From positions 386,234-450,233 of the forward strand of contig JAHCIJ010000002.1 in the NCBI GenBank assembly GCA_026129255.1: a DNA stretch of 64,000 nucleotides, in the 5' to 3' direction. The notes below the pieces were generated by a model that saw only the letters and a list, made by a program, of their open reading frames with translations, ran no database searches and was not told where the DNA came from. Shown piece after piece: positions 1 through 64,000 of the stretch; the first letter of the stretch is position 1, and every line of letters starts with the position of its first letter. The translations under genes and the position numbers were made by a program. The stretch is from Anaerolineales bacterium. GTDB lineage: Bacteria; Chloroflexota; Anaerolineae; Anaerolineales; UBA11579.

Positions 1-3000
1 CTACCGCCTGGGCTGGAACGAGGATTCCGAGCAGCTGACGCTGATGTATGGCTACCAGTGCACCACGGGCAACCCGTGCAGCACGCCGGATACGCCGTAC
101 ACGGCCAGCGGCTACGCGGGGACGGCTACCAACCGCGTGGCGAGCCGCTGGCGCGTAGACCGCATCTTGGACCGGCATGGCAATTTCATCGATTATGCGT
201 ATACGGAAGAGCAGCCTGACCCGGCTTCGCAGATCCCTGCGTTTGACCGGGCCAGCTACCTGGCCACGATCGCGTTCACTGGTTTCATCGAGGGCGGTTT
301 TGAGGGCACGGTAACCGAGACGCCGGGATACACGGTTGAATTTGTGCTGGGCACCCGCGAGGGGGTGGGCGATGTGGCCCCGTTGAACTTTGGCATTTGG
401 GACCAGTGGGACAGCCAGCTGCTGGAGCGCATCGAGATCCACTATGACAGCCTGCTGGTGCGCAGCTATGACTTTGGCTATGCGGCGGCGGCAGCCCCCA
501 ATGCCAACGGCACGCTGACGCTGACAGAGATCGCAGTGAGCGGCGGCGGCTATACCGAAGGCTCCATCAGTATCCCCAGCACGGATGCCACAACGATCAC
601 GTTTGCGTACGACGATCTGCCCAACCGGGCGCCGAGCGGCCAACAGAATGTGTGGAGCTACCCGCGCCTGGTCTCGATCGCCAATGGGTATGGCGGCCAA
701 CTCAACTACACCTATGAGCATGATGGCCGCGGGGCCAGCTCCTGGTACAACTACCGCGTGCAGCTGGCCGAGGTGGAGAGCGGGCTGGGATTGGCGGCGG
801 TGCAGCGCTATGCCTACGCCACGCCAGCATACACGAACCAGCCCAGCAACGGCCTGGGGGCCTTGTATGGCTACGCCACTGTCACCGAGGCCGCCCGCAA
901 CTTTGCCGACACGGCCGACCTTGTGCAGACTGTGTATAGCTTCGGCACGGCCGGGTTGGATATTGGCCGCCTGCTGACGGCGGATACGAAGGACCCTGGC
1001 GGCCAGGTGCTGCGGCGGGTGCGCAACACTTACACCACAGATAACAGCCAGGCGCCGTTTGAGGGATGGAACTTCCGCTATGTTTTGCAGAGCGAAAACT
1101 TTGAGTGGAACGGCAGCAATTTAGCGCTGATCAACAAAACCGTGTTCCAGCGTGACCCCCTGTATGGCAACCTGCTCACGCGCAGTGAGTATCTGGGGGG
1201 CAACCTGTACCGCAAGCAGATCCTGGAGTACGCCGTCAACCCTGATCCGGCGGTGTACATCCTTGACCGGGTTGCCAGCCAAACGCTGCGGGATGCGAAT
1301 AATACGCTGCTGGGCGAGACGCGCTATGTGTATGACGGCGGCGGCACGCTCAGCCTGGGGGAGCTCAGCCTGAGCCAAACGCTGACGGGAGTGAGCTACC
1401 CACAGAGCGTGGATGCGGCATATGTGTACGATGTGTTTGGCAACCTGGTGGAGACGCGGGCGTATGCGGGCTATGGCAGCGCGGGCTCAGCGCCCGGCGG
1501 CGGATACAGCGCCAGCCAGGTGGCGTATGACAGCGGCTTGCACACCTACCCGGTGAGCGCCACGAACGCGCTCGGCCAGAGCTCTGGCAGCAGCTACCTG
1601 TATTCGCTGGGCGTGCCAGTGAGCGTGACGGACCCCAATGGCTGGACGAGCAGCAGCAGCTACGACGGCCTGGGCCGCGTGGTGAGCACCACTGCGCCGG
1701 GTTTTGGGCAGGCGAATGTGATCTTCACCTATCCCAGCCCGAGCAATGGCCAGGTGGCGGCGCCGTATAGCATGAGCATGCAAATTCTGGATACGCTCGG
1801 CCCGGGCGCGCCGGCCTACCGCACGGTGACGGGTGTGTACGACGGCTTGAGCCGCATCCTGACGCAGAGCGTGGGCGGGCTGACCACGCTGACCGAATAT
1901 GACGAGCGCGGCCAAGTGAGTCGCCAGAGCCTGCCGCACGCCAGCGGCGAGACGCCGCGCTATGTGGAGACCAGCTACGATACGCTGGGGCGGCCCACCA
2001 GCAGCACGCGGCCGGGCGGCATCACCACGCTCTATAGTTATGCCGGGCTGGCTGTGACGACGATCGACCCCAACGGCCACCGTGTGACGCGCGGCCATGA
2101 TGGGCTGGGGCGCATGATCCGGGTGGATGAATATTCCGGCGAGCATCCCTCCACCGAGCTGTATGCCTCCACTGTGTATTCGTACACTGTGCGTGACCAG
2201 CTGGTGCAGGTGAAGGATGCGCAGAACAACCTGACCTCGATCAGCTATGACTGGCTGGGGCGCAAGACGAGTATGAACGACCCGGACATGGGCGTGTGGA
2301 GCTATGCCTATGATGCGCTGGGGAATTTAGTTCAACAAACTGACGCCAGGGGGCAGTCGCTGGGTTTTGAGTACGATGCGCTGGGTCGATTAATCGAAAA
2401 GATCAATGTCAACACCAGTCAGACCATCGCCACGTACACGTATGGCAGCACAGCGGGCACGATCGGCTTCCGCATGGCGATGAGCGACGCCAGCGGCAGC
2501 ACGGCCTGGAGCTACAGCAACTACGGGCGCACGGCCAGCGAAAGCCGCACGATAGACGGGGAGACGTATACCTTCACCACGGTGAGCGATTGGCTGGGGC
2601 GCGTGGCAAGCATTACTTACCCGGATAGCGAGGTGGTGAGCTACAGCTATGATGCGCTGGGGCGCGCCAACGGGGTTGTGGGCAGCCAGGCGGGCACCAT
2701 CGCGCAGCTGGCCTATAACAGTATTAGTCAGATAACGTCAACGAGTCTGGGTAATGGCGTGCAAGTCACAAATACCTACGACAGTGTGACGAGTCGACTA
2801 AGCAACCGCAATGCCACCAACGGTAGCGAAGACCTGATCGACTTCAGTTATGGCTATGACGCGGCTGGCAACATCACCAGTATTACGGATGCCGTGCTGG
2901 GCGAGAGCTTTGCGTATAGCTACGATCACTTGAACCGCCTGCTGGATGCGGACGCATACATTGATGCGGAGCCTGAGACGTATGTGTACCGCCAGCGCTG

Positions 3001-6000
3001 GGAGTATGACGGCATCGGCAACATGCTGCTGGCGGGCTTCTATGTGCCCGAAGAGCCGACCCCGACCGAGACGGGTACCGAGACCAGTACACCTACTGCC
3101 AGCAGTACGCCAACTGTGACGCAAACGCCGACGCCCACCGACACCGAAGAGGAAGGCCATGTACCCGGCGGGCTGCCCGGTGGGCTGCTGGCGGCTGCCG
3201 CCACCGAGGCCGCCAAGGCCACCCGCGGCGCGGTGCTGCGCTCGAAGGTTGCGCGCCTGCTGCTGCTGGACGACGAGCCGACCGAGACGCCCACGGCGAG
3301 CGATACACCGACGGCGAGTAGCACGCCTTCGCCCACGGCCAGCCATACAGCCACTGCCACGGCGGCGCCGGTGCTGCTGGGGGAATGGCATATGAACGAA
3401 ACTGCGGGAAGCAATGTGCCAGACAGCTCTGGCAAGGGGCACAACGGCACGCGCAGCGGCGCTACGTGGACTGTTTACGGCGTCTCCGGCGGGGCGCTGG
3501 AGTTTGACGGGGTGGATGATTACGTCAATGTGAGCAGCACAAACGACCTGAAGCCCACCAATAGCTTCAGTGTGGCGGCGTGGGTAAACCCCAGCGAAGT
3601 GGGCGTGGCCAATCGCATCATCCTCATCAAGGGCGCGTGGGATTATTCGCTGCGCCTGAACAGCGATGGCTACCTTGAGTTCCGCCTGGGTGAGGTGAGC
3701 CCGCACACCGTGAGCGGGCCGATACTGCCTGCCTATACCTGGACCTATGTAGTGGGTGTGTACAACAAAGACGCCAACACCATGCAGCTGTATGTGAACG
3801 GCCAGCTGGTTGCGGCCCAGGCGGTGACAGGCTCCATCACGCATGACGACAACCCGCTGCGCATCGGCGCATACATCACCGGCGGGCAATACTGGAAGGG
3901 CCGCCTGGATGAAGTAAGCCTCTACGACCGCGCCCTGACGCAAGACGAGATTGCGGCGCGCTACACCAGCTTCCCCACGCCCACGCCTACCGTGGGTGCG
4001 CAAACAGCCACGAACACGCCCACCACTACGCTGACGCCAAGTCTGACACCATCCCCCACGCCTTCGCCCAGCCTCACGCCCACGCTGGCGCCGGGCGGTG
4101 TGTGGGGCACGGGGCAGGATGGCAATGTGACGATCCCCACCGCAACCGCCGCGCACAATCTCCACACAACCAACTTTGCGGCGGGGCGTACCTGCAGTGA
4201 TGGCGGGGATGCGGTTGTCTATTCGGTAACCGCGCTGAGCTCAAACAGCGCAACCCTCAGCACATCCCCCAGTGCGGGCTGTTTGAACGTAGGTGACGAA
4301 ATTTTGCTGGCCAACATGCAAGGCGCAAATGGCTCCAGCATAAACACCGGCAATCACGAGTTTCTGCGCGTGTTAGCGGTCAGTGGAAGCACAGTTACTT
4401 TTTATACAAACAAAGAAAACTTCTATGGCTCTGCGGGCGGTAGTGATGCAGGGATTGGCACGGGGGCCACAGACCAGAAAGTGATCTTGCAACGCGTGCC
4501 TAACTATGCGGATCTGACGATCGCTGGCACGCTCACGGGGTCTGAATGGAACGGCACGCGCTTTGGCGTGCTGGCCTTGCGCGTGGCCGGTGAGCTGAGC
4601 GGCGCTGGCAGCCTGCACATGAATGCGCTCGGCTACCGTGGGGGCCGCGGCGGGTGGCTGGACACTCCACGCAATGAGCATTCCGATGCACACCAGGGGG
4701 AGAGTTACCCGCGGGTGGGGGTGTCCTCTGGGTCGCCTAATGGCGGCGGTGGCGGCGGGACAAATTCCAACCGCGGCGCTGGCGGCGGCTATGCGGCTAC
4801 CGGGGTAAGCGGGATAAACACAACCGGCGGGCAGCCCTACGGAGACGCGCAGTTGAGCCATCTGTGGATGGGCAGTGGCGGTGGCGGCGGTGATCACCCT
4901 TGCTCGCCGTGCTCTGGCCCCACCGGTGGAGCCGGCGGCGGGGCGCTATATATTTATGCACACACTGTAGATTATGCTGGCACGCTGAGCGCCAATGGCG
5001 GCGACGGGGCGTGCTACCCGGTCACAAACAACCAGAGTAGTGGTGGAGGCAGTGGCGGCACGATACGCATTGAGGGTGATGCGATCACATTGGATGGCAG
5101 CGTTACGGCCGCCAAGGGTATTGGCTGCGCAACCGGCGATGGCAGTGAGGGGCGTATCGCCGTTTTTTATGGCAGCAGCTTGAGCACCAGCACGGTGAGC
5201 CCGGCAGCGTACACCGAAGCGCAAGCGACACCACAACCCACGGCCACCCCCGGCCCGGCAGGGCCGTGGGGGACAGGTGAGGATGGGAACTTAAGCATAA
5301 CCAACCCGTTCAACATGCATACACAGAACAGTGGTGGCCGTGTTTGTGGTGATGGTGGGGATGCTGTGTCCTATTCGGTCACAGGGCTTACGGAGACCAC
5401 CGGCACCCTAAGCCAAAGCCCTGGGGCTGGCTGCCTGGCAGCGGGGGATGAAGTGCTGCTGATCCATATGCAGGGTACGTCGACTAACTATGCCAATCTG
5501 GGCAACTATGAATTATTGCGGGTATTGATGGTAGTAGGTTCCACCGTTTTCTTTGTGAACGGCAAAACGCTGGACTATGGAAACGATGGCGGCGATGAGA
5601 ACATTGGCGTCAGTGACGGGCAGCAGAAAGTTGTGCTGATGCGTGTACCCAACTACCAGAACGTAGACATCGGCAGCACCCTCACTGGCAGCGCCTGGGA
5701 CGGCACGCGCTTTGGCGTCATGGCCTTCCGCGTAGCGGGTGAGCTGAGCGGCGACGGCAGCATCAGCATGAGTGAGCGCGGCTATCGCGGTGGTAACCCC
5801 GGCTGGCGTGCGGATGGGCAGGGCGAGCTGCGTTACGCCAAACAGGGTGAAAGCTTTGCCGGGCCAGGCATACACTCACACGCCAATAACCAGGGCGGGG
5901 GAGGTGGCAACACCTCAAACGTTGGCGCGGGCGGAGGCTATGCCAGCGGAGGGGGTAATGGGATCAATACGAGTGGCGGAATCACCTATGGTGTGGACAC

Positions 6001-7831
6001 CCTGGATAGGCTGACGGTTGGCTCGGGAGGAGGCGGGTCTGTGTTCTTGTGCACCCCATGTGCAGGCGGGCAGGGAGGGGCCGGTGGTGGGGCGATACTG
6101 ATCTTTGCGCACAGCATTGATCTTGAAGGCAGTATTGCCGCCAATGGCAAGGCTGGGGAGTGTGTGCTGCCAACAAACAACACGCGCTCCGGCGGGGGCT
6201 CGGGTGGTTCCATCCGCTTGGAATCGGAAAGTATTGAGGTAGCTGGAGCGATAAACGCCACGGGTGGAGCTGGATGTGCTGGCTCTGGGCCAGGCGGTAC
6301 GGGACGAATAGCTGTGTATGCAGATTATTTTGCCTATAGCGCTGTTGACCCCGCCCCTTGGGTGCCAGGAGCTACAGCAACTCCGACGCCCACCCCCACG
6401 CCGACCACGCCAACGTTGCAACCGGGCTGGCACGATGGGCTGTATTTTTACGAAGGTGCCCAGCCCCACGCGGTCACGAGTGTTGAGCGCGGGGAAGACG
6501 AAGACACCTATGCGTATGACGCTAATGGAAACATGCTGGAGCGTATCGAAGGCGAAACCACCTGGACGCAAACCTACAACGCTGAAAATCGACTTTCGTC
6601 TATCAGTGATGGCACCGATACATGGACTTTCACTTATGACGGGGACGGCAGACGGGTCAGGCAAGTTGGCCCAACAGGGGAGGTAACACATTATGTAGGG
6701 GGCGGTATTTTTGAAGTACGAGATGCATTGGGGGATACAGAATTTATCAAGTATTACGGTATTGCTGGCCAACGTGTGGCCATGCAAGATGATGGGGGAA
6801 TCAAGTACTTACTAACAGACCACTTAGGCTCAGTGAGTGCCGTATTGGACGATACTGGAGCCATGCTGAGCCAGCAGCGTTACACGCCCTATGGCGAAAC
6901 ACGGTTTGAGATTGGCATAACTGAGACCGACTTTGGGTACACGGGCCAGCGTGTGTTAGCAGGCACTGGATTGATGGATTACAACGCGCGTTTCTATGCG
7001 CCTGGGCTGGGGCGATGGACGCAGCCGGATAGTATTGTGCCGGGGGTAAGCAACCCGCAGAATCTAAACCGTTTTAGTTATGTGCTAAACAACCCAATCA
7101 ACTTTGTTGATCCGAGTGGGCACTGCCCATCAGGCTTACGTTTGCTCGATGGGGAACAGTGCACTTCTAAGCCTAAAGCCACACCGATAAAACTCACACA
7201 GCAAGGAGAGCTTTTTGAAGAGTGGTATGAGAAACTAAATGCTAACAAAAACGGATGGTGGCAAGATGTTCTTGGCTCTGATGGTTCTTTTACTGTTATA
7301 GATGCTATCTCTATGGTGATGATCCAAGAGGCTCAAGGGCAATGGACCAACCCCCATCTTGGCGAAGCGATGATTCGTGCTGCCAATCAATACTGTAAGG
7401 CGCAATATAGTTCACCCTGCACACGGACTGGCTATATAAATTGGTTTGCGCGATATTCGCAAACTGCAATGTCACTAGTTAAGCAAGGGCAGCCAACCCC
7501 GCCGGATCCTCGTATCAATTATTCTGACTGGAATTCAATAGCTCAAGCCTCGGTAATCGACTTGGGGGCAAGTATCTCTAATCATCCGGTTAACTGGGAG
7601 GTGGGTTGCGTGTCTTCGAGTCCCTGTGGATGGGGGAACAATACAGCTGATATGTTTCCTGAGGCAGTGAGAGAACACTTGCATTTGAACCCAACGGCAT
7701 CATTTACATATTGGCCAGCTACTAATAATTACAACCCGAGTGTCAACTCATTTTTTATCCCTTCGGGTTGTATGGTTAGATTCTGGTTGGCAGGTAACAT
7801 CGGCTTTCATTGCCCAATAGGTATCCCATGA
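1..7831 (+). CDS. Giant RHS/YD-repeat polymorphic toxin, 5' end outside window (TcB/TcC-like shell, LamG, two Gly-rich domains, RHS core, unassigned Cys-rich C-terminal tip)
   Basis: Frame is open from base 2, with no stop before the first ATG at 44. Many YD-type repeats (YDGLGR, YDALGN, YDWLGR, YDHLNR). 'RWRVDRILDRHGNFIDYAYTEE' resembles the TcdB mid domain. RHS core 'YTGQRVLAGTGLMDYNARFYAPGLGRWTQPDS..NPINFVDPSGH' lies near 6900-7125. Confidence 0.9.
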   Translation, partial: YRLGWNEDSEQLTLMYGYQCTTGNPCSTPDTPYTASGYAGTATNRVASRWRVDRILDRHGNFIDYAYTEEQPDPASQIPAFDRASYLATIAFTGFIEGGFEGTVTETPGYTVEFVLGTREGVGDVAPLNFGIWDQWDSQLLERIEIHYDSLLVRSYDFGYAAAAAPNANGTLTLTEIAVSGGGYTEGSISIPSTDATTITFAYDDLPNRAPSGQQNVWSYPRLVSIANGYGGQLNYTYEHDGRGASSWYNYRVQLAEVESGLGLAAVQRYAYATPAYTNQPSNGLGALYGYATVTEAARNFADTADLVQTVYSFGTAGLDIGRLLTADTKDPGGQVLRRVRNTYTTDNSQAPFEGWNFRYVLQSENFEWNGSNLALINKTVFQRDPLYGNLLTRSEYLGGNLYRKQILEYAVNPDPAVYILDRVASQTLRDANNTLLGETRYVYDGGGTLSLGELSLSQTLTGVSYPQSVDAAYVYDVFGNLVETRAYAGYGSAGSAPGGGYSASQVAYDSGLHTYPVSATNALGQSSGSSYLYSLGVPVSVTDPNGWTSSSSYDGLGRVVSTTAPGFGQANVIFTYPSPSNGQVAAPYSMSMQILDTLGPGAPAYRTVTGVYDGLSRILTQSVGGLTTLTEYDERGQVSRQSLPHASGETPRYVETSYDTLGRPTSSTRPGGITTLYSYAGLAVTTIDPNGHRVTRGHDGLGRMIRVDEYSGEHPSTELYASTVYSYTVRDQLVQVKDAQNNLTSISYDWLGRKTSMNDPDMGVWSYAYDALGNLVQQTDARGQSLGFEYDALGRLIEKINVNTSQTIATYTYGSTAGTIGFRMAMSDASGSTAWSYSNYGRTASESRTIDGETYTFTTVSDWLGRVASITYPDSEVVSYSYDALGRANGVVGSQAGTIAQLAYNSISQITSTSLGNGVQVTNTYDSVTSRLSNRNATNGSEDLIDFSYGYDAAGNITSITDAVLGESFAYSYDHLNRLLDADAYIDAEPETYVYRQRWEYDGIGNMLLAGFYVPEEPTPTETGTETSTPTASSTPTVTQTPTPTDTEEEGHVPGGLPGGLLAAAATEAAKATRGAVLRSKVARLLLLDDEPTETPTASDTPTASSTPSPTASHTATATAAPVLLGEWHMNETAGSNVPDSSGKGHNGTRSGATWTVYGVSGGALEFDGVDDYVNVSSTNDLKPTNSFSVAAWVNPSEVGVANRIILIKGAWDYSLRLNSDGYLEFRLGEVSPHTVSGPILPAYTWTYVVGVYNKDANTMQLYVNGQLVAAQAVTGSITHDDNPLRIGAYITGGQYWKGRLDEVSLYDRALTQDEIAARYTSFPTPTPTVGAQTATNTPTTTLTPSLTPSPTPSPSLTPTLAPGGVWGTGQDGNVTIPTATAAHNLHTTNFAAGRTCSDGGDAVVYSVTALSSNSATLSTSPSAGCLNVGDEILLANMQGANGSSINTGNHEFLRVLAVSGSTVTFYTNKENFYGSAGGSDAGIGTGATDQKVILQRVPNYADLTIAGTLTGSEWNGTRFGVLALRVAGELSGAGSLHMNALGYRGGRGGWLDTPRNEHSDAHQGESYPRVGVSSGSPNGGGGGGTNSNRGAGGGYAATGVSGINTTGGQPYGDAQLSHLWMGSGGGGGDHPCSPCSGPTGGAGGGALYIYAHTVDYAGTLSANGGDGACYPVTNNQSSGGGSGGTIRIEGDAITLDGSVTAAKGIGCATGDGSEGRIAVFYGSSLSTSTVSPAAYTEAQATPQPTATPGPAGPWGTGEDGNLSITNPFNMHTQNSGGRVCGDGGDAVSYSVTGLTETTGTLSQSPGAGCLAAGDEVLLIHMQGTSTNYANLGNYELLRVLMVVGSTVFFVNGKTLDYGNDGGDENIGVSDGQQKVVLMRVPNYQNVDIGSTLTGSAWDGTRFGVMAFRVAGELSGDGSISMSERGYRGGNPGWRADGQGELRYAKQGESFAGPGIHSHANNQGGGGGNTSNVGAGGGYASGGGNGINTSGGITYGVDTLDRLTVGSGGGGSVFLCTPCAGGQGGAGGGAILIFAHSIDLEGSIAANGKAGECVLPTNNTRSGGGSGGSIRLESESIEVAGAINATGGAGCAGSGPGGTGRIAVYADYFAYSAVDPAPWVPGATATPTPTPTPTTPTLQPGWHDGLYFYEGAQPHAVTSVERGEDEDTYAYDANGNMLERIEGETTWTQTYNAENRLSSISDGTDTWTFTYDGDGRRVRQVGPTGEVTHYVGGGIFEVRDALGDTEFIKYYGIAGQRVAMQDDGGIKYLLTDHLGSVSAVLDDTGAMLSQQRYTPYGETRFEIGITETDFGYTGQRVLAGTGLMDYNARFYAPGLGRWTQPDSIVPGVSNPQNLNRFSYVLNNPINFVDPSGHCPSGLRLLDGEQCTSKPKATPIKLTQQGELFEEWYEKLNANKNGWWQDVLGSDGSFTVIDAISMVMIQEAQGQWTNPHLGEAMIRAANQYCKAQYSSPCTRTGYINWFARYSQTAMSLVKQGQPTPPDPRINYSDWNSIAQASVIDLGASISNHPVNWEVGCVSSSPCGWGNNTADMFPEAVREHLHLNPTASFTYWPATNNYNPSVNSFFIPSGCMVRFWLAGNIGFHCPIGIP
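3372..3965 (+). other. LamG / concanavalin-A-like lectin domain embedded in the RHS protein
   Basis: 'LLGEWHMNETAGSNVPDSSGKGHNGT...ALEFDGVDDYVNV...FSVAAWVNP...YVNGQLVA...PLRIGA...WKGRLDEVSLYDRALTQDEI' is the typical LamG/laminin-G_3 signature. It is flanked by Pro/Thr-rich linkers. Confidence 0.8.
4094..5218 (+). repeat. Intragenic tandem duplication, copy 1 of a ~370-aa Gly-rich domain
   Basis: Starts 'GVWGTGQDGNVTI', contains 'RFGVLALRVAGELSGAGSLHMNALGYRGG' and GGGxGG runs, and ends 'GRIAVFYGSS'. It is colinear with copy 2. Confidence 0.85.
5261..6357 (+). repeat. Intragenic tandem duplication, copy 2 of the Gly-rich domain
   Basis: Starts 'GPWGTGEDGNLSI', contains 'RFGVMAFRVAGELSGDGSISMSERGYRGG', and ends 'GRIAVYADYF'. 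The order of conserved blocks matches copy 1. Confidence 0.85.
6415..7125 (+). repeat. RHS-core recombination module, copy A (inside the main gene)
   Basis: 'LQPGWHDGLYFYEGAQPHAVTSVERGEDEDTYAYDANGNM ... NFVDPSGH'. It is colinear at DNA level with 9086-9790 and partly with 11811-11979. Confidence 0.9.
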
Positions 7832-8994
7832 GATACAGCTTATCCATGCTTTTGTCTTTGGTTTTGTTGACGGGATGTTCTCATAATATAGATTCTCCGC
7901 CTATGCTCGAAGTCGACGCGACAATAATAAGCCCCGCGGGGCAGCTTGAACCTTCAAGTACTCCGGCGCAGTTGCTAGCCGGGATTGAAGAAAGATGCTT
8001 GTGGCTCTCAGATCTTCCCATCCCTAGGCTATATGGTTCGCTTGTATATGATCGCTACGAATTATTTAGTGACGAATATGGTATTAGCATCCGAGACCTG
8101 AGAACCGACCGAGACTTCTTTGTTAAGGATTCGCGGTGGGCTTATGTATCTCCTAATCGAGAACTCATTGCATTTGAAATGATCGGTGACACCACTCTTG
8201 TCACTGACAAATTTGCTCACGTATTACAGAGTATTCCTCAAAGTAGGTATGCCGGCATACCAGTTAATGGCTGGATAAACAATGAAACTTTGGGTTTGGC
8301 GATTTATCCCAATAACTCTTTGAGAATATGGAACTGGCACGATCGTGAGTATCAAGAACTCTCGCGCGGAGAATTTCGTGACTTTGCTTCCATCGATCCG
8401 CAATGGACATTCGCCGTAAATTCAGACCTAAGCTTATTTGCCTATTCTAGTCAGGAGAACGGAACAACTTCTCTCGTAGTTTGGGATGATGTGCTAAAGA
8501 CTGAGATCGCGCGAATTCTGTATCCATCAAGAACTCTCCCCCCGATATGGTCTCCTGACGGTGGGCGCCTGCTCTTTTCTGCTGAGCTTAACGACTCGAC
8601 ACCTGACTTTCAATCAGGGGATCTGTTTTTTGTTACCAAGGATGGAGAAATAAACCGTTTAACTCAATTTGAGGACTCCTTGGCTTTTTTACAGTATGCT
8701 CCCGCGTGGTCTCCCAGCGGAGAAGCAGTTGCTTTTCTCTTCCGAAGTTCTCTTGATCAGCTTGAAGATGTAGGAGTCGTAGAAGTTGCGAAACAGAATG
8801 TTGTTCGCTATTGCACGGGGAGTTTTGGCCAATTCCTTGGCCCACCGCCTATCTGGTCGCCTGATGGTCAGTACATAATTATCCATCTGCAGAGCAACGG
8901 TTTTAGGCCATTTCTTGTTAACGTTGATTCTGGTGAAACGTGGCCTTTGCTAGAGGAGGGCGCTACCGTGCACGGATGGGTCGCAGGTGAGTAG
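7828..8994 (+). CDS. Exported PD40/TolB-like beta-propeller lipoprotein, candidate immunity protein for the main RHS tip
   Basis: The ATG at 7828 overlaps the RHS stop (ATGA). Lipobox 'LLSLVLLTGCSH'. Repeated 'WSPDGGRLLFSA', 'WSPSGEAVAFLF', 'WSPDGQYIIIHL'. The DNA is visibly AT-richer. Confidence 0.75.
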   Translation: MRYSLSMLLSLVLLTGCSHNIDSPPMLEVDATIISPAGQLEPSSTPAQLLAGIEERCLWLSDLPIPRLYGSLVYDRYELFSDEYGISIRDLRTDRDFFVKDSRWAYVSPNRELIAFEMIGDTTLVTDKFAHVLQSIPQSRYAGIPVNGWINNETLGLAIYPNNSLRIWNWHDREYQELSRGEFRDFASIDPQWTFAVNSDLSLFAYSSQENGTTSLVVWDDVLKTEIARILYPSRTLPPIWSPDGGRLLFSAELNDSTPDFQSGDLFFVTKDGEINRLTQFEDSLAFLQYAPAWSPSGEAVAFLFRSSLDQLEDVGVVEVAKQNVVRYCTGSFGQFLGPPPIWSPDGQYIIIHLQSNGFRPFLVNVDSGETWPLLEEGATVHGWVAGE

Positions 8995-10504
8995 GCTGGC
9001 TCCTGGGAGTGGACATGTCGATGGAAATGTACTCTGGTCATCAGGTGATATCGAGTTGTGCCTAGGTTCTGGGTGGTGGCTTTGCTTGCAGCCGGGCTGG
9101 CATGATGGGTTGTACTATTATGAAAATGTACAGCCGCACGCCGTGACACTGGTTGAACGCGGCGAGGATGAGGAGACATACGAGTACGATGCCAATGGCA
9201 ACATGATCGGCTGGACTGAAGGTGAAGAGGAGTGGGAGCTAGTTTACAACGCAGAAAATCGACTTTCGTCACTCAGTGACGGCACGGATACATGGAGCTT
9301 CACTTATGACGGTGACGGCAGACGGGTCAGACAAGTTGGCCCTATGGGGGAGGTAACACATTATGTAGGAGGTGCGTACGAAGTGCGCGACGCGGCCGGC
9401 GATGCCGAAGTACTCAAATACTACGGCATTGCCGGCCAGCGCGTGGCCATGGGGGATAGTGAGGGAATTAAGTACTTACTAACAGACCACTTAGGCTCGG
9501 TGAGTGCTGTATTGGACGATACTGGAGCCATGCTGAGCCAGCAGCGCTATACGCCTTATGGTGTGCCACGCTTTGAAGTAGGTATTACCGAGACAGACTT
9601 TGGTTATACCGGACAGCGAATGCTTACAGGCACTGGCTTGATGGATTACAACGCGCGCTTCTATGCGCCGGGTCTAGGGCGGTGGACACAGCCCGACAGC
9701 ATTGTGCCAAGTATTGGAGACCCACAGAATCTAAACCGATTTACTTACGTACTCAATAGTCCTCTTAACTTCATTGACCCGAGTGGGCGCTGTGCGTCAG
9801 GAATCATTCTGGACAGTCAGTGTTTGGCGTTTCATGCTCCAGGCTTGCGTTATAGGCCAGAAAATCAAGGTGCGTGCGCTGGTCAGATTTGTCCGCCGGC
9901 GCGAACAGATACTATGTCTCCGCCTCTGGATATTCCGTTAGTAGTAGGTGGAAATGATTGGCTAACAAAGCGTACGAATACAGATCCGGGTCATATTGGA
10001 GTGGATTATTCTGGAACACCCGGTATACCTGTTCGTTCATTAGGGAATGGCATTGTTGCAACATCTAGCGGATGCACATATTATATGGAGTACAACTGCG
10101 ACTACTATCACATTGAACTAGAAAAGAGAATAACAACACAGTCAAATCAAGGTTATGGTCATGTGGTTGTAATTGAGTATCCATATGGATCATTAAATCC
10201 CACTGTCATAACTGCCTTAGATATTCAGCCTGGCTATTCGTTATATGCGCTATCTGCTCATTTGTTGGACGCCCCGGTTGTGAACTCAGGTGACCCGGTC
10301 GAAGTGGGCGAAGTTATAGGACTTTTAGGCTCTAGTGGGTATTCTTCCGGACCACATTTGCACTTTGAACTTCGACAAGGCCCGACTGGTTATGTTAAGT
10401 CACTGGATTTTTACGGCTATTTATGGTTTGGCCTTCCACCAATTAATCCTCACTTGCTAGAACCGCTATACGGCATTAATCTAGGAAAGGGGATTGGGCA
10501 GTGA
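8987..10504 (+). CDS. Orphan RHS cassette: RHS core fused to an M23 (LytM-type) metallopeptidase tip
   Basis: RHS core 'LQPGWHDGLYYYENVQPHAVT...NFIDPSGRCASG', then M23 motifs 'GHIGVDYSG' (HxxxD) and 'GPHLHFELR' (HxH). The only in-frame start is GTG 8987, which overlaps the upstream stop. Confidence 0.8.
   Translation: MSRLAPGSGHVDGNVLWSSGDIELCLGSGWWLCLQPGWHDGLYYYENVQPHAVTLVERGEDEETYEYDANGNMIGWTEGEEEWELVYNAENRLSSLSDGTDTWSFTYDGDGRRVRQVGPMGEVTHYVGGAYEVRDAAGDAEVLKYYGIAGQRVAMGDSEGIKYLLTDHLGSVSAVLDDTGAMLSQQRYTPYGVPRFEVGITETDFGYTGQRMLTGTGLMDYNARFYAPGLGRWTQPDSIVPSIGDPQNLNRFTYVLNSPLNFIDPSGRCASGIILDSQCLAFHAPGLRYRPENQGACAGQICPPARTDTMSPPLDIPLVVGGNDWLTKRTNTDPGHIGVDYSGTPGIPVRSLGNGIVATSSGCTYYMEYNCDYYHIELEKRITTQSNQGYGHVVVIEYPYGSLNPTVITALDIQPGYSLYALSAHLLDAPVVNSGDPVEVGEVIGLLGSSGYSSGPHLHFELRQGPTGYVKSLDFYGYLWFGLPPINPHLLEPLYGINLGKGIGQ
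9086..9790 (+). repeat. RHS-core recombination module, copy B
   Basis: DNA-level colinearity with 6415-7125. The same conserved blocks appear in the same order, through the DPSG[HR]C[PA]SG junction. Confidence 0.9.
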
Positions 10505-11736
10505 TGAACCTGTTTCGGGTTTTTGTCGTCGCGGCAATTCTTGTAGGGTGTTCAAATTTTGGAGAAACGGAACTCCCGGTTTCCTCAATTGAGACTCCTA
10601 TGATTACAGTCCCGACCAAGACCGTATCAGCCTACCCCGGATTTGCTTATAGCACTAAAGTTCCCTTTGAGGCAAAAGGCAGTTTAATTGCTGTACTCCA
10701 TGATGGAGTGACGGTCTTGGATATTGCTGGGGGACTTATTAAAAGTTTTCCGTTACCTGAAAATTGTTCTCCATTTGTTGTTCCGCAATCTACTGAGTTT
10801 GTTTGTAAAGTGGGTGAAGACTTTATTATGTATGACGCTCTCTCTGGAGTAGAAAAACCCTTGGACGACCTTGAGGCTGACTGGATTAGCGCGACTAAAA
10901 ATGGAAAATTCCTTTTTTATGGCTATCAAACAGAGAAACTGGTAGTGGGGGTTATTGATACTAGCAGTGGCGAACACGTTAGTCAGGGACAGATTGATAT
11001 TTCTGAAGTCTATTCTGGCCCATGGAGTAGGCTTCCATACGGATCATTGACGTTGTCGCCCGACGGCAAATACTTTGCATTCTTAGCACACAGTAATAGT
11101 TTAAATATTGCAGATGTTGTCATCGTTAGCGCCATCGACTATAGTTTGATCGCTGTAGAGAATATGCCCGCTATTCAGGATTCGGGAGCGGGCCTGGCTT
11201 GGTCGTATGATGGGCGATACCTCCTTTATGGTTCTCAAGAATCAGCTTTTGCCCCGGAGATTTGGGCTGATGAACAATATCTTTTTGAAGTTGCAGACTC
11301 CCGAGCAGCATTTGTGCGTGAACTTCAGTTGGATCTTGCCGTGGACGAATTCTGGAGTAATCGCTGGTGGATACCCGGAGATTTGATCCCCCCAGGAAAC
11401 AACTTTTTAGCTGACGTTTGGTCGCCTGATAATGAACACCTTGTGCTTTCCTTTTCACGCTCTGATGAGAGCAATGGAGTTCAATATATACTGCAGGGTT
11501 TCTGTATAACCAAGATTATTGGTGAAAGAAACCTTTGCAAAGATATTGTTTCACAGACGGCAATTGATACATACTATTCTATTGACTCTCTGGGCTGGTC
11601 ACCCCGGGGGGATTTTGTTTATTTCGTCGCGAGGGGTTCAAGGGACACCGATGTTTTTATTTATAGCATTGAAAGAGACGAGTTTTTTCTAATACTTTCC
11701 GAATCGGGCATTGTAAGTGTTGAATGGATACCATAA
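10501..11736 (+). CDS. Exported PD40-like beta-propeller lipoprotein, candidate immunity protein for the M23 tip
   Basis: The start (GTG 10501 / ATG 10504) overlaps the upstream stop TGA. Lipobox 'AAILVGCSN'. Repeats 'LSPDGKYFAFLA', 'WSYDGRYLLYGS', 'WSPDNEHLVLSF', 'WSPRGDFVYFVA'. Confidence 0.75.
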   Translation: MMNLFRVFVVAAILVGCSNFGETELPVSSIETPMITVPTKTVSAYPGFAYSTKVPFEAKGSLIAVLHDGVTVLDIAGGLIKSFPLPENCSPFVVPQSTEFVCKVGEDFIMYDALSGVEKPLDDLEADWISATKNGKFLFYGYQTEKLVVGVIDTSSGEHVSQGQIDISEVYSGPWSRLPYGSLTLSPDGKYFAFLAHSNSLNIADVVIVSAIDYSLIAVENMPAIQDSGAGLAWSYDGRYLLYGSQESAFAPEIWADEQYLFEVADSRAAFVRELQLDLAVDEFWSNRWWIPGDLIPPGNNFLADVWSPDNEHLVLSFSRSDESNGVQYILQGFCITKIIGERNLCKDIVSQTAIDTYYSIDSLGWSPRGDFVYFVARGSRDTDVFIYSIERDEFFLILSESGIVSVEWIP

Positions 11737-11810
11737 TGTGCAAACATGACTTGCATGGTCGGTAGGTTTACTTTCTGAGATATTAAATAAATCATGCATT
11801 ATGCTCGGAG

Positions 11811-11979
11811 GCAAACCTATAACGCAGAAAATCGACTTTCGTCACTCAGTGACGGCACGGATACATGGAGCTTCACTTATGACGGGGACGGCAGACGGGT
11901 CAGACAAGTTGGCCCAACAGGGGAAGTAACACATTATGTAGGGGGTGCGTACGAAGTGCGCGACGCGGCCGGCGATGCC
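11811..11979 (+). pseudogene. Truncated RHS-core remnant (third cassette, both ends missing)
   Basis: 'YNAENRLSSLSDGTDTWSFTYDGDGRRVRQVGPTGEVTHYVGGAYEVRDAAGDA' is nearly identical to 9245-9408. Homology stops abruptly at 11979. Confidence 0.85.
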
Positions 11980-12022
11980 TGGAGGCCACCCCCTTGACAC
12001 CTGACCCTGAATCTGCACAAAC

Positions 12023-12062
12023 CGCAGCCTGCGTGCTATGAATGCCGCAGGCTGCGTTGTTT
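12023..12062 (+). terminator. Hairpin plus T-rich tail at the RHS-locus / phage-like-block junction
   Basis: CGCAGCCTGCG - 12 nt loop - CGCAGGCTGCG followed by TTGTTT. Confidence 0.5.
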
Positions 12063-12089
12063 AACGGCGCAGCACATCAAGGGGGATGT

Positions 12090-12917
12090 ATGTCGTACAC
12101 GTTCAGTGAGTTGCTTCAAGACGCTTATATGGAATTGGGCCAGCTGCGCCGCGGCCTGGCCACGGGCGGTAGCGCCAGCACGCTGGTGGATGCTGCCGAG
12201 TTGGCCGGCCAGCACCGCGAGGATGACTGGAAGGACGGTGCGCTGTTGCTGGCGGCCGGCGGCTCGCCGCCAGCGGGCGAATTCGCCAGCGTGGCGGGTT
12301 TTGTGGCCAGCAGCGGTACGCTGACGCTGGCCAGCAACCTCAGCGAGCCGGTGGAGGCGGGCATGGCCTATGGGCTGGCCTCGGCGCAGTACCCGCTGGC
12401 TACGATGGTCGAGCTGGCCAACAGCGCCCTGCGCGGTCTGGGGGATGTGCCCCAGGTGGACGAAGACGTGCTGCCTTCGAGTCAGCATGCCCTGGCTTGG
12501 GCGCGCCGCCGCCCGGTGCGTATCGATTATCTCGCCGTGCCCGGCGTGAGCGCGGGCGACCCATGGCGCACCCTGCACGATTGGGACTATGTGCCGCGTG
12601 CCCCCGGCTCGCCCGGGCTGGTGCTGTTCGCCGAGCCGTTGCCCGCCGGGCGGCCGCTGCGCGTGTGGTACCTGGCCTCCCACCCGCGCCTGGCCGCGCA
12701 TGAGGATGTGCTGGCCGAGGCGATCGCTCCCGAGCTGGCCGTGGCGGCCGTGGCCGAGCGCGCCCTGCGCTGGCAATGTGTGCGCAAGGGCGGTGACGAG
12801 AAGCTGGGCTTGCTGTGGCAAGACGCCGCCGAGGAGCTGCAGGCCGCTCGCCGCCGCTTCCCGATCTGGCGGCCGCAGCGCCCGGCGCGCTTGCTGCGTC
12901 TGCGGGGCCAGGCGTGA
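12090..12917 (+). CDS. Hypothetical protein, possible phage tail adaptor-type protein
   Basis: ATG 12090 is preceded by 'AGGGGGAT'. There is no recognisable enzyme motif. Position and size fit a virion adaptor upstream of a large propeller-like protein. The family assignment is a guess. Confidence 0.55.
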   Translation: MSYTFSELLQDAYMELGQLRRGLATGGSASTLVDAAELAGQHREDDWKDGALLLAAGGSPPAGEFASVAGFVASSGTLTLASNLSEPVEAGMAYGLASAQYPLATMVELANSALRGLGDVPQVDEDVLPSSQHALAWARRRPVRIDYLAVPGVSAGDPWRTLHDWDYVPRAPGSPGLVLFAEPLPAGRPLRVWYLASHPRLAAHEDVLAEAIAPELAVAAVAERALRWQCVRKGGDEKLGLLWQDAAEELQAARRRFPIWRPQRPARLLRLRGQA

Positions 12918-12990
12918 GCGCACGCGTGTATGCGGGCGTTAGGCGCCACACGCGCGGCCAGCAGCCACGGCTGTCTATGTGGAGCGCCCG

Positions 12991-15537
12991 ATGAGCCGCG
13001 TACGCGTGTATGCCGGGGCCAGTGCGCCAAGCCACGAGCTCAGCCTGAGTGACGGCGTGCTGACCTGGGGGCTGCGCTTGGAGGGTGGCGCCGACGGCAT
13101 CAAGGAGAGTGTGCTCACGCCTTCGGGCTTGCGGCTCAACTGGGTGAGCGGCTTCGGCGCCTGGGAGCCAGGCCTGGCGCAGATCGAGCAGCGCGATTGG
13201 AGCGGCGGCCGCGGTGCGGCGCGCTTTAGCACGCAGGCCGCCCGCCGCTACTACGACAGCCAAGACGCCTGGACGCTGACGCCGGGCCGCGTGCATGCGG
13301 CGCCGCAGTGGCGCTATGCCAGCGGCCTGCGTGCCGCTGCCCAACGCCTGCCGGGCGATGTGCGCTGGCAAGCGCTCATCGGGGCGCAACGCAGCCTGGC
13401 CGCCGCGTTCACCGTTGCTGCAGGCGGCTTGGCCGCCAAGCAGGCGCGTGTGTGGTTGCGCCGCGTCGGTTCGCCTGGCGAGCTGACCGCGCAACTGCAT
13501 GCCGATGCGGCCGGGCAGCCGGGCGCGGCGCTGCCCAACTCGGCTAGCGCCATCACCCAGGCGGATGTGACCGATGTGGTCAGCCAGCTGCGCAGCTTCG
13601 ATGTCTCTGGCTACAGCACACCGCTCAGCGCGGGTGCGTATCATCTCTCGCTGCGCGGCGCGGCCGCCGACAATGCCAGCAATCACTGGGAGATCGGTGT
13701 GCAACGGCGTGCCAGCGGCGGGCACAGCTCACCGGATGGCGGCGCCTGGAGCGCCACCGAGTTCTGCGCCTACTACCGCGTGCAGGATGCCGAGCGTGCC
13801 CGCACCTTCGTGTTTTTTGAGCTGCACGGCGCGCTGTATGCTGCCGACCAGTGTGCGGATGGCACACCCTCGCATGTCTATCTCAACGGCGAACGCGGCG
13901 TGGCGACCGGCGGCGCGGCCAGCGCGCTGACCGACACCGACAAGAACTGGCCGGTAGACCACTGGGCCGGGGCGTGGGTGCGTATCCTGGCGGGCAAGGG
14001 CGCGGGGCAGGCGCGGCGTATCACCGCCAACACGGTCAGCACGCTGGCGGTAGCCAGTTGGGACCAGGCACCGGATGCCACTTCGGAGTACGCCATCTAC
14101 GCCACCCCGCACTGGCAAGACATCTCGCCCGGCACCGGCGATCTGATCGATGGCATCGTGAGCGATGTGACCGTGCTCAATGGCCAAGCATTGTTGGCGC
14201 AAGGCAGCAGCGTGCCGGTCCTGCGCATGCGCTTTAACCCGGCTGCTTCACCGCCCACGCATGAGTTCGACGATGACGGCAGCAACACGGCCGACCTGCT
14301 GCACGCTTTCCAGCACAGTGAGCTGGGGCCGCAAGTGTGGCGCGGCTTTGTAGCCAGCGCGGAAGTGTCGCGCGCCGCGCCCAGCGCCTGGCTCACGCCG
14401 CTCAGTTTTGGCTCGGCGATCCAGCTGGGTGCGGATGGGCAGCCGCTGCACAAGTTGCTGGACTACAACAGCCAGCTATGGGCGGTGAAGGCCGACAGTC
14501 TGTGGATCGTGGAGCGCAGCGAGCATGTGGCGCGCCACCTGGGCCTGGAGGCGCAGCCCCAGCAGCCAACCCCGCCGCTATGTGTGGCGCAAGACAAGCT
14601 ATGGCTGGGCTGGGGCAGTAGCCTGCTGGTGACCGGCGCCAGCGGCCTGGCGGATCTTGGCCCCGGCCGCGGCGAGGGCTTGCCCGCCGGCCGCGGCGGC
14701 CGCGTGGCTGCGCTGGCACAGCTCGGTGTTGGCCGCATGGCGGCCGCCATCGATGCAGGCGAGGGGCACTCCAGTGTGCTGGTGTGGGACGGCGAAGCCT
14801 GGCATGAACTGATGCGTGCGCCGCAGGCTGGCGAGCGCGTGCGCGGCCTGCACTGGCAGGCCTGCCCCGGTACGGCGCCGCGCCTGTGGGTGGCGCTGGG
14901 CGGCGAGCTGGCCTACCTGGCCCTGCCCGCCAGCGGGGACAACCCGCTGGGCGATGGCAGCCTGCGCTACCAGCACGAGGGCGTGCTGGTGGGCAGCACC
15001 ATCGATATGGAAGCTACGCTGCTGCCCAAGTTTCTGACGCAACTCAGCCTGGTCAGCCGCAACCTGGGCGAGGGCGCCCAGGTGGAGCTGGACTACCAGG
15101 TGGATGGCGAGATCGGCGGGCCGCGCTGGCGCCAGGCGGGCGGCTTCTACTCCTCGCCGGTGGACACGCTGACCTTGGACACCGGCGAGCTGTTTGCCTT
15201 CCGCCCGCGGCTGCGCCTGCTCAGCCAGCGCGCCGATGCGCCCGCCACGGTTGAGGCGACCCTGCTGGAAGGCTTCGCGCGCACGCCGCAGAAGTACCAG
15301 TGGGAGCTGAGTGTGCGCCTGGCCGACCTGCAACTGGATGGCGGCGGCGGGCTGGAGCCTGCGCCGGAGGCCTTCCTGGCCTGGCTGCGCAATGCGGCCC
15401 GCAGCGCCGCCCGCATCCACCTGCGTTCCATCTGGGGCGCGCTGGATGACACCTACGTCATCGTTGAGGCGCCTAGCTTGCAGCGTGAGCTGGCCAGCGA
15501 GGGCGGGGTGGCGGTGGTGAAAGTGCGGGAAGGATGA
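12991..15537 (+). CDS. Large hypothetical protein (848 aa), possible phage tail hub/nozzle-like protein with propeller-like repeats
   Basis: ATG 12991 follows GGAG. Repeated blade-like segments 'LWAVKADSLWIV', 'LWLGWGSSLLV', 'VLVWDGEAWHEL', 'RLWVALGGELAYL'. No T7 gp12 'GGxSQQ' motif was seen. Confidence 0.55.
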   Translation: MSRVRVYAGASAPSHELSLSDGVLTWGLRLEGGADGIKESVLTPSGLRLNWVSGFGAWEPGLAQIEQRDWSGGRGAARFSTQAARRYYDSQDAWTLTPGRVHAAPQWRYASGLRAAAQRLPGDVRWQALIGAQRSLAAAFTVAAGGLAAKQARVWLRRVGSPGELTAQLHADAAGQPGAALPNSASAITQADVTDVVSQLRSFDVSGYSTPLSAGAYHLSLRGAAADNASNHWEIGVQRRASGGHSSPDGGAWSATEFCAYYRVQDAERARTFVFFELHGALYAADQCADGTPSHVYLNGERGVATGGAASALTDTDKNWPVDHWAGAWVRILAGKGAGQARRITANTVSTLAVASWDQAPDATSEYAIYATPHWQDISPGTGDLIDGIVSDVTVLNGQALLAQGSSVPVLRMRFNPAASPPTHEFDDDGSNTADLLHAFQHSELGPQVWRGFVASAEVSRAAPSAWLTPLSFGSAIQLGADGQPLHKLLDYNSQLWAVKADSLWIVERSEHVARHLGLEAQPQQPTPPLCVAQDKLWLGWGSSLLVTGASGLADLGPGRGEGLPAGRGGRVAALAQLGVGRMAAAIDAGEGHSSVLVWDGEAWHELMRAPQAGERVRGLHWQACPGTAPRLWVALGGELAYLALPASGDNPLGDGSLRYQHEGVLVGSTIDMEATLLPKFLTQLSLVSRNLGEGAQVELDYQVDGEIGGPRWRQAGGFYSSPVDTLTLDTGELFAFRPRLRLLSQRADAPATVEATLLEGFARTPQKYQWELSVRLADLQLDGGGGLEPAPEAFLAWLRNAARSAARIHLRSIWGALDDTYVIVEAPSLQRELASEGGVAVVKVREG

Positions 15538-15641
15538 CTATTAATCGACTAATCAAATCAATCAATGTCAATGGCCGACCAGTCGACTGGGTCGACTAGT
15601 CGACTGGTCACTTAGTTGAACAAGAATGGAGGTCTTTTTTT

Positions 15642-16067
15642 ATGTACAGCTTCATCTACAACGCAGGCAAGCTGGCCTTGCTTAAGGGCGAAGTACAGCC
15701 ACTGGCGGATACCTTGCGTGCCGCCCTGGTGACGGAAGAGTACGTGGCGGATAAGGACGCGCACGAAGTTTTGGCCGACATCAGCCATGAGGTGACCGGC
15801 GGTGGCTACACCTCCGGCGGCAAAGCGCTGGCGAGCGTCTCGCTGGCCCAGGACAATGCCAATGACCGTGCCGCCATCCTGGCCGATAACGTAGTCTGGC
15901 CGGTGGGCGCCTTCACCGCCCGCGCCGCCGTGCTCTACAAGGACACGGGCAACCCCGCCACCAGCCCGCTGCTGGCCTACATGAACTTTGGCGGCGACCA
16001 CACCGTGAGCGGTGAAGACTTCAACCTGGAGTGGAGTCCGGAGGGGGTGTTGTATTTGGGGGAATAG
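15642..16067 (+). CDS. Hypothetical small virion-type protein (141 aa)
   Basis: Strong SD 'GGAGG' before ATG 15642. The 'NAGKLALLKG...GGGYTSGGKAL...TARAAVLYKDTG..TSPLLAYMNFG' pattern recalls small conserved phage structural proteins. This is from memory only. Confidence 0.6.
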   Translation: MYSFIYNAGKLALLKGEVQPLADTLRAALVTEEYVADKDAHEVLADISHEVTGGGYTSGGKALASVSLAQDNANDRAAILADNVVWPVGAFTARAAVLYKDTGNPATSPLLAYMNFGGDHTVSGEDFNLEWSPEGVLYLGE

Positions 16068-16181
16068 CAATAAGTGAGCAGTGACTAGTGAACGGTGACT
16101 GGGGCATGCGACAGTGGTCTAGGACGACTTCCTGCTCACTCCTCACTAGTCACTCATCACTACTTTATCAAGGAGGAATTA

Positions 16182-17558
16182 ATGTCAACTTGGATCGATA
16201 GCTACTTAGAGCACAATGCCGATCTCGTCGGGCGGGTAGCGGCGCGCAGCGCCTACGCCACGCACTTCGAGCTCGGCGCGGGTGTGCGGCGGGCGCTGAT
16301 CACTTCGGCGCCGCAATACTTCCGCAGCGCGCAGGGCTGGCAGGCTTATGACCTCAGCCTGCGGCAAGACGCCGCCGCCCGCTGGGGCGCACCGGGTGCG
16401 CCGGTGCGCTTGGCGCCCGACGGTACGCTGAGCTTCAGCGAGGGCAGCGCTTACCAACAGCGCACGCGTAGTGTGGGCGTGTTGGTAGACGGCGTGTACA
16501 CACCGCTGGCACAGCTGCCCGCTGGCCGCGCCGTAGGCTCGCGCTTGCGCCGCGAGACCGGCGTGTTTTGCCATGAGCTCGTGCTCACTGAGCACGGCGC
16601 CAAGGAGGAGCTGCGTTTGAGCAGCTTCCCTGAGGGGTTAGATACGGCAGAGGGCTACCTGGTGTATGAGACGCTGCGGCGCGGCAACGATCAGGGTCTG
16701 CTGTTTTCGCCGGGCAGCGCCGTGGATGCAGATGGGCGCGTCTTCCCGGTACAGCACTTCGCCTTTGGCGAAGTACTGTACACCGGCTTGGCCGTGGAGG
16801 ATGTGGCGCGTGCCACATTCCCGCTGGTCATCGATCCCTCGGTGTTCTTCGGCTCCGTGGGCGATGCGTACATCTCCAGCTTTGCGGGCAACTATGCCAC
16901 GTCACGCGCAACCTCCACCTCGTTTGAGTTTGGCACGGCGGATATGTATGTTGGCCAGGCTTACGAATCCGCCATCCCGCGCTATTACACCTTTCGCTCA
17001 GTGATGAAGTTTTCACTGGCTTCCCTGAATCCGCTGGCGGTCATCTTTGCGGCGGCTCTGCATATCGCCTGCATGGTGGATGCCTCTTCCGTGGCCGATT
17101 TTGATGTGCAGATCCTCAAACAGGATTGGTCGGCCCAGGACCCATTGAGCAATGGCAACCGTGAGGCGGTATACGACGCCTGCCTGGCGGGGAGCACAGA
17201 TGCGGTGTGGCGCAACACCGCCGGGCTGGCGACGGGCAGCTTGTTGAGCAGCGCCCCGCTGGACGTCAGCTGGTTGGCGCCTGGCGGCCTGGCGTACTAC
17301 AGTTTGCGCAGCAGCCGTGATGCGGCGGGCATTCCGCCGGCGAGCAACGGCGACGAGTACGTGCGCCTGGCCGCTGGAGCACACAGCACGCCGGCCCTGC
17401 GTCCCGTGCTGATGGTGGATTACTTCGCCGTGCCCAGCGCAACGGGCAAGCTGGTACAGCCCAGCCCGCGGGTGCGCATTCAGGATACGCGCATCAAGCT
17501 GCGCGCCCGCCGCCGCAAAACATTGCTGGCGGCCGAGCGCGCCACAGGCGGGCGATGA
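16182..17558 (+). CDS. Hypothetical protein, possible tail fibre/spike-like protein
   Basis: 'AAGGAGGAATTA' precedes ATG 16182. 'GAKEELRLSSFPEGL...DADGRVFPVQHF...TFPLVIDPS' resembles the N-terminal module of DNRLRE/wall-associated-type surface proteins. Confidence 0.55.
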   Translation: MSTWIDSYLEHNADLVGRVAARSAYATHFELGAGVRRALITSAPQYFRSAQGWQAYDLSLRQDAAARWGAPGAPVRLAPDGTLSFSEGSAYQQRTRSVGVLVDGVYTPLAQLPAGRAVGSRLRRETGVFCHELVLTEHGAKEELRLSSFPEGLDTAEGYLVYETLRRGNDQGLLFSPGSAVDADGRVFPVQHFAFGEVLYTGLAVEDVARATFPLVIDPSVFFGSVGDAYISSFAGNYATSRATSTSFEFGTADMYVGQAYESAIPRYYTFRSVMKFSLASLNPLAVIFAAALHIACMVDASSVADFDVQILKQDWSAQDPLSNGNREAVYDACLAGSTDAVWRNTAGLATGSLLSSAPLDVSWLAPGGLAYYSLRSSRDAAGIPPASNGDEYVRLAAGAHSTPALRPVLMVDYFAVPSATGKLVQPSPRVRIQDTRIKLRARRRKTLLAAERATGGR

Positions 17559-17887
17559 TGGCTGGCAAGACAGTGTGGCTGATCGACAGCCCGGTGAGCA
17601 TGGTGGCCGGGGAGCAAATTGCCTACAGCGTGGATTGGCAGGGCGCTACCAGTGTGGGCGCGCCTACTGCGCTGGTGTATCGCAACGGGGTGGACATCAC
17701 CGCGCAGGCCATGGATGCAGGCGATGCGCACATCATCACCGGCAGTGTGCTGACGCTTAAAAAGCTACGCGCCCTCGATGCAGATGGGGGCGCGAGCTAT
17801 GTGGTGATGATCGCAGCAGTGGTAGACGGCAACCAGGAGCGGCGTAAGCTGCTGGTGCAGGTAGTCTCGCCGAGCGCTGAAACCTAG
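17555..17887 (+). CDS. Hypothetical protein (110 aa), beta-rich
   Basis: ATGA overlap with the upstream stop. No motif recognised. Confidence 0.5.
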   Translation: MMAGKTVWLIDSPVSMVAGEQIAYSVDWQGATSVGAPTALVYRNGVDITAQAMDAGDAHIITGSVLTLKKLRALDADGGASYVVMIAAVVDGNQERRKLLVQVVSPSAET

Positions 17888-17901
17888 CCGTGGCGAAACG
17901 T

Positions 17902-18228
17902 TTACCTTCGCGGAGTCTTAGCCTTCGGCTTGGCCTTCGGCTTAGCCTTGGTCTTGGCCTTGGCGGTGGGTTTTTCCGCTTCGGGGCGAGCTTCTTGGTT
18001 GGTCAAACCCGCCGAGCCTGCGCCGAAGGCGGCGCCAATCGCCACGCCCAAAGCAATGCCCAGGCCGATGTTGTCCAGCGCCACGCCCAGGGCAACGCCG
18101 ACGCCCAGGCCGATGGCCAGGCCGGCCCCGAGGGAACGGCCCGCCGCGTCTTCCGTCTTCTTGGGGGTCGCCTTCGCCGCAGAGGTTTTCTTCGCCGCAG
18201 TTTTCTTTGTGGTTTTCTTGGTAGCCAT
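17902..18228 (-). CDS. Small membrane protein with a Gly-zipper core and Lys-rich tails
   Basis: SD 'AAGGAGA' lies upstream of the ATG at 18228. 'LGAGLAIGLGVGVALGVALDNIGLGIALGVAIGAAFGAG' is flanked by 'KKTTKKTAAKK' and 'KAKTKAKPKAKPKAK'. Confidence 0.6.
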   Translation of the reverse strand: MATKKTTKKTAAKKTSAAKATPKKTEDAAGRSLGAGLAIGLGVGVALGVALDNIGLGIALGVAIGAAFGAGSAGLTNQEARPEAEKPTAKAKTKAKPKAKPKAKTPRR

Positions 18229-18284
18229 TTCTCAATCTCCTTGTTTGGGGATTGTAGTGCAAATCTTTATGGGGGTGTTTGAAC

Positions 18285-18488
18285 ATGGACTTAGGAATGT
18301 TGTTTGAAGCCATCAATGCTTTAGGCGTAATTGGCTTGCTGGCCTTCATGGTGATGGCCTTTTACCGCGGCGATGTAGTGGCGCGCAGCTTGCTGGACCG
18401 CATCCTGGGCTTGTATGAGCAGCAGATCGGCGAACTCAGCGAGCGTATCCTGGCGCGCCTGGAGGAGGTGGTGATGAAGAAGGGATAA
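18285..18488 (+). CDS. Small single-TM protein with a coiled-coil tail (holin/lysis-like?)
   Basis: 'LFEAINALGVIGLLAFMVMAFY' TM segment followed by a charged helix. Start could be TTG 18279 or ATG 18285. Confidence 0.4.
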   Translation: MDLGMLFEAINALGVIGLLAFMVMAFYRGDVVARSLLDRILGLYEQQIGELSERILARLEEVVMKKG

Positions 18489-18553
18489 AGGAGAGGGGAT
18501 AAGGAGAAGGGCGAAGGAACAAACATTGTTTTATGAATAGGGGGGATGGAAAG

Positions 18554-18808
18554 ATGGAACAGACCTTGTATTGGTTGGTGGGTGTGCTGGGTGTGCCGTT
18601 GGTGAACTGGCTCAAACAGCGCTGGGGTTTGTACGGCCGGGCCGCTCTGTGGCTGACCACCGCCGTGGCCGCTGTACTCGGCTTGCTGGCCAGCCTGCTC
18701 AGCCAGCGGATAGGCACCGGCAGCCTGGAGCCGCAGGAACTGCTGGCGGCCTTCGGCCAGGTGTTGGCCGCGGCCACGCTGGCCTATAAGCTGCTCAGCG
18801 ACGAGTAG
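18554..18808 (+). CDS. Small multi-TM protein (holin-like?)
   Basis: 'LYWLVGVLGVPLV', 'AALWLTTAVAAVLGLLASLL', 'FGQVLAAATLAY'. An alternative start is at 18533. Confidence 0.4.
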   Translation: MEQTLYWLVGVLGVPLVNWLKQRWGLYGRAALWLTTAVAAVLGLLASLLSQRIGTGSLEPQELLAAFGQVLAAATLAYKLLSDE

Positions 18809-18981
18809 CCGCCTTCAATCCTGGCGCATAAGCCGAAGCAATCCCCAAGCGTGCGGTTTTTTGGCTTGGGGATTGCTTCGTGCGCAGGCAAGCCTGCGCC
18901 TCGCAAAGACGCGGTTTAGGCCTGGCCCTTGCTCCACTCTTCACTGCTCACTCTTTACTCTCTCCGCCTATAATCACTAGT

Positions 18982-19560
18982 ATGCACATCAGCATCGTAG
19001 ATGCCGCCGCGCTGCCCGCCGAAGGCCGCCAGCAGATGGCCGAAATCCTCACCGCCGCGTTTGTGCGCTGGCCCAATGCCTGGCCCACGCTGGCCGAGGC
19101 GCAGGAGGAGCTGGAGGAATTTGCTGGCGCTATTGCCGCGGGCGGGGACAGCGCACGTATCTGGCGGGCGGCCTTGGACGATGACGGCCGCGTGCTGGGG
19201 TGGATCGGTGGCCTGCCAGAGTATGACGGCCTGGTTTGGGAACTGCACCCGCTGGCCGTCGACCCTGGCCTTCAGCGCCGCGGCATTGGCCGCGCCCTGG
19301 TGCTTGATTTTGAGCAGCGCGTGGCCGAACGCGGCGGGCTGACGATTCAGCTGGGCAGTGATGACGAAAGTAACCTCACCTCTCTGGGTGGCCAGGACCT
19401 GTTTCCGCGCCCGCTTGAAAAGCTGCTGCAGATTGAAAACCTGCATGACCATCCCTATAGCTTCTACTTGAAGTTGGGTTACGAATTCATCGGCGTGGTG
19501 CCGGATGCCAACGGCTTCGGCAAGCCGGACATCATCATGGGCAAGCGGGTGGCGGCCTAA
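18982..19560 (+). CDS. GNAT acetyltransferase, AAC(6')-I-like
   Basis: 'ELHPLAVDPGLQRRGIGRALV' acetyl-CoA motif. The C-terminus 'LGSDDE..TSLGGQDLF...HPYSFYLKLGYEFIGVVPDANGFGKPDIIMGKRV' matches the AAC(6')-Iy-type tail as I remember it. Confidence 0.75.
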   Translation: MHISIVDAAALPAEGRQQMAEILTAAFVRWPNAWPTLAEAQEELEEFAGAIAAGGDSARIWRAALDDDGRVLGWIGGLPEYDGLVWELHPLAVDPGLQRRGIGRALVLDFEQRVAERGGLTIQLGSDDESNLTSLGGQDLFPRPLEKLLQIENLHDHPYSFYLKLGYEFIGVVPDANGFGKPDIIMGKRVAA

Positions 19561-19992
19561 GTGGACGCGGCCGCCTTGGCCGCTGCGGCGACGACGGCGC
19601 TGGCGGCCCACGGCTACCAGCCAGCCGAAGGCTGGCCCGAGCTTGACGCAAGTTACCAACGCGGGCTCGAATCCCTTGGCCTGGTGCTGCTGGCCGGGCG
19701 GGCGGATGCCTTCGCCCATTTGCAAGCTTTTGAAGACGGCATGCAGTGCCTGCTGGCCGCCCGCCAGCAGCGCCCGGTGGGCGGGCTGGCGCTGGCGGTG
19801 GACCTCTCCGCGGCGGCGCAGCGCCATGCAGCCTCGTATCGCCGCGCGCTCAATAAATATCAAAACTCAGTCGTGTTCGAAGATGCGGGGATCGGGCTGC
19901 TGTTGGCAGGCAGCGGGGATGCTGTGTGGTTGCAGCCTGCGGAGGTGAACGCGTTCTTGCGCGGCCTGGACCGCTGGCTGACGCTGGGCTAG
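19561..19992 (+). CDS. Hypothetical protein
   Basis: GTG start directly after the GNAT stop. Ala-rich, no motif. Confidence 0.35.
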   Translation: MDAAALAAAATTALAAHGYQPAEGWPELDASYQRGLESLGLVLLAGRADAFAHLQAFEDGMQCLLAARQQRPVGGLALAVDLSAAAQRHAASYRRALNKYQNSVVFEDAGIGLLLAGSGDAVWLQPAEVNAFLRGLDRWLTLG

Positions 19993-20032
19993 CGGGCGGG
20001 TCTAAGACCGGCCCTACAGAGGTAGCCCTCTA

Positions 20033-21634
20033 CTAATCGCTAGCAGTAAGCCACAGCGCGCCGCGGGCGGGCAGCTCAATGCTCCACGGCGCACCCGGTG
20101 CGGCGCCGGTGAAGGCTGCACCGCTGAGTAGGTCGTTCAGGTCTTCGCCGGGCAACGGAAAGGCTTCCAATTCCAGCGTTAATGCTTCGTCGCTGAAATT
20201 GAACACAGCCAGAATGGCGTACTCGCCTTCGCCACGTACGAAGGCCAGGCCGCCCTGGCCGCTCCAGCTGCCAGCCGGGAACGCGATGTGGCTGCTTTGC
20301 AGGCCCGGCGTGCTGGCGTACAGGCTGAGGATGTGGCGGTAATGATTGAGCAGCGAGTTGGGATCGCTATGCTGCTCTTCGTACGAAACACCATCGCTCG
20401 AAACGTTGAAGCTCACCGTGTCCATGAACCAAGTGGGTTGGCCGTCTCCGCGCTGCTCCGCGGTCCACTCCATAGGAGCGCGGCGGCAGCTATCGTAGTG
20501 GGGCGCAATGCACTTGCGCCCCGGCATGCCCAACTCCTCGCCATAGTAGACCAGCACCGGCCCGGGCAGCGCCCCCAGCAGGCTGGCGGCCAGGCGCTGG
20601 CGCTCAGCGTCGCCGCGCACCTCGCTGGCAATGCGGTCGGTATCGTGATTGCTGAGGAAGCGCAGGCTCAACCCCTCCTGCGGGTAGCGGCCGGCCTGTT
20701 CTTTGAACAGGCTATTGACCAGTATCGTGGAAGAGCGCCCATTGAGGATGCCATCGCCCGGCCCGTTGGGCAAAGCTTGCAGCAGGTTGTACAACGGAAA
20801 ATCAAACAGCGCGTCAAACTGCTCGGTGTAGTAAATGCTCAGGCTGCGCGGGTCGGTCACCCAGGCTTCGCCCAGCAGCAGCGCATCCGGATAATCTGAC
20901 TTGACGCTCTGGCGCAGGGAGACGAAGAACTCGGTAGGCGGAAAGGTGACATTGTCGACGCGGAAGCCATCCACGCCGCGCGCCAGCCAGAACAACGCCG
21001 CCTCAGTGAGGTATTCCACCACCTCGGGGTTGTAGTGGTTGAAGCGCGGCATATCCAAATTCTCGGCGAAGCTGGCGTAGCGCGTGTGCGCTTCATTGGT
21101 GAACACGAACCACTCCGTGTTCGCCGCGCCGGGGTTGTTGTAGGCTTCCTGGAACAGCGGATGCTCGTCTGAGAGATGCGATGGCACAAAGTCGAGGATG
21201 AGGCGCATGCCGCGGGCGTGCACGGCGGCCAGCAGTGTATCCAGATCCGCCAGGCTGCCATAGTCTGGGTGCACATCGAAGAAATCGGTGACATCGTACC
21301 CGTGCACCGAGGGCGAAGGGTAAATGGGCATGAGCCAGATCACATCCACGCCCAGGGCGTCCAAATACTCCAGTTTTTCGGCCACGCCTTGCAGATCACC
21401 GATGCCGTCTCCGTCTGAGTCGGCAAAGGAGCGCACGTAGATCTCGTACACCACGGCGTGCTGGAACCAGGCCGGCGTGGTGTACGGGATGGCAGTGGGT
21501 GCCGGAGTGGGGCTTGGGGTGGGGATGGTGGTGGCGGTAGCGGGCGCGACCGACGCAGCCGGGGCGCAGGCCGCCAGCACGCTCGCGGCCATCACGGCAA
21601 GCAGCAGCGCGGCAAGAATGCGCCGGTGCGCCAT
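20033..21634 (-). CDS. GH13 alpha-amylase-family lipoprotein
   Basis: Start 'MAHRRILAALLLAVMAASVLAAC' overlaps the upstream stop. GH13 motifs 'DGFRVDNV', 'GEAW', 'FLSNHDTDR'. Confidence 0.9.
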   Translation of the reverse strand: MAHRRILAALLLAVMAASVLAACAPAASVAPATATTIPTPSPTPAPTAIPYTTPAWFQHAVVYEIYVRSFADSDGDGIGDLQGVAEKLEYLDALGVDVIWLMPIYPSPSVHGYDVTDFFDVHPDYGSLADLDTLLAAVHARGMRLILDFVPSHLSDEHPLFQEAYNNPGAANTEWFVFTNEAHTRYASFAENLDMPRFNHYNPEVVEYLTEAALFWLARGVDGFRVDNVTFPPTEFFVSLRQSVKSDYPDALLLGEAWVTDPRSLSIYYTEQFDALFDFPLYNLLQALPNGPGDGILNGRSSTILVNSLFKEQAGRYPQEGLSLRFLSNHDTDRIASEVRGDAERQRLAASLLGALPGPVLVYYGEELGMPGRKCIAPHYDSCRRAPMEWTAEQRGDGQPTWFMDTVSFNVSSDGVSYEEQHSDPNSLLNHYRHILSLYASTPGLQSSHIAFPAGSWSGQGGLAFVRGEGEYAILAVFNFSDEALTLELEAFPLPGEDLNDLLSGAAFTGAAPGAPWSIELPARGALWLTASD

Positions 21635-22530
21635 CAACCCTTGACGCCGCCGACCGTGAGGCCGGAGACGATATAGCGCTGCAGCGCGAAGAACAGCAGC
21701 ACGGGCGGAATGCTCATGAGCAGCGCCAGCGCGAAGAAAGTCGACCACGGCGTGGTGTATTGGCCTTGCATCGAACGCAGCGCCATCGCCAGCGTAAAGC
21801 GCGAGGGGTCTTCCAGGAACAGCCAAGCCATCACAAACTCCGTCCAGCCAGCCATAAAGCCCAGCAGCACGGTGACCGCCAGGGCGGGCAGAGCCAATGG
21901 CACAATGATGCGGAAGAAGGCCTGCGTGACGGAGGCACCGTCGATCAGGGCGGCCTCTTCCAGCTCGGCCGGGATGGTGTCGAAGTAGCCTTTAAGGTTC
22001 CAGATGGCAAAGGGCAACGTGCCCGAGGTGTAGGCGATCGCCAGCCCCAACAGGGTCGAGCGCAGAGCCTCATCCCCCAGGCGGATCTGGCCCAGCAGCA
22101 CATACAGCGGGGTCACGGTGGCGGTGGCAGGCAGCATGAGCAGGGCAATGAAGCCCAGCAGGCCCACCTGGCGGCCGATGAAGCGAAAGCGCGAGAAGGC
22201 ATAGGCGGCCGAGGCGCCCAGCACTACGGCGAACAGCGCCGTGCCGAATGAGACGTACAGGCTGTTCACCAGCAGCTTGCCAAAGGTCATGCAGGTGGAG
22301 GCAACCGCTGGGTTGGTGCACAACAGCGGGTTGGGTTCGAACAGCACTTTGCGGAAGGATTCAAAGGATGCGCCGGACGGGATCAGGGTCAGCTCCAGCG
22401 GCTTATCAATGTTGCGTGGGTCGATGGCGATGGACACCATCCACACGATCGGGAACAGCACCGAGATAGTGACGCCGATCAGGAACGTATGCAACAGCAA
22501 CTTGCGCAGAAAGTCGGAGCGCTTATTCAT
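21634..22530 (-). CDS. Sugar ABC transporter permease (MalG-like)
   Basis: Six-TM permease with an 'EEAALIDGAS' EAA loop. Sits in an operon with MalF/MalE-like genes. Confidence 0.9.
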   Translation of the reverse strand: MNKRSDFLRKLLLHTFLIGVTISVLFPIVWMVSIAIDPRNIDKPLELTLIPSGASFESFRKVLFEPNPLLCTNPAVASTCMTFGKLLVNSLYVSFGTALFAVVLGASAAYAFSRFRFIGRQVGLLGFIALLMLPATATVTPLYVLLGQIRLGDEALRSTLLGLAIAYTSGTLPFAIWNLKGYFDTIPAELEEAALIDGASVTQAFFRIIVPLALPALAVTVLLGFMAGWTEFVMAWLFLEDPSRFTLAMALRSMQGQYTTPWSTFFALALLMSIPPVLLFFALQRYIVSGLTVGGVKG

Positions 22531-23755
22531 AGTAGGCCTTGGTGGCTTGAGTGACGCGGTTCTGGATCAACGTAATAACCAGTAGCACAAAGAACACCAC
22601 AATGCTGAAGGCGGCGGCGATGCCGTACAGACGCTGGGTGAAGACCAGTTTATAGGCTTGTGTCACCAGCAACTCGGTGCGGCCGAAGGGGCCGCCCTCC
22701 GAGATGAAGAAGATGATATTGAAATTGTTGAAGGTCCAGATGGTGCCCACCATGATGGCTGGCACCATGGCGGCGCGCAGCAGTGGCACGGTAATGCTCC
22801 AGAATTGTTGCCAGCCACTGGCGCCGTCCATGCGCGCCGCCTCGTACAGTTCTTCTGGGATGGCCTGCAGGGCGCCGGTGGCGATCACGGTCATGAACGG
22901 CCAGCCCAGCCAGATGTTGGGCAGCCACACCGCCCAGAAGGCGAAGGGCAGGCCCATATACATGATGGTGAGAGTGTAGGCAGCGTAGACCACGCCAGCG
23001 GCGGGCAGCCACACCAACCATTTGGGCACGCCGGACTTCCACAGGGCATTGATCGCAAAGATGGCTAGCGGCAATAGCACCACCAGACCCAGCGCCAGCC
23101 CGGCGCTGCCGCCAGCGGGCGGTGTGGTGGTCTCCAGCCAGCGGATGTCATTGTTGATACCGAGATCGAACCAGTCTGAGATCTTGCCAATAAGTTGGTT
23201 GATGGCGCCGAAGCGGCGGTCGTACATGTTGCGCCAGGTAAAGGCGATGATGAGGCCAGGGATGGCCCAGGGCAATACAAAGATGGCGCGGTACACGCGC
23301 TGCCCAGACAGGTTCTTACTGTTGAGGGCGACGGCAATCGCCACGCCGATGATGACATGGAAAACCACGTTGGCTACTGTCCAGCCAACGTTGAACTTGA
23401 GCAAGCGAATGAAATCGTAATTCTCGATGGGCAGGCGGCTGGTAAGCACGCGGATGAAATTCTCCAGCCCAACCAGGCTGGGGGCAAAGCGCTCCCAGGT
23501 TTCCGGATTGAACAGGTTGAAGCGCAGGTTTTGGATGTTGTAATCGGTGAAGGCCATCCAGCCCTGGTAAAGCTGCGGCAGCAGCGTGATGAACAGCATC
23601 AGGATGCCAGCCGGCAGGATGTACAGCCAGGCGCGCAACGTGTTGCTGAACAGCTTGCGCCGGGCGCCGCCCGCAGGGGGTGTCGTTTGAACGGGCTTGG
23701 GCAGGGTGTCCGTCAAAACTTGATCTCCGTTGACCTTGATTATATGCCTGTGCAA
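22523..23755 (-). CDS. Sugar ABC transporter permease (MalF-like)
   Basis: 'ELYEAARMDGASGWQQFWSITVPLL' EAA loop and a long periplasmic-type loop. Confidence 0.9.
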   Translation of the reverse strand: MHRHIIKVNGDQVLTDTLPKPVQTTPPAGGARRKLFSNTLRAWLYILPAGILMLFITLLPQLYQGWMAFTDYNIQNLRFNLFNPETWERFAPSLVGLENFIRVLTSRLPIENYDFIRLLKFNVGWTVANVVFHVIIGVAIAVALNSKNLSGQRVYRAIFVLPWAIPGLIIAFTWRNMYDRRFGAINQLIGKISDWFDLGINNDIRWLETTTPPAGGSAGLALGLVVLLPLAIFAINALWKSGVPKWLVWLPAAGVVYAAYTLTIMYMGLPFAFWAVWLPNIWLGWPFMTVIATGALQAIPEELYEAARMDGASGWQQFWSITVPLLRAAMVPAIMVGTIWTFNNFNIIFFISEGGPFGRTELLVTQAYKLVFTQRLYGIAAAFSIVVFFVLLVITLIQNRVTQATKAYYE

Positions 23756-23814
23756 TTGCAGGATGGGTGGTGTCCCCTAAGGGACACCACCCATCTTTCA
23801 CTGCGAAATGTTGC

Positions 23815-25047
23815 TTATTGGCCCAATGCGTCGTTGATGGCTTCTTCAGCCGCGGCCAACGCCGCTGCCGGGTCCGCCCCATCGCTCAGCACACTGCGCT
23901 GTGCGGTTTCCATCGGGCCCCAGTAGGCGCCCATGGCCGGGACTACGATCCAGCCTACGCCGCCGTTGAAGGCTTCGAGTGACTGCAGGCGCAGCGGGTC
24001 ATCCACAGAAACATTGACGTTCGAGGGGATGAACGCGCCGTCCGAGGCGTAGAACAGAGACTGCGCCTCTTCCGTTAGCAGGAACGCGATGAAGTCCTTA
24101 GCGGCCGCCGCGCGGGCGCCTTCGGCATTGTAGTTCAGGAAGATCGCACCAGTCTGCACAAAGCCAGACATACCGGCCGGCCACGCGTCGATGGCCAGGT
24201 CGTCACCCAGAGAGGCGGCCAGGTCACCCAGGTTCCAGGTGCCGTCCACGATCCAGCCTGCCTTGCCTTCCTTGAACAAAGCAACGTCATTGTCGTTGTA
24301 CCAGGCATCTGCGCCCAGTTCCACGGCGGTCAGTTGCTGCTCCAGCCATTCAATACCCTCAGGGGTGTTGAAGGCCGGGGAGCCGTCAGCATTCATCAGC
24401 GCGCCGCCCAGGCCGTACAGATGGCCATAGGAGAAGAACGAGCCGACTTCGATCAGCGCACCGTAGGTGTCGCCGCTGGTGGCGGCTTGCGCCTTGGCTA
24501 CCAGGTCATCCCAGCTGCTGGCCGGCTCCGGCTGGATGGCGGTGTTGCGGAACAGCACCACGCCCTTCAGCACGTAGGGCAGCATCACCTGGGCGCCGTT
24601 GTACTGGCCCACGCTCAGCGCGGCCTCGTTGACGCCGCCAGTCGGCACGTCTGAGAGGTCTGCCACCAGCATGGCGTCGTACATGGCCGGGCCCCAGTCA
24701 TCGCCACCGATCAGCAAGTCCGGACCTTCGCCAGTGGCGGCGGCAGTCTCAAACTTGTTGCGCAGGTCGTCGAACGGCGTGAAAAGCAGCTCGAACTCCA
24801 CGTTGGGATGGTCGGCCTGGTAGGCGGCGATGATCTCGGTGAGACCAGCCGTCTCTGTGTCCTTCAGCGAATGCCAAAGGGTGATCGTGACCGGCTCGGC
24901 GGCCGGTTCTTCGGCTGCGGGTTCCTCCGCGGCCGGTTCCTCGACTGATGGAGCCTGGGTGGCGGCCGGTGTGGCGGGGGCGCAGGCGGCCAGTACCAGG
25001 GAGAGTACCATCAGCAATGCGAGGAGCGAAAACAGTTTGTTCTTCAT
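23815..25047 (-). CDS. Sugar (maltodextrin-type) ABC substrate-binding lipoprotein
   Basis: Lipobox 'LSLVLAAC', an AEEPAAEEP linker, and a family-1 SBP body. Confidence 0.85.
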   Translation of the reverse strand: MKNKLFSLLALLMVLSLVLAACAPATPAATQAPSVEEPAAEEPAAEEPAAEPVTITLWHSLKDTETAGLTEIIAAYQADHPNVEFELLFTPFDDLRNKFETAAATGEGPDLLIGGDDWGPAMYDAMLVADLSDVPTGGVNEAALSVGQYNGAQVMLPYVLKGVVLFRNTAIQPEPASSWDDLVAKAQAATSGDTYGALIEVGSFFSYGHLYGLGGALMNADGSPAFNTPEGIEWLEQQLTAVELGADAWYNDNDVALFKEGKAGWIVDGTWNLGDLAASLGDDLAIDAWPAGMSGFVQTGAIFLNYNAEGARAAAAKDFIAFLLTEEAQSLFYASDGAFIPSNVNVSVDDPLRLQSLEAFNGGVGWIVVPAMGAYWGPMETAQRSVLSDGADPAAALAAAEEAINDALGQ

Positions 25048-25102
25048 ACCTTCCTCCTGAAGAAGGGTTTTAATGGTGGCGCAGCCTGCACAGGTTGCGC
25101 CA

Positions 25103-25134
25103 CTACAAAAACAAAAGCGCTTAATAGCGCTTTT
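25103..25134 (-). terminator. Rho-independent terminator downstream of the MarR gene
   Basis: On the minus strand: AAAAGCGC-TATTAA-GCGCTTTT followed by GTTTTTG. Confidence 0.6.
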
Positions 25135-25142
25135 GATCTGTA

Positions 25143-25586
25143 CTACTCAAGGTCAAGCAAATCCACCAATCCGGCGCGCAGCTTGTCCATCAGCTCGGCC
25201 AATTGAAGCTGCTCATCGTCGCCCAGCGTGCTAAAACGCCAGGCAAGCGATTCGTTGTGCTTCTTGTTGATCTCGGCGCGCACCTTGGCGCCAGTAGCGG
25301 TCAGCAGCACGCCCTGGGCTCGGCGATCGTGTGGGTCATCCACGCGCTGCACGTATTGCTTGGCTTCCAGTTGGTCGATCAGGCGCGTGACGGCGCTCTT
25401 GGAGCGCAGGATGCGCTTGCTCAGCTCCGTGAAGCGCACACCGATCTTGGTGTCCAGCTGGCGCAGCACGGACATCTGTGAGGTTGTAATGTCAAAATCG
25501 TTGAAAACAAGGGTGTCGCCGTAATCCATCAATACATATACATCGTGGATCAGGCGGTAGGGCTTCTGTGAATCCAGCGGACTCAT
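25143..25586 (-). CDS. MarR-family transcriptional regulator
   Basis: 'TSQMSVLRQL...FTELSKRILRSKSAVTRLIDQLEAKQYVQRVDDPHDRR' winged-HTH signature. Confidence 0.9.
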   Translation of the reverse strand: MSPLDSQKPYRLIHDVYVLMDYGDTLVFNDFDITTSQMSVLRQLDTKIGVRFTELSKRILRSKSAVTRLIDQLEAKQYVQRVDDPHDRRAQGVLLTATGAKVRAEINKKHNESLAWRFSTLGDDEQLQLAELMDKLRAGLVDLLDLE

Positions 25587-25716
25587 GGCAGTTAACCCAT
25601 CTTCGCCAAGCCGAGTTGTTCAGCGTCAAATAGTTTCATACGCAACTAATTTCGCTGATACGAATCATAAGCAAGTCGCCCAACCTGTCAAGGGGTGAAA
25701 GTTGGGCGCGGTTGGG

Positions 25717-27291
25717 CTAGGCGGGTAACTCGCCCAGATCCTTCATCAGTTCCAGAAATACGGGGGTAATTTCGGGGTCGAAGTGCTTGCCGGTCTGTTT
25801 TTGCAGGTACTCGGCAGCGCGTTGGGCGGGCCAGGCCTTGCGGTAGGGGCGGTCGCTCGTGAGCGCGTCCCACACATCCACCACGGCGAACAGGCGCGCC
25901 GCCGCAGGAATGCGCCGGCCTTTCAGGCGGCGCGGGTAGCCGCTGCCATTCCAGCGCTCATGATGGGCGTAGGGGATGGGTAGCGCTGAGTGCAAGAACA
26001 TGATGGGGCGCAGCATGTCCCGTGCGTACTGCGGGTGCTTGCGCATAATGCGCCATTCGCTCTCGTTTAGCTTGCCGGGTTTGTTCAGGATCGCATCCGG
26101 TACGCCCATCTTGCCAATGTCGTGCAGCAAGGCGCCGCGGCGGACGTCCGTGATCTCTGAGTCGTTGTAGCCCAGGCGCGCCGCCAGCTCCACCGCCAGG
26201 CGGGTCACGCGCTGCGTGTGCCCCTCGGTTTCCTGGTCACGCAGCTCCAGCGCCCTGGCCCAGCCCAGCAGGGTGCGCTCGTATTCCTCTTCGCGTTGGA
26301 TGTGTGCGCCCAGAATGTCTGCCACGGCGTGCAGCGCATCGGTTTCGGCTGCGCCCCATTTGCGCCGGCGCGTGATGGAGGCCAGGCTGATGCTGCCCCA
26401 CCACGTGGCGCCGGTGAAGATGGGCATAACCAACATGGAGCGGATCTCCTCCTGGCTCATCATGGCGCGTATGCTGGGGCTGAGCACATCCGTGCTGCTG
26501 CTCACAGGTTTCCCGGCTGCCAGCTGGCGCTGCCACTCACGCAGGCCGGCGTCCTCATGGGCGATGTTGCGCAGGCCAATGCGGTCTTTGAAGCGCGGCG
26601 CAGACACCCACTCGCGGCGCAGGGTCAGCGTGGTGCCTTTGTTATTACGGTTGGGGATGTTTTGGAACAGGCGCACGCGCTCTACGCGCGTGGCTTTGCC
26701 CAGGCTTTGCAGCATATCCGGGATTGGCTCTACATACTTATCCGCCTTGAGCGTATCTTCGGCAATATCGGCGATCGTCTCGAGGATCGAGCCGCGGTAC
26801 TGCAGGCCGGCTTGGGCGCGCTTGCGCGCTTGCAGCTCATTGGTGAGTTTGGCGTTCAGGCCGGAGAGCTGCCGCGTGCGCAGTTTTATACGTCCTTCAA
26901 GCTGTGCGTTGAGATAGTGCAGCGCTTTCTCCGCCGCTTCGCGCAGGCGTATTTCTTTTAGCAGCTCTTTGCGCGTCTCGCTGATGTAGCCAGTGCTGGC
27001 GCCGTAAAAAAGAATAATGAAGGTGTTGAATACCAGCTCCAGGGGCGCCTCCAACGAATTGGAACCGGCGAAGAGGAGCAGCACCATATTGGCGGAGATG
27101 GATACCAAGGCGGCAATGATGCCGCCGCCCAGCCCGGTGTGCCAGGCGATCGCCAATACGGGGATGGCCGCCGCCGTTCCGGCGACGTTGCCTAAGTAGG
27201 GGTATCCGTAGAAAACGAGGATAACGTAGCTTGTGAAGCAAACAAGTAAAACGGCAAATTGATAAGGGAAATCGCTTTGCCGGTCATTCAT
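25717..27291 (-). CDS. Membrane-anchored GAF / HD-GYP domain protein (c-di-GMP phosphodiesterase type)
   Basis: N-terminal TM segments, a coiled coil, and 'HTQRV...LLHDIGKMGVPDAILNKPGKL...HHERWNGSGYP'. Confidence 0.9.
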   Translation of the reverse strand: MNDRQSDFPYQFAVLLVCFTSYVILVFYGYPYLGNVAGTAAAIPVLAIAWHTGLGGGIIAALVSISANMVLLLFAGSNSLEAPLELVFNTFIILFYGASTGYISETRKELLKEIRLREAAEKALHYLNAQLEGRIKLRTRQLSGLNAKLTNELQARKRAQAGLQYRGSILETIADIAEDTLKADKYVEPIPDMLQSLGKATRVERVRLFQNIPNRNNKGTTLTLRREWVSAPRFKDRIGLRNIAHEDAGLREWQRQLAAGKPVSSSTDVLSPSIRAMMSQEEIRSMLVMPIFTGATWWGSISLASITRRRKWGAAETDALHAVADILGAHIQREEEYERTLLGWARALELRDQETEGHTQRVTRLAVELAARLGYNDSEITDVRRGALLHDIGKMGVPDAILNKPGKLNESEWRIMRKHPQYARDMLRPIMFLHSALPIPYAHHERWNGSGYPRRLKGRRIPAAARLFAVVDVWDALTSDRPYRKAWPAQRAAEYLQKQTGKHFDPEITPVFLELMKDLGELPA

Positions 27292-27306
27292 AATCGCCCC
27301 GTTATC

Positions 27307-29034
27307 TTATTCTAGCCAGTTTCGCAGTTGCTTGATCGTCCAGGTATTGATGACATCTTTGGGTGTCACCCAGCCGCGGCGCGCTGTGGCTACGCCGTAG
27401 AACAAGAAGTCCATATGGTCTGCGTGATGGGAGTCCGTGTTGATAGAGAGTTTGATGCCCATCTCCACGGCGCGGCGCGCTTGCACATCATCCAGATCCA
27501 GGCGGGCGGGGTTGGCATTGATCTCCAGCGCCGTATCCGTCTCGGCGGCGGCCTTCAGCACTGCGTCCATGTCCAGATCGGCGCCTTCGCGGTCGGGTAG
27601 CTTGCGGTTGGTGGGGTGGCCGATGATGTCCACATGCGGGTGGTGGATGGCGGCCAGCATGCGCTCGGTGATCTGGGCGCGCGGTTGGCGCATGCTCTGG
27701 TGGATCGAGGCCACCACAATATCCAGCGAGGCGAGCACATCATCGGGCAGGTCCAGCGTGCCATCGGCGCGCACTTCCACTTCCACGCCGTGCAGCAGAG
27801 TGAGCTGGTCGCCCATTTCCTTGCGCACCTGCTCGATCTCCTTGCGCTGCTCGAGCACCTTCTCCGGTGTGAGCCCGTTGAGGATGCCGATGGCGGCAGA
27901 GTGGTCGGTCACCGCCAGGATCTTGTAGCCGCGCGCTACGGCGGCCTCAGCCATCTCGCGGATGCTGAGCTGGCCGTCGCTCCAGGTGGTGTGGCTGTGC
28001 AGCTCGGCCTTGACGTGCTTCACTTCGATCAGTTTGGGGAGCTGCTTTTCCAGAGCCAGCTGGATCTCGCCGCGGTCTTCACGGATCTCGGGTGGCACCC
28101 AGTCCATGCCCAGTAGCTGGTAGACCTCTTCTTCGGTAGCGCACAGGATCTCGCTCTCGTCTTCTTTGAGGAAGGACTGGTCAGACAGCGAGAGGCCAAT
28201 GTCCAGCGCCATCTCGCGCAGGCGCACGTTGTGCTCCTTGGAGCCGGTGGCGTATTGCAGCGCGGTGCCGAAGCGGGCCGGCTCGTGCACCCAGATCTGG
28301 CCGCGCATGCCGTTGTGGAACTCCACGCCGGATTTGACCGTGCCGCTGCCGGTGACGCGCGCCACGTTAGGCGCCTCGGTGAAGGCTTGGATGACCTGCT
28401 CCGGGTCGGTGGAGGACACCAGAATATCAATATCGCCGATGCTGGCGCGCATGCGCCGCAGGCTGCCGGCCACCTCGGCGCGCTTCACGCCCTTGACCTT
28501 GCGCAGGCTCTCCAGCAGCTCCTGCGCGAAGGGCCACACCGTGCCCAGCGGCAGGCGGCCGCTGCGGCGGCCGAGCGCCTCGATGCCGGTGAGGATCTTG
28601 GCCTCAGACTTGGCGCCCATGCCGGGCAGGTCACGCAGCTTGCCATCCAGGGCGGCAGCTTTGAGCTCGTCGATGCTCTTGATGCCCAGCTCTTTGTAGA
28701 ACATGGCAATCTTCTTGGGGCCTAGATCGGGGATGCGCAGCAGGCTGGCCAGCTCTTCGGGCACTTCTTTTTTGAGCTTCTCGAGGAAGCTCATCTGACC
28801 GCTGCTGAGCAGCTCGTCGATCTTTTCGGCGATCGCCTTGCCGACGCCGGGGATCTCCAGCAGGGCCTTTTGGCCGCCCTCTTGCCAGATCACGTTGACA
28901 TCACGGCCGAGATTGGTCAGGTTTTCTGAGGCTTTGCGGTAGGCCAGGGTCTTGTAGACCACCTCCCCCTTGATCTCCAGCAGGTTGGCGATCAGCAGAA
29001 AGGTATCGGCCAGCTCTTTATTGGTCATTGGCAT
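27307..29034 (-). CDS. polX: DNA polymerase X family protein with a PHP domain
   Basis: 'ELADTFLLIANLLEIKGE..YKTLAYRKAS', 'GSLRRMRASIGDIDILV', and a C-terminal PHP 'LHSHTTWSDG...DHS'. Likely start at MPMTNKE. Confidence 0.9.
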   Translation of the reverse strand: MPMTNKELADTFLLIANLLEIKGEVVYKTLAYRKASENLTNLGRDVNVIWQEGGQKALLEIPGVGKAIAEKIDELLSSGQMSFLEKLKKEVPEELASLLRIPDLGPKKIAMFYKELGIKSIDELKAAALDGKLRDLPGMGAKSEAKILTGIEALGRRSGRLPLGTVWPFAQELLESLRKVKGVKRAEVAGSLRRMRASIGDIDILVSSTDPEQVIQAFTEAPNVARVTGSGTVKSGVEFHNGMRGQIWVHEPARFGTALQYATGSKEHNVRLREMALDIGLSLSDQSFLKEDESEILCATEEEVYQLLGMDWVPPEIREDRGEIQLALEKQLPKLIEVKHVKAELHSHTTWSDGQLSIREMAEAAVARGYKILAVTDHSAAIGILNGLTPEKVLEQRKEIEQVRKEMGDQLTLLHGVEVEVRADGTLDLPDDVLASLDIVVASIHQSMRQPRAQITERMLAAIHHPHVDIIGHPTNRKLPDREGADLDMDAVLKAAAETDTALEINANPARLDLDDVQARRAVEMGIKLSINTDSHHADHMDFLFYGVATARRGWVTPKDVINTWTIKQLRNWLE

Positions 29035-29162
29035 TATACGCCTAGGCAGTATACGCCGTGTTATAATCCGCTCGCTTCCGGCTGTATTGAGTATGGCGTT
29101 CAAGTGAACGCTTTATTTATGTAAGGCAGGCGGCAGTCCACGATGGAAAGGTGGTGTTAGGT

Positions 29163-29390
29163 TTGCCCAAGGTCGTTCTAAGGCCCGGCGAGTCGCAAGG
29201 CTCTCTGCTCAAGCGCTTTCGTAAGAAAGTGGCCCGCAGCAAGGTATTGAGCACGGTGCGCCGCAAGCGTTGGTTTATTTCTACCAATGAGCAGCGCCGC
29301 ATGGAAAAGCAAAAAGCCATTCGCAAGGCGCAGCGCCGGCTGTCTGGCTGGAAGCCCAAGCCAAGGCCTACTTCATCCGGTTCTGCCTAG
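29163..29390 (+). CDS. rpsU: 30S ribosomal protein S21
   Basis: 'PKVVLRPGESQGSLLKRFRKKVARSKVLSTVRRKRWFISTNEQRRMEKQKAIRKAQRR'. Probable TTG start at 29163; the ORF track starts at 29151. Confidence 0.85.
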   Translation: MPKVVLRPGESQGSLLKRFRKKVARSKVLSTVRRKRWFISTNEQRRMEKQKAIRKAQRRLSGWKPKPRPTSSGSA

Positions 29391-29404
29391 TCTTAACCAA
29401 AACG

Positions 29405-29432
29405 AAAGCGACCCCGCAAGGGGTCGCTTTTT
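29405..29432 (+). terminator. rpsU terminator
   Basis: AAAGCGACCCC-GCAA-GGGGTCGCTTTTT. Confidence 0.75.
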
Positions 29433-29444
29433 GTGTCCTTAAGC

Positions 29445-29475
29445 AAAAGAGCGGGGCATTGCGCCCCGCTCTTTT
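29445..29475. terminator. Bidirectional hairpin terminator
   Basis: AAAAGAGCGGGGC-ATT-GCGCCCCGCTCTTTT, with A-tract and T-tract flanks. Downstream of the minus-strand gene 29501..29848. Confidence 0.7.
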
Positions 29476-29500
29476 GTATAAATGCGAAGCTAATGAAACG

Positions 29501-29848
29501 TTAGGGCATGACCCATTCGTAGGCCGTCTTGAGAAGCATACCGGCTGCGCCAGCGGCGGCGGCGGTAGCCGCACCACTCAGCAGGCCAGCAACGATGCCG
29601 CCCAAGATGTCAACGAACAGGCTGCCAGCGCCGGCCCAGAAAGCGCCCAACGCCAAGGCAGCGACCAGGAAGCCGGTCTTGTCCTTCATGCTGCTCAGGT
29701 GCAGAATGCCACCCAGGAAGGCTGCAGCTTGGGCTACGGTCGCCAGGATCTCCGGCAACCCCATCCCCAGCGCCCCAGCTAGGCCCCAAATGAGGGCCAA
29801 CGCGAGACCAACGATCCAAAGCCACTTACCAATGTTTCCAAGATCCAT
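29501..29848 (-). CDS. Small integral membrane protein (hypothetical)
   Basis: Four hydrophobic Gly/Ala-rich segments. No motif. Confidence 0.5.
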   Translation of the reverse strand: MDLGNIGKWLWIVGLALALIWGLAGALGMGLPEILATVAQAAAFLGGILHLSSMKDKTGFLVAALALGAFWAGAGSLFVDILGGIVAGLLSGAATAAAAGAAGMLLKTAYEWVMP

Positions 29849-30021
29849 CTTTCTCTCCTTGAGACAGATGAGTGCGACAACCGCCGCTCACAGATTACAA
29901 CCCCTGCACATGTGTGCAGGTTGCTCGGTTTTGGCTATTGTGAAATAGAGAGCGGATTTTTGTGCTGTTTTTCACGTTTAGTGCGGAGTATCATGTGGGA
30001 AGGTTTAGACTGGAGAGAACC

Positions 30022-30705
30022 ATGCTGAAGAAAATTTCTTTCATAGTATTGTTGGGCTCGATCCTCGCCGCCTGCACACGCGTACCAGACGGCGGCTACC
30101 CCGGCCGCTATCAGGCCAACCTGGATCCCCAAGTTCTTATCCTCTGGCTGGACAGCAACGGCAACGCCACGCTGTCGCAAGACGCGGGCAACGGCCAGGC
30201 GCCGCAGGTGGACGAAGGCCGCTGGGTCGGCAGCGAGGACTCGCTGGATCTCACTTTTAACGCGGGCGTGCTCACCTTTGGCCGTGAGGATGACGACTCG
30301 CTTACGCTGGTGGATGACATCAACGGCATCGCCCCAGCAGGCGTGGCGCTGCAGCCCACCACGGCGCTGATGGACACGCGCTGGGTGTGGTTGCAGACTG
30401 TAGCCAACGGGCAGAGCACCCGACCCAGCACGCAGGACGCGTTTGTGCTGACTTTCAATGATCTGGGCTTTGCCAACATGGAGACAGACTGCAATGGCGG
30501 CAGCGGTTCGTTTGTGGTTGCCGCGCGGCGTGGGCTGAGCTTCCCCATGATCGCCACCACAATGATGTTCTGCGAATCCTCCAATGAGGGCGATTTCTAC
30601 GCCCAGTTGGGCCTGGTCGAAAGCTGGTCGCTCACTGCTGATGGTGTGCTGGAGCTGCACTTGGGCGGCGACGGCGGCACGATGGAATTCTCGCCTGAGG
30701 CGTAG
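30022..30705 (+). CDS. META-domain (HslJ-like) lipoprotein
   Basis: 'MLKKISFIVLLGSILAAC' lipobox. 'TDCNGGSGSF...MIATTMMFC' META-type pattern. Confidence 0.75.
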   Translation: MLKKISFIVLLGSILAACTRVPDGGYPGRYQANLDPQVLILWLDSNGNATLSQDAGNGQAPQVDEGRWVGSEDSLDLTFNAGVLTFGREDDDSLTLVDDINGIAPAGVALQPTTALMDTRWVWLQTVANGQSTRPSTQDAFVLTFNDLGFANMETDCNGGSGSFVVAARRGLSFPMIATTMMFCESSNEGDFYAQLGLVESWSLTADGVLELHLGGDGGTMEFSPEA

Positions 30706-30725
30706 CCTACGGCTGAGTAGATATC

Positions 30726-30974
30726 ATGCTGGAACTTCGTCCCAACTGTGAGTGCTGCAATACTGACCTGCCGCCGGAGGCGGAAGCGTATATCTGCTCC
30801 TTTGAGTGCACCTTCTGCGCCGCGTGCGCGCACGACAAGCTGAAGCTTGTGTGTCCCAACTGCGGCGGTGGTTTTGTGCGCCGCCCGGTACGGCCAGCGC
30901 ACAAGCTGCTGCAGTACCCGGCTTCGACTCAGCGCGTCTATAAGCCGAAAGGCTGTGCGGCCAAGGCCGCTTAG
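30726..30974 (+). CDS. DUF1272-family zinc-ribbon protein
   Basis: 'MLELRPNCECCNTDLPPE...CSFECTFCAACA...CPNCGG'. Confidence 0.8.
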   Translation: MLELRPNCECCNTDLPPEAEAYICSFECTFCAACAHDKLKLVCPNCGGGFVRRPVRPAHKLLQYPASTQRVYKPKGCAAKAA

Positions 30975-31009
30975 CTGCTCCTGCTTCCTTTTATTACTCT
31001 GGAGTCACC

Positions 31010-31897
31010 ATGGGTAACACCTTTTTGTATGTCATTCCGGTATTAATTTGGGGTTCCACTTGGCTGGCGATCAAGTTCCAGCTGGGCACAGTGCCGCCCG
31101 AGCTTTCTGTGGCATACCGTTTTCTGCTGGCTGCGCTGATACTGTTTGTCTACAGTAAGTGGCGCGGGCTTAATTTGCGTTTCTCGCGCAGCGAGCATCT
31201 CTTTATGGCCTTGCAAGGCCTGCTGCTGTTCTCGCTCAACTATGTGATGGTGTACTTCGCCGAGCTGTATGTCACCAGTGGCTTGGTGGCGGTGCTGTTC
31301 TCGGCCCTGATCATTCTCAATGTCCTGTTCGGCGCCCTCTTCCTGCGCAGCCCAGTTAGCAGCCGTGTGCTGCTGGGGGCATTCGTGGGCGTGCTTGGCG
31401 TTGCCCTGATCTTTTGGCCGGAGGTGGCCAGTCTGCAGATCGAGGGTATGCGACTGCTGGGTATCACCCTCGGCATATTGGCCGCTTTGTGCGCCTCGCT
31501 GGGCAACATCGTGTCGGCGCGCAACCAGCGCGCCGGCTTGCCGGTCATTCAGGCCAATGCGTATGGCATGCTCTACGGCTCGCTGGCCACGTTGGTGTTT
31601 GCCTTAGTGCGCGGAGTGGATTTTATTTTTGACCCCTCCCTTGGCTATGTTGGCGCACTGCTGTATCTGGCCGTGTTTGGCTCGGTTATCGCCTTCGGCA
31701 GCTACCTGACCCTGCTCGGCCGCATCGGTGCAGACCGAGCCGCGTATGTGAACGTAATGGTGCCCATGATCGCACTGGCGCTCTCGGTGGTGTTTGAGGG
31801 CCTCCAGCTTGGTGTGGTTGAGTTCGCCGGTGTGGCGTTGGTGCTACTGGGCAATGTCATCGTGGTCGGGCGCCGCCAGCGCGCTGCGGGCGCATAA
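31010..31897 (+). CDS. EamA/DMT-family transporter
   Basis: Ten-TM profile. 'IWGSTWLAIK' and duplicated EamA halves. Confidence 0.85.
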   Translation: MGNTFLYVIPVLIWGSTWLAIKFQLGTVPPELSVAYRFLLAALILFVYSKWRGLNLRFSRSEHLFMALQGLLLFSLNYVMVYFAELYVTSGLVAVLFSALIILNVLFGALFLRSPVSSRVLLGAFVGVLGVALIFWPEVASLQIEGMRLLGITLGILAALCASLGNIVSARNQRAGLPVIQANAYGMLYGSLATLVFALVRGVDFIFDPSLGYVGALLYLAVFGSVIAFGSYLTLLGRIGADRAAYVNVMVPMIALALSVVFEGLQLGVVEFAGVALVLLGNVIVVGRRQRAAGA

Positions 31898-31899
31898 CT

Positions 31900-32025
31900 T
31901 TAGGGCTAAAACCCTCACCCTGTTGGAATTAATTGTCGTGATGGCCTGCGTGCTCCCCTCTCCCTTAGGGAGAGGGGTACGCAGCGAAGCTGCGTGGGGT
32001 GAGGGTGTTGAGCCGTAGCCCTCTA
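31900..32025. repeat. Nested palindromic intergenic element
   Basis: CCCCTCTCCC-TTA-GGGAGAGGGG (31955-31977), ACGCAGC-GAA-GCTGCGT, and outer arms CCCTCACCC / GGGTGAGGG. Lies between convergent genes. Confidence 0.7.
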
Positions 32026-32041
32026 GCCAACCAGTTAGTAT

Positions 32042-32536
32042 TTACCGCTTCCCTTTCGGCAACCAGCGCGGCACGGCCGCCTTGTACTCGCGATACGCCT
32101 CGCCAAAGCGCTGTTCCAAGCCCGGTTCCTCGGAATATATAAAGTAGACATGGTTGAGCAACACAACCGCAAGAAACCACAGACCCACGGCTTGAGAATT
32201 GAAGTACAGCGCCTCGCCCAGCAACATGGCGGCTACGCCGCTGATCATGGGATTGCGCACATAGCGGTAGGGGCCAACCGCCACCAGCGCCTGGGTCGGG
32301 TCCCATGGCGCCAGCGTGCCGCGGCCCACGCGGGCGAACAGCACCACGCACCAGCCGAACAGGCAGAGGCCAGCGGCAAACACCAGCACGCCGGCTACCT
32401 GTTGCCACAGCGTCGGCAGACCCCTATCGAATTGACCCAACAGATATGCGGGAACAACTACCGTGACTACAAAAGGCAGCAGTAGGATGGCGAGTAGGTG
32501 ACGCCGGAACACGAACCCAAGCATAGTTACTGACAA
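32042..32536 (-). CDS. Isoprenylcysteine carboxyl methyltransferase (ICMT)-family membrane protein
   Basis: 'GPYRYVRNPMISGVAAMLLGEAL...EEPGLEQRFGEAYREY'. Confidence 0.8.
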   Translation of the reverse strand: MSVTMLGFVFRRHLLAILLLPFVVTVVVPAYLLGQFDRGLPTLWQQVAGVLVFAAGLCLFGWCVVLFARVGRGTLAPWDPTQALVAVGPYRYVRNPMISGVAAMLLGEALYFNSQAVGLWFLAVVLLNHVYFIYSEEPGLEQRFGEAYREYKAAVPRWLPKGKR

Positions 32537-32946
32537 CTCTTACAAATGCCATCAATAACAAGATGATCCATGTCTATCTTGTATGCGTAGCTGGAAGCCA
32601 ACTGCTCAAAGAAGCTGGATGTAGTTGCTGCATTCAAAGTAACCATGCTGCCGCACACCCGGCAGCGCAGATGATGGTGAGGTTGAGTGTTGGCAATTTC
32701 ATACACCTTGCGCCCCTGATCCATTGCCATCACAACCAGGCCAGTCTCAACAAACACTGCGAGTGAGCGGTAGACCGTGGATGCGTTTAAGCTGGGGTCG
32801 AGTTTGCTGACGTGCAGAAGGATCTTTTCGATTGGCGCGTGACTGCCCGCGGCGCACACGGCATCCAACACTGCCTGGCGTTGTGAAGTAACCCGGTATC
32901 CTGCAGCGTGCAACTCTTCCAGATAATTGAGTTGGTTATGGCTCAT
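32527..32946 (-). CDS. Fur-family metalloregulator (Zur/Fur-like)
   Basis: 'YRVTSQRQAVLDAV...STVYRSLAVFVETGLV...HHHLRCRVCG...CKSC'. The ORF could extend to 32970. Confidence 0.85.
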   Translation of the reverse strand: MSHNQLNYLEELHAAGYRVTSQRQAVLDAVCAAGSHAPIEKILLHVSKLDPSLNASTVYRSLAVFVETGLVVMAMDQGRKVYEIANTQPHHHLRCRVCGSMVTLNAATTSSFFEQLASSYAYKIDMDHLVIDGICKSCQ

Positions 32947-33026
32947 ATGCCTTCCTGCAAGTTTTCGCATTAAGGATGATTGTGAATATGCCTCAGTATA
33001 CTGCCAGCCATTAAGGACTGGCAGCT

Positions 33027-34022
33027 ATGATATTCAATCCCAAGCACAAGGCGTCTCACCACACTCACCATACTGAACCTCGCACATTGTGGGGGAAGAT
33101 TGCTGCAATACTACACCTTCCGGGCCATACTCACTCCCACGCAGCGATTGGCAGCCAGGATGCGATGTTCCGAAGCGAGCTGGGCGTGCGAACAGTAAAA
33201 CAGGCCTTGCTGCTGCTTGGGCTCACAATGCTTTTGCAAGTCATTGTTTATGTTTTTAGCAACAGTGTTGCCCTTTTAGCGGATACCGTGCACAACCTTG
33301 GTGATGCGCTCAACTCAATCCCCTTGTTATTTGCATTCATGCTAGCGCGCCGAGCTGCGACCCGCCAATACACGTATGGTTATGGGCGCGCGGAGGATAT
33401 TGCTGGCCTGTTAATTATTGTGTCTATTGCTTTTAGCGCAGGCTACATCTTTTATGAGGCCATTCATAAGATACTGAGCCCGCAACTCATAACTTATGGG
33501 GGCTGGGTCGTGCTCGCAGCGCTGATCGGTTTTGCCGGTAATGAAGCTGTTGCCAGTCTGCAAATCCGCGTAGGCAAGCAAATTGGCTCCGAGGCCATGA
33601 TCGCGGATGGGCGGCATGCGCGTGTAGACGGGTTAACCTCGCTCGCCATTATTCCGGCAGTTGTTGGCAGTTGGCTGGGGTGGCCAATTCTTGACCCGCT
33701 GTTTGGCCTGCTGATCGCGGTGGCGATTTTGTTCATCACCTGTGATGCAGTTAGGGCGATGTGGTATCGCCTGATGGATGCGGTTGACCCTCACCTGGTT
33801 GACCACGCCGAGCTCGCGCTGGAATCTGCTGACGAGGTGACCCAAATCAAGTCCTTGCGCATGCGCTGGGTCGGGCACTCGCTTCACCTTGTCGCAGAGT
33901 TGGAGCTTGCGTCAGGCACCCCTTTTGAGCGCGTGACGAGCATCCGCCAGCAGGCAGTCAAGGCGCTCAAACATGAAGTGCCGTTCCTTGACGAGATTGT
34001 GCTTTCGTTCGTGCCGGGCTAA
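33027..34022 (+). CDS. Cation diffusion facilitator (CzcD/ZitB-like) efflux protein
   Basis: His-rich N-terminus, 'LLADTVHNLGDAL', 'ADGRHARVDGLTS', and a C-terminal cytoplasmic domain. Confidence 0.85.
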   Translation: MIFNPKHKASHHTHHTEPRTLWGKIAAILHLPGHTHSHAAIGSQDAMFRSELGVRTVKQALLLLGLTMLLQVIVYVFSNSVALLADTVHNLGDALNSIPLLFAFMLARRAATRQYTYGYGRAEDIAGLLIIVSIAFSAGYIFYEAIHKILSPQLITYGGWVVLAALIGFAGNEAVASLQIRVGKQIGSEAMIADGRHARVDGLTSLAIIPAVVGSWLGWPILDPLFGLLIAVAILFITCDAVRAMWYRLMDAVDPHLVDHAELALESADEVTQIKSLRMRWVGHSLHLVAELELASGTPFERVTSIRQQAVKALKHEVPFLDEIVLSFVPG

Positions 34023-34997
34023 TCAACTCTCGTCGAGGGGCTGCCCCAGTGCCGCGGGGGGCGCGGCTTGCAGCAGGCTGCGCAACGGCCGCCGCAAGGC
34101 GGCCGGCGCCCGCGCCAGCAGCGGCGCGGCCAGTTTGCCGCTTACCAGCAGCAGGACGACAATCATCAGCAGCCACGGGATGGCGTTAAAGGCCACCAGC
34201 GCTACCTGCGGGAAGCTGCGCTGCAGTAGGGTGGCCAGCGCCTTGGTGGCGCCGAACAGCAGCGCGCCGATGGCGCCGCGCACCGGCGACCAGCCGCCAA
34301 AGATGACGATCGCCAGCGCGATCCAGCCCATGCCGCGCGTGTGCCCCTCGGCCCAGCCGATCTTGACACTCAGCGAATAGGCTGCGCCCGCCATGCCCAC
34401 CAGAGCGCCGCCCAGGATGGCATACAGGTAGCGCAGCTTGCGCACTGCCACCCCGCGGCTGAAGGCAGCCTCGGGTCGCTCGCCGGCGCTGCGCAGCTCC
34501 AACCCGGCCCGCGTGCGGAACAAGAACCACCAGGTGACCAATACCAATAACAACGCGAAGTACACCACCGCATCCTGCCGGAAGAAGATTGGCCCAAGCA
34601 CCGGGATGTCCTTGAGGAGTGGAATGTGCCAGCTGGGTACGCTCGGCCCTGGCAGGCGTGTGTAGCTCTGGCCGAGGAAGGCGCTCAGGCTGTCACCCAG
34701 CATGGCCAGCACAAAGCCGATCGCCACCTGGTTTTGGCGCAGGTGCAGGCTGCCAAACGCCACGATGGCGGCGAACAGCGCACCCACGGCCGCGGCAGCC
34801 AGGAAGCCGAGCAGCAGGCTGCCGGTCAGCAGGGCGGCCACAAAGCCCGCCAACGCCGAGAGCAGCAAGCTGCCATCCATGGAGAGGTTAATCACTCCGG
34901 CGCGCTCGCTGATCGTCTCGCCGCACACGGCGATGATGAGCGGCGCGGCCTGCAGCACGATCGAGCCCAGGATGGCGATGAGTTGCGTACTATCCAT
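34023..34997 (-). CDS. ABC transporter permease (BMP/nucleoside-type, second permease)
   Basis: Multi-TM protein in an operon with a BMP-family binding protein and a double ABC ATPase. Confidence 0.85.
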   Translation of the reverse strand: MDSTQLIAILGSIVLQAAPLIIAVCGETISERAGVINLSMDGSLLLSALAGFVAALLTGSLLLGFLAAAAVGALFAAIVAFGSLHLRQNQVAIGFVLAMLGDSLSAFLGQSYTRLPGPSVPSWHIPLLKDIPVLGPIFFRQDAVVYFALLLVLVTWWFLFRTRAGLELRSAGERPEAAFSRGVAVRKLRYLYAILGGALVGMAGAAYSLSVKIGWAEGHTRGMGWIALAIVIFGGWSPVRGAIGALLFGATKALATLLQRSFPQVALVAFNAIPWLLMIVVLLLVSGKLAAPLLARAPAALRRPLRSLLQAAPPAALGQPLDES

Positions 34998-36060
34998 CGC
35001 TCAGCCTCCGGCGTGCCGCTTGCGCAGCGCGCAGCACAACGCGCTGCACGCGGGTGTAGTTGCCAAACAGCAGCACCAGCAAGACCAGCACGCCGGTGAG
35101 AATATCGCCCAGCGCCGAGTGCAGCTGCGTGCGCAGTTGCAGAGTGATGCTGCCGTTGAGCACGGCTGAGAAGAAGAACGCCACTAGCGGCGTGAGCACC
35201 AGCCGGAAGCCCGCCAGCAGCACCACCATCAGCGCCAGATAACCGATACCGCCGGAGATGCTCTGGCGCAGGCTGTCAAACCAACTCAGCACGCGCACCC
35301 CGCCGCCCAACCCGGCCAGTGCACCACACAGCGCCATGGCCAGTAGCAGCTCGCGCTGGCTGGAGACGCCCAGCAGGAACGCCGAGCGTGCATTTTGCCC
35401 GAGCGCCTTGAGGCGCAGCCCCCAATGGCTATTGGTCAGCAGGAGCGCTACGCCCGCAAACGCCAAAACTGCCAGCGCCAGCGAGAGCAGGCTGAGGCGC
35501 GAGTTATCGAACAAGGGCAGCAGCGCGTGCGCGCCGAAGGGTTGCGTGCCGCGGAAGCTGCCGCCCTCGGGCGGCTGCCAGGGGCCAGCGATCAGGTAAT
35601 TGGTGAACAGGATCGCCAGATTGTTAAGCGCCAGCCCGCCAAAGATCTCGTGCACGCCGCCGCGCGTCTTCAGCACGCCCGCCAGCAGCGCCCACACCGC
35701 GCCGCCCGCCATGGCGGCCAGCAGCTCCAGCGGGATCTGCAGCCCGGCCGGCAGCTGCACGCGCAGGGCGACCCAGCTGGCGGCGATGGCGCCCATAATG
35801 ATCTGGCCCTCAATGCCAATGTTCCACAAACCGGCTTTGAAGGTCAGCAGCAGCCCGCTGGCCGCCAGCAGTAGCGGCACTAGGAAGGCCAGCACGCTGT
35901 AGATGCGTGCGCTGCTGCCAAAAGCGCCCTGCCACATGGCGAGGTAGGCATCGATCGGGTCGGTGCCCATGACCACCAGCAGCAGCGTGGTGATGAGCAG
36001 AGCGGCCAGCCCGGGTAGCAGCGGCCAAATGCGCTGCAGGAAGGATGGCTTGGCGCTCAC
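34990..36060 (-). CDS. ABC transporter permease (BMP/nucleoside-type, first permease)
   Basis: The probable GTG start (VSAKPSFLQRIW) overlaps the ATPase stop (GTGA). The longer ORF to 36249 is Arg-rich junk. Confidence 0.8.
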   Translation of the reverse strand: MSAKPSFLQRIWPLLPGLAALLITTLLLVVMGTDPIDAYLAMWQGAFGSSARIYSVLAFLVPLLLAASGLLLTFKAGLWNIGIEGQIIMGAIAASWVALRVQLPAGLQIPLELLAAMAGGAVWALLAGVLKTRGGVHEIFGGLALNNLAILFTNYLIAGPWQPPEGGSFRGTQPFGAHALLPLFDNSRLSLLSLALAVLAFAGVALLLTNSHWGLRLKALGQNARSAFLLGVSSQRELLLAMALCGALAGLGGGVRVLSWFDSLRQSISGGIGYLALMVVLLAGFRLVLTPLVAFFFSAVLNGSITLQLRTQLHSALGDILTGVLVLLVLLFGNYTRVQRVVLRAAQAARRRLSDG

Positions 36061-37519
36061 GCTGCACCGCCGATGAGGTGGCCGAGCTCGTCGGCATCCG
36101 TTTGGGCGGCGGCCACCGTGCGCACCAGCCGCCCGCCGGAGAACACGGCGATCTGGTCGCTGCGGGCGGCGACCTCGTCCAGATCGGCCGAGATGAAAAT
36201 AATGGCTGTTCCCGTGGAACGGCGTGCATCCAACTGCTCCCAGATCCAATCGGTAGAGCGAATGTCCAGCCCGCGTGTTGGATGTTCCATCAAGATCAAG
36301 GTCAAGTCCTTGGGCAGCATGGCAAACAGAAAGCGTTGCTGGTTACCGCCGGATAGATTTTCAATATACGACTCCGGCTGGCCCACCACCTGATAGGTGG
36401 TAATGTGCTCGGCTGCCTGTTGGCGACTGTGCGCCCAATCCACCAGCAGTCCGTGGGCTTTGTTGACCAGCGCCATGTGCTCGGTCAGGGTCAGCCCGGC
36501 CACCAGGCCTTCTTCCAGGCGGCCTGCTGCCAGATAGGCGACGCCGTGCCGGCGCGCCGTGGGGTAATCCCAGTGGAGCTGCGCGCTTGTGCCGTTGAGC
36601 TGCAGGCGGCCCGCCGCAAGCGGCAGCAGCCCGGCGCAAGCGCGCAGCAGCAGCTCCTGGCCGCTGCCCTCCAGCCCGGCCAGGCCAAGCACTTGCCCGG
36701 CCTGCACTTGCAGGCTCACGGGCTCAAGCTCCAGCCGCGTGCTGCGTACGGAGACAGCTTGCAGCTCCAGCACAGTCTCAGTTTGTGTGGTGTTGCGGCG
36801 CGCCGGGCGCGGCGGCAGCTGCTCGAACATCAGCGCTACCAGTTCCGGGTTGGGGCAGGGCAGGCTGCGCCCGCCCACGTGGCGGCCTTTGCGTAGCACA
36901 TAGGCATAGTCGCACAGCTCTTGCACTTCATCGAGCTTGTGCGAAACCAGAATGAGGGTCTTGCCTTCTTCGCGTGCCAGGGTGCGCATGGAGTCAAACA
37001 GCAGCTCTTTCTGCTCGGCGCTGATGCCGGTAGTAGGCTCATCGAGGATCAATACGTGCGCGCCGCCCGCCAACAGGCGCAGCAACTCCAGCTGCTGGCG
37101 CTCGCCCATGCTCAGGTCGTCGATACGTTCGTGGGGATCTACTTCAAAGCCGTAGCGCTGGGCCAGTTGCACCAGCGCCGCGGCTGCCTGCCGTGCGCTG
37201 CGCCATCCGACGCACGCCCAAGCAGAAAGTTCTCGAGCACGGTGAAGACGGGCACATCCAACGGCTCCTGGTACAGCATGCCCACACCGGCGGCCAGCGC
37301 CTGGCGCGGTGAGGCAAAGTGTTGGGGCGCACCATCAAGCACGATCTGGCCGCTGTCTGGCCGCTGATAGCCAGACAGGATCTTCATCAGTGTGCTTTTG
37401 CCCGCGCCGTTCTCACCCAGCAGGCCGTAGATGCGGCCAGGCTCAAAGTGCAGTGTGATGTCCTCATTGGCGGCCAGGCTGCCAAAGCGCTTATCGATGT
37501 TGTTGAGTGTTACCTGCAT
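36057..37519 (-). pseudogene. Double-domain ABC ATPase of the BMP operon, interrupted by a 1-nt frameshift near 37200
   Basis: The N-terminal ORF (37139..37519) has Walker A 'GENGAGKST'. The reading 'ENFLLGRASDG' continues in another frame as 'SARQAAAALVQLAQRYGFEVDP...LSMGERQQLE...LILDEPT' (36057..37172). Confidence 0.8.
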
Positions 37520-37597
37520 GGTATCTAGCTCAGTCTACAAGAATCACATGCTGGCTGCCGCGCAGGCGCGGCAGCCAGCATGGTGGTCCTCAGTAGC

Positions 37598-38773
37598 TTA
37601 CTGGCTGGGGCCCTGCATCCCCTCTACAAGCTGGGGCAGATACCAGATCTGCTCGTCACTACCCACAGCGCCAGCGGCGATGTAGGCACTGCCATCTTGC
37701 AGGTTGATGGGGCCAGCCCACACGGCGACTTCGCCGCTGGCCAGCTTGCTGATGTAGTCGGCCAGGTTGGCGGCGGCCTCAGCACTCAGGCCGGGGCCGT
37801 TCAGCCAACCTACCGAAGTGCTGCTCAGGTCGCTCAGGTCATCCCAGTTGGGGCCATTCCACAACCAACTCTGGCTCCAGCGGCCCTCGGCCACGGCGGT
37901 TGCCACGGCGAGATAATCCGGCCCCCAGTTGAAGAAGGGCACACCCAGGCAGATGCTAGGTGCATTTTCGCATGCGCCCAGGTAGTCGTAGGGCACAGCC
38001 CACACGGCGTGGTCGGCGGCGGCACGCTGACCGGCCACATTGATGGCCTCGGTGGTGTCGATGCCGCTCAGCACGACGTCAACGCCGGTGTCGAGGAAGC
38101 TGCTCGTCACCTCGGTGGGGTCGCTGGTGACGCCGGGGATGTTGAACCAGAAGCCGATCCAGCTCACCGTGAACTCCAGGTCATCAGGGTCCTCGCCGCG
38201 GTAGGTCTCGTAGCAGTGCCGTGCGCCCAGGTAGGCCGAGGCGGTGAGGCGCAGCGTCTCATGGTTGATGAGCGGGCCAACGTAGCCCAGCTGGCCGGTC
38301 TGCGTGGTGAGCGCCGCGGCGCAGCCGGCGATGGCCTTCATCTCTTCCATGCGGCCCATGACGTTGCTCAGGTTGGCCGGGCCTTCTCCGGTGAGGGCGT
38401 CATCACCGGAGATATTGACGAAGGTCACATCCGGGTACTTGGCGGCCACCGTGGTGGTGTCTTCTTCGAACTCATCAGAGGTGGTGAAGATCAGCGTGGC
38501 GCCTTGCGCCACCATCTCATCCACTACGCCTTCCAGCGTGGCTTCGGGCTTGTCAGCCGGGTTGAGCAGATCGAATACGATCATCTCGGCGCCGGGCAGG
38601 TGTTCCACCACATACTGGCCGCCTTCGTAGTGCGCCTGGCTCCAGCCGTGGTCATTTTGCGGGCCGACCAGGATCATGCCAAATGTGAAGCCTTCACCAC
38701 TGGCGCCACCGCTGCCACAAGCGGCCAGCAGCAGGGCAACTAGGGCCACAAACAATATTCCCTTCTTATGCAT
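37598..38773 (-). CDS. BMP-family (PnrA/Med-like) ABC substrate-binding lipoprotein
   Basis: Lipobox 'LVALLLAACGSG'. 'FGMILVGPQNDHGWSQAHYEG' is typical of the BMP family. Confidence 0.85.
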   Translation of the reverse strand: MHKKGILFVALVALLLAACGSGGASGEGFTFGMILVGPQNDHGWSQAHYEGGQYVVEHLPGAEMIVFDLLNPADKPEATLEGVVDEMVAQGATLIFTTSDEFEEDTTTVAAKYPDVTFVNISGDDALTGEGPANLSNVMGRMEEMKAIAGCAAALTTQTGQLGYVGPLINHETLRLTASAYLGARHCYETYRGEDPDDLEFTVSWIGFWFNIPGVTSDPTEVTSSFLDTGVDVVLSGIDTTEAINVAGQRAAADHAVWAVPYDYLGACENAPSICLGVPFFNWGPDYLAVATAVAEGRWSQSWLWNGPNWDDLSDLSSTSVGWLNGPGLSAEAAANLADYISKLASGEVAVWAGPINLQDGSAYIAAGAVGSDEQIWYLPQLVEGMQGPSQ

Positions 38774-38802
38774 CTGTCTCTTCCTCCAAAAATGGTTGGT
38801 CA

Positions 38803-38853
38803 GAAAAATAAAAGCTGAGAAAGGTGAGCTGGTTTGCGGTCACCTCCTCAGCT
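38803..38853 (-). terminator. Intrinsic terminator/attenuator inside the 5' leader of the BMP ABC operon
   Basis: Minus strand: AGCTGAGGAGGTGA-12 nt-TCACCTTTCTCAGCT followed by TTTATTTTT, about 30 nt upstream of the SD 'GGAGGAAG'. Confidence 0.65.
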
Positions 38854-39027
38854 TGAATGGCTCAGGATAGGGAAAGACAAACGTCCCATCAGGATGATGG
38901 GACGTGGTTTTGGCTGGGTCTTACACTCCTCCCCGAGTAGCGATTTCTGCTCGGAGGGAGGAGAGAAACCGCGCATGCGTCCTCAGGGATTGGGCGTATA
39001 CATGGCGGGTAGAGTGAGTAAGGCCAC

Positions 39028-39056
39028 AATATACAGGCACTTTTTCGCAGAGTCAA
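39028..39056 (-). promoter_or_regulatory. Sigma-70-type promoter for the BMP operon leader
   Basis: Minus strand: TTGACT - 17 nt - TATATT. Confidence 0.6.
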
Positions 39057-39100
39057 GCGTTTTGCCAAAATTGGTACCAAAGTGGGTCTAGAATGGGCGC

Positions 39101-40048
39101 ATGACGCAAAAATCTGTGCTTGTTCTCGGCTGTGGCGTGTCTGGGCTGAGCAGCGGCATCCTGCTGCTGCAGGCCGGGCACGCCGTCACCCTCTGGGCGC
39201 GTGAGCTGCCGCCGCACACCACCTCCAACCAGGCCGCCGCGCTGTGGTTCCCGTATTTGGCCCAACCTATCGAGCGCGTAGCGCCCTGGGCCAGCCGCAC
39301 GCTGGCCTATTTTAGGCAGCATCTGCTGCCTGACCCGGCCAGCGGTTGCCGCCCGACCCTGGTGCAAGACCTGTATGCCCACCCGGTGGAGGCGCCCTGG
39401 TGGGCTGGGGCGGTGCAGGGCTACCGGCGGCTGGCCGCCGCCGAGCTGCCGGCGGGGTATGTCGATGGTTTTGAGACCGAATCCATCGTGATTGATACCA
39501 GCGTGTACATGGATTACTTGGTGGCCTGGTTCCTGCGCCTGGGCGGGCAGATCGTGCAGCGCGAGGTGAGCAGCATCGAGGAAGCCACCGCCGAGAGCAC
39601 GCATATTGTGAATTGCACCGGCCTGGGCTCGCGACACCTGTTTGGCGACGAGAGCCTGCGCCCGGTGCGCGGCCAGGTGGTGAAGGTGCGCCCGAATGGG
39701 GTGGTGCACAGCATCCTGGACGATGAAGGGCCGAACGGGCTGGGCTACATCATCCCGCGCAGCGCCGATGTGGTGCTGGGCGGCACGGCGCAGGCCGACG
39801 ACTGGGATACCAACGTGCGCGCCGCAGACCAGGCCGAGATTCTGCGCAAGGCCGCCAACCTACACCCCGCCTTCGCCGAGGTCGAGATCGTCTCCGCCGG
39901 TGTCGGCCTGCGCCCGGTGCGCCACGAGGTGCGCCTGGAGGCAGAGCGCATCGGCGGGGCGCTAGTGGTGCACAACTATGGCCACGGCGGGGCGGGTTTT
40001 ACGCTGAGTTGGGGCTGCGCGGAAGAAGCAGCTTCGCTGATTGCTTAG
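39101..40048 (+). CDS. D-amino-acid oxidase family FAD oxidoreductase
   Basis: 'VLVLGCGVSGLSSG' dinucleotide fold. The C-terminal 'HNYGHGGAGFTLSWGCAEEA' matches the DAAO signature. Confidence 0.8.
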   Translation: MTQKSVLVLGCGVSGLSSGILLLQAGHAVTLWARELPPHTTSNQAAALWFPYLAQPIERVAPWASRTLAYFRQHLLPDPASGCRPTLVQDLYAHPVEAPWWAGAVQGYRRLAAAELPAGYVDGFETESIVIDTSVYMDYLVAWFLRLGGQIVQREVSSIEEATAESTHIVNCTGLGSRHLFGDESLRPVRGQVVKVRPNGVVHSILDDEGPNGLGYIIPRSADVVLGGTAQADDWDTNVRAADQAEILRKAANLHPAFAEVEIVSAGVGLRPVRHEVRLEAERIGGALVVHNYGHGGAGFTLSWGCAEEAASLIA

Positions 40049-40050
40049 CC

Positions 40051-40213
40051 TGTCATTGCGAGGAGTGCGCAACGAAGTTGCGCTGACGAAGCAATCTTCC
40101 CGCTCAATAAACTTCAAACTCGAGGTTGCGTTTCTGCTGGGTAGTAAGATTGCTTCGTCCGTTGCGCCGTGCTGCACTCCATGCAGCATGGCGCATACTC
40201 CTCGCAATGACAG
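40051..40213. repeat. MITE-like long inverted repeat (GTCATTGCGAGG family)
   Basis: Left arm TGTCATTGCGAGGAGT...GACGAAGCAATCTT. Right arm AAGATTGCTTCGTC...ACTCCTCGCAATGACA. Confidence 0.8.
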
Positions 40214-40225
40214 GCAGAAGAGCGA

Positions 40226-40338
40226 GTCATTCCGAGGAGTGTGCTGCGTAACAACGCCGACGAGGAATCCTTTAGGGCATTCGAAAACCAGGTTGATTTT
40301 TCTTGCCCTAAAGGATTCCTCGCTTCGCTCGGAATGAC
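40226..40338. repeat. MITE-like inverted pair of the GTCATTCCGA...GAGGAATCCTTTAGGGCA unit
   Basis: GTCATTCCGAGG...GAGGAATCCTTTAGGGCA - 23 nt - TGCCCTAAAGGATTCCTC...CGGAATGAC. Confidence 0.85.
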
Positions 40339-40355
40339 GTCATGAACGTGTGTAT

Positions 40356-40388
40356 AAAAAGAGCGCTGCATTGCAGTGCTCTTTTTTT
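40356..40388. terminator. Bidirectional terminator between dao and pckA
   Basis: AAAAAGAGCGCTGCA-T-TGCAGTGCTCTTTTTTT. Confidence 0.75.
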
Positions 40389-40446
40389 GTCAAATCTTTG
40401 TGGCCAAAGATTTACTTTGTGTTCTTTGTGCCTTTGTGGTTCGCGG

Positions 40447-42121
<1,675 letters not shown>

Positions 42122-42211
42122 TCAAGCTCCTCTAGCTTTTTAGTTGTGGAAACAGCCTAAAAATTGTATCAGCAATCTATAGGCGGTTAGAATCGCTGCC
42201 GCGAGGGCACA

Positions 42212-43600
42212 ATGAAACATCAGACGAATAATCTAAAGAAAAACCATCTCATCCACACCGAGGAACTTGAGCGCCAGCTGCGCGCCGCGCTGGAGCGCCG
42301 CCAGGCTACAGCGCTCAAAGCCGTCCTCCAGGGCCAGCACCCCGCCAACATTGGCGATGTGCTCGAGCGCCTCAACGTGGCCCAGCGCCGCCGTGTCTTC
42401 AACGCGCTGGAACTGGCGCGCCAGGCGGATGTACTGGCCGAGCTGGCGCCTAACCTGGTGCGCGATGTGGCTGGCCCGCTGAAGGTGGGCCAGATCGCCG
42501 CCATCGTGGATGCCATGCCCATGGATGAGGCCGCCTACATCATCCCCATGTTCCCGCGCCGCCGCAGCGCCATCCTCGAGGCGGTGGAGCCCAAGCATGC
42601 CCTCGATATCCAGCGTCTGCTGCAATACCCTGTGCACAGCGCCGGGCGCATGATGACCGAGAAGTTTGTGCGCGTGCACAAAGACTGGCGCGCCGCCGAT
42701 ACGCTGGTGCGCCTGCGCCGCATGAATGCCGATGTGGAAACACTGAACAATCTCTACGTAGTGGATGATGAGGAGCGCCTCGAAGGTGTGGTCTCGCTGC
42801 GTGAGGTGGTGGTGGCGCCGGCGCGCAAGAAGCTGGGCGAGCTGATGAATACGCAGCTGGTCAGCGTGACCCCCGAGACCGACCGTGAAGATGTGGCGCG
42901 CCTGCTCTCGCACTACGACTACCTGTCCATGCCGGTGCTCGACCCCGGCGGGCGTATGCTCGGCATCATCCCCGTAGACGATGTCATCGACGTGCTGGCC
43001 GCCGAGAGCACCGAAGATATTTTGCGCTTCGGTGGTGTGGAAAGCGGCCCGGTAGACCAGCCCTATTTCACCATCTCCATCAAGAACGCCATCTCGCGCC
43101 GTATCGGCTGGCTGCTGCTGCTGTTCGTGGCCGAGACGCTGACCGGCATGGTGCTGCGTCATTTTGAGAGCGAGCTGGCCGCCGTGGTGGCGCTCTCGTT
43201 CTTCATCCCGCTACTGATCGGCACCGGCGGCAACACCGGCGCCCAGACCGTCTCAACGCTCATCCGTGGTCTGGCGCTGGGCGAGGTGACCCTGCGTGAC
43301 AGCTGGAAGGTCATCGGCCGCGAACTGCTCAGCGGCCTGATCATCGGCCTGCTGCTGGGCACGGTCTCGTACATGCGCGCCAAGTTCTGGGGCTCCAGCG
43401 ATGCGCTGGCCCTCACCGTCTCGCTCTCGGTGCTGGTGATCTGTACTTGGGCCAACACCATCGGCTCGCTGATCCCGCTGCTAGCGCAGCGCTTCAAGAT
43501 CGACCCAGCCGCCGTCAGCGCTCCACTCATCACCACACTGGTGGATGCGACGGGCTTGGCGATTTATCTCTATATTGCCAAGGCCGTGATGGGACTTTAG
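42212..43600 (+). CDS. mgtE: Magnesium transporter MgtE
   Basis: MgtE N-domain, tandem CBS domains ('MTEKFVRV...', 'MNTQLVSV...'), and a TM domain 'PLLIGTGGNTGAQ'. Confidence 0.9.
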   Translation: MKHQTNNLKKNHLIHTEELERQLRAALERRQATALKAVLQGQHPANIGDVLERLNVAQRRRVFNALELARQADVLAELAPNLVRDVAGPLKVGQIAAIVDAMPMDEAAYIIPMFPRRRSAILEAVEPKHALDIQRLLQYPVHSAGRMMTEKFVRVHKDWRAADTLVRLRRMNADVETLNNLYVVDDEERLEGVVSLREVVVAPARKKLGELMNTQLVSVTPETDREDVARLLSHYDYLSMPVLDPGGRMLGIIPVDDVIDVLAAESTEDILRFGGVESGPVDQPYFTISIKNAISRRIGWLLLLFVAETLTGMVLRHFESELAAVVALSFFIPLLIGTGGNTGAQTVSTLIRGLALGEVTLRDSWKVIGRELLSGLIIGLLLGTVSYMRAKFWGSSDALALTVSLSVLVICTWANTIGSLIPLLAQRFKIDPAAVSAPLITTLVDATGLAIYLYIAKAVMGL

Positions 43601-43606
43601 ACAAGC

Positions 43607-43635
43607 AAAAGCGTTTCCTTCCGGAAACGCTTTTT
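43607..43635 (+). terminator. mgtE terminator
   Basis: AAAAGCGTTTCC-TTCC-GGAAACGCTTTTT. Confidence 0.8.
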
Positions 43636-43645
43636 AAGCTTGACA

Positions 43646-43718
43646 TGCGTCCAGAAGGATTCGAACCCTCAACCTACTGATCCGAAGTCAGTTGCTCTAT
43701 CCGTTGAGCTATGGACGC
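43646..43718 (-). tRNA. tRNA-Arg (anticodon TCG)
   Basis: The reverse complement GCGTCCATAGCTCAACGGATAGAGCAACTGACTTCGGATCAGTAGGTTGAGGGTTCGAATCCTTCTGGACGCA folds as a cloverleaf. Acceptor GCGTCCA/TGGACGC, anticodon loop CT-TCG-GA, T-loop TTCGAAT. Confidence 0.9.
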
Positions 43719-43779
43719 CTGTAGGGAATTATACATCGCGGGTGACAGGAGTTTCGTCGGCGTGCGGAATAGCAACGCT

Positions 43780-43809
43780 TTGTACAGGAAAGGATTTTCA
43801 AATTACAAT
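43780..43809 (+). promoter_or_regulatory. Possible promoter for the WXG-like gene pair
   Basis: TTGTAC - 18 nt - TACAAT, about 20 nt upstream of the ATG at 43830. Confidence 0.3.
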
Positions 43810-43829
43810 TTGAAGCAAGAGGGACACAT

Positions 43830-44795
43830 ATGGGCGTAATTTATGTTAATCCATCTGCTTTAGATGATTCAGCTCAAAAACTGCAGTATTCTGGCAGCTA
43901 TCTTGGGCAAGCGTCACTCATACTAAGTGCTCAGTCGGCGTCCGCGCCAAGCTACGAAGGTCAATTTGGGCCATGGGTAGGTTCAATTGCTGCTGAGGCA
44001 CGTGGACAAGCAAAAAATATAGAAAAAGCAGTGGCTGAACTCGCTGTAAGAGTTGCTCGAAAATCTGCACAGTTTCGTGAAGTCGATGGTCAAGCTGCCT
44101 CTCAGTTGATGTTGATGTGTAATGCCGCACAAGAATTGGAAAATGGCGATTCGAGTGTGATGGGTTGGCCCACATTGTTGTCAAGCACCAACCATCTACT
44201 GTGGGCACCCTTGCTTGCAGGGCTAGGACTTCCCTTCTTGGCTCCGTTTCTTCTTACAACTGTAACTATGGGGCCGGGCCAGGAAATTAATCTGGAACGA
44301 GATAGTAAGGGTGTAACAAAGGCAGAATTTAAACAGCAAATATATGAGACTAATCTCTTCGGAGGTGAAGACGGAGCCGTCGCTACTAAGTGGGGAGGCT
44401 ATAAAGGTAGCTATGCTTTCGGAAAATTCGCCGCAGGCGTTGCTGCTGAAACCCCTGGGAATCTTGGGCCATATGTAGAATTCTCTACAGTTAAATTTGA
44501 AGGTAGTGTTGCTCGCGGCACCCGAGAATTTGGAGGTGCCTTGGGGGGTGAGGTTAAACTTGCTTCTGCAGAAGCCATGCTCGGCGCTCGTGATGGCTCG
44601 TTTGGGGGCAAAATTGGTGTCAATGTTGCCTCAGTTGAAGGGACAGCTGGTATGAATCTCGCTGGCAATTATGTAGGTGCCACAGCAGAGATTGGTCTTA
44701 AGTGGGAGCTAGGATTCTCGATTGGGGAGACTACGAAGATTGATTTTGGGCCGTTTTCAGTTGGTATTAGGATTAGTGAGGCAATTGGACTCTGA
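43830..44795 (+). CDS. WXG100/LXG-like N-terminal domain protein with a central hydrophobic segment and a Gly-rich C-terminal domain
   Basis: 'VIYVNPSALDDSAQKL...YEGQFGPWV...AVAELAVRVARKSAQFREVDGQAASQL' parallels the ESAT-6/YukE layout (IxVxPxxL..A, WxG-like turn, C-terminal helix). Then 'LLWAPLLAGLGLPFLAPFLL' and Gly-rich repeats. Confidence 0.55.
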   Translation: MGVIYVNPSALDDSAQKLQYSGSYLGQASLILSAQSASAPSYEGQFGPWVGSIAAEARGQAKNIEKAVAELAVRVARKSAQFREVDGQAASQLMLMCNAAQELENGDSSVMGWPTLLSSTNHLLWAPLLAGLGLPFLAPFLLTTVTMGPGQEINLERDSKGVTKAEFKQQIYETNLFGGEDGAVATKWGGYKGSYAFGKFAAGVAAETPGNLGPYVEFSTVKFEGSVARGTREFGGALGGEVKLASAEAMLGARDGSFGGKIGVNVASVEGTAGMNLAGNYVGATAEIGLKWELGFSIGETTKIDFGPFSVGIRISEAIGL

Positions 44796-45595
44796 TGAGC
44801 GTAGTCAAGCAATCACTTGTTGTTCCTCATAGCGCTATGGTTGCCATGCTACACCACTATGGAAAGAGCGGTTTTGTTGGTGTGCGCTTTAGCGAGTTTC
44901 AAGAAGACCAAGGGCTGGCAGTTGAGGTGGGAAAAGGCATACAGGTGTTAAAACAAATGGGTTGGGCGACGTCTACTTCTCCTCTTGTTTTGGATGCAGT
45001 CTTTGAGACAACAATTCGTTCCTTGCTGTTCCGTCAGCTTGCCTTGCTCGTTGTTTTGATGGAGAGAGGTTCCACTTATTCCCTGAGCTTCAATAGAAAT
45101 GTAGAAGAATATGAAGAATATATTGAACACTATGTGAACAAAGAAGGCAGTCATGTGCTTACTCGACACACAGGCTATCAAGAGGTAATTTCACGTGTCG
45201 CTGATCTGATTCCTCTAGAGCCAGTTATCCGCGAGGAGCGGCCGACAATTGCGTTGGAGACGGGATTCGTGTCGGAACTTGTTGAGTTGCCGAGGAACGA
45301 TAGTTCCTTGCAGAAGGTGGCACAGATGTTGAGCAGCTATACAAAGGACGAAGAGCTTGTTTCCAGACTTTCTAGGGCTTTACTATCTCCTGTATTTACG
45401 GCTTCGGTCGCATTGATTGAGCTTGAAGGAGATGAGGCTTCACAAGCTTCATCATTCACAGTTTTTGCTGATGAAAACTCCGCCTGGGGGATTTGGCCCA
45501 AGAGTTTAGAGCCGCCAATGGTTTGGGTCATGCCCTCCGATGTGAATGATGTCAAGTCCTGTTTGACAGATTGGTTTCAGCAACGCGTTAGCTAA
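44795..45595 (+). CDS. Cytoplasmic partner protein (immunity or EspG-like chaperone candidate)
   Basis: The ATG overlaps the upstream TGA (TGATG). No TM segments. The tail 'FTVFADENSAWGIWPKSLEPPMVWVMPSDVNDV' loosely recalls the EspG-family C-terminus. This is from memory only. Confidence 0.4.
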   Translation: MSVVKQSLVVPHSAMVAMLHHYGKSGFVGVRFSEFQEDQGLAVEVGKGIQVLKQMGWATSTSPLVLDAVFETTIRSLLFRQLALLVVLMERGSTYSLSFNRNVEEYEEYIEHYVNKEGSHVLTRHTGYQEVISRVADLIPLEPVIREERPTIALETGFVSELVELPRNDSSLQKVAQMLSSYTKDEELVSRLSRALLSPVFTASVALIELEGDEASQASSFTVFADENSAWGIWPKSLEPPMVWVMPSDVNDVKSCLTDWFQQRVS

Positions 45596-45693
45596 CTTTT
45601 GAGTGATACTCTCCTTATTGGCTTGCCTGCTAATTGTTGCAATTGATATGCTTGAAGCCCAGTTGTTTCATTTGCCGTCTTAAGTCCAACTTG

Positions 45694-46695
45694 ATGCCCA
45701 CTTCTACCTCCCGCCAACACACCACCTGGGGCTTCGTAGCCGCCGGCAAGATGGCCGCCGCCATGGCGCGCGATCTGCGCCATGCGCCCGGCAACCGCAT
45801 CGGCGGCGTCGTGTCGCGCACGCCTGAGTCTGCCGCCGTCTTTGTGCGCCAGTTCGGCGGGCAGGCGTACGCTACGCTGGACACCATGCTGGCTGACCCG
45901 GGCATCGATGTCGTCTACGTCTCCTCACCCAACAACTTGCATTATGAGCAAACAAAAGCGGCCTTGCTGGCGGGCAAACCCGTGCTGTGCGAGAAGACCT
46001 TCACCCTCAACGCACCGCAATTGGCCGAGCTGATCGAGATTGCGCGCGGCCGCCAGCTCTTCCTGATGGATGCGATGTGGGTGCGTTGGCTTCCGTTGGT
46101 CTCCACTTTGCGCGAACTGCTGCAGCGCGGCGCCATCGGCCAGCCGCTGCAGCTGCATGCCGCCTTCCACTCCCTGCCGCCCATCGCCGCCGGTAATCGC
46201 TTCTACTCCCCGGCCCTCGGCGGCGGGGCGCTGCTCGACCTCGGTATCTACCCCGTCTCCTTCGCCAGCCTGGTGTTCGGCGCCCAGCCGCAGGAGATCC
46301 TCTCCAAGGCGGAACTGGCACCCACCGGGGTGGATACGCGCTTCTCGGCCATCTTCCACTACGCCAACGGCGGCGTGGCGCAGCTGGCGGCCAGCTTTGT
46401 GGGCCGCATGCGCCACGACATCATGATTTTGGGCAGCGAGGGCAACATTCGCATCGAGATGGATCGCGGCGGTTGGAAGATGCGCCGCCTACACCTGCAG
46501 CAAGGGGGTGGCACGCGTACCCTCACCGCGCCCTACAAGGGCGAGGGCTACGGCTACCAGGCCGCCGAGGTGCGCCGTTGCCTGCAAGCCGCTCTCCTGG
46601 AAAGCGAAACCATGCCGCTCGACGAGTCGCTGGCTATCTTGCGCACGCTGGATACGCTGCGTGCGCAGTGGGGTATGCGCTACCCGGGTGAGTAG
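45694..46695 (+). CDS. Gfo/Idh/MocA-family oxidoreductase
   Basis: 'WGFVAAGKMAAAMARDL' Rossmann N-terminus, 'VYVSSPNNLHYEQ', 'GKPVLCEKT'. Confidence 0.85.
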   Translation: MPTSTSRQHTTWGFVAAGKMAAAMARDLRHAPGNRIGGVVSRTPESAAVFVRQFGGQAYATLDTMLADPGIDVVYVSSPNNLHYEQTKAALLAGKPVLCEKTFTLNAPQLAELIEIARGRQLFLMDAMWVRWLPLVSTLRELLQRGAIGQPLQLHAAFHSLPPIAAGNRFYSPALGGGALLDLGIYPVSFASLVFGAQPQEILSKAELAPTGVDTRFSAIFHYANGGVAQLAASFVGRMRHDIMILGSEGNIRIEMDRGGWKMRRLHLQQGGGTRTLTAPYKGEGYGYQAAEVRRCLQAALLESETMPLDESLAILRTLDTLRAQWGMRYPGE

Positions 46696-46706
46696 TACAT
46701 AGAGAC

Positions 46707-46743
46707 AAAAAAGCCTCTGCCAACGGCAGAGGCTTCTTTTTAT
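46707..46743. terminator. Bidirectional terminator
   Basis: AAAAAAGCCTCTGCC-AAC-GGCAGAGGCTTCTTTTTA between convergent genes. Confidence 0.8.
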
Positions 46744-46756
46744 TGCAGAAACAAAG

Positions 46757-47614
46757 CTATTTGGTGATCAGCAGCGTCCAATTGACGTACGCCGCAGGAC
46801 CATTGTCCAGCAGGATGGTGATGTTGTGGTTGGTGTTCACGTTGGTGAAGAACGCCGTCCAGGTGCTGTTGCAGCCTACGTTACCGCCGTTGCTGGAGAC
46901 TGCCGTTACTTTGACGTTGCCTACGCCAGTGCCCGTGCAGGTCAGCGTGAAACGCAGCTCGCCCGAGGTGGTGTTGCTGTCGAAGCCAGACACGCGCACA
47001 GCCACGCGGTCCTGCGTGTCGCCATCGGGATACGAGATCACATCCGAGTGGGTGCTGCTCTGGTTCTTGATGTTGGCATCTACAGAAATGTTGCTATCCG
47101 CCGGGGCAACTTGGGCGGCCGCCGCCGTAGTAGCCGTGGGGTTGGCAGCCTGGTTGTTGCCGCCGGCTGCCGTAGTGGCTGTGGGGCTGGCTGGCTGTCC
47201 GCCGCCACCGCCACCACCACCGCCGCCAGCGGCCGGTGCCTGGGCTACCGGCAGATCTGCGGGCACAGTGCCTTCAAGGAAGCTGGCCGAGATCCAGCCC
47301 GTAGCGCCGCGGTACACCACCTGCAGCCAGCTGCCGTCACTGTTGCGGCCGATCACTTCCACCGAGGCGCCGCCAGGCACCACGGTGAGCACATCGTGCC
47401 CTGTGCTATCACCGGCGCGCAGGTTCACATCGCGCACGGCCTGCATTTCGGCAGCCGCGCTACCCTCTTCCACTACCGGAGCTACTTCGCTCTCGGGGGT
47501 GGAGGTGACTTCAATATAAATGACTTCAGGGGTTACTTCGGCAGTGACGCCGCCGCAGGCGGCCAGGGCTGCCACCAGCAAGGTGGCCAATAAGAACTTG
47601 ATACGTATATTCAT
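46757..47614 (-). CDS. SH3-domain lipoprotein with a poly-Gly linker and a C-terminal beta-rich domain
   Basis: Lipobox 'LLVAALAAC'. SH3b 'VNLRAGDSTGHDVLTVVPGGASVEVIGRNSDGSWLQVVYRGATGWISASFL'. 'GGGGGGGGG' linker. Confidence 0.7.
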   Translation of the reverse strand: MNIRIKFLLATLLVAALAACGGVTAEVTPEVIYIEVTSTPESEVAPVVEEGSAAAEMQAVRDVNLRAGDSTGHDVLTVVPGGASVEVIGRNSDGSWLQVVYRGATGWISASFLEGTVPADLPVAQAPAAGGGGGGGGGGQPASPTATTAAGGNNQAANPTATTAAAAQVAPADSNISVDANIKNQSSTHSDVISYPDGDTQDRVAVRVSGFDSNTTSGELRFTLTCTGTGVGNVKVTAVSSNGGNVGCNSTWTAFFTNVNTNHNITILLDNGPAAYVNWTLLITK

Positions 47615-47778
47615 TTTTTGTTTTCTTCTCTCCTAAGGGAATTAGCGTGGCATTGTAATGGCTATGACTCATATCCATCAAGCACGCCGCCCCTTGACAA
47701 GAAAAGAACTATAGGCTCTAGATGAACTGCATGTCTGCTGCAGATGGGTGTCACAAATCTTTCAGGGCTATTTGTAAT

Positions 47779-47882
47779 CCTCTAAAGGATCTCTCCTCAC
47801 CGCTGTGCGGCTCGTTCGGGATGACACTAAACCAACACTGTCATTCCGACCGAGCGAAGTGAGGGAGGAATCCTTTAGGGCA
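47779..47882. repeat. MITE-like inverted pair (same unit family as 40226-40338)
   Basis: CCTCTAAAGGATCTCTCCTC...GGGATGACA - 11 nt - CTGTCATTCCGACCGAGCGAAGTGAGGGAGGAATCCTTTAGGGCA. Confidence 0.8.
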
Positions 47883-47941
47883 AAAAAAGACTCTCTATTG
47901 TCAAAAGGCGTTCTGATTATTCAACGCGAGGAATAGCGCAC

Positions 47942-48994
47942 TCACATCCCTGCTAGCACTACTTCCTCGTGTTTCTCAAAACTCTCCACCCAGCCTGCCA
48001 GCGTGTCGATCCAGGTGGGGTGGTCGTTGATGCACGGGATCAGCTCAAATTCCTCGCCGCCCGCCGCCAGGAACACCGCCTTGCCGCGGATGCCGATCTC
48101 TTCCAGCGTCTCCACGCAGTCATCCACAAAAGCCGGGCAGATCACGCTGAGCTTGCGCACGCCATTCTGCGCCAACTCTGCCAGCTTGGCCTCAGTGGAG
48201 GGTTGCAGCCACTTGTCGCGTCCCAGGCGTGATTGGTAGGCCAGCGAATACTTCTCTGCCGGAATGTTGAACTCGCGCACGAACGCATCCGTGGTGCGGA
48301 ACAGCTGGTGGCGGTAGCAGGTGCCGTGGGCCGCACTGGGCACCTCGCAGCAATCGGCGCTGCGCATACAGTGCGCGCCGGTGGGGTCGGTCTTGCGCAG
48401 GTGGCGCTCCGGCAGCCCGTGGTAGCTGAACAGCAAGTGCTCAAAATCCTGCAGGTGGGGGCGGGCGCTATCGTACAGCGCTTGCAGGTAGCCCACTTCA
48501 TCATAGTAAGGCGGCTGCACGTGCAGGCGAGCTGTGGGGTCGAGCTCGGCCAGCTCTTCCTGCGTCTTGACCACCGCGCTCTCGATCGTAGACATGGCGT
48601 AGTGCGGGTACAGTGGGATGGCGAAGATCTCGCGCACACCCGCATCCAGCAACTCCTGCAGCGCCTGGCGCGCCGTGGGCTTGCCGTAGCGCATACCCAG
48701 CGCCACCGGCAGCTGTGTGCGCTCCTGCAGCGCCTGCTGCGTGCGTTGGCTGATCACCACCAGTGGCGAACCTTCCGGCCACCAGATCGAGCCATAGGCC
48801 TCGGCCGAGCTGGCCGGGCGTTTGGGCAGAATGAATTGCTTCACCACCACGCTGCGGATGGGGCGCGGGTAATCCAGTACGCGCTCATCCATCAAAAATT
48901 CTTCCAGGTATACGCGCAGCGCATCCTCCTCCGGCGCATCCGGAGACCCCAGGTTCAGCAACAACACACCTTTTGTTTCTGCCACGAAAATCAA
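47942..48994 (-). CDS. hemH: Ferrochelatase
   Basis: 'GVLLLNLGSPDAP...YLEEFLMDERVLD', 'LLFSYHGLPERHL', 'CPAFVDDCVETLEEI'. Confidence 0.9.
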   Translation of the reverse strand: MIFVAETKGVLLLNLGSPDAPEEDALRVYLEEFLMDERVLDYPRPIRSVVVKQFILPKRPASSAEAYGSIWWPEGSPLVVISQRTQQALQERTQLPVALGMRYGKPTARQALQELLDAGVREIFAIPLYPHYAMSTIESAVVKTQEELAELDPTARLHVQPPYYDEVGYLQALYDSARPHLQDFEHLLFSYHGLPERHLRKTDPTGAHCMRSADCCEVPSAAHGTCYRHQLFRTTDAFVREFNIPAEKYSLAYQSRLGRDKWLQPSTEAKLAELAQNGVRKLSVICPAFVDDCVETLEEIGIRGKAVFLAAGGEEFELIPCINDHPTWIDTLAGWVESFEKHEEVVLAGM

Positions 48995-49184
48995 CCTCGC
49001 TTACTTGGGTAACATTTCACAAATAGACCACTGCCGATCTCAAAAATCCACTACATCAGCGAAAACAGATTATCACCCAGAGTGTTAAATTCGCTCACCA
49101 AAGCGAAAATAAGGGTTAAGCCCCTCATCTAGATTATTGAGAGGGCTGTGCATACACTCGCTCCGTACTTAAAAGGAGTTGTGT

Positions 49185-50147
49185 GTGCGAAAACCAATGA
49201 TTGTCCTCATGCTGGCCGCGCTGCTGGCAGCATGTGCCCCCGTAATTGTGCCGCGTGAGCCGGTAGACCCCAACGCCGCGGGCGCCATCACCATCCCCCA
49301 TACGATGGGTGAGGCGGTGCTGCCCGGCCCCGCGCTGCGCGTCGTCGCCCTCGAGTGGACCTATGTCGAGAACCTGCTGGCGCTCGGCATCCAGCCCGTC
49401 GGCGTGGCCGACATTGACGGTTTCAACACCTGGGTCAATGTACCCGCCGAGCTCGGGCCGGAGGTTGTCGATGTTGGCATGCGCAGCGAGCCCGATTTTG
49501 AGACCCTGGCCGCGCTGCAGCCCGATCTCATCATCGATACGCAGATCACCGCCACCGAATACTACACCCAGCTGGACGCCATTGCGCCCACGCTGATCCT
49601 CAACCCGTATCCCTCTGACCCAGCCATCTCCACCTTCCAGGAGATGCAAGACAGCTTCCGCCTGCTCGGTGTGGCCACTGGCCGTAGCGAGCAAGCCGAG
49701 CAGGTGCTGGCGGAGTTGGACGCCAAGATCGCCGAGGGCCGCGCCGCCATCACGGCCAGCGGCCACGCTGGCGATGGCTTTGTGCTGGCACAGATGTCCT
49801 CCTGGCTCAATACGGCCTACCTGCGCTTCTTCATTGATAACGGTATGGCGACGAATATCGTCGAGCAGCTCGGCATCGAGAATGCCTGGCAGACCGACTT
49901 TGCCCAGTATGGCTTCATGGAAGTCGGCACCGAAGCGCTCACCGAGCTTGGCGATGTGTACTTTTTCTATGTCATGCAAGATGATGATGGCCTGAACAAC
50001 TCGGGCTCCTTCCAGAAGCTGTGGCAGAGCCTGCCCTTCGTGCAGGCGGGCAAGGCGCACGGTATCGGCGGCGACACTTGGCTGTTCGGCGGCCCACTCT
50101 CCGCTGGCGTGTTGGTGGAGCGCGTCGTCGACGCCGTTACTGAGTAG
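49185..50147 (+). CDS. Iron-siderophore-type ABC substrate-binding lipoprotein
   Basis: GTG 49185 follows AAGGAG. Lipobox 'LAALLAAC'. 'RVVALEWTYVENLLALGIQPVGVAD' is typical of class-8 binding proteins. Confidence 0.8.
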   Translation: MRKPMIVLMLAALLAACAPVIVPREPVDPNAAGAITIPHTMGEAVLPGPALRVVALEWTYVENLLALGIQPVGVADIDGFNTWVNVPAELGPEVVDVGMRSEPDFETLAALQPDLIIDTQITATEYYTQLDAIAPTLILNPYPSDPAISTFQEMQDSFRLLGVATGRSEQAEQVLAELDAKIAEGRAAITASGHAGDGFVLAQMSSWLNTAYLRFFIDNGMATNIVEQLGIENAWQTDFAQYGFMEVGTEALTELGDVYFFYVMQDDDGLNNSGSFQKLWQSLPFVQAGKAHGIGGDTWLFGGPLSAGVLVERVVDAVTE

Positions 50148-50151
50148 CGCC

Positions 50152-51003
50152 TTGGAACACCCCATCCAACAAACCCTTGCAGCCCTGGCAGCTGCGAACG
50201 AGCAACATAGTTCGCAGCTGCTGGTGGCGCGTGATGCGCAGCCCGGCTGGCTGAGTGCCAGCCAGCTGCAGGAATCTGCTCACCTGGCGCCACTGCTCAA
50301 GGCCAACGGCGAGCACCACAAGGCCAGCGATGCGCAGTCCCCGGCCGCCTTGTGGTTCGGGCACTATGTGTTCAACATCATGGCCGTGGCCGTCACCTGT
50401 TACCTGGCTGCCAAACGCGTGCCAGACCTGCGCCCCGGCTCGGTTGCGCTACGCTTCGATGAAGACGGCGAGCCTGTCGCCATTGCCTGGGAGGGGCGCC
50501 AGTTCGCCGCTCTCAGCAGCGACCCGGCCGCCGCGCACCCAGACTGCACACCGCTGCCGGATTTGGATGCCTTGCGCCTGCATCTTACCCGCCAACTGGA
50601 AGCGCATTGCAGCACCATCATCACCGCTCTGCGCCATAACTCGCGTATCGGCGTGGCGGGCTTGTGGCTGCTGGCGCGTGATTATTACGGCTCGGCCTTC
50701 ACCTGGGTGGGCGAGGAAATGGGTAATGTGCAGCTGGGTTTGGAAGAAGCGCGCGCCGCCGCGGCGTTGCCAACGCAGTTGGCGCGGCAGCGTGACTTTG
50801 TGTGCGTGGAGCACGCCGGGCTGAGCTACCAGCTCATCGATCGCGTTTCGTGCTGCCTGTATTACAAGACCGATGAGGGCCACTACTGCTCCAATTGCCC
50901 ACACCGCCCCATGCCCGAACGCATCGCCCTCATCGAGACCTGGCTGGGGAAGCGCGCTGCGGCAGCACAAGCCGCAGCGGCCCAGCCTGAAGCCAGCGAA
51001 TGA
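50152..51003 (+). CDS. FhuF-like siderophore-iron reductase (2Fe-2S)
   Basis: The C-terminal 'CCLYYKTDEGHYCSNCP' is the Cys-Cys-x10-Cys-x2-Cys FhuF motif. Confidence 0.75.
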   Translation: MEHPIQQTLAALAAANEQHSSQLLVARDAQPGWLSASQLQESAHLAPLLKANGEHHKASDAQSPAALWFGHYVFNIMAVAVTCYLAAKRVPDLRPGSVALRFDEDGEPVAIAWEGRQFAALSSDPAAAHPDCTPLPDLDALRLHLTRQLEAHCSTIITALRHNSRIGVAGLWLLARDYYGSAFTWVGEEMGNVQLGLEEARAAAALPTQLARQRDFVCVEHAGLSYQLIDRVSCCLYYKTDEGHYCSNCPHRPMPERIALIETWLGKRAAAAQAAAAQPEASE

Positions 51004-52052
51004 GCACCGCACAGCTTTCCAAGCCTACGGGCACGCCAGCCGCGCCGCCTTCAGGCCGCGGTACCGTTGCACGTGTGCTGGGCTTCCCGCTGCTGGCTGC
51101 GCTGCTGCTATTGGTGCTGGTTGCCAGCACCGCCTTCGGCGCCGCCGACATTGAGCCAGGCGTGGTGGCTGAATCTGTCACCCATTTTGACGACACCAAT
51201 ACCGATCATCTCGTCATTCGCAGCTTGCGCATGCCGCGTGCCATCACCGCCGCCCTGGTGGGGGCGGCGCTGGCCGCGGCGGGCGCCATCATGCAGGGGC
51301 TGACGCGCAACCCGCTGGCTGATTCCGGCTTGCTGGGCATCGAGGCCGGCGCGGCGCTGGCCGTCATGGTGGCAGTGCTGTTCCTCAACATCCACTCCCT
51401 ATCAGGCTTTGCGGTATTTGCTTTCGTCGGCGCTGGCGTGAGCGGGGCGCTGGTGTACGCCATCGGCTCGATGGGCCGCGGCGGCCCTACGCCCATCAAG
51501 CTCACCATTGCGGGCGCGGCCCTGGCCACCCTGTTCGCCTCGGTTACCAGCTTGCTGGCCATCCTGCACCCGCTCAGTTACAACCAGGTGCGCTTTTGGA
51601 TGGCGGGCAGCGTGGCGGGCCGTGAGCTGGAGCTTATCGCCCAGGGTGCGGTCTACATCCTGGTGGGCCTGAGCCTGGCCATCCTGCTCGGCCGCCAGAT
51701 CACCACTCTCTCGCTGGGCGAGGATCTGGCACGCGGCCTCGGCCTCAATGTGCTGTGGGTCAAACTATTGGCGGCGCTGGCCGTGGTGGTGCTGGCGGGC
51801 ACATCGGTGGCGCTGGCCGGGCCGGTGGGCTTTGTGGGTCTGGTGGCGCCGCACGCCGTGCGTTTCTTTGTGGGCCTGGATTACCGCTGGATCATTCCCT
51901 ATGGCGCGCTGCTCGGCGCCATCTTCATGGTGCTGGCCGATGTGGTCGGCCGGGTGGTCTTGCGCCCGATGGAGCTGCCGGTCGGCATCATGACTGCCGC
52001 AATCGGTGGGCCGATCTTCATCTATTTGGTGCGCGCCAAGGTGAAACGCTAA
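51000..52052 (+). CDS. FecCD-family iron-siderophore ABC permease
   Basis: 'LRMPRAITAALVGAALAAAGAIMQGLTRNPLADSGLLGI'. Confidence 0.9.
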   Translation: MSTAQLSKPTGTPAAPPSGRGTVARVLGFPLLAALLLLVLVASTAFGAADIEPGVVAESVTHFDDTNTDHLVIRSLRMPRAITAALVGAALAAAGAIMQGLTRNPLADSGLLGIEAGAALAVMVAVLFLNIHSLSGFAVFAFVGAGVSGALVYAIGSMGRGGPTPIKLTIAGAALATLFASVTSLLAILHPLSYNQVRFWMAGSVAGRELELIAQGAVYILVGLSLAILLGRQITTLSLGEDLARGLGLNVLWVKLLAALAVVVLAGTSVALAGPVGFVGLVAPHAVRFFVGLDYRWIIPYGALLGAIFMVLADVVGRVVLRPMELPVGIMTAAIGGPIFIYLVRAKVKR

Positions 52053-52053
52053 C

Positions 52054-53100
52054 ATGGCTCAGTGGATCGTGCTGCGTTCGCGGCGCTTGCCCTTCTCGTT
52101 CCGCCTGGATGGCCGCCTGCCGGGTGTGATCCTTGGCCTAGTACTGGTGAGCCTGGCGGCCATGGTGATCAATATGGGTGTGGGCGAGTTTAAGATCGCC
52201 CCGCTGGATGTGTTGCGTACGCTGTTCGGTGTGGATACTGGCGTGCCCCAGCACACTTTCGTGGTCATGAACCTGCGCCTGCCGCGCATGCTGCTCGCCT
52301 GGCTGGTTGGCGCCGCACTGGCCGTGTCTGGCAACATCGTACAGGGTGTGACGCGCAATCCGCTAGCCTCGCCTGACCTCACCGGCGTCACTGCTGGCGC
52401 CAGCCTGGCAGCCGTCTTCTTCATTGTGGCTGTGCCGGGTTTGCCGCGTAACCTGCTGCCCGTGATGGCTTTCCTCGGGGCGCTCGCCGTGGCGGTACTG
52501 CTCTATATCCTGGCCTGGCGCAAGGGCGATTCGCCCATGCGCTTCATTCTGGTGGGCATCGGTCTGCAGGCGACGCTTAGCGCGGTCATTGGCTTTGAGC
52601 TCACCTTCGGCCGCATTGACCTGGTGACCCAGGCGATGATGTGGCTGGCGGGCACAGTGTACGCCAGCACTTGGGCCGAAGTGAATTCTGTGCTGCCGTG
52701 GATCGGCGGCGGCTTGCTGGTGGCGGTGCTGCTGGCGCGCCACCTGAATGCGCTCAACCTGGGAGAAGAGGTGGCCCGCGGCCTGGGCACACAGGTCACC
52801 CGCCAGCGCGCCGTGCTGCTGCTTGTGGCGGTCGCCCTGGCGGGCGTCACCGTCACCGTGGCAGGCACGATCGGCTTTGTGGGCCTGGTGGCCCCGCACC
52901 TGGCGCGCCGCCTGGTGGGGCCGATGCACGAGGGCTCGCAGATGGTGGCGGCGCTGGTAGGCGGTGCGCTGGTGATCGTGTCTGACCTGATCGGGCGCAC
53001 GGTCATTGCCCCGGCCGAGATCCCCTGCGGCATCATCATTGCCTTGCTCGGGGCGCCCTTCTTCCTTTACTTGATCTGGCAAAACCGTGAGAGGTTCTAA
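52054..53100 (+). CDS. FecCD-family iron-siderophore ABC permease
   Basis: '[39 protein letters not shown]'. Confidence 0.9.
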
Positions 53101-53102
53101 CG

Positions 53103-53885
53103 ATGCAAACATTCCACGCTGAGCAACTTTCCCTGGGTTATACAGCCGAGCACATTATTGATGCCCTGGATCTACAACTCCCGGTGGGCAAGGTGACCGC
53201 CCTGGTTGGCCCTAACGGCTGCGGCAAGTCCACGCTGTTGCGCGGCCTGGCGCGGTTGCTCAAGCCGCAGGGGGGGGCGGTGCTGCTGGATGGCGCCGCC
53301 ATCCACAGCCTGCCCACCAAGCAGCTGGCGCGCGAGATCGGCATTCTGCCGCAATCGCCCGTGGCGCCCGAGGGGCTGACGGTGCGCGAGCTGGTGGCAC
53401 AGGGCCGCTACCCGCACCAGCACTGGTTCCAGCAATGGAGCGCCGAAGATGAGCAGGCTCTGCACAGCGCGCTGCAGCTCACCAAGCTGGAGTCGCTGGC
53501 CGAGCGCGGCGTGGACACACTGTCCGGCGGCCAGCGCCAGCGCGCCTGGATCGCCATGACCCTGGCGCAGGAGACCAACACCATCCTGCTGGATGAGCCC
53601 ACCACGTTCCTCGACCTGGCTCACCAGCTGGAAGTGCTGGAGTTGGTGCAGCACCTCAACCAGCAGGGCAAGACGATCATCCTGGTCTTGCATGACCTCA
53701 ATCATGCGGCCCGCTGCGCCCAGCACATTGTGGCCCTGCACCGCGGCCAGGTGATCGCTGAAGGCGCGCCGCAGGATGTGATCGTGGAGGATGTGGTGCG
53801 CCGCGTGTTTGGGGTGGAGAGCCAGATCCTGCGCAACCCGGTCACCGGGCAGCCCATGTGCTTGCCGATTCGGTTGGCGCAGTAG
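53103..53885 (+). CDS. Iron-siderophore ABC transporter ATP-binding protein
   Basis: Walker A 'GPNGCGKST', signature 'LSGGQRQR', Walker B 'ILLDEPT'. Confidence 0.9.
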
Positions 53886-53942
53886 GCGAACGGGGTCACC
53901 CGCCTATAAGGAACGCAATATCGGTAGGCCGAGTAAAAAATT

Positions 53943-54800
53943 AGTGGGTGTTTTTGCAATGCCCTAAAGGATTCCTCACCACTCGCTGCGCTCGGGTTCG
54001 GAATGACAGTTTGCTGCAGTAGAGTAGTTGGCAGGGGCGGGGTTACCCGTTATCAGCCAGTGGTGAGTTCTAACCAGCTAGTATGACGTCAATTCAGAAT
54101 CGTGTAGGGGCGGGTCTAAGACCCGCCCCTACCAAGTCAGTGGTGAATTCTAGCCAACTGGCATGACGTCAATTTCGAATCGCGCAGGGCGCAGCATGCT
54201 ACGCTGCTTCGCAGCGTACGCCCAGTGCCTTCAATATTGAATTTATGCCAGCTGGTATGACGCCAATTCAGAATCGCGTAGGGGCGGGTCTAAGACCCGC
54301 CCCTACCAAGTCAGTGGTGAGTTCCAGCCAACTGGCATGATGTCTAATAGGGAATCATGTAAGGCGCAGCATGTTACGCTACCTCGCAGCGTACGCCCCA
54401 GTGCCTTCAATGCTGAATTCATGCCAACTGGCATGACGTCAATTCAGAATCGCGTAGGGGCGGGTCTTAGACCCGCCCCTACTACGCCAGTGGTGAATTC
54501 TGGCCAGCTGGCATGGCGTCTACTAGGAAATCATGTGGGGCGTAGCATGCTACGCTGCTTCGCAGCGGACGCCCCAGCGCCTTCAATGTTGAATTCCAGC
54601 CAGCAGGCATGACGTCAATTCAGATCGCGTAGGGGCGGGTCTAAGACCCGCCCCTACCAAGCCAGTGGTGAGTTCTAGCCAACTGGCATGAGGTCAATTC
54701 AGAAATCGCGTAGGACAGCGTCATCCGCTCTTATACAGCAGCGTCATTCCGAAGCGGCGAAGCCGCGAGGAATCCTTTAGGGCATTACAAACACTCACTA
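53943..54800. repeat. Composite inverted-repeat-bounded element enclosing a ~175-bp x ~4 tandem array of two alternating hairpins
   Basis: Left arm TGCCCTAAAGGATTCCTC...GGAATGACA (53960-54008). Right arm GTCATTCCGA...GAGGAATCCTTTAGGGCA (54743-54784). Hairpin 1, GTAGGGGCGGGTCTAAGACCCGCCCCTAC, starts at 54104, 54278, 54454 and 54629. Hairpin 2, GGGCG..TACGCTGC-TTC-GCAGCGTACGCCC, starts at 54187, 54363 and 54537. Confidence 0.9.
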
Positions 54801-54863
54801 GGTTGCCCAAGCTTTCTGCCGCTGAAAAGCACAGCGGTTCCTGCGTTAATGGATTTGTTCTGA

Positions 54864-56393
54864 TTAGTTATCGCGCGAAGGCAGCGTGTAGTAGTTGTAC
54901 ACCGCTTCGCTCAGGTCAGAAAAGATGGCCGAGATGGGGTCAAAGATCAACTGCACCGGCTGGTAGAACGTGATCACCAGCACATAATCGCCACTGGGGC
55001 TGAACACGATGCCTGCGTCACTCATTACATTGATCACCTGCGTATTGGGGTTGGTCACCCAGCCGTGCTTGTGCGCCAGGCGCGTGCCTTCGGGCACGCC
55101 GGCTTCCAGCAGGATGCCGATGCGGTTCTGGCTCAGGATGTTCAGCATCTCCTGGCACTCGCCTTGCGTGATCTGGTCTGGGAACACCGCCCGCAGCGCG
55201 CCGCCGCCATCTTCGGCACATTGATAAATGTCCGAGAGCAGCATGCCCATGTCCGTGGGCGTGGTCTGGTTGTACGGGTCTGGGTCGGTGTTCACGTCGC
55301 CGCGCTGGCTGGCGGGTGTGGTGTAGCGTTCCAGCAGCGGAGCGCCCAGGTAGAAATATCCGGCCAGGAAGGTGTTGTTGAGCCCCAGCTGGTGCATATC
55401 TTCGGTCACGCTGATCGGGGCGCGCGGCCCGCCGATCACTTCGCTCATCAGCGCATCCGTGGCTTCGTTCAAAGATTGGGCGATCATCTCGCGGAACAGC
55501 TCTTGCACGCGGGCATCCGGCTGGCTGTCCAGGTTCTTGAACGAGGACACCAGCACGGGGATCTTCATCAGGCTGGCTGCTGTGAAAGAGATGTCCGGCT
55601 GGGTGGGCAAGTTGCTGCCCAGGCGGTAAATGAAGTGCAGCTCCTGGCCGGTGGAGAGGTCTTGGAAATAAATGTCGGCAATGCCGTCGTAGCCCGCTAC
55701 TTCCATGATCTGCTGCATCTGCACCTGCAGGTTTTGCAGATTGGGCCGTGCGGTGGCGGATTGCTGGATGGTGAGGCTGACGCCGCGCTCGGCAGGCGAG
55801 AACAGCGCGGCTTCGATCTGGCTGATCGCACTTTCCATGTTGATGGTGGTGCCCGGTTCGCCGAGCTGAAACTGGGTCGTGCCCGCAATGGGTTGGGCCG
55901 GGCTGGGAGCTTTGTCGTAGCGTGCTGAGATCTCGCCTTGTAGGTAGCGCAGCAGCAAGCCTTCAGAGTAGGTGGCATCCAACGGCACTTCGATCGGGTT
56001 GGAGACATTGCCCCACAAATAATCCCAGAAGCCGCCCCAGAACGGGGAGCTGGTGCGCTGCTGGTCTGCCGCGGCGATCATGCCTTCAAGATTCAGGCGG
56101 AACTCCACCGCTGCAGGGTCCATGTGGATGAGGGCATCCCCATAGCGCAGCTCCACCGGCAGGTTGTAGATGCGCAACAGGCGTTCGGCGGCCTCCTGGC
56201 GGCTGATGCCGCCCATCGGGATGCCAGCCACCACCAGCCCGGCAGGGAAGTTGGCGCGGTCACGGCTGTAAAGGATGAGCTGCACGATCAGAAGAACGAG
56301 GGTGCCGATCAGCAGGACGCTGGCAGCCAGGCGCATAAATGAAGAGCGCGGACGTACGTAGAAACTCATGGCAACGAAGCGCGAGTATATCAT
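54864..56393 (-). CDS. Membrane-anchored serine hydrolase (class A beta-lactamase-related fold) with an N-terminal extra domain
   Basis: TM 'LAASVLLIGTLVLLIVQLILY'. SxxK motif 'FTAASLMKIPV'. 'HKHGW' is KTG-like. The start is ambiguous (56447, 56393 or 56369). Confidence 0.7.
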   Translation of the reverse strand: MIYSRFVAMSFYVRPRSSFMRLAASVLLIGTLVLLIVQLILYSRDRANFPAGLVVAGIPMGGISRQEAAERLLRIYNLPVELRYGDALIHMDPAAVEFRLNLEGMIAAADQQRTSSPFWGGFWDYLWGNVSNPIEVPLDATYSEGLLLRYLQGEISARYDKAPSPAQPIAGTTQFQLGEPGTTINMESAISQIEAALFSPAERGVSLTIQQSATARPNLQNLQVQMQQIMEVAGYDGIADIYFQDLSTGQELHFIYRLGSNLPTQPDISFTAASLMKIPVLVSSFKNLDSQPDARVQELFREMIAQSLNEATDALMSEVIGGPRAPISVTEDMHQLGLNNTFLAGYFYLGAPLLERYTTPASQRGDVNTDPDPYNQTTPTDMGMLLSDIYQCAEDGGGALRAVFPDQITQGECQEMLNILSQNRIGILLEAGVPEGTRLAHKHGWVTNPNTQVINVMSDAGIVFSPSGDYVLVITFYQPVQLIFDPISAIFSDLSEAVYNYYTLPSRDN

Positions 56394-56488
56394 CCGCGTG
56401 TGCGTGTTAGAATCGCCCGCATTAGGGCTGTATGAATGCGCAAGCAACTACCGCCCGCGTCCATCCACTACCCAAACAACTCAACCCT

Positions 56489-57445
56489 ATGCTGCGTAGC
56501 TTCCTCATTTATCTTTCTCAAGCCGCCTGGGCAAAACGCCTGATCATGAGCCTGGGGGCAGCGCGGCGCATGGCGCGCCGCTTTGTGGCGGGCGACAGCC
56601 TCTCCGATGCGTTGCATGCCGTGCGCAAGCTCAATGCCGAGGGCATGTTCGCCACGCTCGACCTGCTGGGTGAGCACACTGCCGATGCCGCAGACGCCAA
56701 CGCCAGCACGGCCAAGATCATCCACGCCATCCAGCAGATCGCCGAGAGCGAAGTGCGCTCCGGCGTTTCCATCAAGCTCACCCAGCTGGGCCTCAAGCTG
56801 GACCTGGCCCTGGTGGAGGGCAACCTGCGCCAGATCGTGCAGGCTGCGAAAGAGCACCAGATCTTTGTGCGCATCGATATGGAAGATTCGCCCTGGGTGG
56901 ATACGACCCTGGGCCTGTACCGCACGCTGCGCGCCGAAGGGCTGGACAACGTGGGTGTGGTAATCCAATCGTACTTATATAGAAGCGAGGCCGACGTGCT
57001 CGCCCTGATCGCCGAGGATGCCCGCATCCGCGTCGTCAAAGGCGCCTACATGGAGCCTGCTGAGCGCGCCTTCCCCGAGAAGGCCGATGTGGACGCGGCC
57101 TACGACCGCCTGGCCGACCTGCTGCTGCATGCCGGGCACCATCTGCCCGCCGCCAGCGGCGCAGGCGGGCCGTGGCCGCCCATGCTGGCCGTAGCCAGCC
57201 AGGACCCCAAGCGCATCGAGTTTGCCAAAAAGCACGCCGCCGAGCTCGGCATCCCCAAAGAGCAGGTCGAATTCCAGATGTTGTACGGCATCCGCCGTGA
57301 TCTGCAAGTGGCGTTGGCGCGTGAGGGCTACCCTGTGCGCATTTATGTGCCCTACGGCCGCGAGTGGTATCCCTACTTCATGCGCCGCCTGGCCGAGCGC
57401 CCGGCCAACCTGTGGTTCTTCCTGAGCAATCTGGTGAGGCGCTAA
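56489..57445 (+). CDS. Proline dehydrogenase family protein
   Basis: 'FVAGDSLSDALHAVRKLNAEGMFATLDLLGE...RIDMEDS...VVIQSYLYRSE...RVVKGAY...YGI'. The ORF could start at 56432. Confidence 0.85.
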   Translation: MLRSFLIYLSQAAWAKRLIMSLGAARRMARRFVAGDSLSDALHAVRKLNAEGMFATLDLLGEHTADAADANASTAKIIHAIQQIAESEVRSGVSIKLTQLGLKLDLALVEGNLRQIVQAAKEHQIFVRIDMEDSPWVDTTLGLYRTLRAEGLDNVGVVIQSYLYRSEADVLALIAEDARIRVVKGAYMEPAERAFPEKADVDAAYDRLADLLLHAGHHLPAASGAGGPWPPMLAVASQDPKRIEFAKKHAAELGIPKEQVEFQMLYGIRRDLQVALAREGYPVRIYVPYGREWYPYFMRRLAERPANLWFFLSNLVRR

Positions 57446-57928
57446 ATGTCTGAACTTGCCCACGAACTGGCCGATGCCTTGCACAGCGAAGGCGAGAAGA
57501 CGCGCGCCTTCTTCCATGCGCTCACCCCCGAGCAGATGCAGACCCAGATCTATGATGACGGCCTCGCCTGGAACACGCATGACCTGCTGGCCCATTTTGT
57601 GGAAGTTGAGGGCTCGATCGGCGGCGTGATCCGCCGTGTCAACGACGGCGGCGAAGGTGTAGCCGCCGACTTCAACATAAACCGCTGGAACGAGAAGCAC
57701 ACTACCGAGATGAGCCAGCTGCATGAGGATGCTGCGCTGCTGGACGAGTTTGCCCGCCGCCGCGCCGCCAACGTGGAGTGGGTGCGCACGCTGGACGACA
57801 CAGCGTTGGAGCGCCGCGGCCGCCACCCGGCTCTGGGCGAGACCGAGCTCAAGCACATGATCAAGCTCATCTATATCCATCTGATCGGCCACCAACGCGA
57901 TATCAAGCGCAAATTGCAGTTGTCATGA
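57446..57928 (+). CDS. DinB-family protein
   Basis: Four-helix DinB_2-like layout: 'HDLLAHFVEVE' ... 'IYIHLIGHQRDI'. Confidence 0.7.
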   Translation: MSELAHELADALHSEGEKTRAFFHALTPEQMQTQIYDDGLAWNTHDLLAHFVEVEGSIGGVIRRVNDGGEGVAADFNINRWNEKHTTEMSQLHEDAALLDEFARRRAANVEWVRTLDDTALERRGRHPALGETELKHMIKLIYIHLIGHQRDIKRKLQLS

Positions 57929-58359
57929 CCAGTCCCTTGCCCATCTCAGATATGCACAGCTTCGCACTGCACGCCGCGCCCGAAGGCGTGGTGCTGCTGC
58001 GCGAGGTGGACCATGTGCTGCGCCGCTTCGGCGAGCTGGCGCTGCACACCCTGGCGCCCGGCGATGCGGGCGGCTACCACCTGCGCGCCGAGGCCGACCG
58101 GGTGATTTTTCCGCTGGATGGCGAATGCAGCCTGCGCCTGCTCGACCTGCGCCCGCAGTCGCCCAGCTACGGCGTGCACGCCGTCTTCGCCTTGCAGGCG
58201 GCTGCTCCGCAGGGCGTGCTGGTGCCCTTCGGCGTGGCCTGCAGCCTGGCGGCGGATTCTGCCGCGCGTGTGCTGTGGTTGAGCACACACAGCCAACCGC
58301 ACGCTGGCGACCGCCCGGCCAGCGCCGAGGAGCTGCAAAGGTTCCTGCCAGCCGCGTAG
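57925..58359 (+). CDS. Hypothetical protein (cupin-like?)
   Basis: ATGA overlap with the DinB stop. No firm motif. Confidence 0.45.
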   Translation: MTSPLPISDMHSFALHAAPEGVVLLREVDHVLRRFGELALHTLAPGDAGGYHLRAEADRVIFPLDGECSLRLLDLRPQSPSYGVHAVFALQAAAPQGVLVPFGVACSLAADSAARVLWLSTHSQPHAGDRPASAEELQRFLPAA

Positions 58360-58372
58360 CCTTGAGCACGCC

Positions 58373-59290
58373 GTGAACACCAACCCCCTCATCTTGTTCC
58401 TGCGCCTCTCGCGCCCCTTGTATCTTGCCGGGGTAGCGTTGTTCTACATGCTCGGCGTAGGCATTGCCCGCTATCTGGGGCTTGATTTGGATTGGAGCGT
58501 AGCGCTGGCGGGCCAACTGTGGGTCACGGCCATGCAGTTGTGTGTGCACTACCTCAACGAATACTTTGACCACCCGCAGGATGTCGGCCACACTTCGCGC
58601 ACGCCGTTCAATGGCGGCAGCGGGGCGCTGGGGCCGGGCGAAGGCCAACTGCGCCCGCAAGTGGCCCTGGTGGCGGCTGGCACTACGTTGGCCCTCATGG
58701 CTGCCGCTACCAATCAGCTGGCCCGCACCGGGGCCATCAACACGCCGGTGCTCATCATCATGGCCTGCATCTTCTTCGGCGCCTTCTTTTATTCTGTGCC
58801 GCCGCTGCGCCTGGCCACCAGCGGCTACGGCGAGCTCACCACCGCCATCGTGCTGGCTGCGCTGGTGCCAGCCCTCGGCTTCGTCTTGCAGAGCGGCAGC
58901 ATGCACCGCCTGCTCGGCCTCAGCACCTTCCCCCTGGTAGCGCTCACCTTGGCTTCTTTGCTGGCGCTGGAGTTTGCCGACTACGCCCAGGATCTGCGCA
59001 CCAACAAGCTCACCTTGTTCGTGCGTATTGGTTGGCAGCAGGCGCTGCGCTTGCACCACGCCCTCGTACTCGCCGGCTACGCCCTGTTGCTGGGTGCCCT
59101 GGCGGCCGGGCTGCCGGCGGCGATTGGCCTGCTGCCGTTGCTTAGCCTGCCGTTGGCTGGACTGCAGGTCTGGTACACGCAGCGCATCGGCCAGGGGCTC
59201 AAACCCAACTGGCTGGCCGTCACCTTCAACGGCGTGGCTTTCACCTTCCTAGCGGCTTACTTGCTGGCCCAGGGGTTCTGGACACGCTAG
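58373..59290 (+). CDS. UbiA-family prenyltransferase
   Basis: GTG start. 'HYLNEYFDHPQD' (NxxxDxxxD), multiple TM segments, and a second Asp-rich region 'EFADYAQD'. Confidence 0.8.
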   Translation: MNTNPLILFLRLSRPLYLAGVALFYMLGVGIARYLGLDLDWSVALAGQLWVTAMQLCVHYLNEYFDHPQDVGHTSRTPFNGGSGALGPGEGQLRPQVALVAAGTTLALMAAATNQLARTGAINTPVLIIMACIFFGAFFYSVPPLRLATSGYGELTTAIVLAALVPALGFVLQSGSMHRLLGLSTFPLVALTLASLLALEFADYAQDLRTNKLTLFVRIGWQQALRLHHALVLAGYALLLGALAAGLPAAIGLLPLLSLPLAGLQVWYTQRIGQGLKPNWLAVTFNGVAFTFLAAYLLAQGFWTR

Positions 59291-59353
59291 CGGAATCTCC
59301 AATTTCTATTCTCCACTCTCCGCCTATATAATCTGATCATCAAGGAGACAAAC

Positions 59354-59827
59354 ATGGAACTCAACGTTGGCCAAATGGCCCCTGATTTCAAGCTGCCGGA
59401 TGAAACTGGCAAGTTGCACCAGCTCTCAGACTACCGCGGCAAAACGGTGGTGCTGTACTTCTACCCCAAAGACGATACGCCAGGCTGCACCCAGCAGGCC
59501 TGCAACTTCCGAGACGACTATCTCAAGTACAAGGCCGCCGGGGCCGTGATCCTAGGCGTCAGCCCAGACGACGAACAGTCCCACGAGAAGTTCAAGGACA
59601 AGTTCAGCCTGCCCTTCCCGCTGCTGGCGGATGCCGACCACAAGGTGTGCGAGCAATACGGCGTGTGGGGCGAGAAATCCATGTTTGGCAACAAATACTT
59701 TGGGGTCATTCGCTCCACTTTCCTGATCGACCCGGAGGGCAAGCTGGCGGATATCTACCGCAAAGTAAGCGTGCCCAAGCACAGCGAAAAAGTGCTCAAA
59801 GCGGTTGAAGAGTTACAAGCCTCCTAG
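59354..59827 (+). CDS. bcp: Thiol peroxidase Bcp (peroxiredoxin Q)
   Basis: '[19 protein letters not shown]'. Confidence 0.9.
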
Positions 59828-59934
59828 TTCAAGACGATTGCCACTAAGGCTGGCATCTGAAATGGTGATATACTCGACTTCGTACCTTTCGGCACAATAA
59901 CAACACGAAAGGCCTTTTTTTCGGAGGACAACGG

Positions 59935-60972
59935 ATGATTCATCTCCTCATTGTTGGCGTGCTTGTGGTGATTTCGACCCTTGGCATAGGGCTGCTGCTC
60001 ACGGGCGGCTGGATCCTGCCTCAGCAAGCAAGTCAACAAGCCATCACGGTGGACTGGCTTTTTGATCTTCACTTCTGGTTCATTGCCTTCTTCGTCTCGC
60101 TGATCTGCGTGATCATTCTGTACAGCCTGATCGTCTTCCGCCGCAAAAAGGGCGAGAAGGGCGATGGCGTGTACATGGAGGGCAACCAGCGCCTCGAGAT
60201 CGCCTGGACGATCATCCCGATCGGTATTGTGCTGTGGATGGCGGTCATCGGTGGTCAGACTCTGGCAGATGTGGAGCGCCGTGACCCGGATGCCATCACG
60301 GTGGACGTGGTCGCTGCCCAGTGGAGTTGGCGCTTCGAGTACGAAGTGACTACGGCTGAGGGCGTTGCCACCAAGGTGGTCTCCGACACCCTGGTGCTGC
60401 CGCGCAACCAGCAGGTGCTGCTGCGCTTGCATTCGCAGGATGTCATCCATTCCTTCTTTGTTCCTGAATTCCGCGTCAAGCAAGACATCTTGCCTGGCGG
60501 TGAAAAATATGTGCGCGAATTGCGCGTTACGCCCAACACCAATGGCAACTTCAGCCTGATGTGCGCTGAGATCTGCGGCCAGGGGCACACCACCATGGTG
60601 GCCCAGGTGCAGGTGGTGGATGGCTCTGAATTCGAGAGCTGGCTTAACGAGCAAGCTGCGGAGTGCAACCTGAGCGACACCGAATGTGGCCAGCGCTGGG
60701 CGCAGACCTTCGGCTGCCTGGGCTGCCACACCACGGATGGCACTACCGTCATTGCTCCCACCTGGCTCGGCCTGTTTGGGCACAACGTGGAGCTGGCAGA
60801 CGGCAGCACTGTGGTTGCCGATACCAATTACTTGCGCACCTCCATCATTGACCCCAACGCACAGATCGTGGCTGGCTTCAACCCGGGTGTTATGCCGCAG
60901 AACTTTGATGAGATTCTTAGCGCCGAGCAGATCGACCAGATCGTGGCATTCATTGAGAGCTTGAGTAACTAA
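59935..60972 (+). CDS. ctaC: Cytochrome c oxidase subunit II with a fused C-terminal cytochrome c domain (caa3-type)
   Basis: CuA site 'HSFFVPEF...CAEICGQGHTTM'. Haem c motif 'CLGCH'. Confidence 0.9.
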   Translation: MIHLLIVGVLVVISTLGIGLLLTGGWILPQQASQQAITVDWLFDLHFWFIAFFVSLICVIILYSLIVFRRKKGEKGDGVYMEGNQRLEIAWTIIPIGIVLWMAVIGGQTLADVERRDPDAITVDVVAAQWSWRFEYEVTTAEGVATKVVSDTLVLPRNQQVLLRLHSQDVIHSFFVPEFRVKQDILPGGEKYVRELRVTPNTNGNFSLMCAEICGQGHTTMVAQVQVVDGSEFESWLNEQAAECNLSDTECGQRWAQTFGCLGCHTTDGTTVIAPTWLGLFGHNVELADGSTVVADTNYLRTSIIDPNAQIVAGFNPGVMPQNFDEILSAEQIDQIVAFIESLSN

Positions 60973-60983
60973 GGAGCAACAGG

Positions 60984-62903
60984 ATGCGTTTCTTTTCCAC
61001 CAACTTTTTCCGCGGCTTGATCGCCCAGATCGCCGGCACGGTGATGGGCATGGGTTTGGTGATGGCGCTGCGCGTCATCTTCGGCTTGCCGCTCTCAAGC
61101 CCCATTGAAGCTGATGATGCTCACATCCGTGAGGTCATCGTTGTGGGCGGTGTGATCGTAGGCGCCTTCAGCTTTTTGGTCGGCGCTGGCGTATTCGGCG
61201 ACTGGTTCAAGTGGGCGCGTGGCGAAGAAACGTCTGACGAGCACACCGTTGACTCCAGCAAGCCCAATTGGATGCGCTACTTCAGCGTGGACTTTGACCA
61301 CAAGGTCATTGGCGTGCAATATGGCGTCGCCTCGCTGCTCCTGCTGCTGTTCGGCGGCACCTTTGCCATGCTGTTCCGCATCGAGTTGGCGCAATCCGGC
61401 ATCACCTTCCTCAATAGTGAGATCTTCAAGGTGTTGCTCGGCTATGACGGCCCGCACCTTTACAACACGCTGATGTCCTTGCACGGCATCGTCATGATCG
61501 CCGGTATCCTGCTCGGCATCGGCGCTATGTCCAACTACCTGGTGCCTATGCTCATCGGCGCCAACGACATGGCTTTCCCCCGTCTGAACGCTTTTGCCTT
61601 CTGGGTCAACGTACCCGGTGGCCTGATCCTGCTCAGCAGCCTGTTCCTGGGTGGTTTTGACACCGGCTGGGTGGGCTACCCGCCGCTAAGCCTGCGTGCC
61701 CCGCTGGGCATGCAAATGTTCCTCTTCGGCGTGTTCCTCATCGGTGTATCCTCCATCGCCGGTTCGATCAACGTCATCGTTTCGATCATTACCATGCGCG
61801 CCAAGGGTATGTCCCTGCTGCGCATGCCGATCTTCTGCTGGGCCGCTCTGGCCACGGCCCTGATCCAGTTCACAGCCACGCAGCTGATCGGTCTGTCTTT
61901 CCAGTTGGTCATGCTGGAGCGCCTGCTTGACATGTCCTTCTTTGACTCTTTGCAGGGCGGTGACCCGGTGCTCTACCAGCACTTGTTCTGGTTCTACTCG
62001 CACCCTGCGGTGTACGTGTTCATTCTGCCAGGCCTCGGTATCATCAGTGAGCTGCTGCCCGTGTATGTGCGCAAACCGCTGTACGGCTACAAGTGGGTGG
62101 CTTTCTCCTCCCTGGGTATCGCCGCGGTCAGCTTCTTTGTGTGGGCGCACCACATGTTCGTCTCGGGCATGAGCCCCTTCCTGCGCATCCCCTTCATGTA
62201 CTCCACCTTGCTGGTGGCCGTGCCTACGGGCGTCAAGTTCTTCAGTTGGGCGGCTACGTTGTGGCAAGGCAAGATCGAATTTAAAACGCCTATGCTGTTC
62301 ACGCTGGGTGCCATCGTCATCTTCCTGCTGGGTGGTGTCACTGGTCCTCCGCTGGCCACCATCGCTACCGACCTGCACTTGCATGACACCTGGTTCGTGG
62401 TGGGCCACTTCCATGACACCATGTTCGGTGGCTTCATCTTCCCATTTGCGGCGGCCATTTACTTCTGGTTCCCCAAGATGACCGGCCGCATGTACAACGA
62501 GAAGCAGGGCGTGATCCACTTCTGGCTGATGTTCATCGGTTTCATGATGATGAGCAACCTGCAGCTGGTGCTCGGCTTGCTAGGCATGCGCCGCCGTGTG
62601 GCAGATTTCGATGCTGCCCTGGGCTTTGACGGCATGCAACTGGCGCTCACCATCGGCGGCTTCATGGTGTTCTTTGGCATGCTCTTGTTTGCCTACAACA
62701 TCATCCGCAGCTGGACCAAGGGCGAGAAGACCGAAGGCAATGTGTGGGACTCGCGCTCGCCCGAGTGGCAGCGCCCCAACCCCATGCCGCTGCACAACTA
62801 CGACCAGCCCTTTGAGGTGGTGGGGGAGCCGTATGACTACGGTCTGCCCAACTCTACGTACGTCAACATGAACCCGGCGGGCGAGACCCCCGCGGCGCAC
62901 TAA
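60984..62903 (+). CDS. ctaD: Cytochrome c oxidase subunit I
   Basis: 'LFWFYSHPAVYVFILPG', 'WAHHMF', 'GHFHDTMFGG'. Confidence 0.95.
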   Translation: MRFFSTNFFRGLIAQIAGTVMGMGLVMALRVIFGLPLSSPIEADDAHIREVIVVGGVIVGAFSFLVGAGVFGDWFKWARGEETSDEHTVDSSKPNWMRYFSVDFDHKVIGVQYGVASLLLLLFGGTFAMLFRIELAQSGITFLNSEIFKVLLGYDGPHLYNTLMSLHGIVMIAGILLGIGAMSNYLVPMLIGANDMAFPRLNAFAFWVNVPGGLILLSSLFLGGFDTGWVGYPPLSLRAPLGMQMFLFGVFLIGVSSIAGSINVIVSIITMRAKGMSLLRMPIFCWAALATALIQFTATQLIGLSFQLVMLERLLDMSFFDSLQGGDPVLYQHLFWFYSHPAVYVFILPGLGIISELLPVYVRKPLYGYKWVAFSSLGIAAVSFFVWAHHMFVSGMSPFLRIPFMYSTLLVAVPTGVKFFSWAATLWQGKIEFKTPMLFTLGAIVIFLLGGVTGPPLATIATDLHLHDTWFVVGHFHDTMFGGFIFPFAAAIYFWFPKMTGRMYNEKQGVIHFWLMFIGFMMMSNLQLVLGLLGMRRRVADFDAALGFDGMQLALTIGGFMVFFGMLLFAYNIIRSWTKGEKTEGNVWDSRSPEWQRPNPMPLHNYDQPFEVVGEPYDYGLPNSTYVNMNPAGETPAAH

Positions 62904-62924
62904 ATTGGGTGAGGAGTAACTGGA

Positions 62925-63137
62925 ATGGCTGAAAACGAAAGCCGCCGTGCGGCACTGAACCGGGGCGTGTGGGTGGCGTTGATGCTGGCCGTCCTCACCT
63001 TTGGCGAGTACCTGGTGGGCGTCATCGCGCCCCCCTGGGGCATGCTGCTGATGATAGTGGCTGCCTTCAAAGCCTTTTTTGTGATCACGGAGTACATGCA
63101 CATTGGTCGCCTGTTCTCCTCGGATGAGGAGCACTAA
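62925..63137 (+). CDS. Small two-TM oxidase subunit (subunit IV-like)
   Basis: Two hydrophobic helices. Its position inside the cta operon, before subunit III, supports the call. Confidence 0.6.
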   Translation: MAENESRRAALNRGVWVALMLAVLTFGEYLVGVIAPPWGMLLMIVAAFKAFFVITEYMHIGRLFSSDEEH

Positions 63138-63698
63138 ATGTCCGTCGTAGAAAGCTACGCTACCAAGCTGGCCCGCAATCGTTTGGGCCTGTGGCTGTTT
63201 GTCATCTCGGATGCCTTCGTGTTCATTGGCCTGTTCGTGGCCCGCATGGTGCTGCTGGGTGACACCCGCCCGCACCTGGAGCAGGGGCTCGGCCTGGCCG
63301 TCACTATCTTGCTGCTCGTGAGCAGCTTCCTGATGAACCGTGCCGAAGTGGAAATTGCCCATGGCAACCGCCCGGCCTTCCTGCGCAACATCTTCATCAC
63401 CATGGTGCTGGGCATCATCTTCCTGGTGGGTGTCGTGGGTGTTGAGTGGCAGCTGGCGCCCTTTGGCCCGGCAGACGGTCAAGCGGGCGCGGTGTTCTAC
63501 GCCATGACCGGCTTCCATGCGTTCCACGTCTTCACCGGTGTCATCTTCCTCTTCATCGTGTGGAACAACGGCCGCCGCGGCCACTACAGCGCAGAGAAAC
63601 ACTGGGCTGTTGAAGCCTGCGCCATCTACTGGCACTTTATTGACGTAGTGTGGATGTTCTTCTACGTTGGTCTGTATCTGCTGGGAACGCCAGTCTAA
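63138..63698 (+). CDS. ctaE: Cytochrome c oxidase subunit III
   Basis: 'LGLWLFVISDAFVF', 'FHAFHVFTGVIFL', 'YWHFIDVVWMFFY'. Confidence 0.9.
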   Translation: MSVVESYATKLARNRLGLWLFVISDAFVFIGLFVARMVLLGDTRPHLEQGLGLAVTILLLVSSFLMNRAEVEIAHGNRPAFLRNIFITMVLGIIFLVGVVGVEWQLAPFGPADGQAGAVFYAMTGFHAFHVFTGVIFLFIVWNNGRRGHYSAEKHWAVEACAIYWHFIDVVWMFFYVGLYLLGTPV

Positions 63699-63812
63699 AC
63701 GTAGTTCCAGCGTCTATCGGGTATAACAGAAGCGGGCCGTGCTGGCCCTGCAGCAGCCGGGCAACCGGCTGAGCAGATCAGCCGCCCGCTTTTGTATTTT
63801 CTGAGAAAGAGA

Positions 63813-64000
63813 ATGAACAAACGACTCGTAATGTTCGTGGTGGGGGCCGTGCTGCTCACTGCGGTGGTGGGCTGCGCGCTGGAAATTAGCAAAAAGCAGC
63901 TGGCCTTCCGCGGCTCGGAGATCGACCCGCCCATGCCCGCCGCGCCCATTCGCTTGCAGCGCTTGGACGGCAAGCTGTATGACCTCGCCGAGCAAAATGG
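63813..64000 (+). CDS. SCO1/SenC-like copper chaperone lipoprotein, 3' end outside window
   Basis: ATG 63813. 'MNKRLVMFVVGAVLLTAVVGC' lipobox, then 'LQRLDGKLYDLAEQNG' typical of SCO proteins. It follows the oxidase operon. Confidence 0.6.
   Translation, partial: MNKRLVMFVVGAVLLTAVVGCALEISKKQLAFRGSEIDPPMPAAPIRLQRLDGKLYDLAEQN

Follow-up and report, generated by a model that had tools for sequence, protein, structure and literature searches.

The WapA protein of Bacillus subtilis is a large extracellular YD-repeat protein that carries a polymorphic C-terminal toxin, is encoded next to an immunity gene and, like other Rhs/YD toxins of monoderm bacteria, occurs in hosts that lack a T6SS; the WapA toxins described to date are mainly nucleases with a cytoplasmic action. 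WapA has also been reported from Streptococcus suis (PMC12704120). Among enterobacteria, orphan rhs-CT/rhsI modules are known for rhsC of Dickeya dadantii, from Yersinia and from Salmonella Typhimurium LT2 (PMC3150448, PMC3967940), and recombination between a main gene and its orphan is selected in Salmonella (PMC3967940). The corresponding C-terminal displacement model is that of Jackson et al. 2009, as cited in PMC3150448.

The window analysed here, i.e., a stretch of 64,000 nucleotides from an uncultured member of the Anaerolineales (Chloroflexota), very probably contains a polymorphic-toxin array of the Rhs class with the classical main-gene-plus-orphan arrangement (Table 1). Its layout, in which an orphan CT/immunity module stands behind the Rhs main gene (C-terminal displacement), is a known one, and the locus represents a textbook kind of ‘spare warhead’ system in which only a few local details are new; the toxicity, immunity, secretion and recombination of the array are what we infer from its sequence. 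The main gene, imm1, the orphan frame and imm2 all share one orientation and follow one another without intergenic gaps, while the GC content is 0.62 in the shell, 0.52 in core A, 0.44-0.47 in the tips and immunity genes and 0.61 in the remaining window.

Table 1. Coordinates of the Rhs array and its right-hand flank (positions within the window)
Feature	Position	Strand	Remarks
Main rhs gene	1-7831	+	5' end beyond window; >2,609 codons visible
Core copy A	6416-7126	+	Final YD repeats and Rhs-associated core, LQPGWHDGLY to DPSGHC
Main tip (tipA)	7127-7831	+	234 aa
imm1, PD40/TolB-like beta-propeller lipoprotein in immunity position	7828-8994	+	PD40 match, lipobox
Orphan reading frame	8987-10504	+	505 codons from GTG 8987
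Core copy B	9086-9790	+	Inside orphan frame
Probable gene-conversion tract in core B	9468-9557	+	Sliding identity, exact runs, permutation test
M23 peptidase tip (tipB)	9791-10504	+	Inside orphan frame
imm2, second PD40-like beta-propeller lipoprotein in immunity position	10501-11736	+	
Remnant C, Rhs core fragment	11807-11979	+	About core residues 52-107
Right edge of Rhs island	11980-11989	unstranded	Empty/occupied site alignment
Native leader of backbone gene p278	11990-12089	+	
Podovirus-like gene block (flank, outside array)	12090-17558	+	p278, p852, p141, p487
p278	12090-12917	+	
p852	12979-15537	+	
p141	15642-16067	+	
p487	16095-17558	+	

The giant main gene consists, in this order, of YD/RHS repeats, a PT linker, a LamG domain, two glycine-rich AgmC_N-like domains, the last PT linker (6371-6415), the Rhs core, which follows this linker directly, and the tip. 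The initial annotation had placed the start of this gene at position 44, which proved incorrect, as positions 1-43 hold no in-frame stop and the ORF runs off the left edge, which the YD repeats also reach. Profile searches of the main gene returned RHS_repeat (PF05593, E 1.7e-38, in five stretches), TIGR01643 (E 1e-31) and Laminin_G_3 (E 1.4e-33), in addition to matches to YD_repeat_2x and AgmC_N-like domains, while the Rhs_assc_core profile (TIGR03696, cutoff 32.5 bits) matched core A with 73.3 and core B with 72.0 bits. Both cores retain the sequence QPDSIVP...DPSG, which, by TcC and Rhs structures, presumably contains the catalytic aspartates for autoproteolytic release of the tip. The variable tip begins at a DPxG-type motif, i.e., DPSGHC at 7109-7126 in copy A and DPSGRC at 9776-9793 in copy B, and it is here that the homology between A and B stops. 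No secretion-system genes were identified in positions 1-29,100, the part of the window scanned for domains.

As judged from its homologs, the main tip is a member of an undescribed family of putative C-terminal toxin domains. Fifty remote homologs were found, about a dozen of which lie directly after the end of an Rhs core in a 25-sequence alignment, and the family is characterized by an invariant Glu (in MIQEAQG, 7319-7339) and a conserved Cys pair. The tip corresponds to no Pfam family, and its AF2 model, calculated with an MSA (pLDDT 87.9), returned no fold match in PDB or BFVD. The ATG of imm1 overlaps the TGA of the main gene (ATGA), and its product exhibits a signal peptide with lipobox LLTGC (MRYSLSMLLSLVLLTGC). 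The tipA relatives P0121 and P0122 are followed by imm1 homologs, with full-length homologs behind tipA-family toxins in genomes L011 (E 3e-22) and L012 (E 2e-23), in line with imm1 being the candidate cognate immunity gene of the main tip.

The repeat that had been proposed to link the main gene to a downstream cassette is real, with 6416-7134 aligning to 9086-9801 at 77.8% identity over 720 bp (E 2e-165). The part repeated represents the last 711 bp of the core of the main gene, and its homology indeed starts at LQPGWHDGLY, immediately after the last PT linker (TTGCA[A/G]CCGGGCTGG). As had likewise been noted, copy B is followed by a different tip and a different lipoprotein gene, and the displaced cassette comprises the last 235 codons of a core, an M23 peptidoglycan-peptidase tip (PF01551 Peptidase M23, E 5.4e-13, 49.4 bits against a cutoff of 28.7) and imm2 as a lipoprotein gene of its own. 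The M23 zinc motifs are intact (HIGVD at 9992-10006, i.e., HxxxD, and HLHFE at 10355-10369, i.e., HxH), and H73/D77 and H194/H196 are invariant in an alignment with three other Rhs-linked M23 tips. In the NCBI annotation the orphan appears as a 453-aa ‘peptidoglycan DD-metalloendopeptidase family protein’ (P0001), from whose N-terminus we infer that the NCBI gene start is an internal GTG at 9143. No near-identical M23 tip was found in the metagenome collection. Nor did any relative turn up in which the M23 tip is joined to a full-length shell, although this absence is uninformative, as the protein search returned nothing longer than ~1,000 aa.

The start of imm2 (GTG 10501 or ATG 10504) overlaps the TGA of the orphan (GTGATG) and is preceded by its own ribosome-binding site, AAAGGGGA (-7.8 kcal/mol), while its product carries a signal peptide with lipobox ILVGC (MNLFRVFVVAAILVGC). 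The signals of imm1 and imm2 were read directly from the sequence using the lipobox pattern [LVI][ASTVI][GAS]C, and imm homologs in genomes L009, L011 and L012 likewise end their signal in ...TGC or ...SNC. TipA and tipB are unrelated, and imm1 and imm2 share a weak similarity at repeat level only. An imm2 homolog is located behind an M23 Rhs tip in L013 (E 4e-12), and relatives of the M23 tip are followed by propeller proteins in distant genomes. The downstream genes are regarded as putative cognate immunity genes, with which their position, the stop/start overlaps and the conserved toxin/propeller pairing in distant genomes are consistent.

Overall, cores A and B diverge by 22%, and as they are only 78% identical RecA recombination between them should be rare. 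Sliding identity, however, reaches 92-95% at 6801-6890 (equivalent to 9468-9557 in B) as compared to 63% at 6501-6590. The highly similar tract of ~90 bp, whose coordinates in B were derived by hand from those in A using the repeat offset of 2667 bp, also contains the two longest stretches over which A and B match exactly (38 and 29 bp). In a permutation test on variable sites the longest concordant A-B run obtained p=0.001, or ~0.01 after correction for 10 pairs, while the main/orphan core pair of genome L002 displays a concordant-run signal with p<=1e-4. The segment is a probable gene-conversion tract between the cores.

Alignment of all three core copies confirmed the repeat boundaries and identities. 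The third copy, a piece of 169 bp (11807/11818-11979), aligns to B with 95.7% identity over 162 bp (E 2e-71) and to A with 92% over 139 bp; it is an internal piece of Rhs core, cut at both its 5' and 3' ends and essentially of B type (93.5% to B, 85% to A), which lies inside a 67-codon ORF (11794-11997) without evidence of function. The strings of this copy that the initial annotation had quoted each match A or B as it claimed, yet its reading of them as a direct footprint of A × B recombination is not fully supported, whereas recombination between cassettes as such is supported by the A/B conversion tract and by swapped tips in orthologs. Nine A-like sites occur in C, four of which (columns 124, 126, 127 and 151) are shared with outgroup copies and thus represent ancestral states that changed in B alone; another four (columns 21-25) fall in an alternative haplotype common to B and the main gene of another genome. 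Clustering of the mosaic in C is significant when single sites are counted (p=0.0006) but only marginal when codons are (p=0.033). Among the six copies of the remnant region, the 5' and 3' haplotypes occur in each of their four possible combinations, a four-gamete pattern that indicates recombination somewhere in the family, although the recombination discernible in this region is not assignable to A × B in this genome.

C-terminal displacement may have given rise to the array: core-tip-immunity DNA entering the cell would recombine within the core, and the old tip would move downstream. Core copy A would be the segment that permits recombination with the orphan, and a RecA-type exchange between cores A and B could delete the DNA equivalent to 7127-9790, thereby placing the M23 tip on the shell. 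Until such a switch occurs, the orphan would be of value mainly for its immunity gene, probably transcribed together with the operon. Both toxins are predicted to act outside the cytoplasm, on the cell wall, as judged from the lipoprotein nature of the immunity proteins and from the Cys pair that the main-tip family retains; these immunity candidates are ~400-aa beta-propellers, well above the typical size of RhsI. Truncation of the remnant at its 3' as well as its 5' end is not predicted by simple C-terminal displacement and would require a later deletion.

Comparison with related genomes indicates that the whole array is an accessory island. It is bordered on one side by the terminator of a phage-type capsid gene and on the other by the leader of a conserved podovirus-like gene block, a site that four related species (L003, L005, L006 and L007) leave unoccupied. 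The conserved backbone begins at CCCTTGACAC (11990) and homology to L001 and L002 resumes at 11985-11991. The flanking block exhibits 81-86% nucleotide identity to L001 and L002 and also occurs in L003-L007 and L010; p852 shares 37.5% identity with a podovirus protein (MW202608), and the L001 ortholog of p141 (88% identical) matches phrog_644. Arrays at the same site comprise orphans only in L001, a main gene with one orphan and a remnant in L002, and a main gene with three orphans and a remnant in L010. The main genes of L002 and L010 are orthologous in shell and core (75-80% at the amino acid level) and lack tipA and imm1; they carry unrelated tips and immunity genes instead, homology ceasing at ~7096-7130, the core/tip boundary. 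The L002 ortholog furthermore possesses SpvB (N-terminal) and Toxin_R_bind_N domains.

A TTGACA element and a ribosome-binding site are present in the leader of p278, as is a perfect 10-bp hairpin (12024-12055) whose loop contains TGCTATGAAT; the leader has no Rfam match. Partial copies of this leader are present within the arrays of L001, L002 and L004, and it is on these copies that a further, improbable reading is based, namely that the spacer between the capsid terminator and the p278 leader of the conserved and domesticated podovirus-like block is a dedicated cargo-capture site, to which cassettes are added distally with duplication of the ~45-75-nt hairpin leader. If true, growth of the array would differ from classical C-terminal displacement and might link it functionally to the phage-derived block. 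A weaker version is that the main tip and its ~400-aa propeller lipoprotein may constitute a novel toxin/immunity family that is directed against the cell wall and has a new fold.

Rather than a switchable array, the locus might be a fossil in which the toxin portion of the orphan is decaying along with the remnant, both being left over from past displacements, selection maintains the immunity genes only and no switching occurs at present. The remnant is clear debris, terminal remnants in L002 and L010 are also doubly or 3'-truncated, the L001 array demonstrates that a main gene can be lost and fragments retained, and the overall divergence of the two cores points in the same direction. The orphan, however, maintains a 1.4-kb core-plus-tip frame with no stop or frameshift at 45-53% GC, in which both zinc motifs, the DPSG boundary and an Rhs core scoring 72 bits (cutoff 32.5) are all preserved, and a recent conversion tract ties it to the main core; a fossil is possible, if rather doubtful. 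That the repeats arose as an assembly artefact or chimeric join is scarcely credible: the source is indeed a contig of a metagenome-assembled genome and GC jumps sharply from 0.46 to 0.71 at 11980, yet the backbone beyond this jump flanks Rhs arrays in independent assemblies (the complete chromosome of L001, CP075526, and JGI contig L010), and copies that are 78% identical rather than near-identical do not represent collapsed or duplicated reads.

It is also conceivable, though unlikely, that the orphan is translated alone, either through reinitiation after imm1 at GTG 8987 or from a start further inside, and that it forms an internally expressed toxin/antitoxin-like pair with imm2. GTG 8987 is the first start of the frame and, as initially annotated, overlaps the stop of imm1 (TAG, 8992-8994; GTGAGTAG), the four genes are gap-free, all motifs are present in the uninterrupted 505-codon frame, and in Salmonella orphan Rhs toxins have been reported to be expressed internally (PMC7043789). 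The frame is likewise open upstream of the core as had been stated, but only from 8954, and an open stretch of these 44 codons is found in 14% of shuffles. The Shine-Dalgarno match before GTG 8987 is weak (-6.2 kcal/mol, which 13% of arbitrary positions also attain) when compared to the -7.8 to -10.5 kcal/mol of clear genes nearby, and no significant promoter signal was detected (8 sites versus 6.8 expected). Furthermore, the overlap is not conserved, as the immunity-to-orphan junctions of L010 have gaps of 20-240 bp, and a cytoplasmic toxin/antitoxin role is hard to envisage for an M23 peptidase that lacks an export signal and would therefore not reach peptidoglycan. Stand-alone translation would be compatible with the array reading, to which it would add a function.

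The preferred reading, that of an Rhs array with main and orphan cassettes, is in agreement with the enterobacterial rhs loci in that a full-length YD-repeat gene with conserved core, DPxG boundary, variable tip and immunity gene is followed in direct orientation by 5'-truncated core, tip and immunity orphans, the tips and immunity genes are of lower GC, the core would permit main/orphan recombination and the tips vary between related genomes. It differs from them in its Chloroflexota host, in its lack of T6SS context (domain scan of 1-29,100), in its boundary motif (DPSG[H/R]C versus PxxxxDPxGL), in its immunity candidates, which are ~390-410-aa PD40 beta-propeller lipoproteins as opposed to small cytoplasmic proteins, in the LamG and two glycine-rich domains placed on PT linkers between the YD bulk and the closing core, and in the location of the island within a phage-derived gene block. 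With WapA the locus shares a YD-repeat protein, a polymorphic C-terminal toxin and a neighbouring immunity gene, although at least one tip is here a predicted peptidoglycan peptidase with lipoprotein immunity. The TcB/TcC cocoon of Tc toxins (PDB 4igl, 6h6e) is similar in that the tip-flanking core-end residues of aligned homologs match TcC and TcdB2-TccC3, the L002 ortholog has an N-terminal SpvB domain as in TcB, and the tip follows a DPxG-type boundary as in TcC; in contrast to Tc toxins, no TcA partner was seen, a single polypeptide is accompanied by orphan cassettes, and bacterial cell walls, not eukaryotic cells, are the probable targets. Finally, the CdiA-CT/CdiI and MafB arrays (PMC3150448, PMC4436062) resemble the present array in that displaced toxin-tip/immunity cassettes, which retain conserved upstream sequence for recombination, are lined up behind a delivery gene, the CdiA scaffold being a two-partner-secretion filament with a VENN boundary, whereas that of the Anaerolineales locus is a YD shell with a DPxG boundary.

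Repeat finding, pairwise alignment and BLAST agreed on the core repeats of the array and bore out most of what the initial annotation had claimed of them. The 711 bp of the main rhs gene that immediately precede its tip (core A) recur in the orphan cassette (core B), at 77.8% identity across 720 bp (E 2e-165), the homology starting, as proposed, at LQPGWHDGLY, i.e., the codons directly after the last Pro/Thr linker of the main gene, and ending at DPSGHC in A and DPSGRC in B. The different tip expected after core B is indeed present, as is a different lipoprotein gene after each tip (imm1 and imm2), these two being only distantly related. The third, partial copy (remnant C) was likewise recovered, with 95.7% identity to B over 162 bp (E 2e-71) and 92% to A over 139 bp, and each string quoted for it agrees with A or B as stated. 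The first in-frame start codon of the orphan is, as suggested, GTG 8987, which overlaps the TAG of the preceding gene; the frame is open only from 8954, and a 44-codon open stretch of this kind occurs in 14% of shuffles. The start of the main ORF at 44 did not hold: positions 1-43 contain no in-frame stop, and the main gene therefore extends past the left edge of the window.

The visible part of the main protein exceeds 2,609 aa and includes RHS/YD repeats, LamG, two glycine-rich AgmC_N-like domains and an Rhs-associated core (73.3 bits versus a cutoff of 32.5). The final closing core (237 aa) is separated from most of the YD repeats by ~1,100 aa, consisting of LamG and the two AgmC_N-like domains (54-55% identical to each other) with Pro/Thr linkers between them. 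The ortholog at L002, a related locus at the same site, has an identical domain layout, plus SpvB and Toxin_R_bind_N further upstream.

The tip of the main protein (tip A, 234 aa, encoded at 7127-7831) has no Pfam or PHROG match, and a word-based protein search returned no homolog, while an exhaustive HMMER search yielded 50 remote relatives. In a 25-sequence alignment, approximately 12 of these relatives sit after an Rhs core end (...FYNARWYDP..GRF...DPSGH), and one Glu and two Cys are invariant. AlphaFold (AF2) supplied with this alignment gave a model of pLDDT 87.9 and pTM 0.84, the single-sequence model (pLDDT 37.6) being unusable. Foldseek comparison of the model returned no match in the PDB (best E 1.7) and likewise none in BFVD, and among PDB sequences the tip A profile matched nothing beyond the Rhs core end that lies ahead of the tip in the aligned homologs. 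Tip A is a predicted toxin domain of an undescribed family that was modelled with confidence but has no related fold in the PDB.

The main genes of L002 and L010, a further related locus, are orthologous to that of the window across shell and core, the homology stopping at 7096-7130, and neither possesses tip A or imm1; tips have been replaced between lineages at this locus. Identity between A and B is 0.63 at 6501-6590, where B is closer to the L002 main gene (0.85-0.90), and 0.92-0.95 at 6801-6890, where A and B are each only ~0.70 identical to other genomes. In permutation tests on variable sites, the longest concordant A-B run comprises 18 sites (p=0.001), and the strongest run overall, of 24 sites, belongs to the main/orphan pair of L002 (p<=1e-4). 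This pattern is what gene conversion between the main and the orphan core would be expected to leave, and the reading of the locus as an Rhs tip array with recombination between cassettes proved largely right. The longest exact A/B matches (38 and 29 bp), which are of sufficient length for RecA-type initiation, fall within the 6801-6890 tract.

The proposal that remnant C is itself a recombinant of A and B was over-interpreted, C being essentially a B-type scrap. Across 169 aligned columns, identity with C reaches 93.5% for B and 85% for A, the informative sites of C following the order AAAA BBBBBBB A B AAAA BBB..., and a runs test returned p=0.0006 per site and p=0.033 once sites were collapsed to codons. 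When polarised with three outgroup copies, four of the nine A-like sites are ancestral and changed in B alone, while another four belong to a 5' haplotype that links B with the L002 main gene. All four combinations of 5' and 3' haplotypes of the remnant stretch occur among six copies, and recombination must therefore have occurred somewhere in the family within this stretch. These sites do not allow C to be taken for an A x B product of this genome; it is best described as a B-type core scrap with both ends cut. Splitting of C by a mobile element was considered and rejected, as the high-GC DNA after 11980 is conserved backbone in relatives, with no insertion; the missing 3' part of C was not found elsewhere within the window. 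The GC jump at 11980 is no assembly chimera either, since the flank is phage-derived backbone. The arrays of three genomes terminate in a 3'-truncated core fragment, which in the window and L010 is also 5'-truncated. The classical C-terminal displacement model (Jackson et al. 2009, cited in PMC3150448) predicts only 5' truncation; displacement alone is therefore insufficient, and the 3' truncation of terminal remnants requires a later deletion.

The orphan frame encodes an Rhs core domain as in the main protein (72.0 bits), followed by an M23 peptidase domain (tip B, Pfam E 5e-13) whose HIGVD and HLHFE zinc motifs proved intact on alignment to three further Rhs-linked M23 tips. In the NCBI annotation, the orphan product is a "peptidoglycan DD-metalloendopeptidase family protein" of 453 aa, encoded on an 856-kb Anaerolineales MAG contig. 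Metagenome contigs searched for alternative upstream joins contained no near-identical M23 tip, and the metagenome collection no near-identical strain; a profile scan of these contigs for M23 tips yielded generic M23 genes for the most part, together with three short contigs linked to Rhs, of which two are clearly orphans. Protein homology searching returned nothing above ~1,010 aa, though the main proteins of the window, L002 and L010 (>2,600 aa) were expected on top, and because of this length bias neither the absence of an M23 tip on a full-length shell nor the dominance of short proteins is informative. The notion that the family exists only as short stand-alone core-plus-tip proteins was accordingly rejected, the absence of known main proteins from both protein searches being an artefact. 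Directly after DPSGR, tip B opens with ~34 residues (CASGIILDSQCLAFHAPGLRYRPENQGACAG...) that match the beginning of the DUF6973 tip of another protein, P0002, at 62% identity; downstream of this stretch, the toxin domains are unrelated. Such a common start suggests that the two tips share a Cys-rich pre-toxin linker, which may be a second recombination joint.

The four genes of the array are packed with stop/start overlaps, the toxin stops being overlapped by the starts of imm1 (ATGA) and imm2 (GTGATG), and no convincing promoter or terminator was found between them (8 promoter-like sites versus 6.8 expected), which makes co-transcription of the orphan with the main operon plausible. Anti-Shine-Dalgarno pairing amounts to -6.2 kcal/mol before GTG 8987, a value reached by 13% of arbitrary positions, to -7.1 kcal/mol before TTG 9086 and to +0.9 kcal/mol before the NCBI-chosen GTG, with clear genes nearby at -7.8 to -10.5 kcal/mol; as to translation of the orphan in its own right, the sequence evidence is neutral either way. 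The imm2 gene has a good ribosome-binding site of its own and is therefore independent of orphan translation, and in L010 the junctions between immunity gene and orphan are gapped. Orphan Rhs toxins are expressed internally in Salmonella (PMC7043789), a precedent that renders internal expression of the orphan a legitimate idea; an M23 peptidase lacking an export signal would have its substrate out of reach.

Both imm1 and imm2 start with lipoprotein signals (…LLTGC and …ILVGC, respectively) and contain PD40/TolB-like WSPDG repeats. Two tip A relatives (40-45% identical) are each followed by a ~450-aa propeller lipoprotein that is a full-length imm1 homolog (E 3e-22 and 2e-23), the gene after an M23-tip relative (36% identical) encodes a propeller protein of 420 aa, and on one metagenome contig an Rhs core and M23 tip are accompanied by an imm2 homolog (E 4e-12). 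Such recurrence in distant genomes indicates that the pairing of toxin and propeller lipoprotein is probably meaningful. Furthermore, a target in the cell envelope is suggested for both toxins by the lipoprotein nature of the putative immunity proteins, taken together with the M23 tip and the Cys pair conserved in tip A. PD40/Tricorn-like beta-propeller lipoproteins of ~360-450 aa lie directly after both Rhs tip types in distant genomes, and are unusually large as immunity proteins. At the distant locus L009, an Rhs-core/M23/propeller cassette is located between IS3-family and IS110-family transposase genes, flanks which hint at transposon-assisted movement of such cassettes.

Features of the array and of related loci, with occupancy of the insertion site
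Locus	Feature	Position	Site occupancy
Window	Insert of main protein (LamG, AgmC_N-like domains)	3100-6415	Main gene, one orphan and remnant
Window	Last Pro/Thr linker of main gene	6371-6415	
Window	Core A	6416-7126	
Window	imm1	7828-8994	
Window	Core B	9086-9790	
Window	Start of tip B shared with P0002	9776-9890	
Window	imm2	10501/10504-11736	
Window	Remnant C	11807/11818-11979 (as terminal fragment, 11807-11979)	
Window	p278 leader	11990-12064	
Window	Leader hairpin	12024-12055	
Window	Podovirus-like block	12090-17890	
L001	Site without main rhs gene	7445-13200	Orphans only, with glycine-rich-domain fragment
L001	Partial p278-leader copy	8901-8973	
L001	P0002 counterpart of tip B start	10652-10753	
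L002	Partial p278-leader copy	12521-12598	Main gene, one long orphan and core remnant
L002	Terminal core fragment	13653-13901	
L003, L005, L006, L007			Empty
L004	Partial p278-leader copy	8188-8231	~2-kb insert, non-Rhs
L010	Terminal core fragment	12745-13125	Main gene, three orphans and doubly truncated remnant (cores ~60% identical)
L009	Rhs-core/M23/propeller cassette	1-5640	
L009	Propeller lipoprotein	3012-4274	
L011	Propeller lipoproteins	1801-3159, 4490-5575	
L012	Propeller lipoprotein	1044-2393	
L013	Propeller lipoprotein	2580-3245	

The DNA after 11990 is 85-86% identical to the sequence adjoining the Rhs arrays in L001 and L002, and when species-representative genomes were scanned with the 852-aa backbone protein (p852), five further loci emerged. 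In L003, L005, L006 and L007, a phage-type major capsid gene (SU10_MCP E 8e-62; PHROG 1328 E 1e-52) is followed within ~220-270 bp by the backbone genes p278, p852, p141 and p487, and no Rhs DNA is found at the site. Alignment of empty and occupied sites places the insertion point in the short spacer from the terminator hairpin of the capsid gene (GGCCCAGGCGAGGGGGAGCCTGGGCC) to the p278 leader; the right junction in the window is at 11989/11990, and the left junction in this genome was deduced from L001 and L004. Given this position and the empty sites elsewhere, the whole array is an accessory island, and the site would represent an insertion hotspot in a conserved podovirus-like block. GC content is 0.62 in the shell, 0.52-0.53 in the cores, 0.44-0.47 in tips and immunity genes and 0.61 in the rest of the window, the same as the usual Rhs pattern. 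The complete 2.24-Mb Anaerolineales chromosome that contains L001 (CP075526) has no main rhs gene at this site.

A phage-genome tblastn aligned 97% of p852 with a protein encoded in a 41.8-kb podovirus genome, at 37.5% identity; the gene order there is capsid ... 300 aa ... 883 aa, and by this homology the backbone is phage-derived. No match to p278, p852 or p487 was found in Pfam, PHROG or PDB sequences. The block (p278, p852, p141, p487 and p109) adjoins the island and is present in L001, L003-L007 and L010; in relatives, the other side of the site is occupied by a p124 gene and the SU10-type capsid gene, and no portal or terminase gene lies near the block. An ABC transporter is located directly upstream in L001, and the L005 ORF layout, compared by layout alone, is similar in appearance. 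The GC content of the block is 0.71 versus 0.61 for the genome, and the capsid protein is 93-95% identical across species versus only 52-66% for the neighbouring GNAT, suggesting a domesticated phage remnant under strong constraint. A role of the block as an Rhs delivery device was rejected as a general link, as four related species possess the block with the site empty. Within the p278 leader lie a TTGACA element and a hairpin, perfect over 10 bp and carrying TGCTATGAAT in the loop, for which Rfam gave no match. Partial leader copies at cassette boundaries in the arrays or inserts of L001 (accompanied by a duplicated 114-aa gene), L002 and L004 may mark successive insertions at one site, or duplicated promoters. 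The sole tRNA of the window (43646-43718) is far from the island.

To our knowledge, interbacterial toxins of Chloroflexota are essentially unstudied, and a full-text literature search found no papers combining Rhs, orphan and Chloroflexi. With the present analysis, the main-plus-orphan Rhs layout is documented in this phylum too, together with its recombination signature, and two candidates for experiments are offered, i.e., a predicted M23 peptidoglycan peptidase as Rhs tip and the predicted main-tip toxin domain, confidently modelled and without a related fold in the PDB. Beside each lies a large beta-propeller lipoprotein, of a kind found next to the same toxin type in distant genomes as well. 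Neither of these points changes the understanding of Rhs systems; the modest added value lies in an undescribed toxin domain with its propeller-lipoprotein partner, a first detailed look at arrays of this kind in Anaerolineales and the probable insertion hotspot.

Immunity function aside, the locus displays every defining feature of an Rhs main gene and its orphan rhs-CT/rhsI modules that sequence can test. The closest described systems comprise the enterobacterial rhs orphan arrays (PMC3150448), main/orphan recombination under selection in Salmonella (PMC3967940) and the C-terminal displacement model of Jackson et al. 2009. The differences are in membership detail, not in kind: this locus belongs to another phylum, its boundary is DPSG[H/R]C, the immunity position is taken by large propeller lipoproteins, the closing core is set apart from most YD repeats by LamG/glycine-rich domains and Pro/Thr linkers, and the array is inserted within a phage-derived gene block.

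Follow-up and report, generated by a model that had tools for sequence, protein, structure and literature searches.

The window analysed here, a stretch of 64,000 nucleotides from an Anaerolineales bacterium (Chloroflexota), contains a two-module RHS array in which each swappable tip is followed by the gene of a predicted exported propeller lipoprotein. All features described below lie on the forward strand. The main RHS/YD-repeat toxin gene, recognized from the ORF list, its translation and matches to RHS_repeat and TIGR03696, is represented by its 3' part of more than 2,600 codons (1..7831). Its frame is already open at the first bases of the window, so its N-terminus lies upstream. The terminal RHS-associated core of this gene, identified by TIGR03696, extends from LQPGWHDG to NFVDPSGH (6416..7123) and precedes tip 1, a C-terminal candidate toxin domain of 235 aa with 8 Cys (7124..7831) that is homologous to partial ORFs in contigs L084 and L094. 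The next gene encodes lipoprotein A, the candidate immunity protein for tip 1 (7828..8994), assigned from its lipobox, PD40 match and AF2 model. It is followed by an orphan RHS module (8987..10504), defined by Pfam, TIGR03696 and core homology and made of a core (9086-9790) and of tip 2, an M23 domain (9791-10501), and then by the gene of lipoprotein B, the candidate immunity protein for the M23 tip (10504..11736), assigned from its lipobox, AF2 model and family alignment. The ORF list showed no other candidate immunity gene in either module.

The core of the main gene is a recombination substrate that is repeated at 9086 and 11818. These three copies, at 6416, 9086 and 11818, form the direct repeats D1-D3, which are 75-96% identical, and the tip-plus-lipoprotein units of low GC content sit between them. 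The orphan tip-immunity module is thus bounded by repeated core fragments. The third copy (NRLSSLSDGTDTWSFTYDGDGRRVRQVGP..., 11818..11979) is truncated and matches 9245-9406 at 96% identity. The low-GC cassette array ends with it: the GC content is 43-52% over about 6500-12000, compared with 60-73% in the flanks. The high-GC neighbour genes at 12-17.5 kb gave no Pfam match, and consequently no secretion or accessory genes were identified near the array.

The main gene matches RHS_repeat with 130 bits and carries an inserted Laminin_G_3 domain. TIGR03696, the model of the RHS-associated core, scores 77.8 bits on the main gene and 72 bits on the orphan module, whose core is 83% identical in protein to the main one. 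YD/RHS repeats, a core with a PxxxxDPxG end and a variable tip are therefore all found here: the cores end in NFVDPSGH (main gene, to 7123) and NFIDPSGR (orphan module), after which the sequences continue into unrelated tips of about 235 aa each. Tip 2 was identified as an M23 metallopeptidase by Pfam (52.4 bits for a cut-off of 28.7, E = 6e-14), and its zinc motifs are intact, HxxxD as HIGVD and HxH as HLH, which makes it a predicted M23 peptidoglycan endopeptidase. The orphan module has no convincing start codon of its own, the GTG at 8987 overlapping the end of gene A, and it may be silent. Tip 1 has no relative in Pfam or in the PDB, the latter searched by sequence and by profile. A word-indexed search of 5.8 billion proteins returned nothing for it, and did not return its parent RHS protein either. 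Its relatives were reached only indirectly, as partial ORFs of L084 and L094 that immediately precede A-family lipoprotein genes; the L084 domain aligns with tip 1 by BLASTP at E = 2e-11, and 48 columns are invariant across the three sequences. For this new Cys-rich domain, the exported partner and the Cys content suggest that the envelope is the target here too.

The usual picture of a polymorphic-toxin immunity protein is that of a small binder in the cytoplasm. At this locus, as a reading made from the letters alone (the sequence-only reading) had proposed, the immunity position behind each of the two unrelated tips is occupied by an exported propeller lipoprotein, which is borne out by the gene layout, the lipoboxes and the AF2 models. 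Both start/stop overlaps that it described are present: the ATG of gene A overlaps the TGA of the RHS gene in the ATGA at 7828-7831, and the TGA of the orphan tip ORF overlaps the ATG of gene B in the TGATG at 10502-10506. The lipobox proteins of about 390-410 aa with WSPDG-type blades that it announced turn out to have 388 aa (A) and 410 aa (B, counted from the ATG; 411 aa if translation starts at the GTG at 10501), and both model as propellers. Their signal regions combine a basic residue with a hydrophobic stretch and a lipobox (MRYSLSMLLSLVLL-TGC17 for A, MNLFRVFVVAAIL-VGC16 for B), and the predicted lipoboxes, L-T-G-C17 and L-V-G-C16, fit the pattern [LVI][ASTVI][GAS]C. The NCBI models of the two genes, P0001 (363 aa) for A and P0121 (378 aa) for B, start at internal Met residues and lose the signal peptide. 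A lipobox-like motif stands in the same place in every full-length A- and B-family relative with an intact N-terminus, which shows that the longer starts are right and those of NCBI are not.

In lipoprotein A the lipobox is followed by a linker of about 35 aa, modelled with low confidence, and then by a PD40-type β-propeller with the blade repeats YVSPNRELIAF, IWSPDGGRLLF, AWSPSGEAVAF and IWSPDGQYIII. It passes the Pfam PD40 model (PF07676) with 26.5 bits for a gathering cut-off of 20.9 (E = 6e-6). Against the PDB, the A-family profile found the PD40 propellers of S9 peptidases (6e-15) and TolB (5e-8). The AF2 model is all-β (pLDDT 77.6, pTM 0.79); its best Foldseek match in the PDB is TolB, and other 6-7-bladed propellers are also among the best. 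In lipoprotein B the linker measures about 40 aa, and the β-propeller contains two conserved pairs of Cys, 88/101 and 334/345, together with the repeats TLSPDGKYFAF, AWSYDGRYLLY, VWSPDNEHLVL and GWSPRGDFVYF. It stays below the Pfam PD40 cut-off of 20.9 bits (13.2 bits, E = 0.088), and its family profile matches the PDB weakly, with an S9 peptidase at 3e-4 and TolB at 9e-4. Its model is again all-β (pLDDT 78.5, pTM 0.79), with TolB at the top and other 7-bladed propellers among the best Foldseek matches in the PDB. B is thus PD40-like at the profile and fold level only.

Both families conserve Cys pairs of the kind typical for proteins outside the cytoplasm. BLASTP aligns A and B only at E = 4e-5, through their repeats, and hhalign relates the two family profiles with 98.9% probability, a score inflated by these repeats. 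A and B are distinct families, related only at the superfamily level and each tied to its own toxin, which makes a shared accessory role unlikely. The single scaffold family of the sequence-only reading accordingly stands as a superfamily and falls as a group of close relatives. Orthology to TolB was also considered and rejected: TIGR02800 matches A and B with 31.8 and 15.3 bits, for an equivalog cut-off of 343, and does so through the propeller part alone (model positions 201-257 and 238-260 of 418). No tol-pal genes occur among the reading frames adjoining A and B, whose neighbours are the RHS modules.

The propeller of TolB, the best structural and profile match, binds colicin peptides, and related scaffolds are used here by two unrelated toxins. 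Both points would suit a decoy form of immunity, in which the propeller imitates a receptor on the surface, the part that TolB plays for colicins, and catches the toxin before it reaches its target. We consider this distinctly unlikely, because an M23 enzyme acting on exposed peptidoglycan requires no protein receptor, because neither A nor B is a TolB orthologue or adjoins a Tol-Pal operon, and because the toxin-family-specific pairing described below equally fits direct recognition of the catalytic domain.

In order to determine whether the pairing of toxin and lipoprotein is kept in other genomes, we inspected the contexts of relatives of A and B. The comparison contigs are mostly short metagenome fragments in which several contexts are cut, and the counts leave aside P0126, P0045 and P0124, for which flanks were too short or DNA was lacking. 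The B family is very rare: a set of 1.84 billion representative proteins contains about 10 relatives. The metagenome scan for the family used a five-sequence subset of its alignment. Five of its seven informative contexts are RHS arrays, and a tip2-like M23 domain lies upstream in all three readable cases, namely the window and the metagenome contigs L097 and L098. On both contigs an RHS core with an M23 tip is directly followed by a B-family lipoprotein. The M23 tips share 39% and 34% identity with tip 2 (E = 6e-20 and 3e-25), compared with only about 22-25% between the lipoproteins and B. Two further members, P0125 and P0122, also lie within RHS orphan arrays, and P0123 (L078) has a housekeeping context between epimerase and glycosyltransferase genes. 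Among the informative contexts of the A family, 4/5 are toxin-linked, three of them with a tip1-like domain directly upstream. P0013, present on 20 contigs, and P0059 each directly follow such a domain, which in L084 and L094 stands behind a Pro/Thr linker, with no RHS core in the partial ORF. P0011 has an orphan RHS core directly downstream, and P0087 (L099) follows cysS in a housekeeping context. With at least one member per family in a housekeeping context, not all members are toxin-linked.

Across these diverged loci the tips are 27-39% and the lipoproteins 22-29% identical, and the pairing is kept. The downstream gene thus co-varies with the toxin domain, in the B family over the window, L097 and L098, and in the A family over the window, L084 and L094. 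The prediction that would have undone the immunity proposal, that homologues occur mostly away from toxin genes, does not hold at 5/7 and 4/5 toxin-linked contexts. These data bear on another explanation, in which PD40 lipoproteins, very common in Anaerolineae, entered the island twice by chance and have no functional relation to the tips. More than 1,000 PD40 proteins match the three canonical blades of A, and the members in housekeeping contexts also point that way. Rare families nevertheless recur beside the same toxin types, the genes are joined by stop/start overlaps, and the lipoprotein genes, as low in GC as the tips, lie with them between RHS-core repeats. We judge such an accidental link very improbable; it is already disfavoured. 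Since the same pairings are found in distant genomes, A and B most likely provide immunity at the surface and belong to an unusual, large type of immunity protein, and we regard the locus as probably a two-module RHS toxin/immunity array whose immunity proteins are both membrane-anchored, cell-surface β-propeller lipoproteins. Extracytoplasmic immunity, already put forward in the sequence-only reading, is the best interpretation, and the recurrent pairing supports it.

That reading also called for a survey of PD40 lipoproteins at other toxin loci, and propellers were found behind tips of several types in Chloroflexota RHS cassettes. Of about 135 RHS tips, three are M23 domains, and each of these precedes a lipoprotein in the range 410-457 aa. 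Behind an Amidase_6 tip lies a PD40 protein, and behind a tip of unassigned type a membrane-anchored PQQ/BamB-type propeller. The lipoproteins behind the M23 tips in L013 and L045 are not orthologous to B: hhalign relates B to the former with 35% probability, at the repeat level only, and to the latter not at all. A single M23 immunity family was rejected for this reason. The presence of other lipoproteins behind these M23 tips, like the existence of at least one member of each family that is not toxin-linked, is an observation that speaks against the immunity reading. A rough tally over related cassettes of Chloroflexota gave a hydrophobic segment at the N-terminus of about 60% of the downstream ORFs. 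Related full-length RHS proteins begin with Sec signal peptides, which fits toxins predicted to act outside the membrane.

The size of A and B, much larger than typical immunity proteins, and the translational coupling of their genes to the tips could also be understood if the lipoproteins were accessory factors for tip folding, maturation, shell loading or release, or lectin-like targeting subunits comparable to the propeller lectins in umbrella toxin particles of Streptomyces. Propellers serve as ligand-binding or targeting modules in other toxin systems, as described in two reports (PMC13274773; bioRxiv 10.1101/2025.04.24.650519). Such a role is nonetheless unlikely. The lipobox would tether the protein to the producer's own membrane, which is unsuited to a secreted targeting subunit or a cytoplasmic chaperone, and the orphan modules retain the lipoprotein gene even though their toxin has no start codon. 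The lipoprotein family moreover tracks the toxin domain and not the delivery scaffold, A-family genes following tip1-like domains in partial ORFs that contain no RHS core (L084, L094); this is also what speaks against the shared accessory role, such as tip maturation, that had been suggested alongside immunity. Neither module, finally, offers an alternative immunity candidate.

Returning to surface immunity, we infer the export route, binding, inhibition and protection as follows. The RHS protein would be exported via Sec, as the signal peptides of related full-length proteins indicate, and its C-terminal tip would be freed after the DPxG core motif and act outside the cytoplasmic membrane of neighbouring cells. 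There, tip 2 as an M23 endopeptidase would attack peptidoglycan, and tip 1 would also be envelope-directed. The cognate lipoprotein, tethered to the outer face of the membrane beside the wall, would protect the producer and its kin. Its propeller would bind the tip, probably blocking the active site by a loop or by its top face, like Tsi1 and PliI. Each toxin domain and its own propeller family would form a cassette moved between loci by RHS-core recombination.

Judging by this locus and its relatives, the RHS toxins of Chloroflexota seem to leave the cell via Sec and to attack the wall from its outer side, and their immunity seems to be placed at the surface on large repeat scaffolds. The two distantly related propeller families, directed at different toxins, could provide a natural system for studying how one fold is retuned against unrelated enzymes. 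Lipoprotein B is a candidate proteinaceous inhibitor of M23 endopeptidases, and tip 1 is a testable new toxin domain whose partner predicts an extracytoplasmic target. Current automatic annotation trims the lipoprotein signals off such genes. More tentatively, surface-anchored complete propellers of PD40/PQQ type might constitute a general, evolvable anti-toxin scaffold in Chloroflexota, recruited repeatedly from the many housekeeping surface propellers of the phylum and neutralising unrelated envelope-targeting toxins of Sec-exported RHS proteins (M23, Amidase_6, tip1), a generalization to which we give somewhat short of an even chance. If it is true, tip1 represents a previously unknown family of extracellular antibacterial toxins.

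The locus resembles the RHS orphan tip-immunity loci of the Sec-dependent class (Zhang et al. 2012, PMC3482391) in its RHS repeats, DPxG core end, variable tip and linked downstream gene, as well as in its recombination-made orphan core-tip-immunity module, its core remnant and a cassette GC content below that of the surroundings. It differs from them in that one tip is an M23 peptidoglycan hydrolase and in that exported propeller lipoproteins of 388-410 aa take the place of small cytoplasmic proteins as immunity candidates. That survey explicitly reports no β-propeller immunity proteins and only one lipoprotein immunity family (PMC3482391). TolB and the PD40 propellers of S9 peptidases, the best profile and fold matches to A and B, share the WSPDG-type blade motif with them, whereas A and B lack the N-terminal domain of TolB and the peptidase domain and are predicted to be lipid-anchored.

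The closest parallels in proposed function are exported, propeller-like inhibitors of peptidoglycan hydrolases: Tsi1, the T6SS immunity protein to the amidase Tse1; X-Tfi(XAC2610), a lipoprotein conferring immunity to a lysozyme-like T4SS effector; and PliI, a periplasmic lysozyme inhibitor (PMC3391265, PMC10933484). Inhibition by Tsi1 and PliI involves a loop that enters the active site, a mode also predicted for X-Tfi(XAC2610) (PMC3391265, PMC10933484). Like A and B, these proteins are exported or lipid-anchored, disulfide-containing and all-β with a propeller-like topology, and Tsi1 and X-Tfi(XAC2610) each have a peptidoglycan-hydrolase effector as partner. The propeller of Tsi1 is small and partial, with three sheets, whereas complete PD40-type propellers of 6-7 blades are predicted for A and B; delivery, by Sec-exported RHS proteins here, host phylum and the M23 target differ as well. 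Tsi1 and XAC2610 are absent from the PDB profile matches and from the top 50 Foldseek matches of A and B, and the likeness is one of role, location and general architecture only. Given Tsi1, X-Tfi and the hydrophobic N-terminal segments of many downstream ORFs, the view that exported immunity is exceptional was too strong: exported inhibitors of cell-wall effectors are already well known, and A and B would be a new form of them.

The first 12 kb of the window carry, on the forward strand, the 3' end of a very large RHS gene, whose frame is open from the window's first bases and closes at the stop codon 7829-7831. Its RHS-associated core (TIGR03696, 77.8 bits) ends at position 7123 in the motif NFVDPSGH and is directly followed by tip 1, a C-terminal domain of 235 residues including 8 cysteines. 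Gene A (7828-8994), the candidate immunity gene for this tip, overlaps it in an ATGA at 7828, whose ATG is the start codon. A second copy of the core, 83% identical to the first at the protein level, spans 9086-9790 and ends in NFIDPSGR. It precedes tip 2, which matches Peptidase_M23 at 52.4 bits and has both the HxxxD and the HxH motif intact, and gene B (10504-11736), which starts inside a TGATG overlap at 10502-10506. A truncated third core copy on the same strand (11818-11979) is 96% identical to 9245-9406. The overlaps, lipoboxes, propeller repeats and tips described in the sequence-only reading were all found in place. The GC content of the tip and lipoprotein region is 43-52%, versus 60-73% in the flanks. 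This layout is classic RHS locus anatomy: a single orphan tip/immunity module plus a scar left by further recombination. The orphan module with the M23 tip may be silent.

The main RHS protein contains a large insertion (3380-6415) between the YD repeats and the terminal core. Its parts, a concanavalin-like Laminin_G_3 domain and a tandem pair of Gly-rich repeats, each about 380 aa long (4097-5260 and 5261-6415, 54% identical), are all separated by Pro/Thr linkers, and the insertion looks like a surface-binding or display module. Just 3' of the cassette array lie two large ORFs of high GC content (~70%), 12979-15537 (852 aa) and 16095-17558 (487 aa), neither of which matches Pfam at E <= 1e-5. 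Which genes are real in 12979-17558 is uncertain because many ORFs overlap there on both strands.

Both proteins begin with a basic residue and a hydrophobic stretch that lead up to a lipobox (LTGC17 for A, LVGC16 for B). The NCBI models P0001 (A, 363 aa) and P0121 (B, 378 aa) lack the signal peptide and lipobox because they begin at internal Met codons; the regions omitted are 7828-7902 for A and 10501-10599 for B. All full-length relatives of either protein with an intact N-terminus have the lipobox at the same position, showing that the upstream, translationally coupled starts are correct. The mis-started models probably reflect a systematic annotation error for genes overlapping an upstream stop codon.

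Both AlphaFold2 models are confident and all-beta, with about 27 strands (pLDDT 77.6 for A and 78.5 for B, pTM 0.79), and their best structural matches in the PDB are TolB and other 6-7-bladed propellers. Searched against the PDB, the profiles of both families match TolB and the PD40 propellers of S9 peptidases. Protein A scores above the Pfam cut-off for PD40, and B falls below it. The proposal that A and B share one propeller architecture holds at the level of family profiles, which are collinear over 270 columns (hhalign 98.9%, E = 2e-17, a type of score that repeat proteins inflate), but the two proteins are not close relatives (BLASTP E = 4e-5, through the repeats). Conserved cysteine pairs (57/329 in A, 88/101 and 334/345 in B) fit an extracytoplasmic location.

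More than 1,000 proteins are hit by A, most of them covering only its three canonical blades. Full-length collinear relatives, which share a C-terminal VGW motif, are few: P0087, P0117, P0045, P0011, P0013 and P0059. P0013, found on 20 contigs, and P0059 each have directly upstream a partial ORF whose C-terminal domain is a full-length homologue of tip 1 (BLASTP E = 2e-11 between tip 1 and the ORF on contig L084). The three tip1-like sequences (window, L084 and L094) have 48 invariant columns, with conserved motifs including WY, WW, FT..D, E, EA..R, Q.CK, NW.A.YS and IP.GC. They define a putative Cys-rich toxin domain family of about 230 aa (window 7124-7828; L084 2-871; L094 2-751), so far undescribed and without a match in Pfam or the PDB. 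In the P0013 and P0059 loci the domain sits behind a Pro/Thr-rich linker, and no RHS core was seen in the partial ORFs. Since the domain occurs both on an RHS core and behind such a linker, in each case paired with an A-family gene, toxin domain and lipoprotein seem to travel as a unit, whatever the delivery scaffold. Elsewhere in the family, P0011 has an orphan RHS core immediately downstream, and P0087 comes after cysS and is not toxin-linked.

For B, only about 10 similar proteins, sharing 22-27% identity with it, turned up when 1.84 billion representative proteins were scanned exhaustively with HMMER. In metagenomes, a B-family alignment used as seed retrieved two new contigs, L097 and L098, on which an RHS core, an M23 homologue of tip 2 (39% identity, E = 6e-20, and 34%, E = 3e-25, respectively) and a B-family lipoprotein follow one another immediately; the L098 array continues with another fragment of an RHS core. 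Immediately downstream of P0125 (L080/L081) lie, in this order, an orphan RHS core, a tip with an HEMWH motif and a small lipoprotein. This tip has no Pfam match and, judging from the motif, is possibly a metallopeptidase. P0122 (L001) has an RHS core fragment downstream. P0123 (L078) lies between epimerase and glycosyltransferase genes and is therefore not toxin-linked. The gene before P0124 encodes another lipoprotein, which consists of Reg_prop (two-component regulator propeller) repeats (L079 212-1309); tandem arrangements of propeller lipoproteins can thus occur. The 3-kb contig L079 shows no toxin, and many of the comparison contigs are short.

These linkages bear on a shared accessory role for A and B, which the sequence-only reading had offered as an alternative to immunity. 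Such a role is disfavoured because each lipoprotein family tracks its own toxin domain, the lipobox holds the protein on the producer cell and the lipoprotein gene is retained in orphan modules. Pure coincidence of toxin and lipoprotein genes is a minor alternative to immunity.

Scanning 185,579 species genomes for the RHS core gave 76 loci, about 40 of them in Chloroflexota, from which we extracted 143 core ends (~135 with complete tips) and the first downstream ORFs. M23 tips are rare, with only three among the ~135: tip 2, followed by the 410-aa propeller lipoprotein B; that of an orphan module in Longilinea arvoryzae KOME-1 (L013, 76.9 bits), followed by a lipoprotein of 430 aa that has PD40-like blades and gives weak propeller hits; and that of L045 (50.2 bits), followed by a 457-aa lipoprotein. 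An Amidase_6 tip (L038) precedes a PD40 protein (34 bits) with an N-terminal hydrophobic segment, and a tip of unknown type (L009) a membrane-anchored PQQ/BamB-type propeller (99 bits). PD40-like or PQQ propellers thus follow the L013, L038 and L009 tips. Profile comparison rejected the L013 and L045 lipoproteins as orthologues of B. By a rough hydrophobicity and lipobox heuristic, crude as such survey measures are, a hydrophobic segment lies at the N-terminus of 27/45 non-redundant downstream ORFs from Chloroflexota, and 10/45 have a lipobox-like motif.

The survey also yielded other tip and partner combinations. In the regions L012 4574-6790 and L067 10001-11697, RHS tips with HExxH motifs (HEFGHQFD and HELGHVFD, respectively) each precede a lipoprotein of some 310-330 aa, both with a CxLPC motif recognized by eye. 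Neither tips nor lipoproteins match Pfam, and the two loci may represent a further conserved pairing of a metallopeptidase tip with an exported immunity protein. In two Anaerolineales regions, L005 10001-12665 and L006 10001-12630, an RHS tip precedes an exported low-complexity protein of about 400 aa. The L005 tip combines a GHSMG motif, as in lipases, with a weak Pfam hit of Mbeg1-like type, and the L006 tip has no match in Pfam. The downstream partners lack Pfam matches and could be another repeat scaffold. Two RHS cores on a 3-kb contig labelled as a Neptuniibacter sp. MAG, a gammaproteobacterium (L014), share 55-56% identity with the Anaerolineales core, a level equal to that of many Chloroflexota hits; the probable cause is a binning error or a recent transfer.

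The reference survey of polymorphic toxins found one lipoprotein immunity family and no beta-propellers among immunity proteins (PMC3482391). Searching the full-text literature, we found no paper that connects PD40 propellers with immunity in such systems; for Chloroflexota RHS loci, that survey was the only treatment found. The proposed propeller-immunity link is new on this basis. The kind of system is not; the new part is the PD40-propeller immunity candidates together with the uncharacterised, predicted tip1 toxin domain.

On the simplest reading, the cell exports these RHS toxins, whose tips then act outside the membrane. Sec signal peptides are present at the N-termini of the RHS protein's full-length relatives. 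The predicted M23 peptidoglycan endopeptidase is certain, by its kind, to act there, and the Cys content and exported partner of tip 1 point to the same site. If so, self-protection must be extracytoplasmic. A lipid-anchored propeller next to the wall, binding and blocking the tip, would fit this need; immunity by a decoy mode is a minor alternative to such inhibition. Exported propeller-like inhibitors of peptidoglycan hydrolases are known, namely Tsi1, X-Tfi(XAC2610) and PliI (PMC3391265, PMC10933484). A and B have no detectable homology to them and are predicted to form complete PD40-type propellers, but these inhibitors provide a functional precedent for the exported propeller-like inhibition proposed here.

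Follow-up and report, generated by a model that had tools for sequence, protein, structure and literature searches.

A compositionally foreign gene pair in an Anaerolineales genome resembles a T7SS-type toxin with an EspG-family chaperone

A 1.9-kb islet in the genome of an Anaerolineales bacterium (Chloroflexota) is probably an acquired orphan effector module of a Chloroflexota T7SS-type system, in which a polymorphic toxin, g1, is encoded together with an EspG-family chaperone, g2. We put the probability of this reading at roughly three in four. Comparison with relatives indicates that g1 is a modular T7SS-type effector of the polymorphic-toxin kind, composed of a WXG100-type hairpin, a hydrophobic linker and a C-terminal cargo. 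In the mechanism that we propose, g2 would be co-translated with g1 and would bind the helical and hydrophobic N-terminal part of its partner, which it would keep soluble and non-toxic in the producer. It would then pass g1 to an ATPase of the EssC/EccC type whose gene lies in another part of the genome, and the exported beta-hairpin cargo would enter the target membrane and permeabilise it.

A foreign gene pair beside a tRNA gene

The window, by which we mean the whole 64-kb stretch of DNA that was analysed, holds the islet and its parts at the following positions.

43720–45650, no strand assigned: islet, compositionally foreign, GC about 0.47
43646–43718, minus strand: tRNA-Arg (anticodon TCG; ARAGORN), the left boundary of the islet and not part of the system
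43719–43829, plus strand: AT-rich leader upstream of g1, with a promoter-like match and an SD-like site
43830–44795, plus strand: g1, an ORF of 321 aa (NCBI KIS88_06060, annotated as a hypothetical protein)
43830–44141, plus strand: g1 residues 1–104, predicted divergent helix-turn-helix trafficking domain of the WXG100 superfamily
44193–44255, plus strand: g1 residues 122–142, hydrophobic segment containing Pro and Gly
44355–44792, plus strand: g1 residues 176–321, Gly-rich C-terminal cargo module, predicted to be all-beta
44795–45595, plus strand: g2, 266 aa, EspG-family chaperone-like (KIS88_06065)

The islet is flanked by mgtE and tRNA-Arg on one side and by a gene for a GFO/IDH/MocA oxidoreductase (Pfam) on the other. 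A first-pass annotation had described two genes that are richer in AT than their flanks, adjoin a tRNA-Arg gene and overlap at the stop codon of the first; all of this held, and every peptide string that it quoted was recovered in the g1 and g2 translations. The GC content of g1 (0.48) and g2 (0.47) compares with 0.62–0.65 in four neighbouring genes, and GC3 is 0.36 and 0.46, respectively, versus 0.80–0.83 in the neighbours. Over its 1.9 kb the islet has a GC of 0.472, or z = −2.6 when every 1.8-kb window across the 64-kb window serves as the reference. A second, larger low-GC stretch, at about 6.8–12.1 kb, is part of an RHS toxin locus.

Both ORFs are intact. They share 1 nt, the stop codon of g1 and the start codon of g2 together forming TGATG, and g2 is predicted to be translationally coupled to g1. 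An SD-like GAGGGA, read from the sequence at 43819–43824, lies 5 nt ahead of the g1 ATG. The leader contains a single sigma-70-like match, TGTACA-17-TACAAT (43781–43809); the promoter and terminator scan performed no better than chance, with this one promoter-like site against a shuffle average of 2.4.

The loci of the closest relatives have a GC of 0.40–0.49, similar to that of the islet, which points to its horizontal acquisition. The adjacent tRNA gene is not evidence for integrase-mediated insertion, because it faces the islet with its 5′ end rather than its 3′ end and because att-like direct repeats were not found, the tRNA end not being repeated at the opposite islet border. On these grounds, and given that the islet has only two genes, a tRNA-targeted integrase island was rejected. 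A phage or plasmid origin was rejected as well, there being no phage or plasmid matches.

Relatives of the pair are linked to T7SS machinery

Searches with g1 alone returned no match among Pfam, NCBIfam and PDB sequences, and none to the WXG100 clan of Pfam at E ≤ 1. Likewise, g2 alone gave no Pfam or NCBIfam match at E ≤ 1 and no PDB sequence match, and in a word-indexed homologue search both proteins matched only themselves, g1 exactly and in an Anaerolineales MAG. All family assignments of g1 and g2 are transitive, made via relatives. Exhaustive HMMER searching provided about 150 representative g1 relatives, 39 of them at E < 1e-10, with the N- and C-modules matched separately. The closest twin, locus L046, encodes a g1-like toxin (30% identity over the full length, E = 5e-33; 321 versus 347 aa) followed directly by a g2-like gene (29% identity over the full length, E = 8e-35; 266 versus 268 aa).

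The L046 pair is part of a locus of T7SS type and adjoins a 1,380-aa ORF for an EssC-like ATPase, with three FtsK_SpoIIIE stretches, as well as small WXG100-like genes. The loci L046, L012 and L026 each have such a set of three stretches, matched at 1e-59 to 1e-69. By HMM, an EssC-like ATPase is encoded in 14 fetched loci, and clusters of small WXG100-like genes are present in many of the relatives' loci. Behind the C-module toxin, cassettes with a canonical WXG domain have a conserved protein of the T family, which is membrane-anchored and a candidate for an immunity role.

As the first-pass annotation had reported, no secretion genes accompany the islet: an HMM of verified EssC-like proteins found no EssC-type ATPase in the 64-kb window (best score 4.5 bits, E = 0.14), and no small WXG100 gene was found there. 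Searching the islet and the window for an immunity candidate, be it a T-family protein, another TM protein or a small protein, also gave none. Of the features by which polymorphic toxins are recognised, g1 shows a conserved trafficking domain with interchangeable C-terminal domains; directly downstream, where a cognate immunity gene would be expected, stands the EspG-like gene.

The pair might be an inert, recent fragment of a donor T7SS locus, functionless in a host that has no compatible secretion machine. Its composition is strongly unameliorated, the promoter evidence is at chance level, the TM gene that stands in the middle of related cassettes is absent and the window offers neither EssC nor WXG100 nor an immunity gene. 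However, both ORFs are full length when compared with the L046 pair, and the coupling of g1 to g2 has been retained together with the SD-like site. Moreover, related toxin cassettes of other Chloroflexota MAGs are likewise separated from any EssC by more than 10 kb, a remoteness often met with in T7SS effectors. We regard an inert fragment as unlikely; it would in any case concern activity in this host and not the identity of the module.

A WXG100-type domain and a hydrophobic linker in g1

The N terminus of g1 had initially been read as WXG100- or LXG-like, with an ESAT-6-like helical hairpin in which a Y-E-G turn takes the place of W-x-G. The WXG100 affinity is borne out by profile comparison. 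When 35 g1-type N-modules were aligned with canonical WXG100 N-termini, hhalign returned 91.7% (E = 8e-7; 89 of 100 columns), and the canonical set itself matches solved EsxA/EsxB structures at 1e-11. Among 32 relatives with the g1 N-module, eight match T7SS_ESX_EspC and three match WXG100 in Pfam. The C-terminal pattern of the WXG100 superfamily, HxxxD/ExxhxxxH (PMC3935865), is present in g1 as F82-REV-D86-GQ-A89-ASQ-L93 and in 28 of the 35 members of the N-module class, F82 being invariant and D86 nearly so.

In the strict Pfam sense g1 is not an LXG protein, as it has no match to LXG (PF04740) and its helical domain spans about 100, not about 200, residues; in its manner of working it would resemble an LXG toxin. 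The proposed turn also had to be moved: in the profile alignment, the canonical W-x-G falls on W49-V50-G51, five residues past Y-E-G. The motif of the N-module subfamily is I.V.P..L ... APSY[DE]GQFGPWV ... K...F...D, and at the turn its consensus, APSY[DE]GQFGPWVQ, reads W-V-Q, hence the G is not conserved. We interpret the domain as a divergent ‘APSY[DE]GQFGPW’ subtype of the WXG100 superfamily, a placement that derives from these alignments.

An AF2 model of g1 (23-row MSA; pLDDT 42) has helices at residues 16–42 and 51–104 and a loop at 43–50, with a pLDDT of only 50–60 in this region. Foldseek searches of the PDB with the low-confidence AF2 models of both proteins gave nothing significant. 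The weak Foldseek list for g1 is rich in membrane beta-structures, which we did not count as evidence.

Of 105 relatives with the g1-type N-module, 101 have it at the N terminus, and the cargos joined to it include CHAP, M23, C39-like and alpha/beta-hydrolase domains. The strongly hydrophobic segment noted at first sight, HLLWAPLLAGLGLPFLAPFLL (residues 122–142), belongs to the linker that joins the hairpin to the cargo and has a Kyte–Doolittle 21-residue mean of 1.69. A similar stretch is present in 14 of 35 proteins with the variant N-module, whatever their cargo, versus 8 of 64 with a canonical WXG domain, and the L046 twin toxin has one as well. The segment could be a membrane-insertion element, an element shielded by the chaperone, or both.

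g2 belongs to a family with EspG similarity

The first-pass annotation had considered gene 2 soluble and had wavered between an EspG-type chaperone and an immunity protein. We found no signal peptide or TM segment in g2 or its family, and the evidence came down on the EspG side. Against an HMM of 11 partner proteins, from which g2 and the L046 partner had been excluded, g2 reaches 34.1 bits (E = 1.6e-12), compared with 8.3 for the best of 1,000 shuffles, and hhalign of g2 with the partner family gave 99.2% (E = 1.6e-19; 252 columns) along the full length of g2. Within this family, 7 of 21 members match Pfam PF14011 (ESX-1_EspG), two of them above the gathering score across the model; with the gathering score at 27, the L053 partner reaches 42 bits (E = 1.1e-10; model positions 4–245 of 245) and the second of the L046 partners reaches 30.3 bits. 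Through these relatives, g2 is best described as a probable diverged cytoplasmic EspG-family chaperone.

Partner-family profiles found no EspG match among PDB sequences, and a single-sequence AF2 model of g2 (pLDDT 48.9) had its best Foldseek match to the PDB at E = 2.2. A DUF262 protein appeared as a match at E = 0.0028 over 86 residues only and was judged spurious. An indexed search with concatenated C-module and partner queries recovered toxin-family proteins and no new partner members. Of the 43 N-module loci with enough DNA, only 9 show an EspG-like gene downstream, which rules out universal coupling of such genes to N-module toxins; the EspG-like gene is an accessory for a subset of them.

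Members of the g2 family are encoded behind toxins whose cargos are of at least five unrelated kinds, among them CHAP (L053), M23 (L087) and hydrophobic-helical ones (L012, L023 and L026). Because of this breadth, g2 is not expected to be a cognate immunity protein, and immunity as its primary function was rejected. Several observations would nonetheless suit a g2 whose main task in the cytoplasm is to confer immunity to the Gly-rich toxin domain or to neutralise it, protecting the producer before export rather than acting as a targeting chaperone. The gene lies directly downstream of g1 with predicted coupling, a family member is present at every Gly-rich-module locus for which downstream DNA is available, and the window holds no alternative immunity candidate. 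Orphan-like copies occur away from toxins (L005, 13220–14005; L001, 573–1397), and in Thermoflexales cassettes a pair of TM protein and partner is duplicated in tandem. A membrane-active T7SS toxin that has both a soluble and a membrane protector is already known (PMC12744356), and on this view g2 would act as the soluble ExiAB does for EsxX. Even so, we consider this quite unlikely: sharing of one family between CHAP, M23 and hydrophobic-helical cargos would be unexpected of cognate immunity, CHAP and M23 cargos act on the outer side of the membrane and the partner sits in the cytoplasm, and family members exceed the Pfam EspG threshold across the entire model. Chaperoning and neutralisation before secretion can, moreover, coexist.

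The Gly-rich module behaves as a shuffled cargo

The Gly-rich region, which had been singled out as a separate part of g1, proved to be a conserved module carried by 121 relatives, at the extreme C terminus in 114 of them. Its conserved core reads ...AE.F.G.KDG..GA..G..L.S.EG..G.N.AG.NVGV.GE.GLK.ELGF.IG..T..KLGPFS.G.SFG.A. The N-termini ahead of it, surveyed in 117 relatives, match WXG100 (65), EspC (5), PPE (5), LXG (4, weakly) and PAAR (1), and T7SS_signal domains are also found among them. PAAR is a T6SS toxin adaptor. By this behaviour, the C-module appears to be a shuffled toxin cargo.

The module has no PDB sequence match and no Pfam family; isolated C-modules searched against Pfam at E ≤ 10 gave marginal STb_secrete matches only. 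Its sequence alternates in dyads between hydrophobic and Gly or polar residues, with a periodicity power of 0.54 at 180° versus 0.04 at 100° (z = 2.6), and the AF2 model, at low pLDDT, places nine strands, mostly of 10–12 residues, within residues 200–313. The C-module is predicted from sequence and model to be built from amphipathic beta-hairpins, and this periodicity, together with analogy, suggests that the cargo may be membrane-active.

That g1 is instead exported by T7SS to the producer's own envelope, where its beta-hairpin module would form a channel or surface structure and function like the EspG-dependent PE/PPE proteins of mycobacteria, would accord with the classical service of EspG chaperones to PE/PPE substrates (PMC10765036), the five PPE-matching relatives, one relative that matches OMP_b-brl at 3e-5, the beta-barrel-like dyad periodicity and a pair that has no immunity gene in the window or in L046, but is very unlikely, given that the module shares its C-terminal slot with CHAP, M23, C39 and lipase cargos on the same trafficking domain, is once fused to PAAR, is followed by an immunity-like membrane-anchored protein in canonical-WXG cassettes and, when isolated, has no significant similarity to OMP families.

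Comparison with known systems

The effector–chaperone reading can be set beside several characterised systems. In B. subtilis, the yfjA operon encodes the WXG100 protein YfjA, the membrane-active toxin YfjB, the protein YfjC, which has an EspG-like fold and is required for toxicity, and the membrane-anchored antitoxin YfjD/E (bioRxiv 10.1101/2023.08.02.551746; PMC10765036). Compared by description, g1/g2 share with YfjB/YfjC the layout of a T7SS-type toxin with a hydrophobic, Gly-rich and putatively membrane-active C terminus and a soluble EspG-like protein directly behind it, and related Chloroflexota cassettes have a membrane-anchored protein at the antitoxin position. By contrast, YfjC is without the EspG sequence similarity that the g2 family has; the active region of YfjB is predicted to be helical with GxxxGxxxG zippers, whereas the g1 cargo is predicted to be all-beta, with dyad periodicity over about 130 residues; and g1 has its own WXG100-type domain, in a window without a WXG100 partner gene or an antitoxin.

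LXG toxins of T7SSb (such as TelE, EsxX and TspA), whose targeting factors are Lap/DUF3130/DUF3958/DUF4176 proteins, likewise combine an N-terminal helical domain of the WXG100 superfamily with interchangeable C-terminal toxins, include membrane-depolarising cargos with Gly-rich motifs, and are often encoded in cassettes far from the core locus (PMC10434224, PMC12744356, PMC10801868). They differ in having an LXG domain of about 200 residues rather than a WXG100/EspC-like domain of about 100, small helical Lap proteins rather than a globular EspG-type accessory, a helical glycine zipper rather than a beta cargo, and Bacillota rather than Chloroflexota as hosts.

With the mycobacterial PE/PPE–EspG systems (T7SSa), the Chloroflexota loci share a cytoplasmic EspG-family chaperone of about 260–300 aa, helical-hairpin substrates and an EccC/EssC ATPase, and the g2 family is related in sequence to PF14011. 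In Chloroflexota, however, the substrates are toxins of a single chain, in which a WXG100 domain is fused to an enzymatic or beta cargo, and not PE–PPE heterodimers. In the EsaD–EsaE–EsaG system of S. aureus, the globular EsaE, with a predicted EspG-like fold, binds the N-terminal region of the toxin and targets the complex to EssC (PMC10765036). EsaD, however, is a nuclease with the cytoplasmic immunity protein EsaG, whereas the islet has no immunity gene, and EsaE is not related to EspG in sequence.

Implications for T7SS-type secretion in Chloroflexota

If the effector–chaperone reading is correct, two proteins annotated as hypothetical would become a defined pair, and the repertoire of secreted antibacterial toxins would gain a cargo domain that is as yet uncharacterised, comprises about 120 representative clusters and belongs to no Pfam family, its beta-hairpin form being unlike the helical glycine-zipper membrane toxins described so far for T7SS. 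EspG-family chaperones would then be coupled, detectably in sequence, to WXG100-fused toxins beyond Actinomycetota, which would link the way T7SSa uses chaperones to the way T7SSb builds its toxins.

More tentatively, the C-module may represent an unrecognised class of beta-hairpin membrane-permeabilising toxins and, at the same time, the Chloroflexota T7SS loci may be T7SSa/T7SSb hybrids; we consider the two together possible but doubtful. In that event, no T7SS effector before the C-module would have been a pore-former of the beta type; its export would fall to T7SS-type systems and, in occasional cases, to T6SS via PAAR. Chaperones recognisable as EspG by sequence, which typify actinobacterial T7SSa, would meanwhile assist antibacterial toxins of the single-chain, WXG100-fused kind that typifies T7SSb.

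On T7SS in Chloroflexota, the literature searched goes no further than noting that a few WXG100 sequences occur there (PMC3935865, PMC10765036). The loci described here would add candidates for each part of such a secretion route, namely the toxin, the chaperone, the membrane-anchored T protein and the EssC-like ATPase.

Composition and borders of the islet

The islet consists of two ORFs with a one-base overlap (TGATG) in which gene 2 runs into the stop codon of gene 1. Both sit at the positions, and with the junction, read in the first-pass annotation, which also placed them beside a tRNA. The housekeeping genes for MgtE and a GFO/IDH/MocA oxidoreductase lie on either side.

43607..43634, perfect inverted repeat (12-nt arms, 4-nt loop; AAAAGCGTTTCC / GGAAACGCTTTT)
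43646..43718, minus strand, tRNA-Arg(TCG)
43830..44795, plus strand, gene 1 (KIS88_06060), 321 aa, WXG100-type toxin-like protein
44795..45595, plus strand, gene 2 (KIS88_06065), 266 aa, downstream partner

The pair is compositionally foreign. Its GC content is 0.48 (gene 1) and 0.47 (gene 2) versus 0.62–0.65 in four neighbouring genes, the corresponding GC3 values are 0.36 and 0.46 versus 0.80–0.83, and the islet lies 2.6 SD under the mean of all 1.8-kb windows of the 64-kb stretch, bearing out the AT-richness noted earlier. The neighbouring tRNA-Arg invites the idea of integrase-mediated insertion, but its 5′ end faces the islet, no att-like repeats were found at the islet borders and no phage or plasmid relatives of either gene were found, so this adjacency lends the idea no support. 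The inverted repeat, between the mgtE stop and the tRNA-Arg 3′ end, looks like a shared bidirectional terminator.

Gene 1 joins a WXG100-type domain to a putative toxin cargo

Pfam, NCBIfam and PDB sequence searches with gene 1 returned no match, and a word-indexed homologue search recovered only the protein itself in the Anaerolineales MAG. When 1.84 billion representatives were scanned exhaustively with HMMER, however, about 150 relatives emerged (39 at E<1e-10); gene 1 is therefore no orphan protein despite the blank database searches. Few of these align over the entire length; they form two classes, which share either residues ~3–93 alone and then diverge, or residues ~160–320 alone. Local domain mapping placed the N-terminal part (N-module, residues 1–104) at the extreme N terminus in 101 of 105 proteins and the Gly-rich part (C-module, residues 176–321) at the extreme C terminus in 114 of 121. 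This modular layout is that of polymorphic toxins.

The N-module has the consensus I.V.P..L...APSY[DE]GQFGPWV...K...F...D. Among 32 N-module relatives, 8 matched Pfam T7SS_ESX_EspC and 3 matched WXG100, and their C termini included CHAP (9), Peptidase_C39_2 (4), Peptidase_M23 (3), alpha/beta hydrolases and SH3 domains. A profile of 35 N-module sequences aligned with the canonical WXG100 N termini of the C-module class (91.7%, E 8e-7, 89/100 columns), which themselves match solved EsxA/EsxB structures at ~1e-11. HxxxD/ExxhxxxH, the C-terminal helix pattern of the WXG100 superfamily (PMC3935865), corresponds to F82/D86/A89/L93 in gene 1 and is present in 28 of 35 family members; a low-confidence AF2 model places helices at residues 16–42 and 51–104. 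We conclude that the N-domain is a divergent WXG100-superfamily trafficking domain. The ESAT-6-like hairpin first proposed is thus supported, but the alignment sets the canonical W-x-G not on the Y-E-G turn but five residues further on, at W49-V50-G51. Likewise, the label WXG100/LXG-like survives in its first half; going by Pfam searches of gene 1 and its relatives, the domain falls outside LXG as Pfam defines it.

Residues 122–142 (HLLWAPLLAGLGLPFLAPFLL) are strongly hydrophobic, as had been noted. Of 35 N-module proteins, 14 have a similar stretch regardless of cargo, versus 8 of 64 canonical-WXG proteins, and so does the toxin of the closest twin locus (L046). Because it is seen across cargos and in this twin, the hydrophobic linker is part of the delivery portion, not of the cargo.

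For the C-module (~130 residues, Gly-rich) we found neither a Pfam family nor, by PDB sequence search, a solved relative. The N termini of 117 C-module relatives were WXG100 in 65 (best 9e-14), with EspC (5), PPE (5), LXG (4), WXG100_2 and T7SS_signal among the others, and several relatives are already annotated in data sources as 'WXG100 family type VII secretion target'. Given these N termini and annotations, the C-module behaves as a mobile toxin cargo, probably delivered mainly by the T7SS. One of the 117 carries a PAAR motif (5e-22), and the module also stands behind non-WXG N termini in P0037 (912 aa, zinc-ribbon/TM-rich) and P0090 (629 aa, with signal peptide), which suggests that it may also be used by other delivery routes, T6SS included.

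In the C-module column profile, hydrophobic residues alternate with Gly or polar ones in strands of 10–12 residues separated by Gly/Asn/Asp turns (periodicity power 0.54 at 180 degrees versus 0.04 at 100 degrees; z 2.6 versus shuffles). In the low-confidence AF2 model, residues 200–313 contain nine strands arranged as hairpins, and Foldseek with this model gave no significant match. On the strength of the amphipathic beta pattern and by analogy, we tentatively propose that the C-module might insert into and permeabilise membranes. A 282-aa N-module toxin from another locus (L019 4151..4999, plus strand) ends in a classic helical glycine-zipper membrane segment with nine GxxxG motifs and two TM-like stretches, so the putative membrane cargos on this one trafficking domain are of the helical-zipper as well as the beta type.

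Gene 2 belongs to a family of EspG-like partners

By itself, gene 2 had no match in Pfam, NCBIfam, PDB sequence or word-indexed homologue searches. A genome scan for the C-module gave five loci, every one in Chloroflexota MAGs. In four, the toxin is followed by an N-terminally anchored membrane protein of ~217 aa (T family) and a soluble protein of ~260 aa (P family); the contig of the fifth is too short to show downstream genes. One T-family protein is encoded at L003 1127..1783. The T and P pair is duplicated in Thermoflexales. Gene 2 scored 19.8 bits against an HMM trained on six P proteins but not on gene 2 (best of 1000 shuffles, 8.2 bits) and 34.1 bits (E 1.6e-12; best shuffle, 8.3 bits) against one of 11 P proteins that leaves out both gene 2 and its closest relative; hhalign linked it to the family at 99.2% (E 1.6e-19, 252/266 residues). 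Pfam PF14011 (EspG) was matched by 7 of 21 P proteins, two of them above its gathering score over the entire model (L053, 42 bits, E 1.1e-10; the second L046 partner, 30.3 bits). Together, these matches and links indicate that gene 2 is a diverged EspG-family protein. This agrees with the loose resemblance of its C terminus to EspG-type chaperones noted at first. Neither signal peptides nor TM segments occur in the family, in keeping with the soluble protein described there.

An immunity protein had been thought equally plausible for gene 2. A metagenome scan for the N-module yielded 80 further loci. P-family genes directly follow toxins with CHAP (L053), M23 (L087), hydrophobic-helical (L012, L023, L026), Gly-rich (L046, L058) or another type of cargo (L080, L086). 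The family is thus tied to no single cargo, and this speaks against cognate immunity. Of the 43 N-module loci in which 1 kb or more follows the toxin, only 9 have a detectable EspG-like gene downstream; it therefore serves only some N-module toxins.

The closest twin lies beside T7SS-type genes

The islet's closest twin is L046, whose toxin is 30% identical to gene 1 (E 5e-33) and whose next gene is 29% identical to gene 2 (E 8e-35), both over full length. Next to this pair are an ORF of 1380 aa, divergent but with FtsK_SpoIIIE matches in three stretches (1.5e-60), WXG100-like small genes, one more N-module toxin and a further EspG-like gene. EssC-like ATPases of this type occur in 14 fetched loci, and in many loci two or three clustered WXG100-like genes (88–103 aa) lie upstream of the toxins. 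Against the ORFs of the 64-kb window, the EssC-like HMM found no match (best 4.5 bits), in agreement with the earlier remark that no EssC/EccC-type ATPase is present; the T-family HMM found none, and the WXG-type and partner-family HMMs none except gene 1 and gene 2, respectively.

The closest relatives' loci have 40–49% GC, as does the islet, whereas its host has 60–65%. We therefore infer a recent horizontal gain of a toxin and chaperone unit from a lower-GC lineage where this unit belongs to a complete T7SS-type locus. The first-pass interpretation is supported and sharpened: very probably (roughly 85%), the islet holds an effector–chaperone pair of a T7SS-type system, gained horizontally and now an orphan.

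Three further gene arrangements were seen in the relatives' loci. At the end of the L046 T7SS-type locus, a 246-aa ORF (12645..13385, plus strand) looks by eye like a ubiquitin-like (YukD/EsaB-type) N-terminal domain with a C-terminal FHA domain, and 1474..2316 resembles a PP2C-like phosphatase. The large ORF beside some N-module toxins is not EssC (L031 1296..5231, minus strand; L037, two copies; L089 804..4712 and 5589..9437, both minus strand); these ~1,300-aa proteins combine Ser/Thr kinase, AAA_16 ATPase, TPR and family-5 solute-binding domains by Pfam, apparently an unusual sensor-like architecture near T7SS-type toxins. A Thermoflexales cassette (L006 7441..13400; also L007, L009–L011) runs from a WXG100 toxin through a TM protein and EspG-like pair, tandemly repeated in L006 and L009, to genes of 379, 46 and 201 aa, which have no Pfam matches and are conserved over many samples; the toxin protein is on 58 contigs.

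How the islet compares with known systems

In the actinobacterial T7SSa the adapter chaperone is EspG. For EsaE (S. aureus) and YfjC (B. subtilis) an EspG-like fold is predicted, although their sequences do not resemble EspG (PMC10765036); unlike these two, the gene 2 chaperone is recognisable as EspG by sequence. The yfjA operon encodes the WXG100 protein YfjA, the glycine-zipper toxin YfjB, EspG-like YfjC, which is needed for toxicity, and the membrane-anchored antitoxin YfjD/E (bioRxiv 10.1101/2023.08.02.551746), and it corresponds part for part to the Chloroflexota cassette. Two further precedents are EsxX, whose soluble and membrane protectors are separate (PMC12744356), and TelE, a Gly-rich membrane toxin with an LXG carrier (PMC10434224). 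By contrast, the gene 1 cargo is predicted to be beta-type and is uncharacterised; its carrier is a short WXG100/EspC-like domain rather than TelE's LXG, and its host belongs to Chloroflexota, a phylum in which the literature searched records only a few WXG100 sequences (PMC3935865, PMC10765036).

Other loci in the window

A second polymorphic-toxin locus lies ~32 kb upstream of the islet.

44..7831, plus strand, RHS/YD-repeat protein, 2,595 aa (RHS_repeat 1.7e-38, Laminin_G_3)
7810..8994, 8987..10504 and 10501..11736, ORFs downstream of the RHS protein

The 3′ end of the RHS gene and the downstream genes are AT-rich (GC 0.46–0.48), with low-GC stretches at 6801–9125 and 9576–12150. One of these genes, flanked by beta-propeller-like ORFs, encodes a 505-aa protein in which a YD-shell fragment is joined to Peptidase_M23, reminiscent of an orphan Rhs toxin tip. 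A lipoprotein-like ORF (46757..47614, minus strand) that lies just beyond the oxidoreductase gene, on its downstream side, has an 11-residue poly-Gly run, Ala/Thr-rich linkers and an SH3_3 domain; SH3 domains are also found on several N-module toxins.
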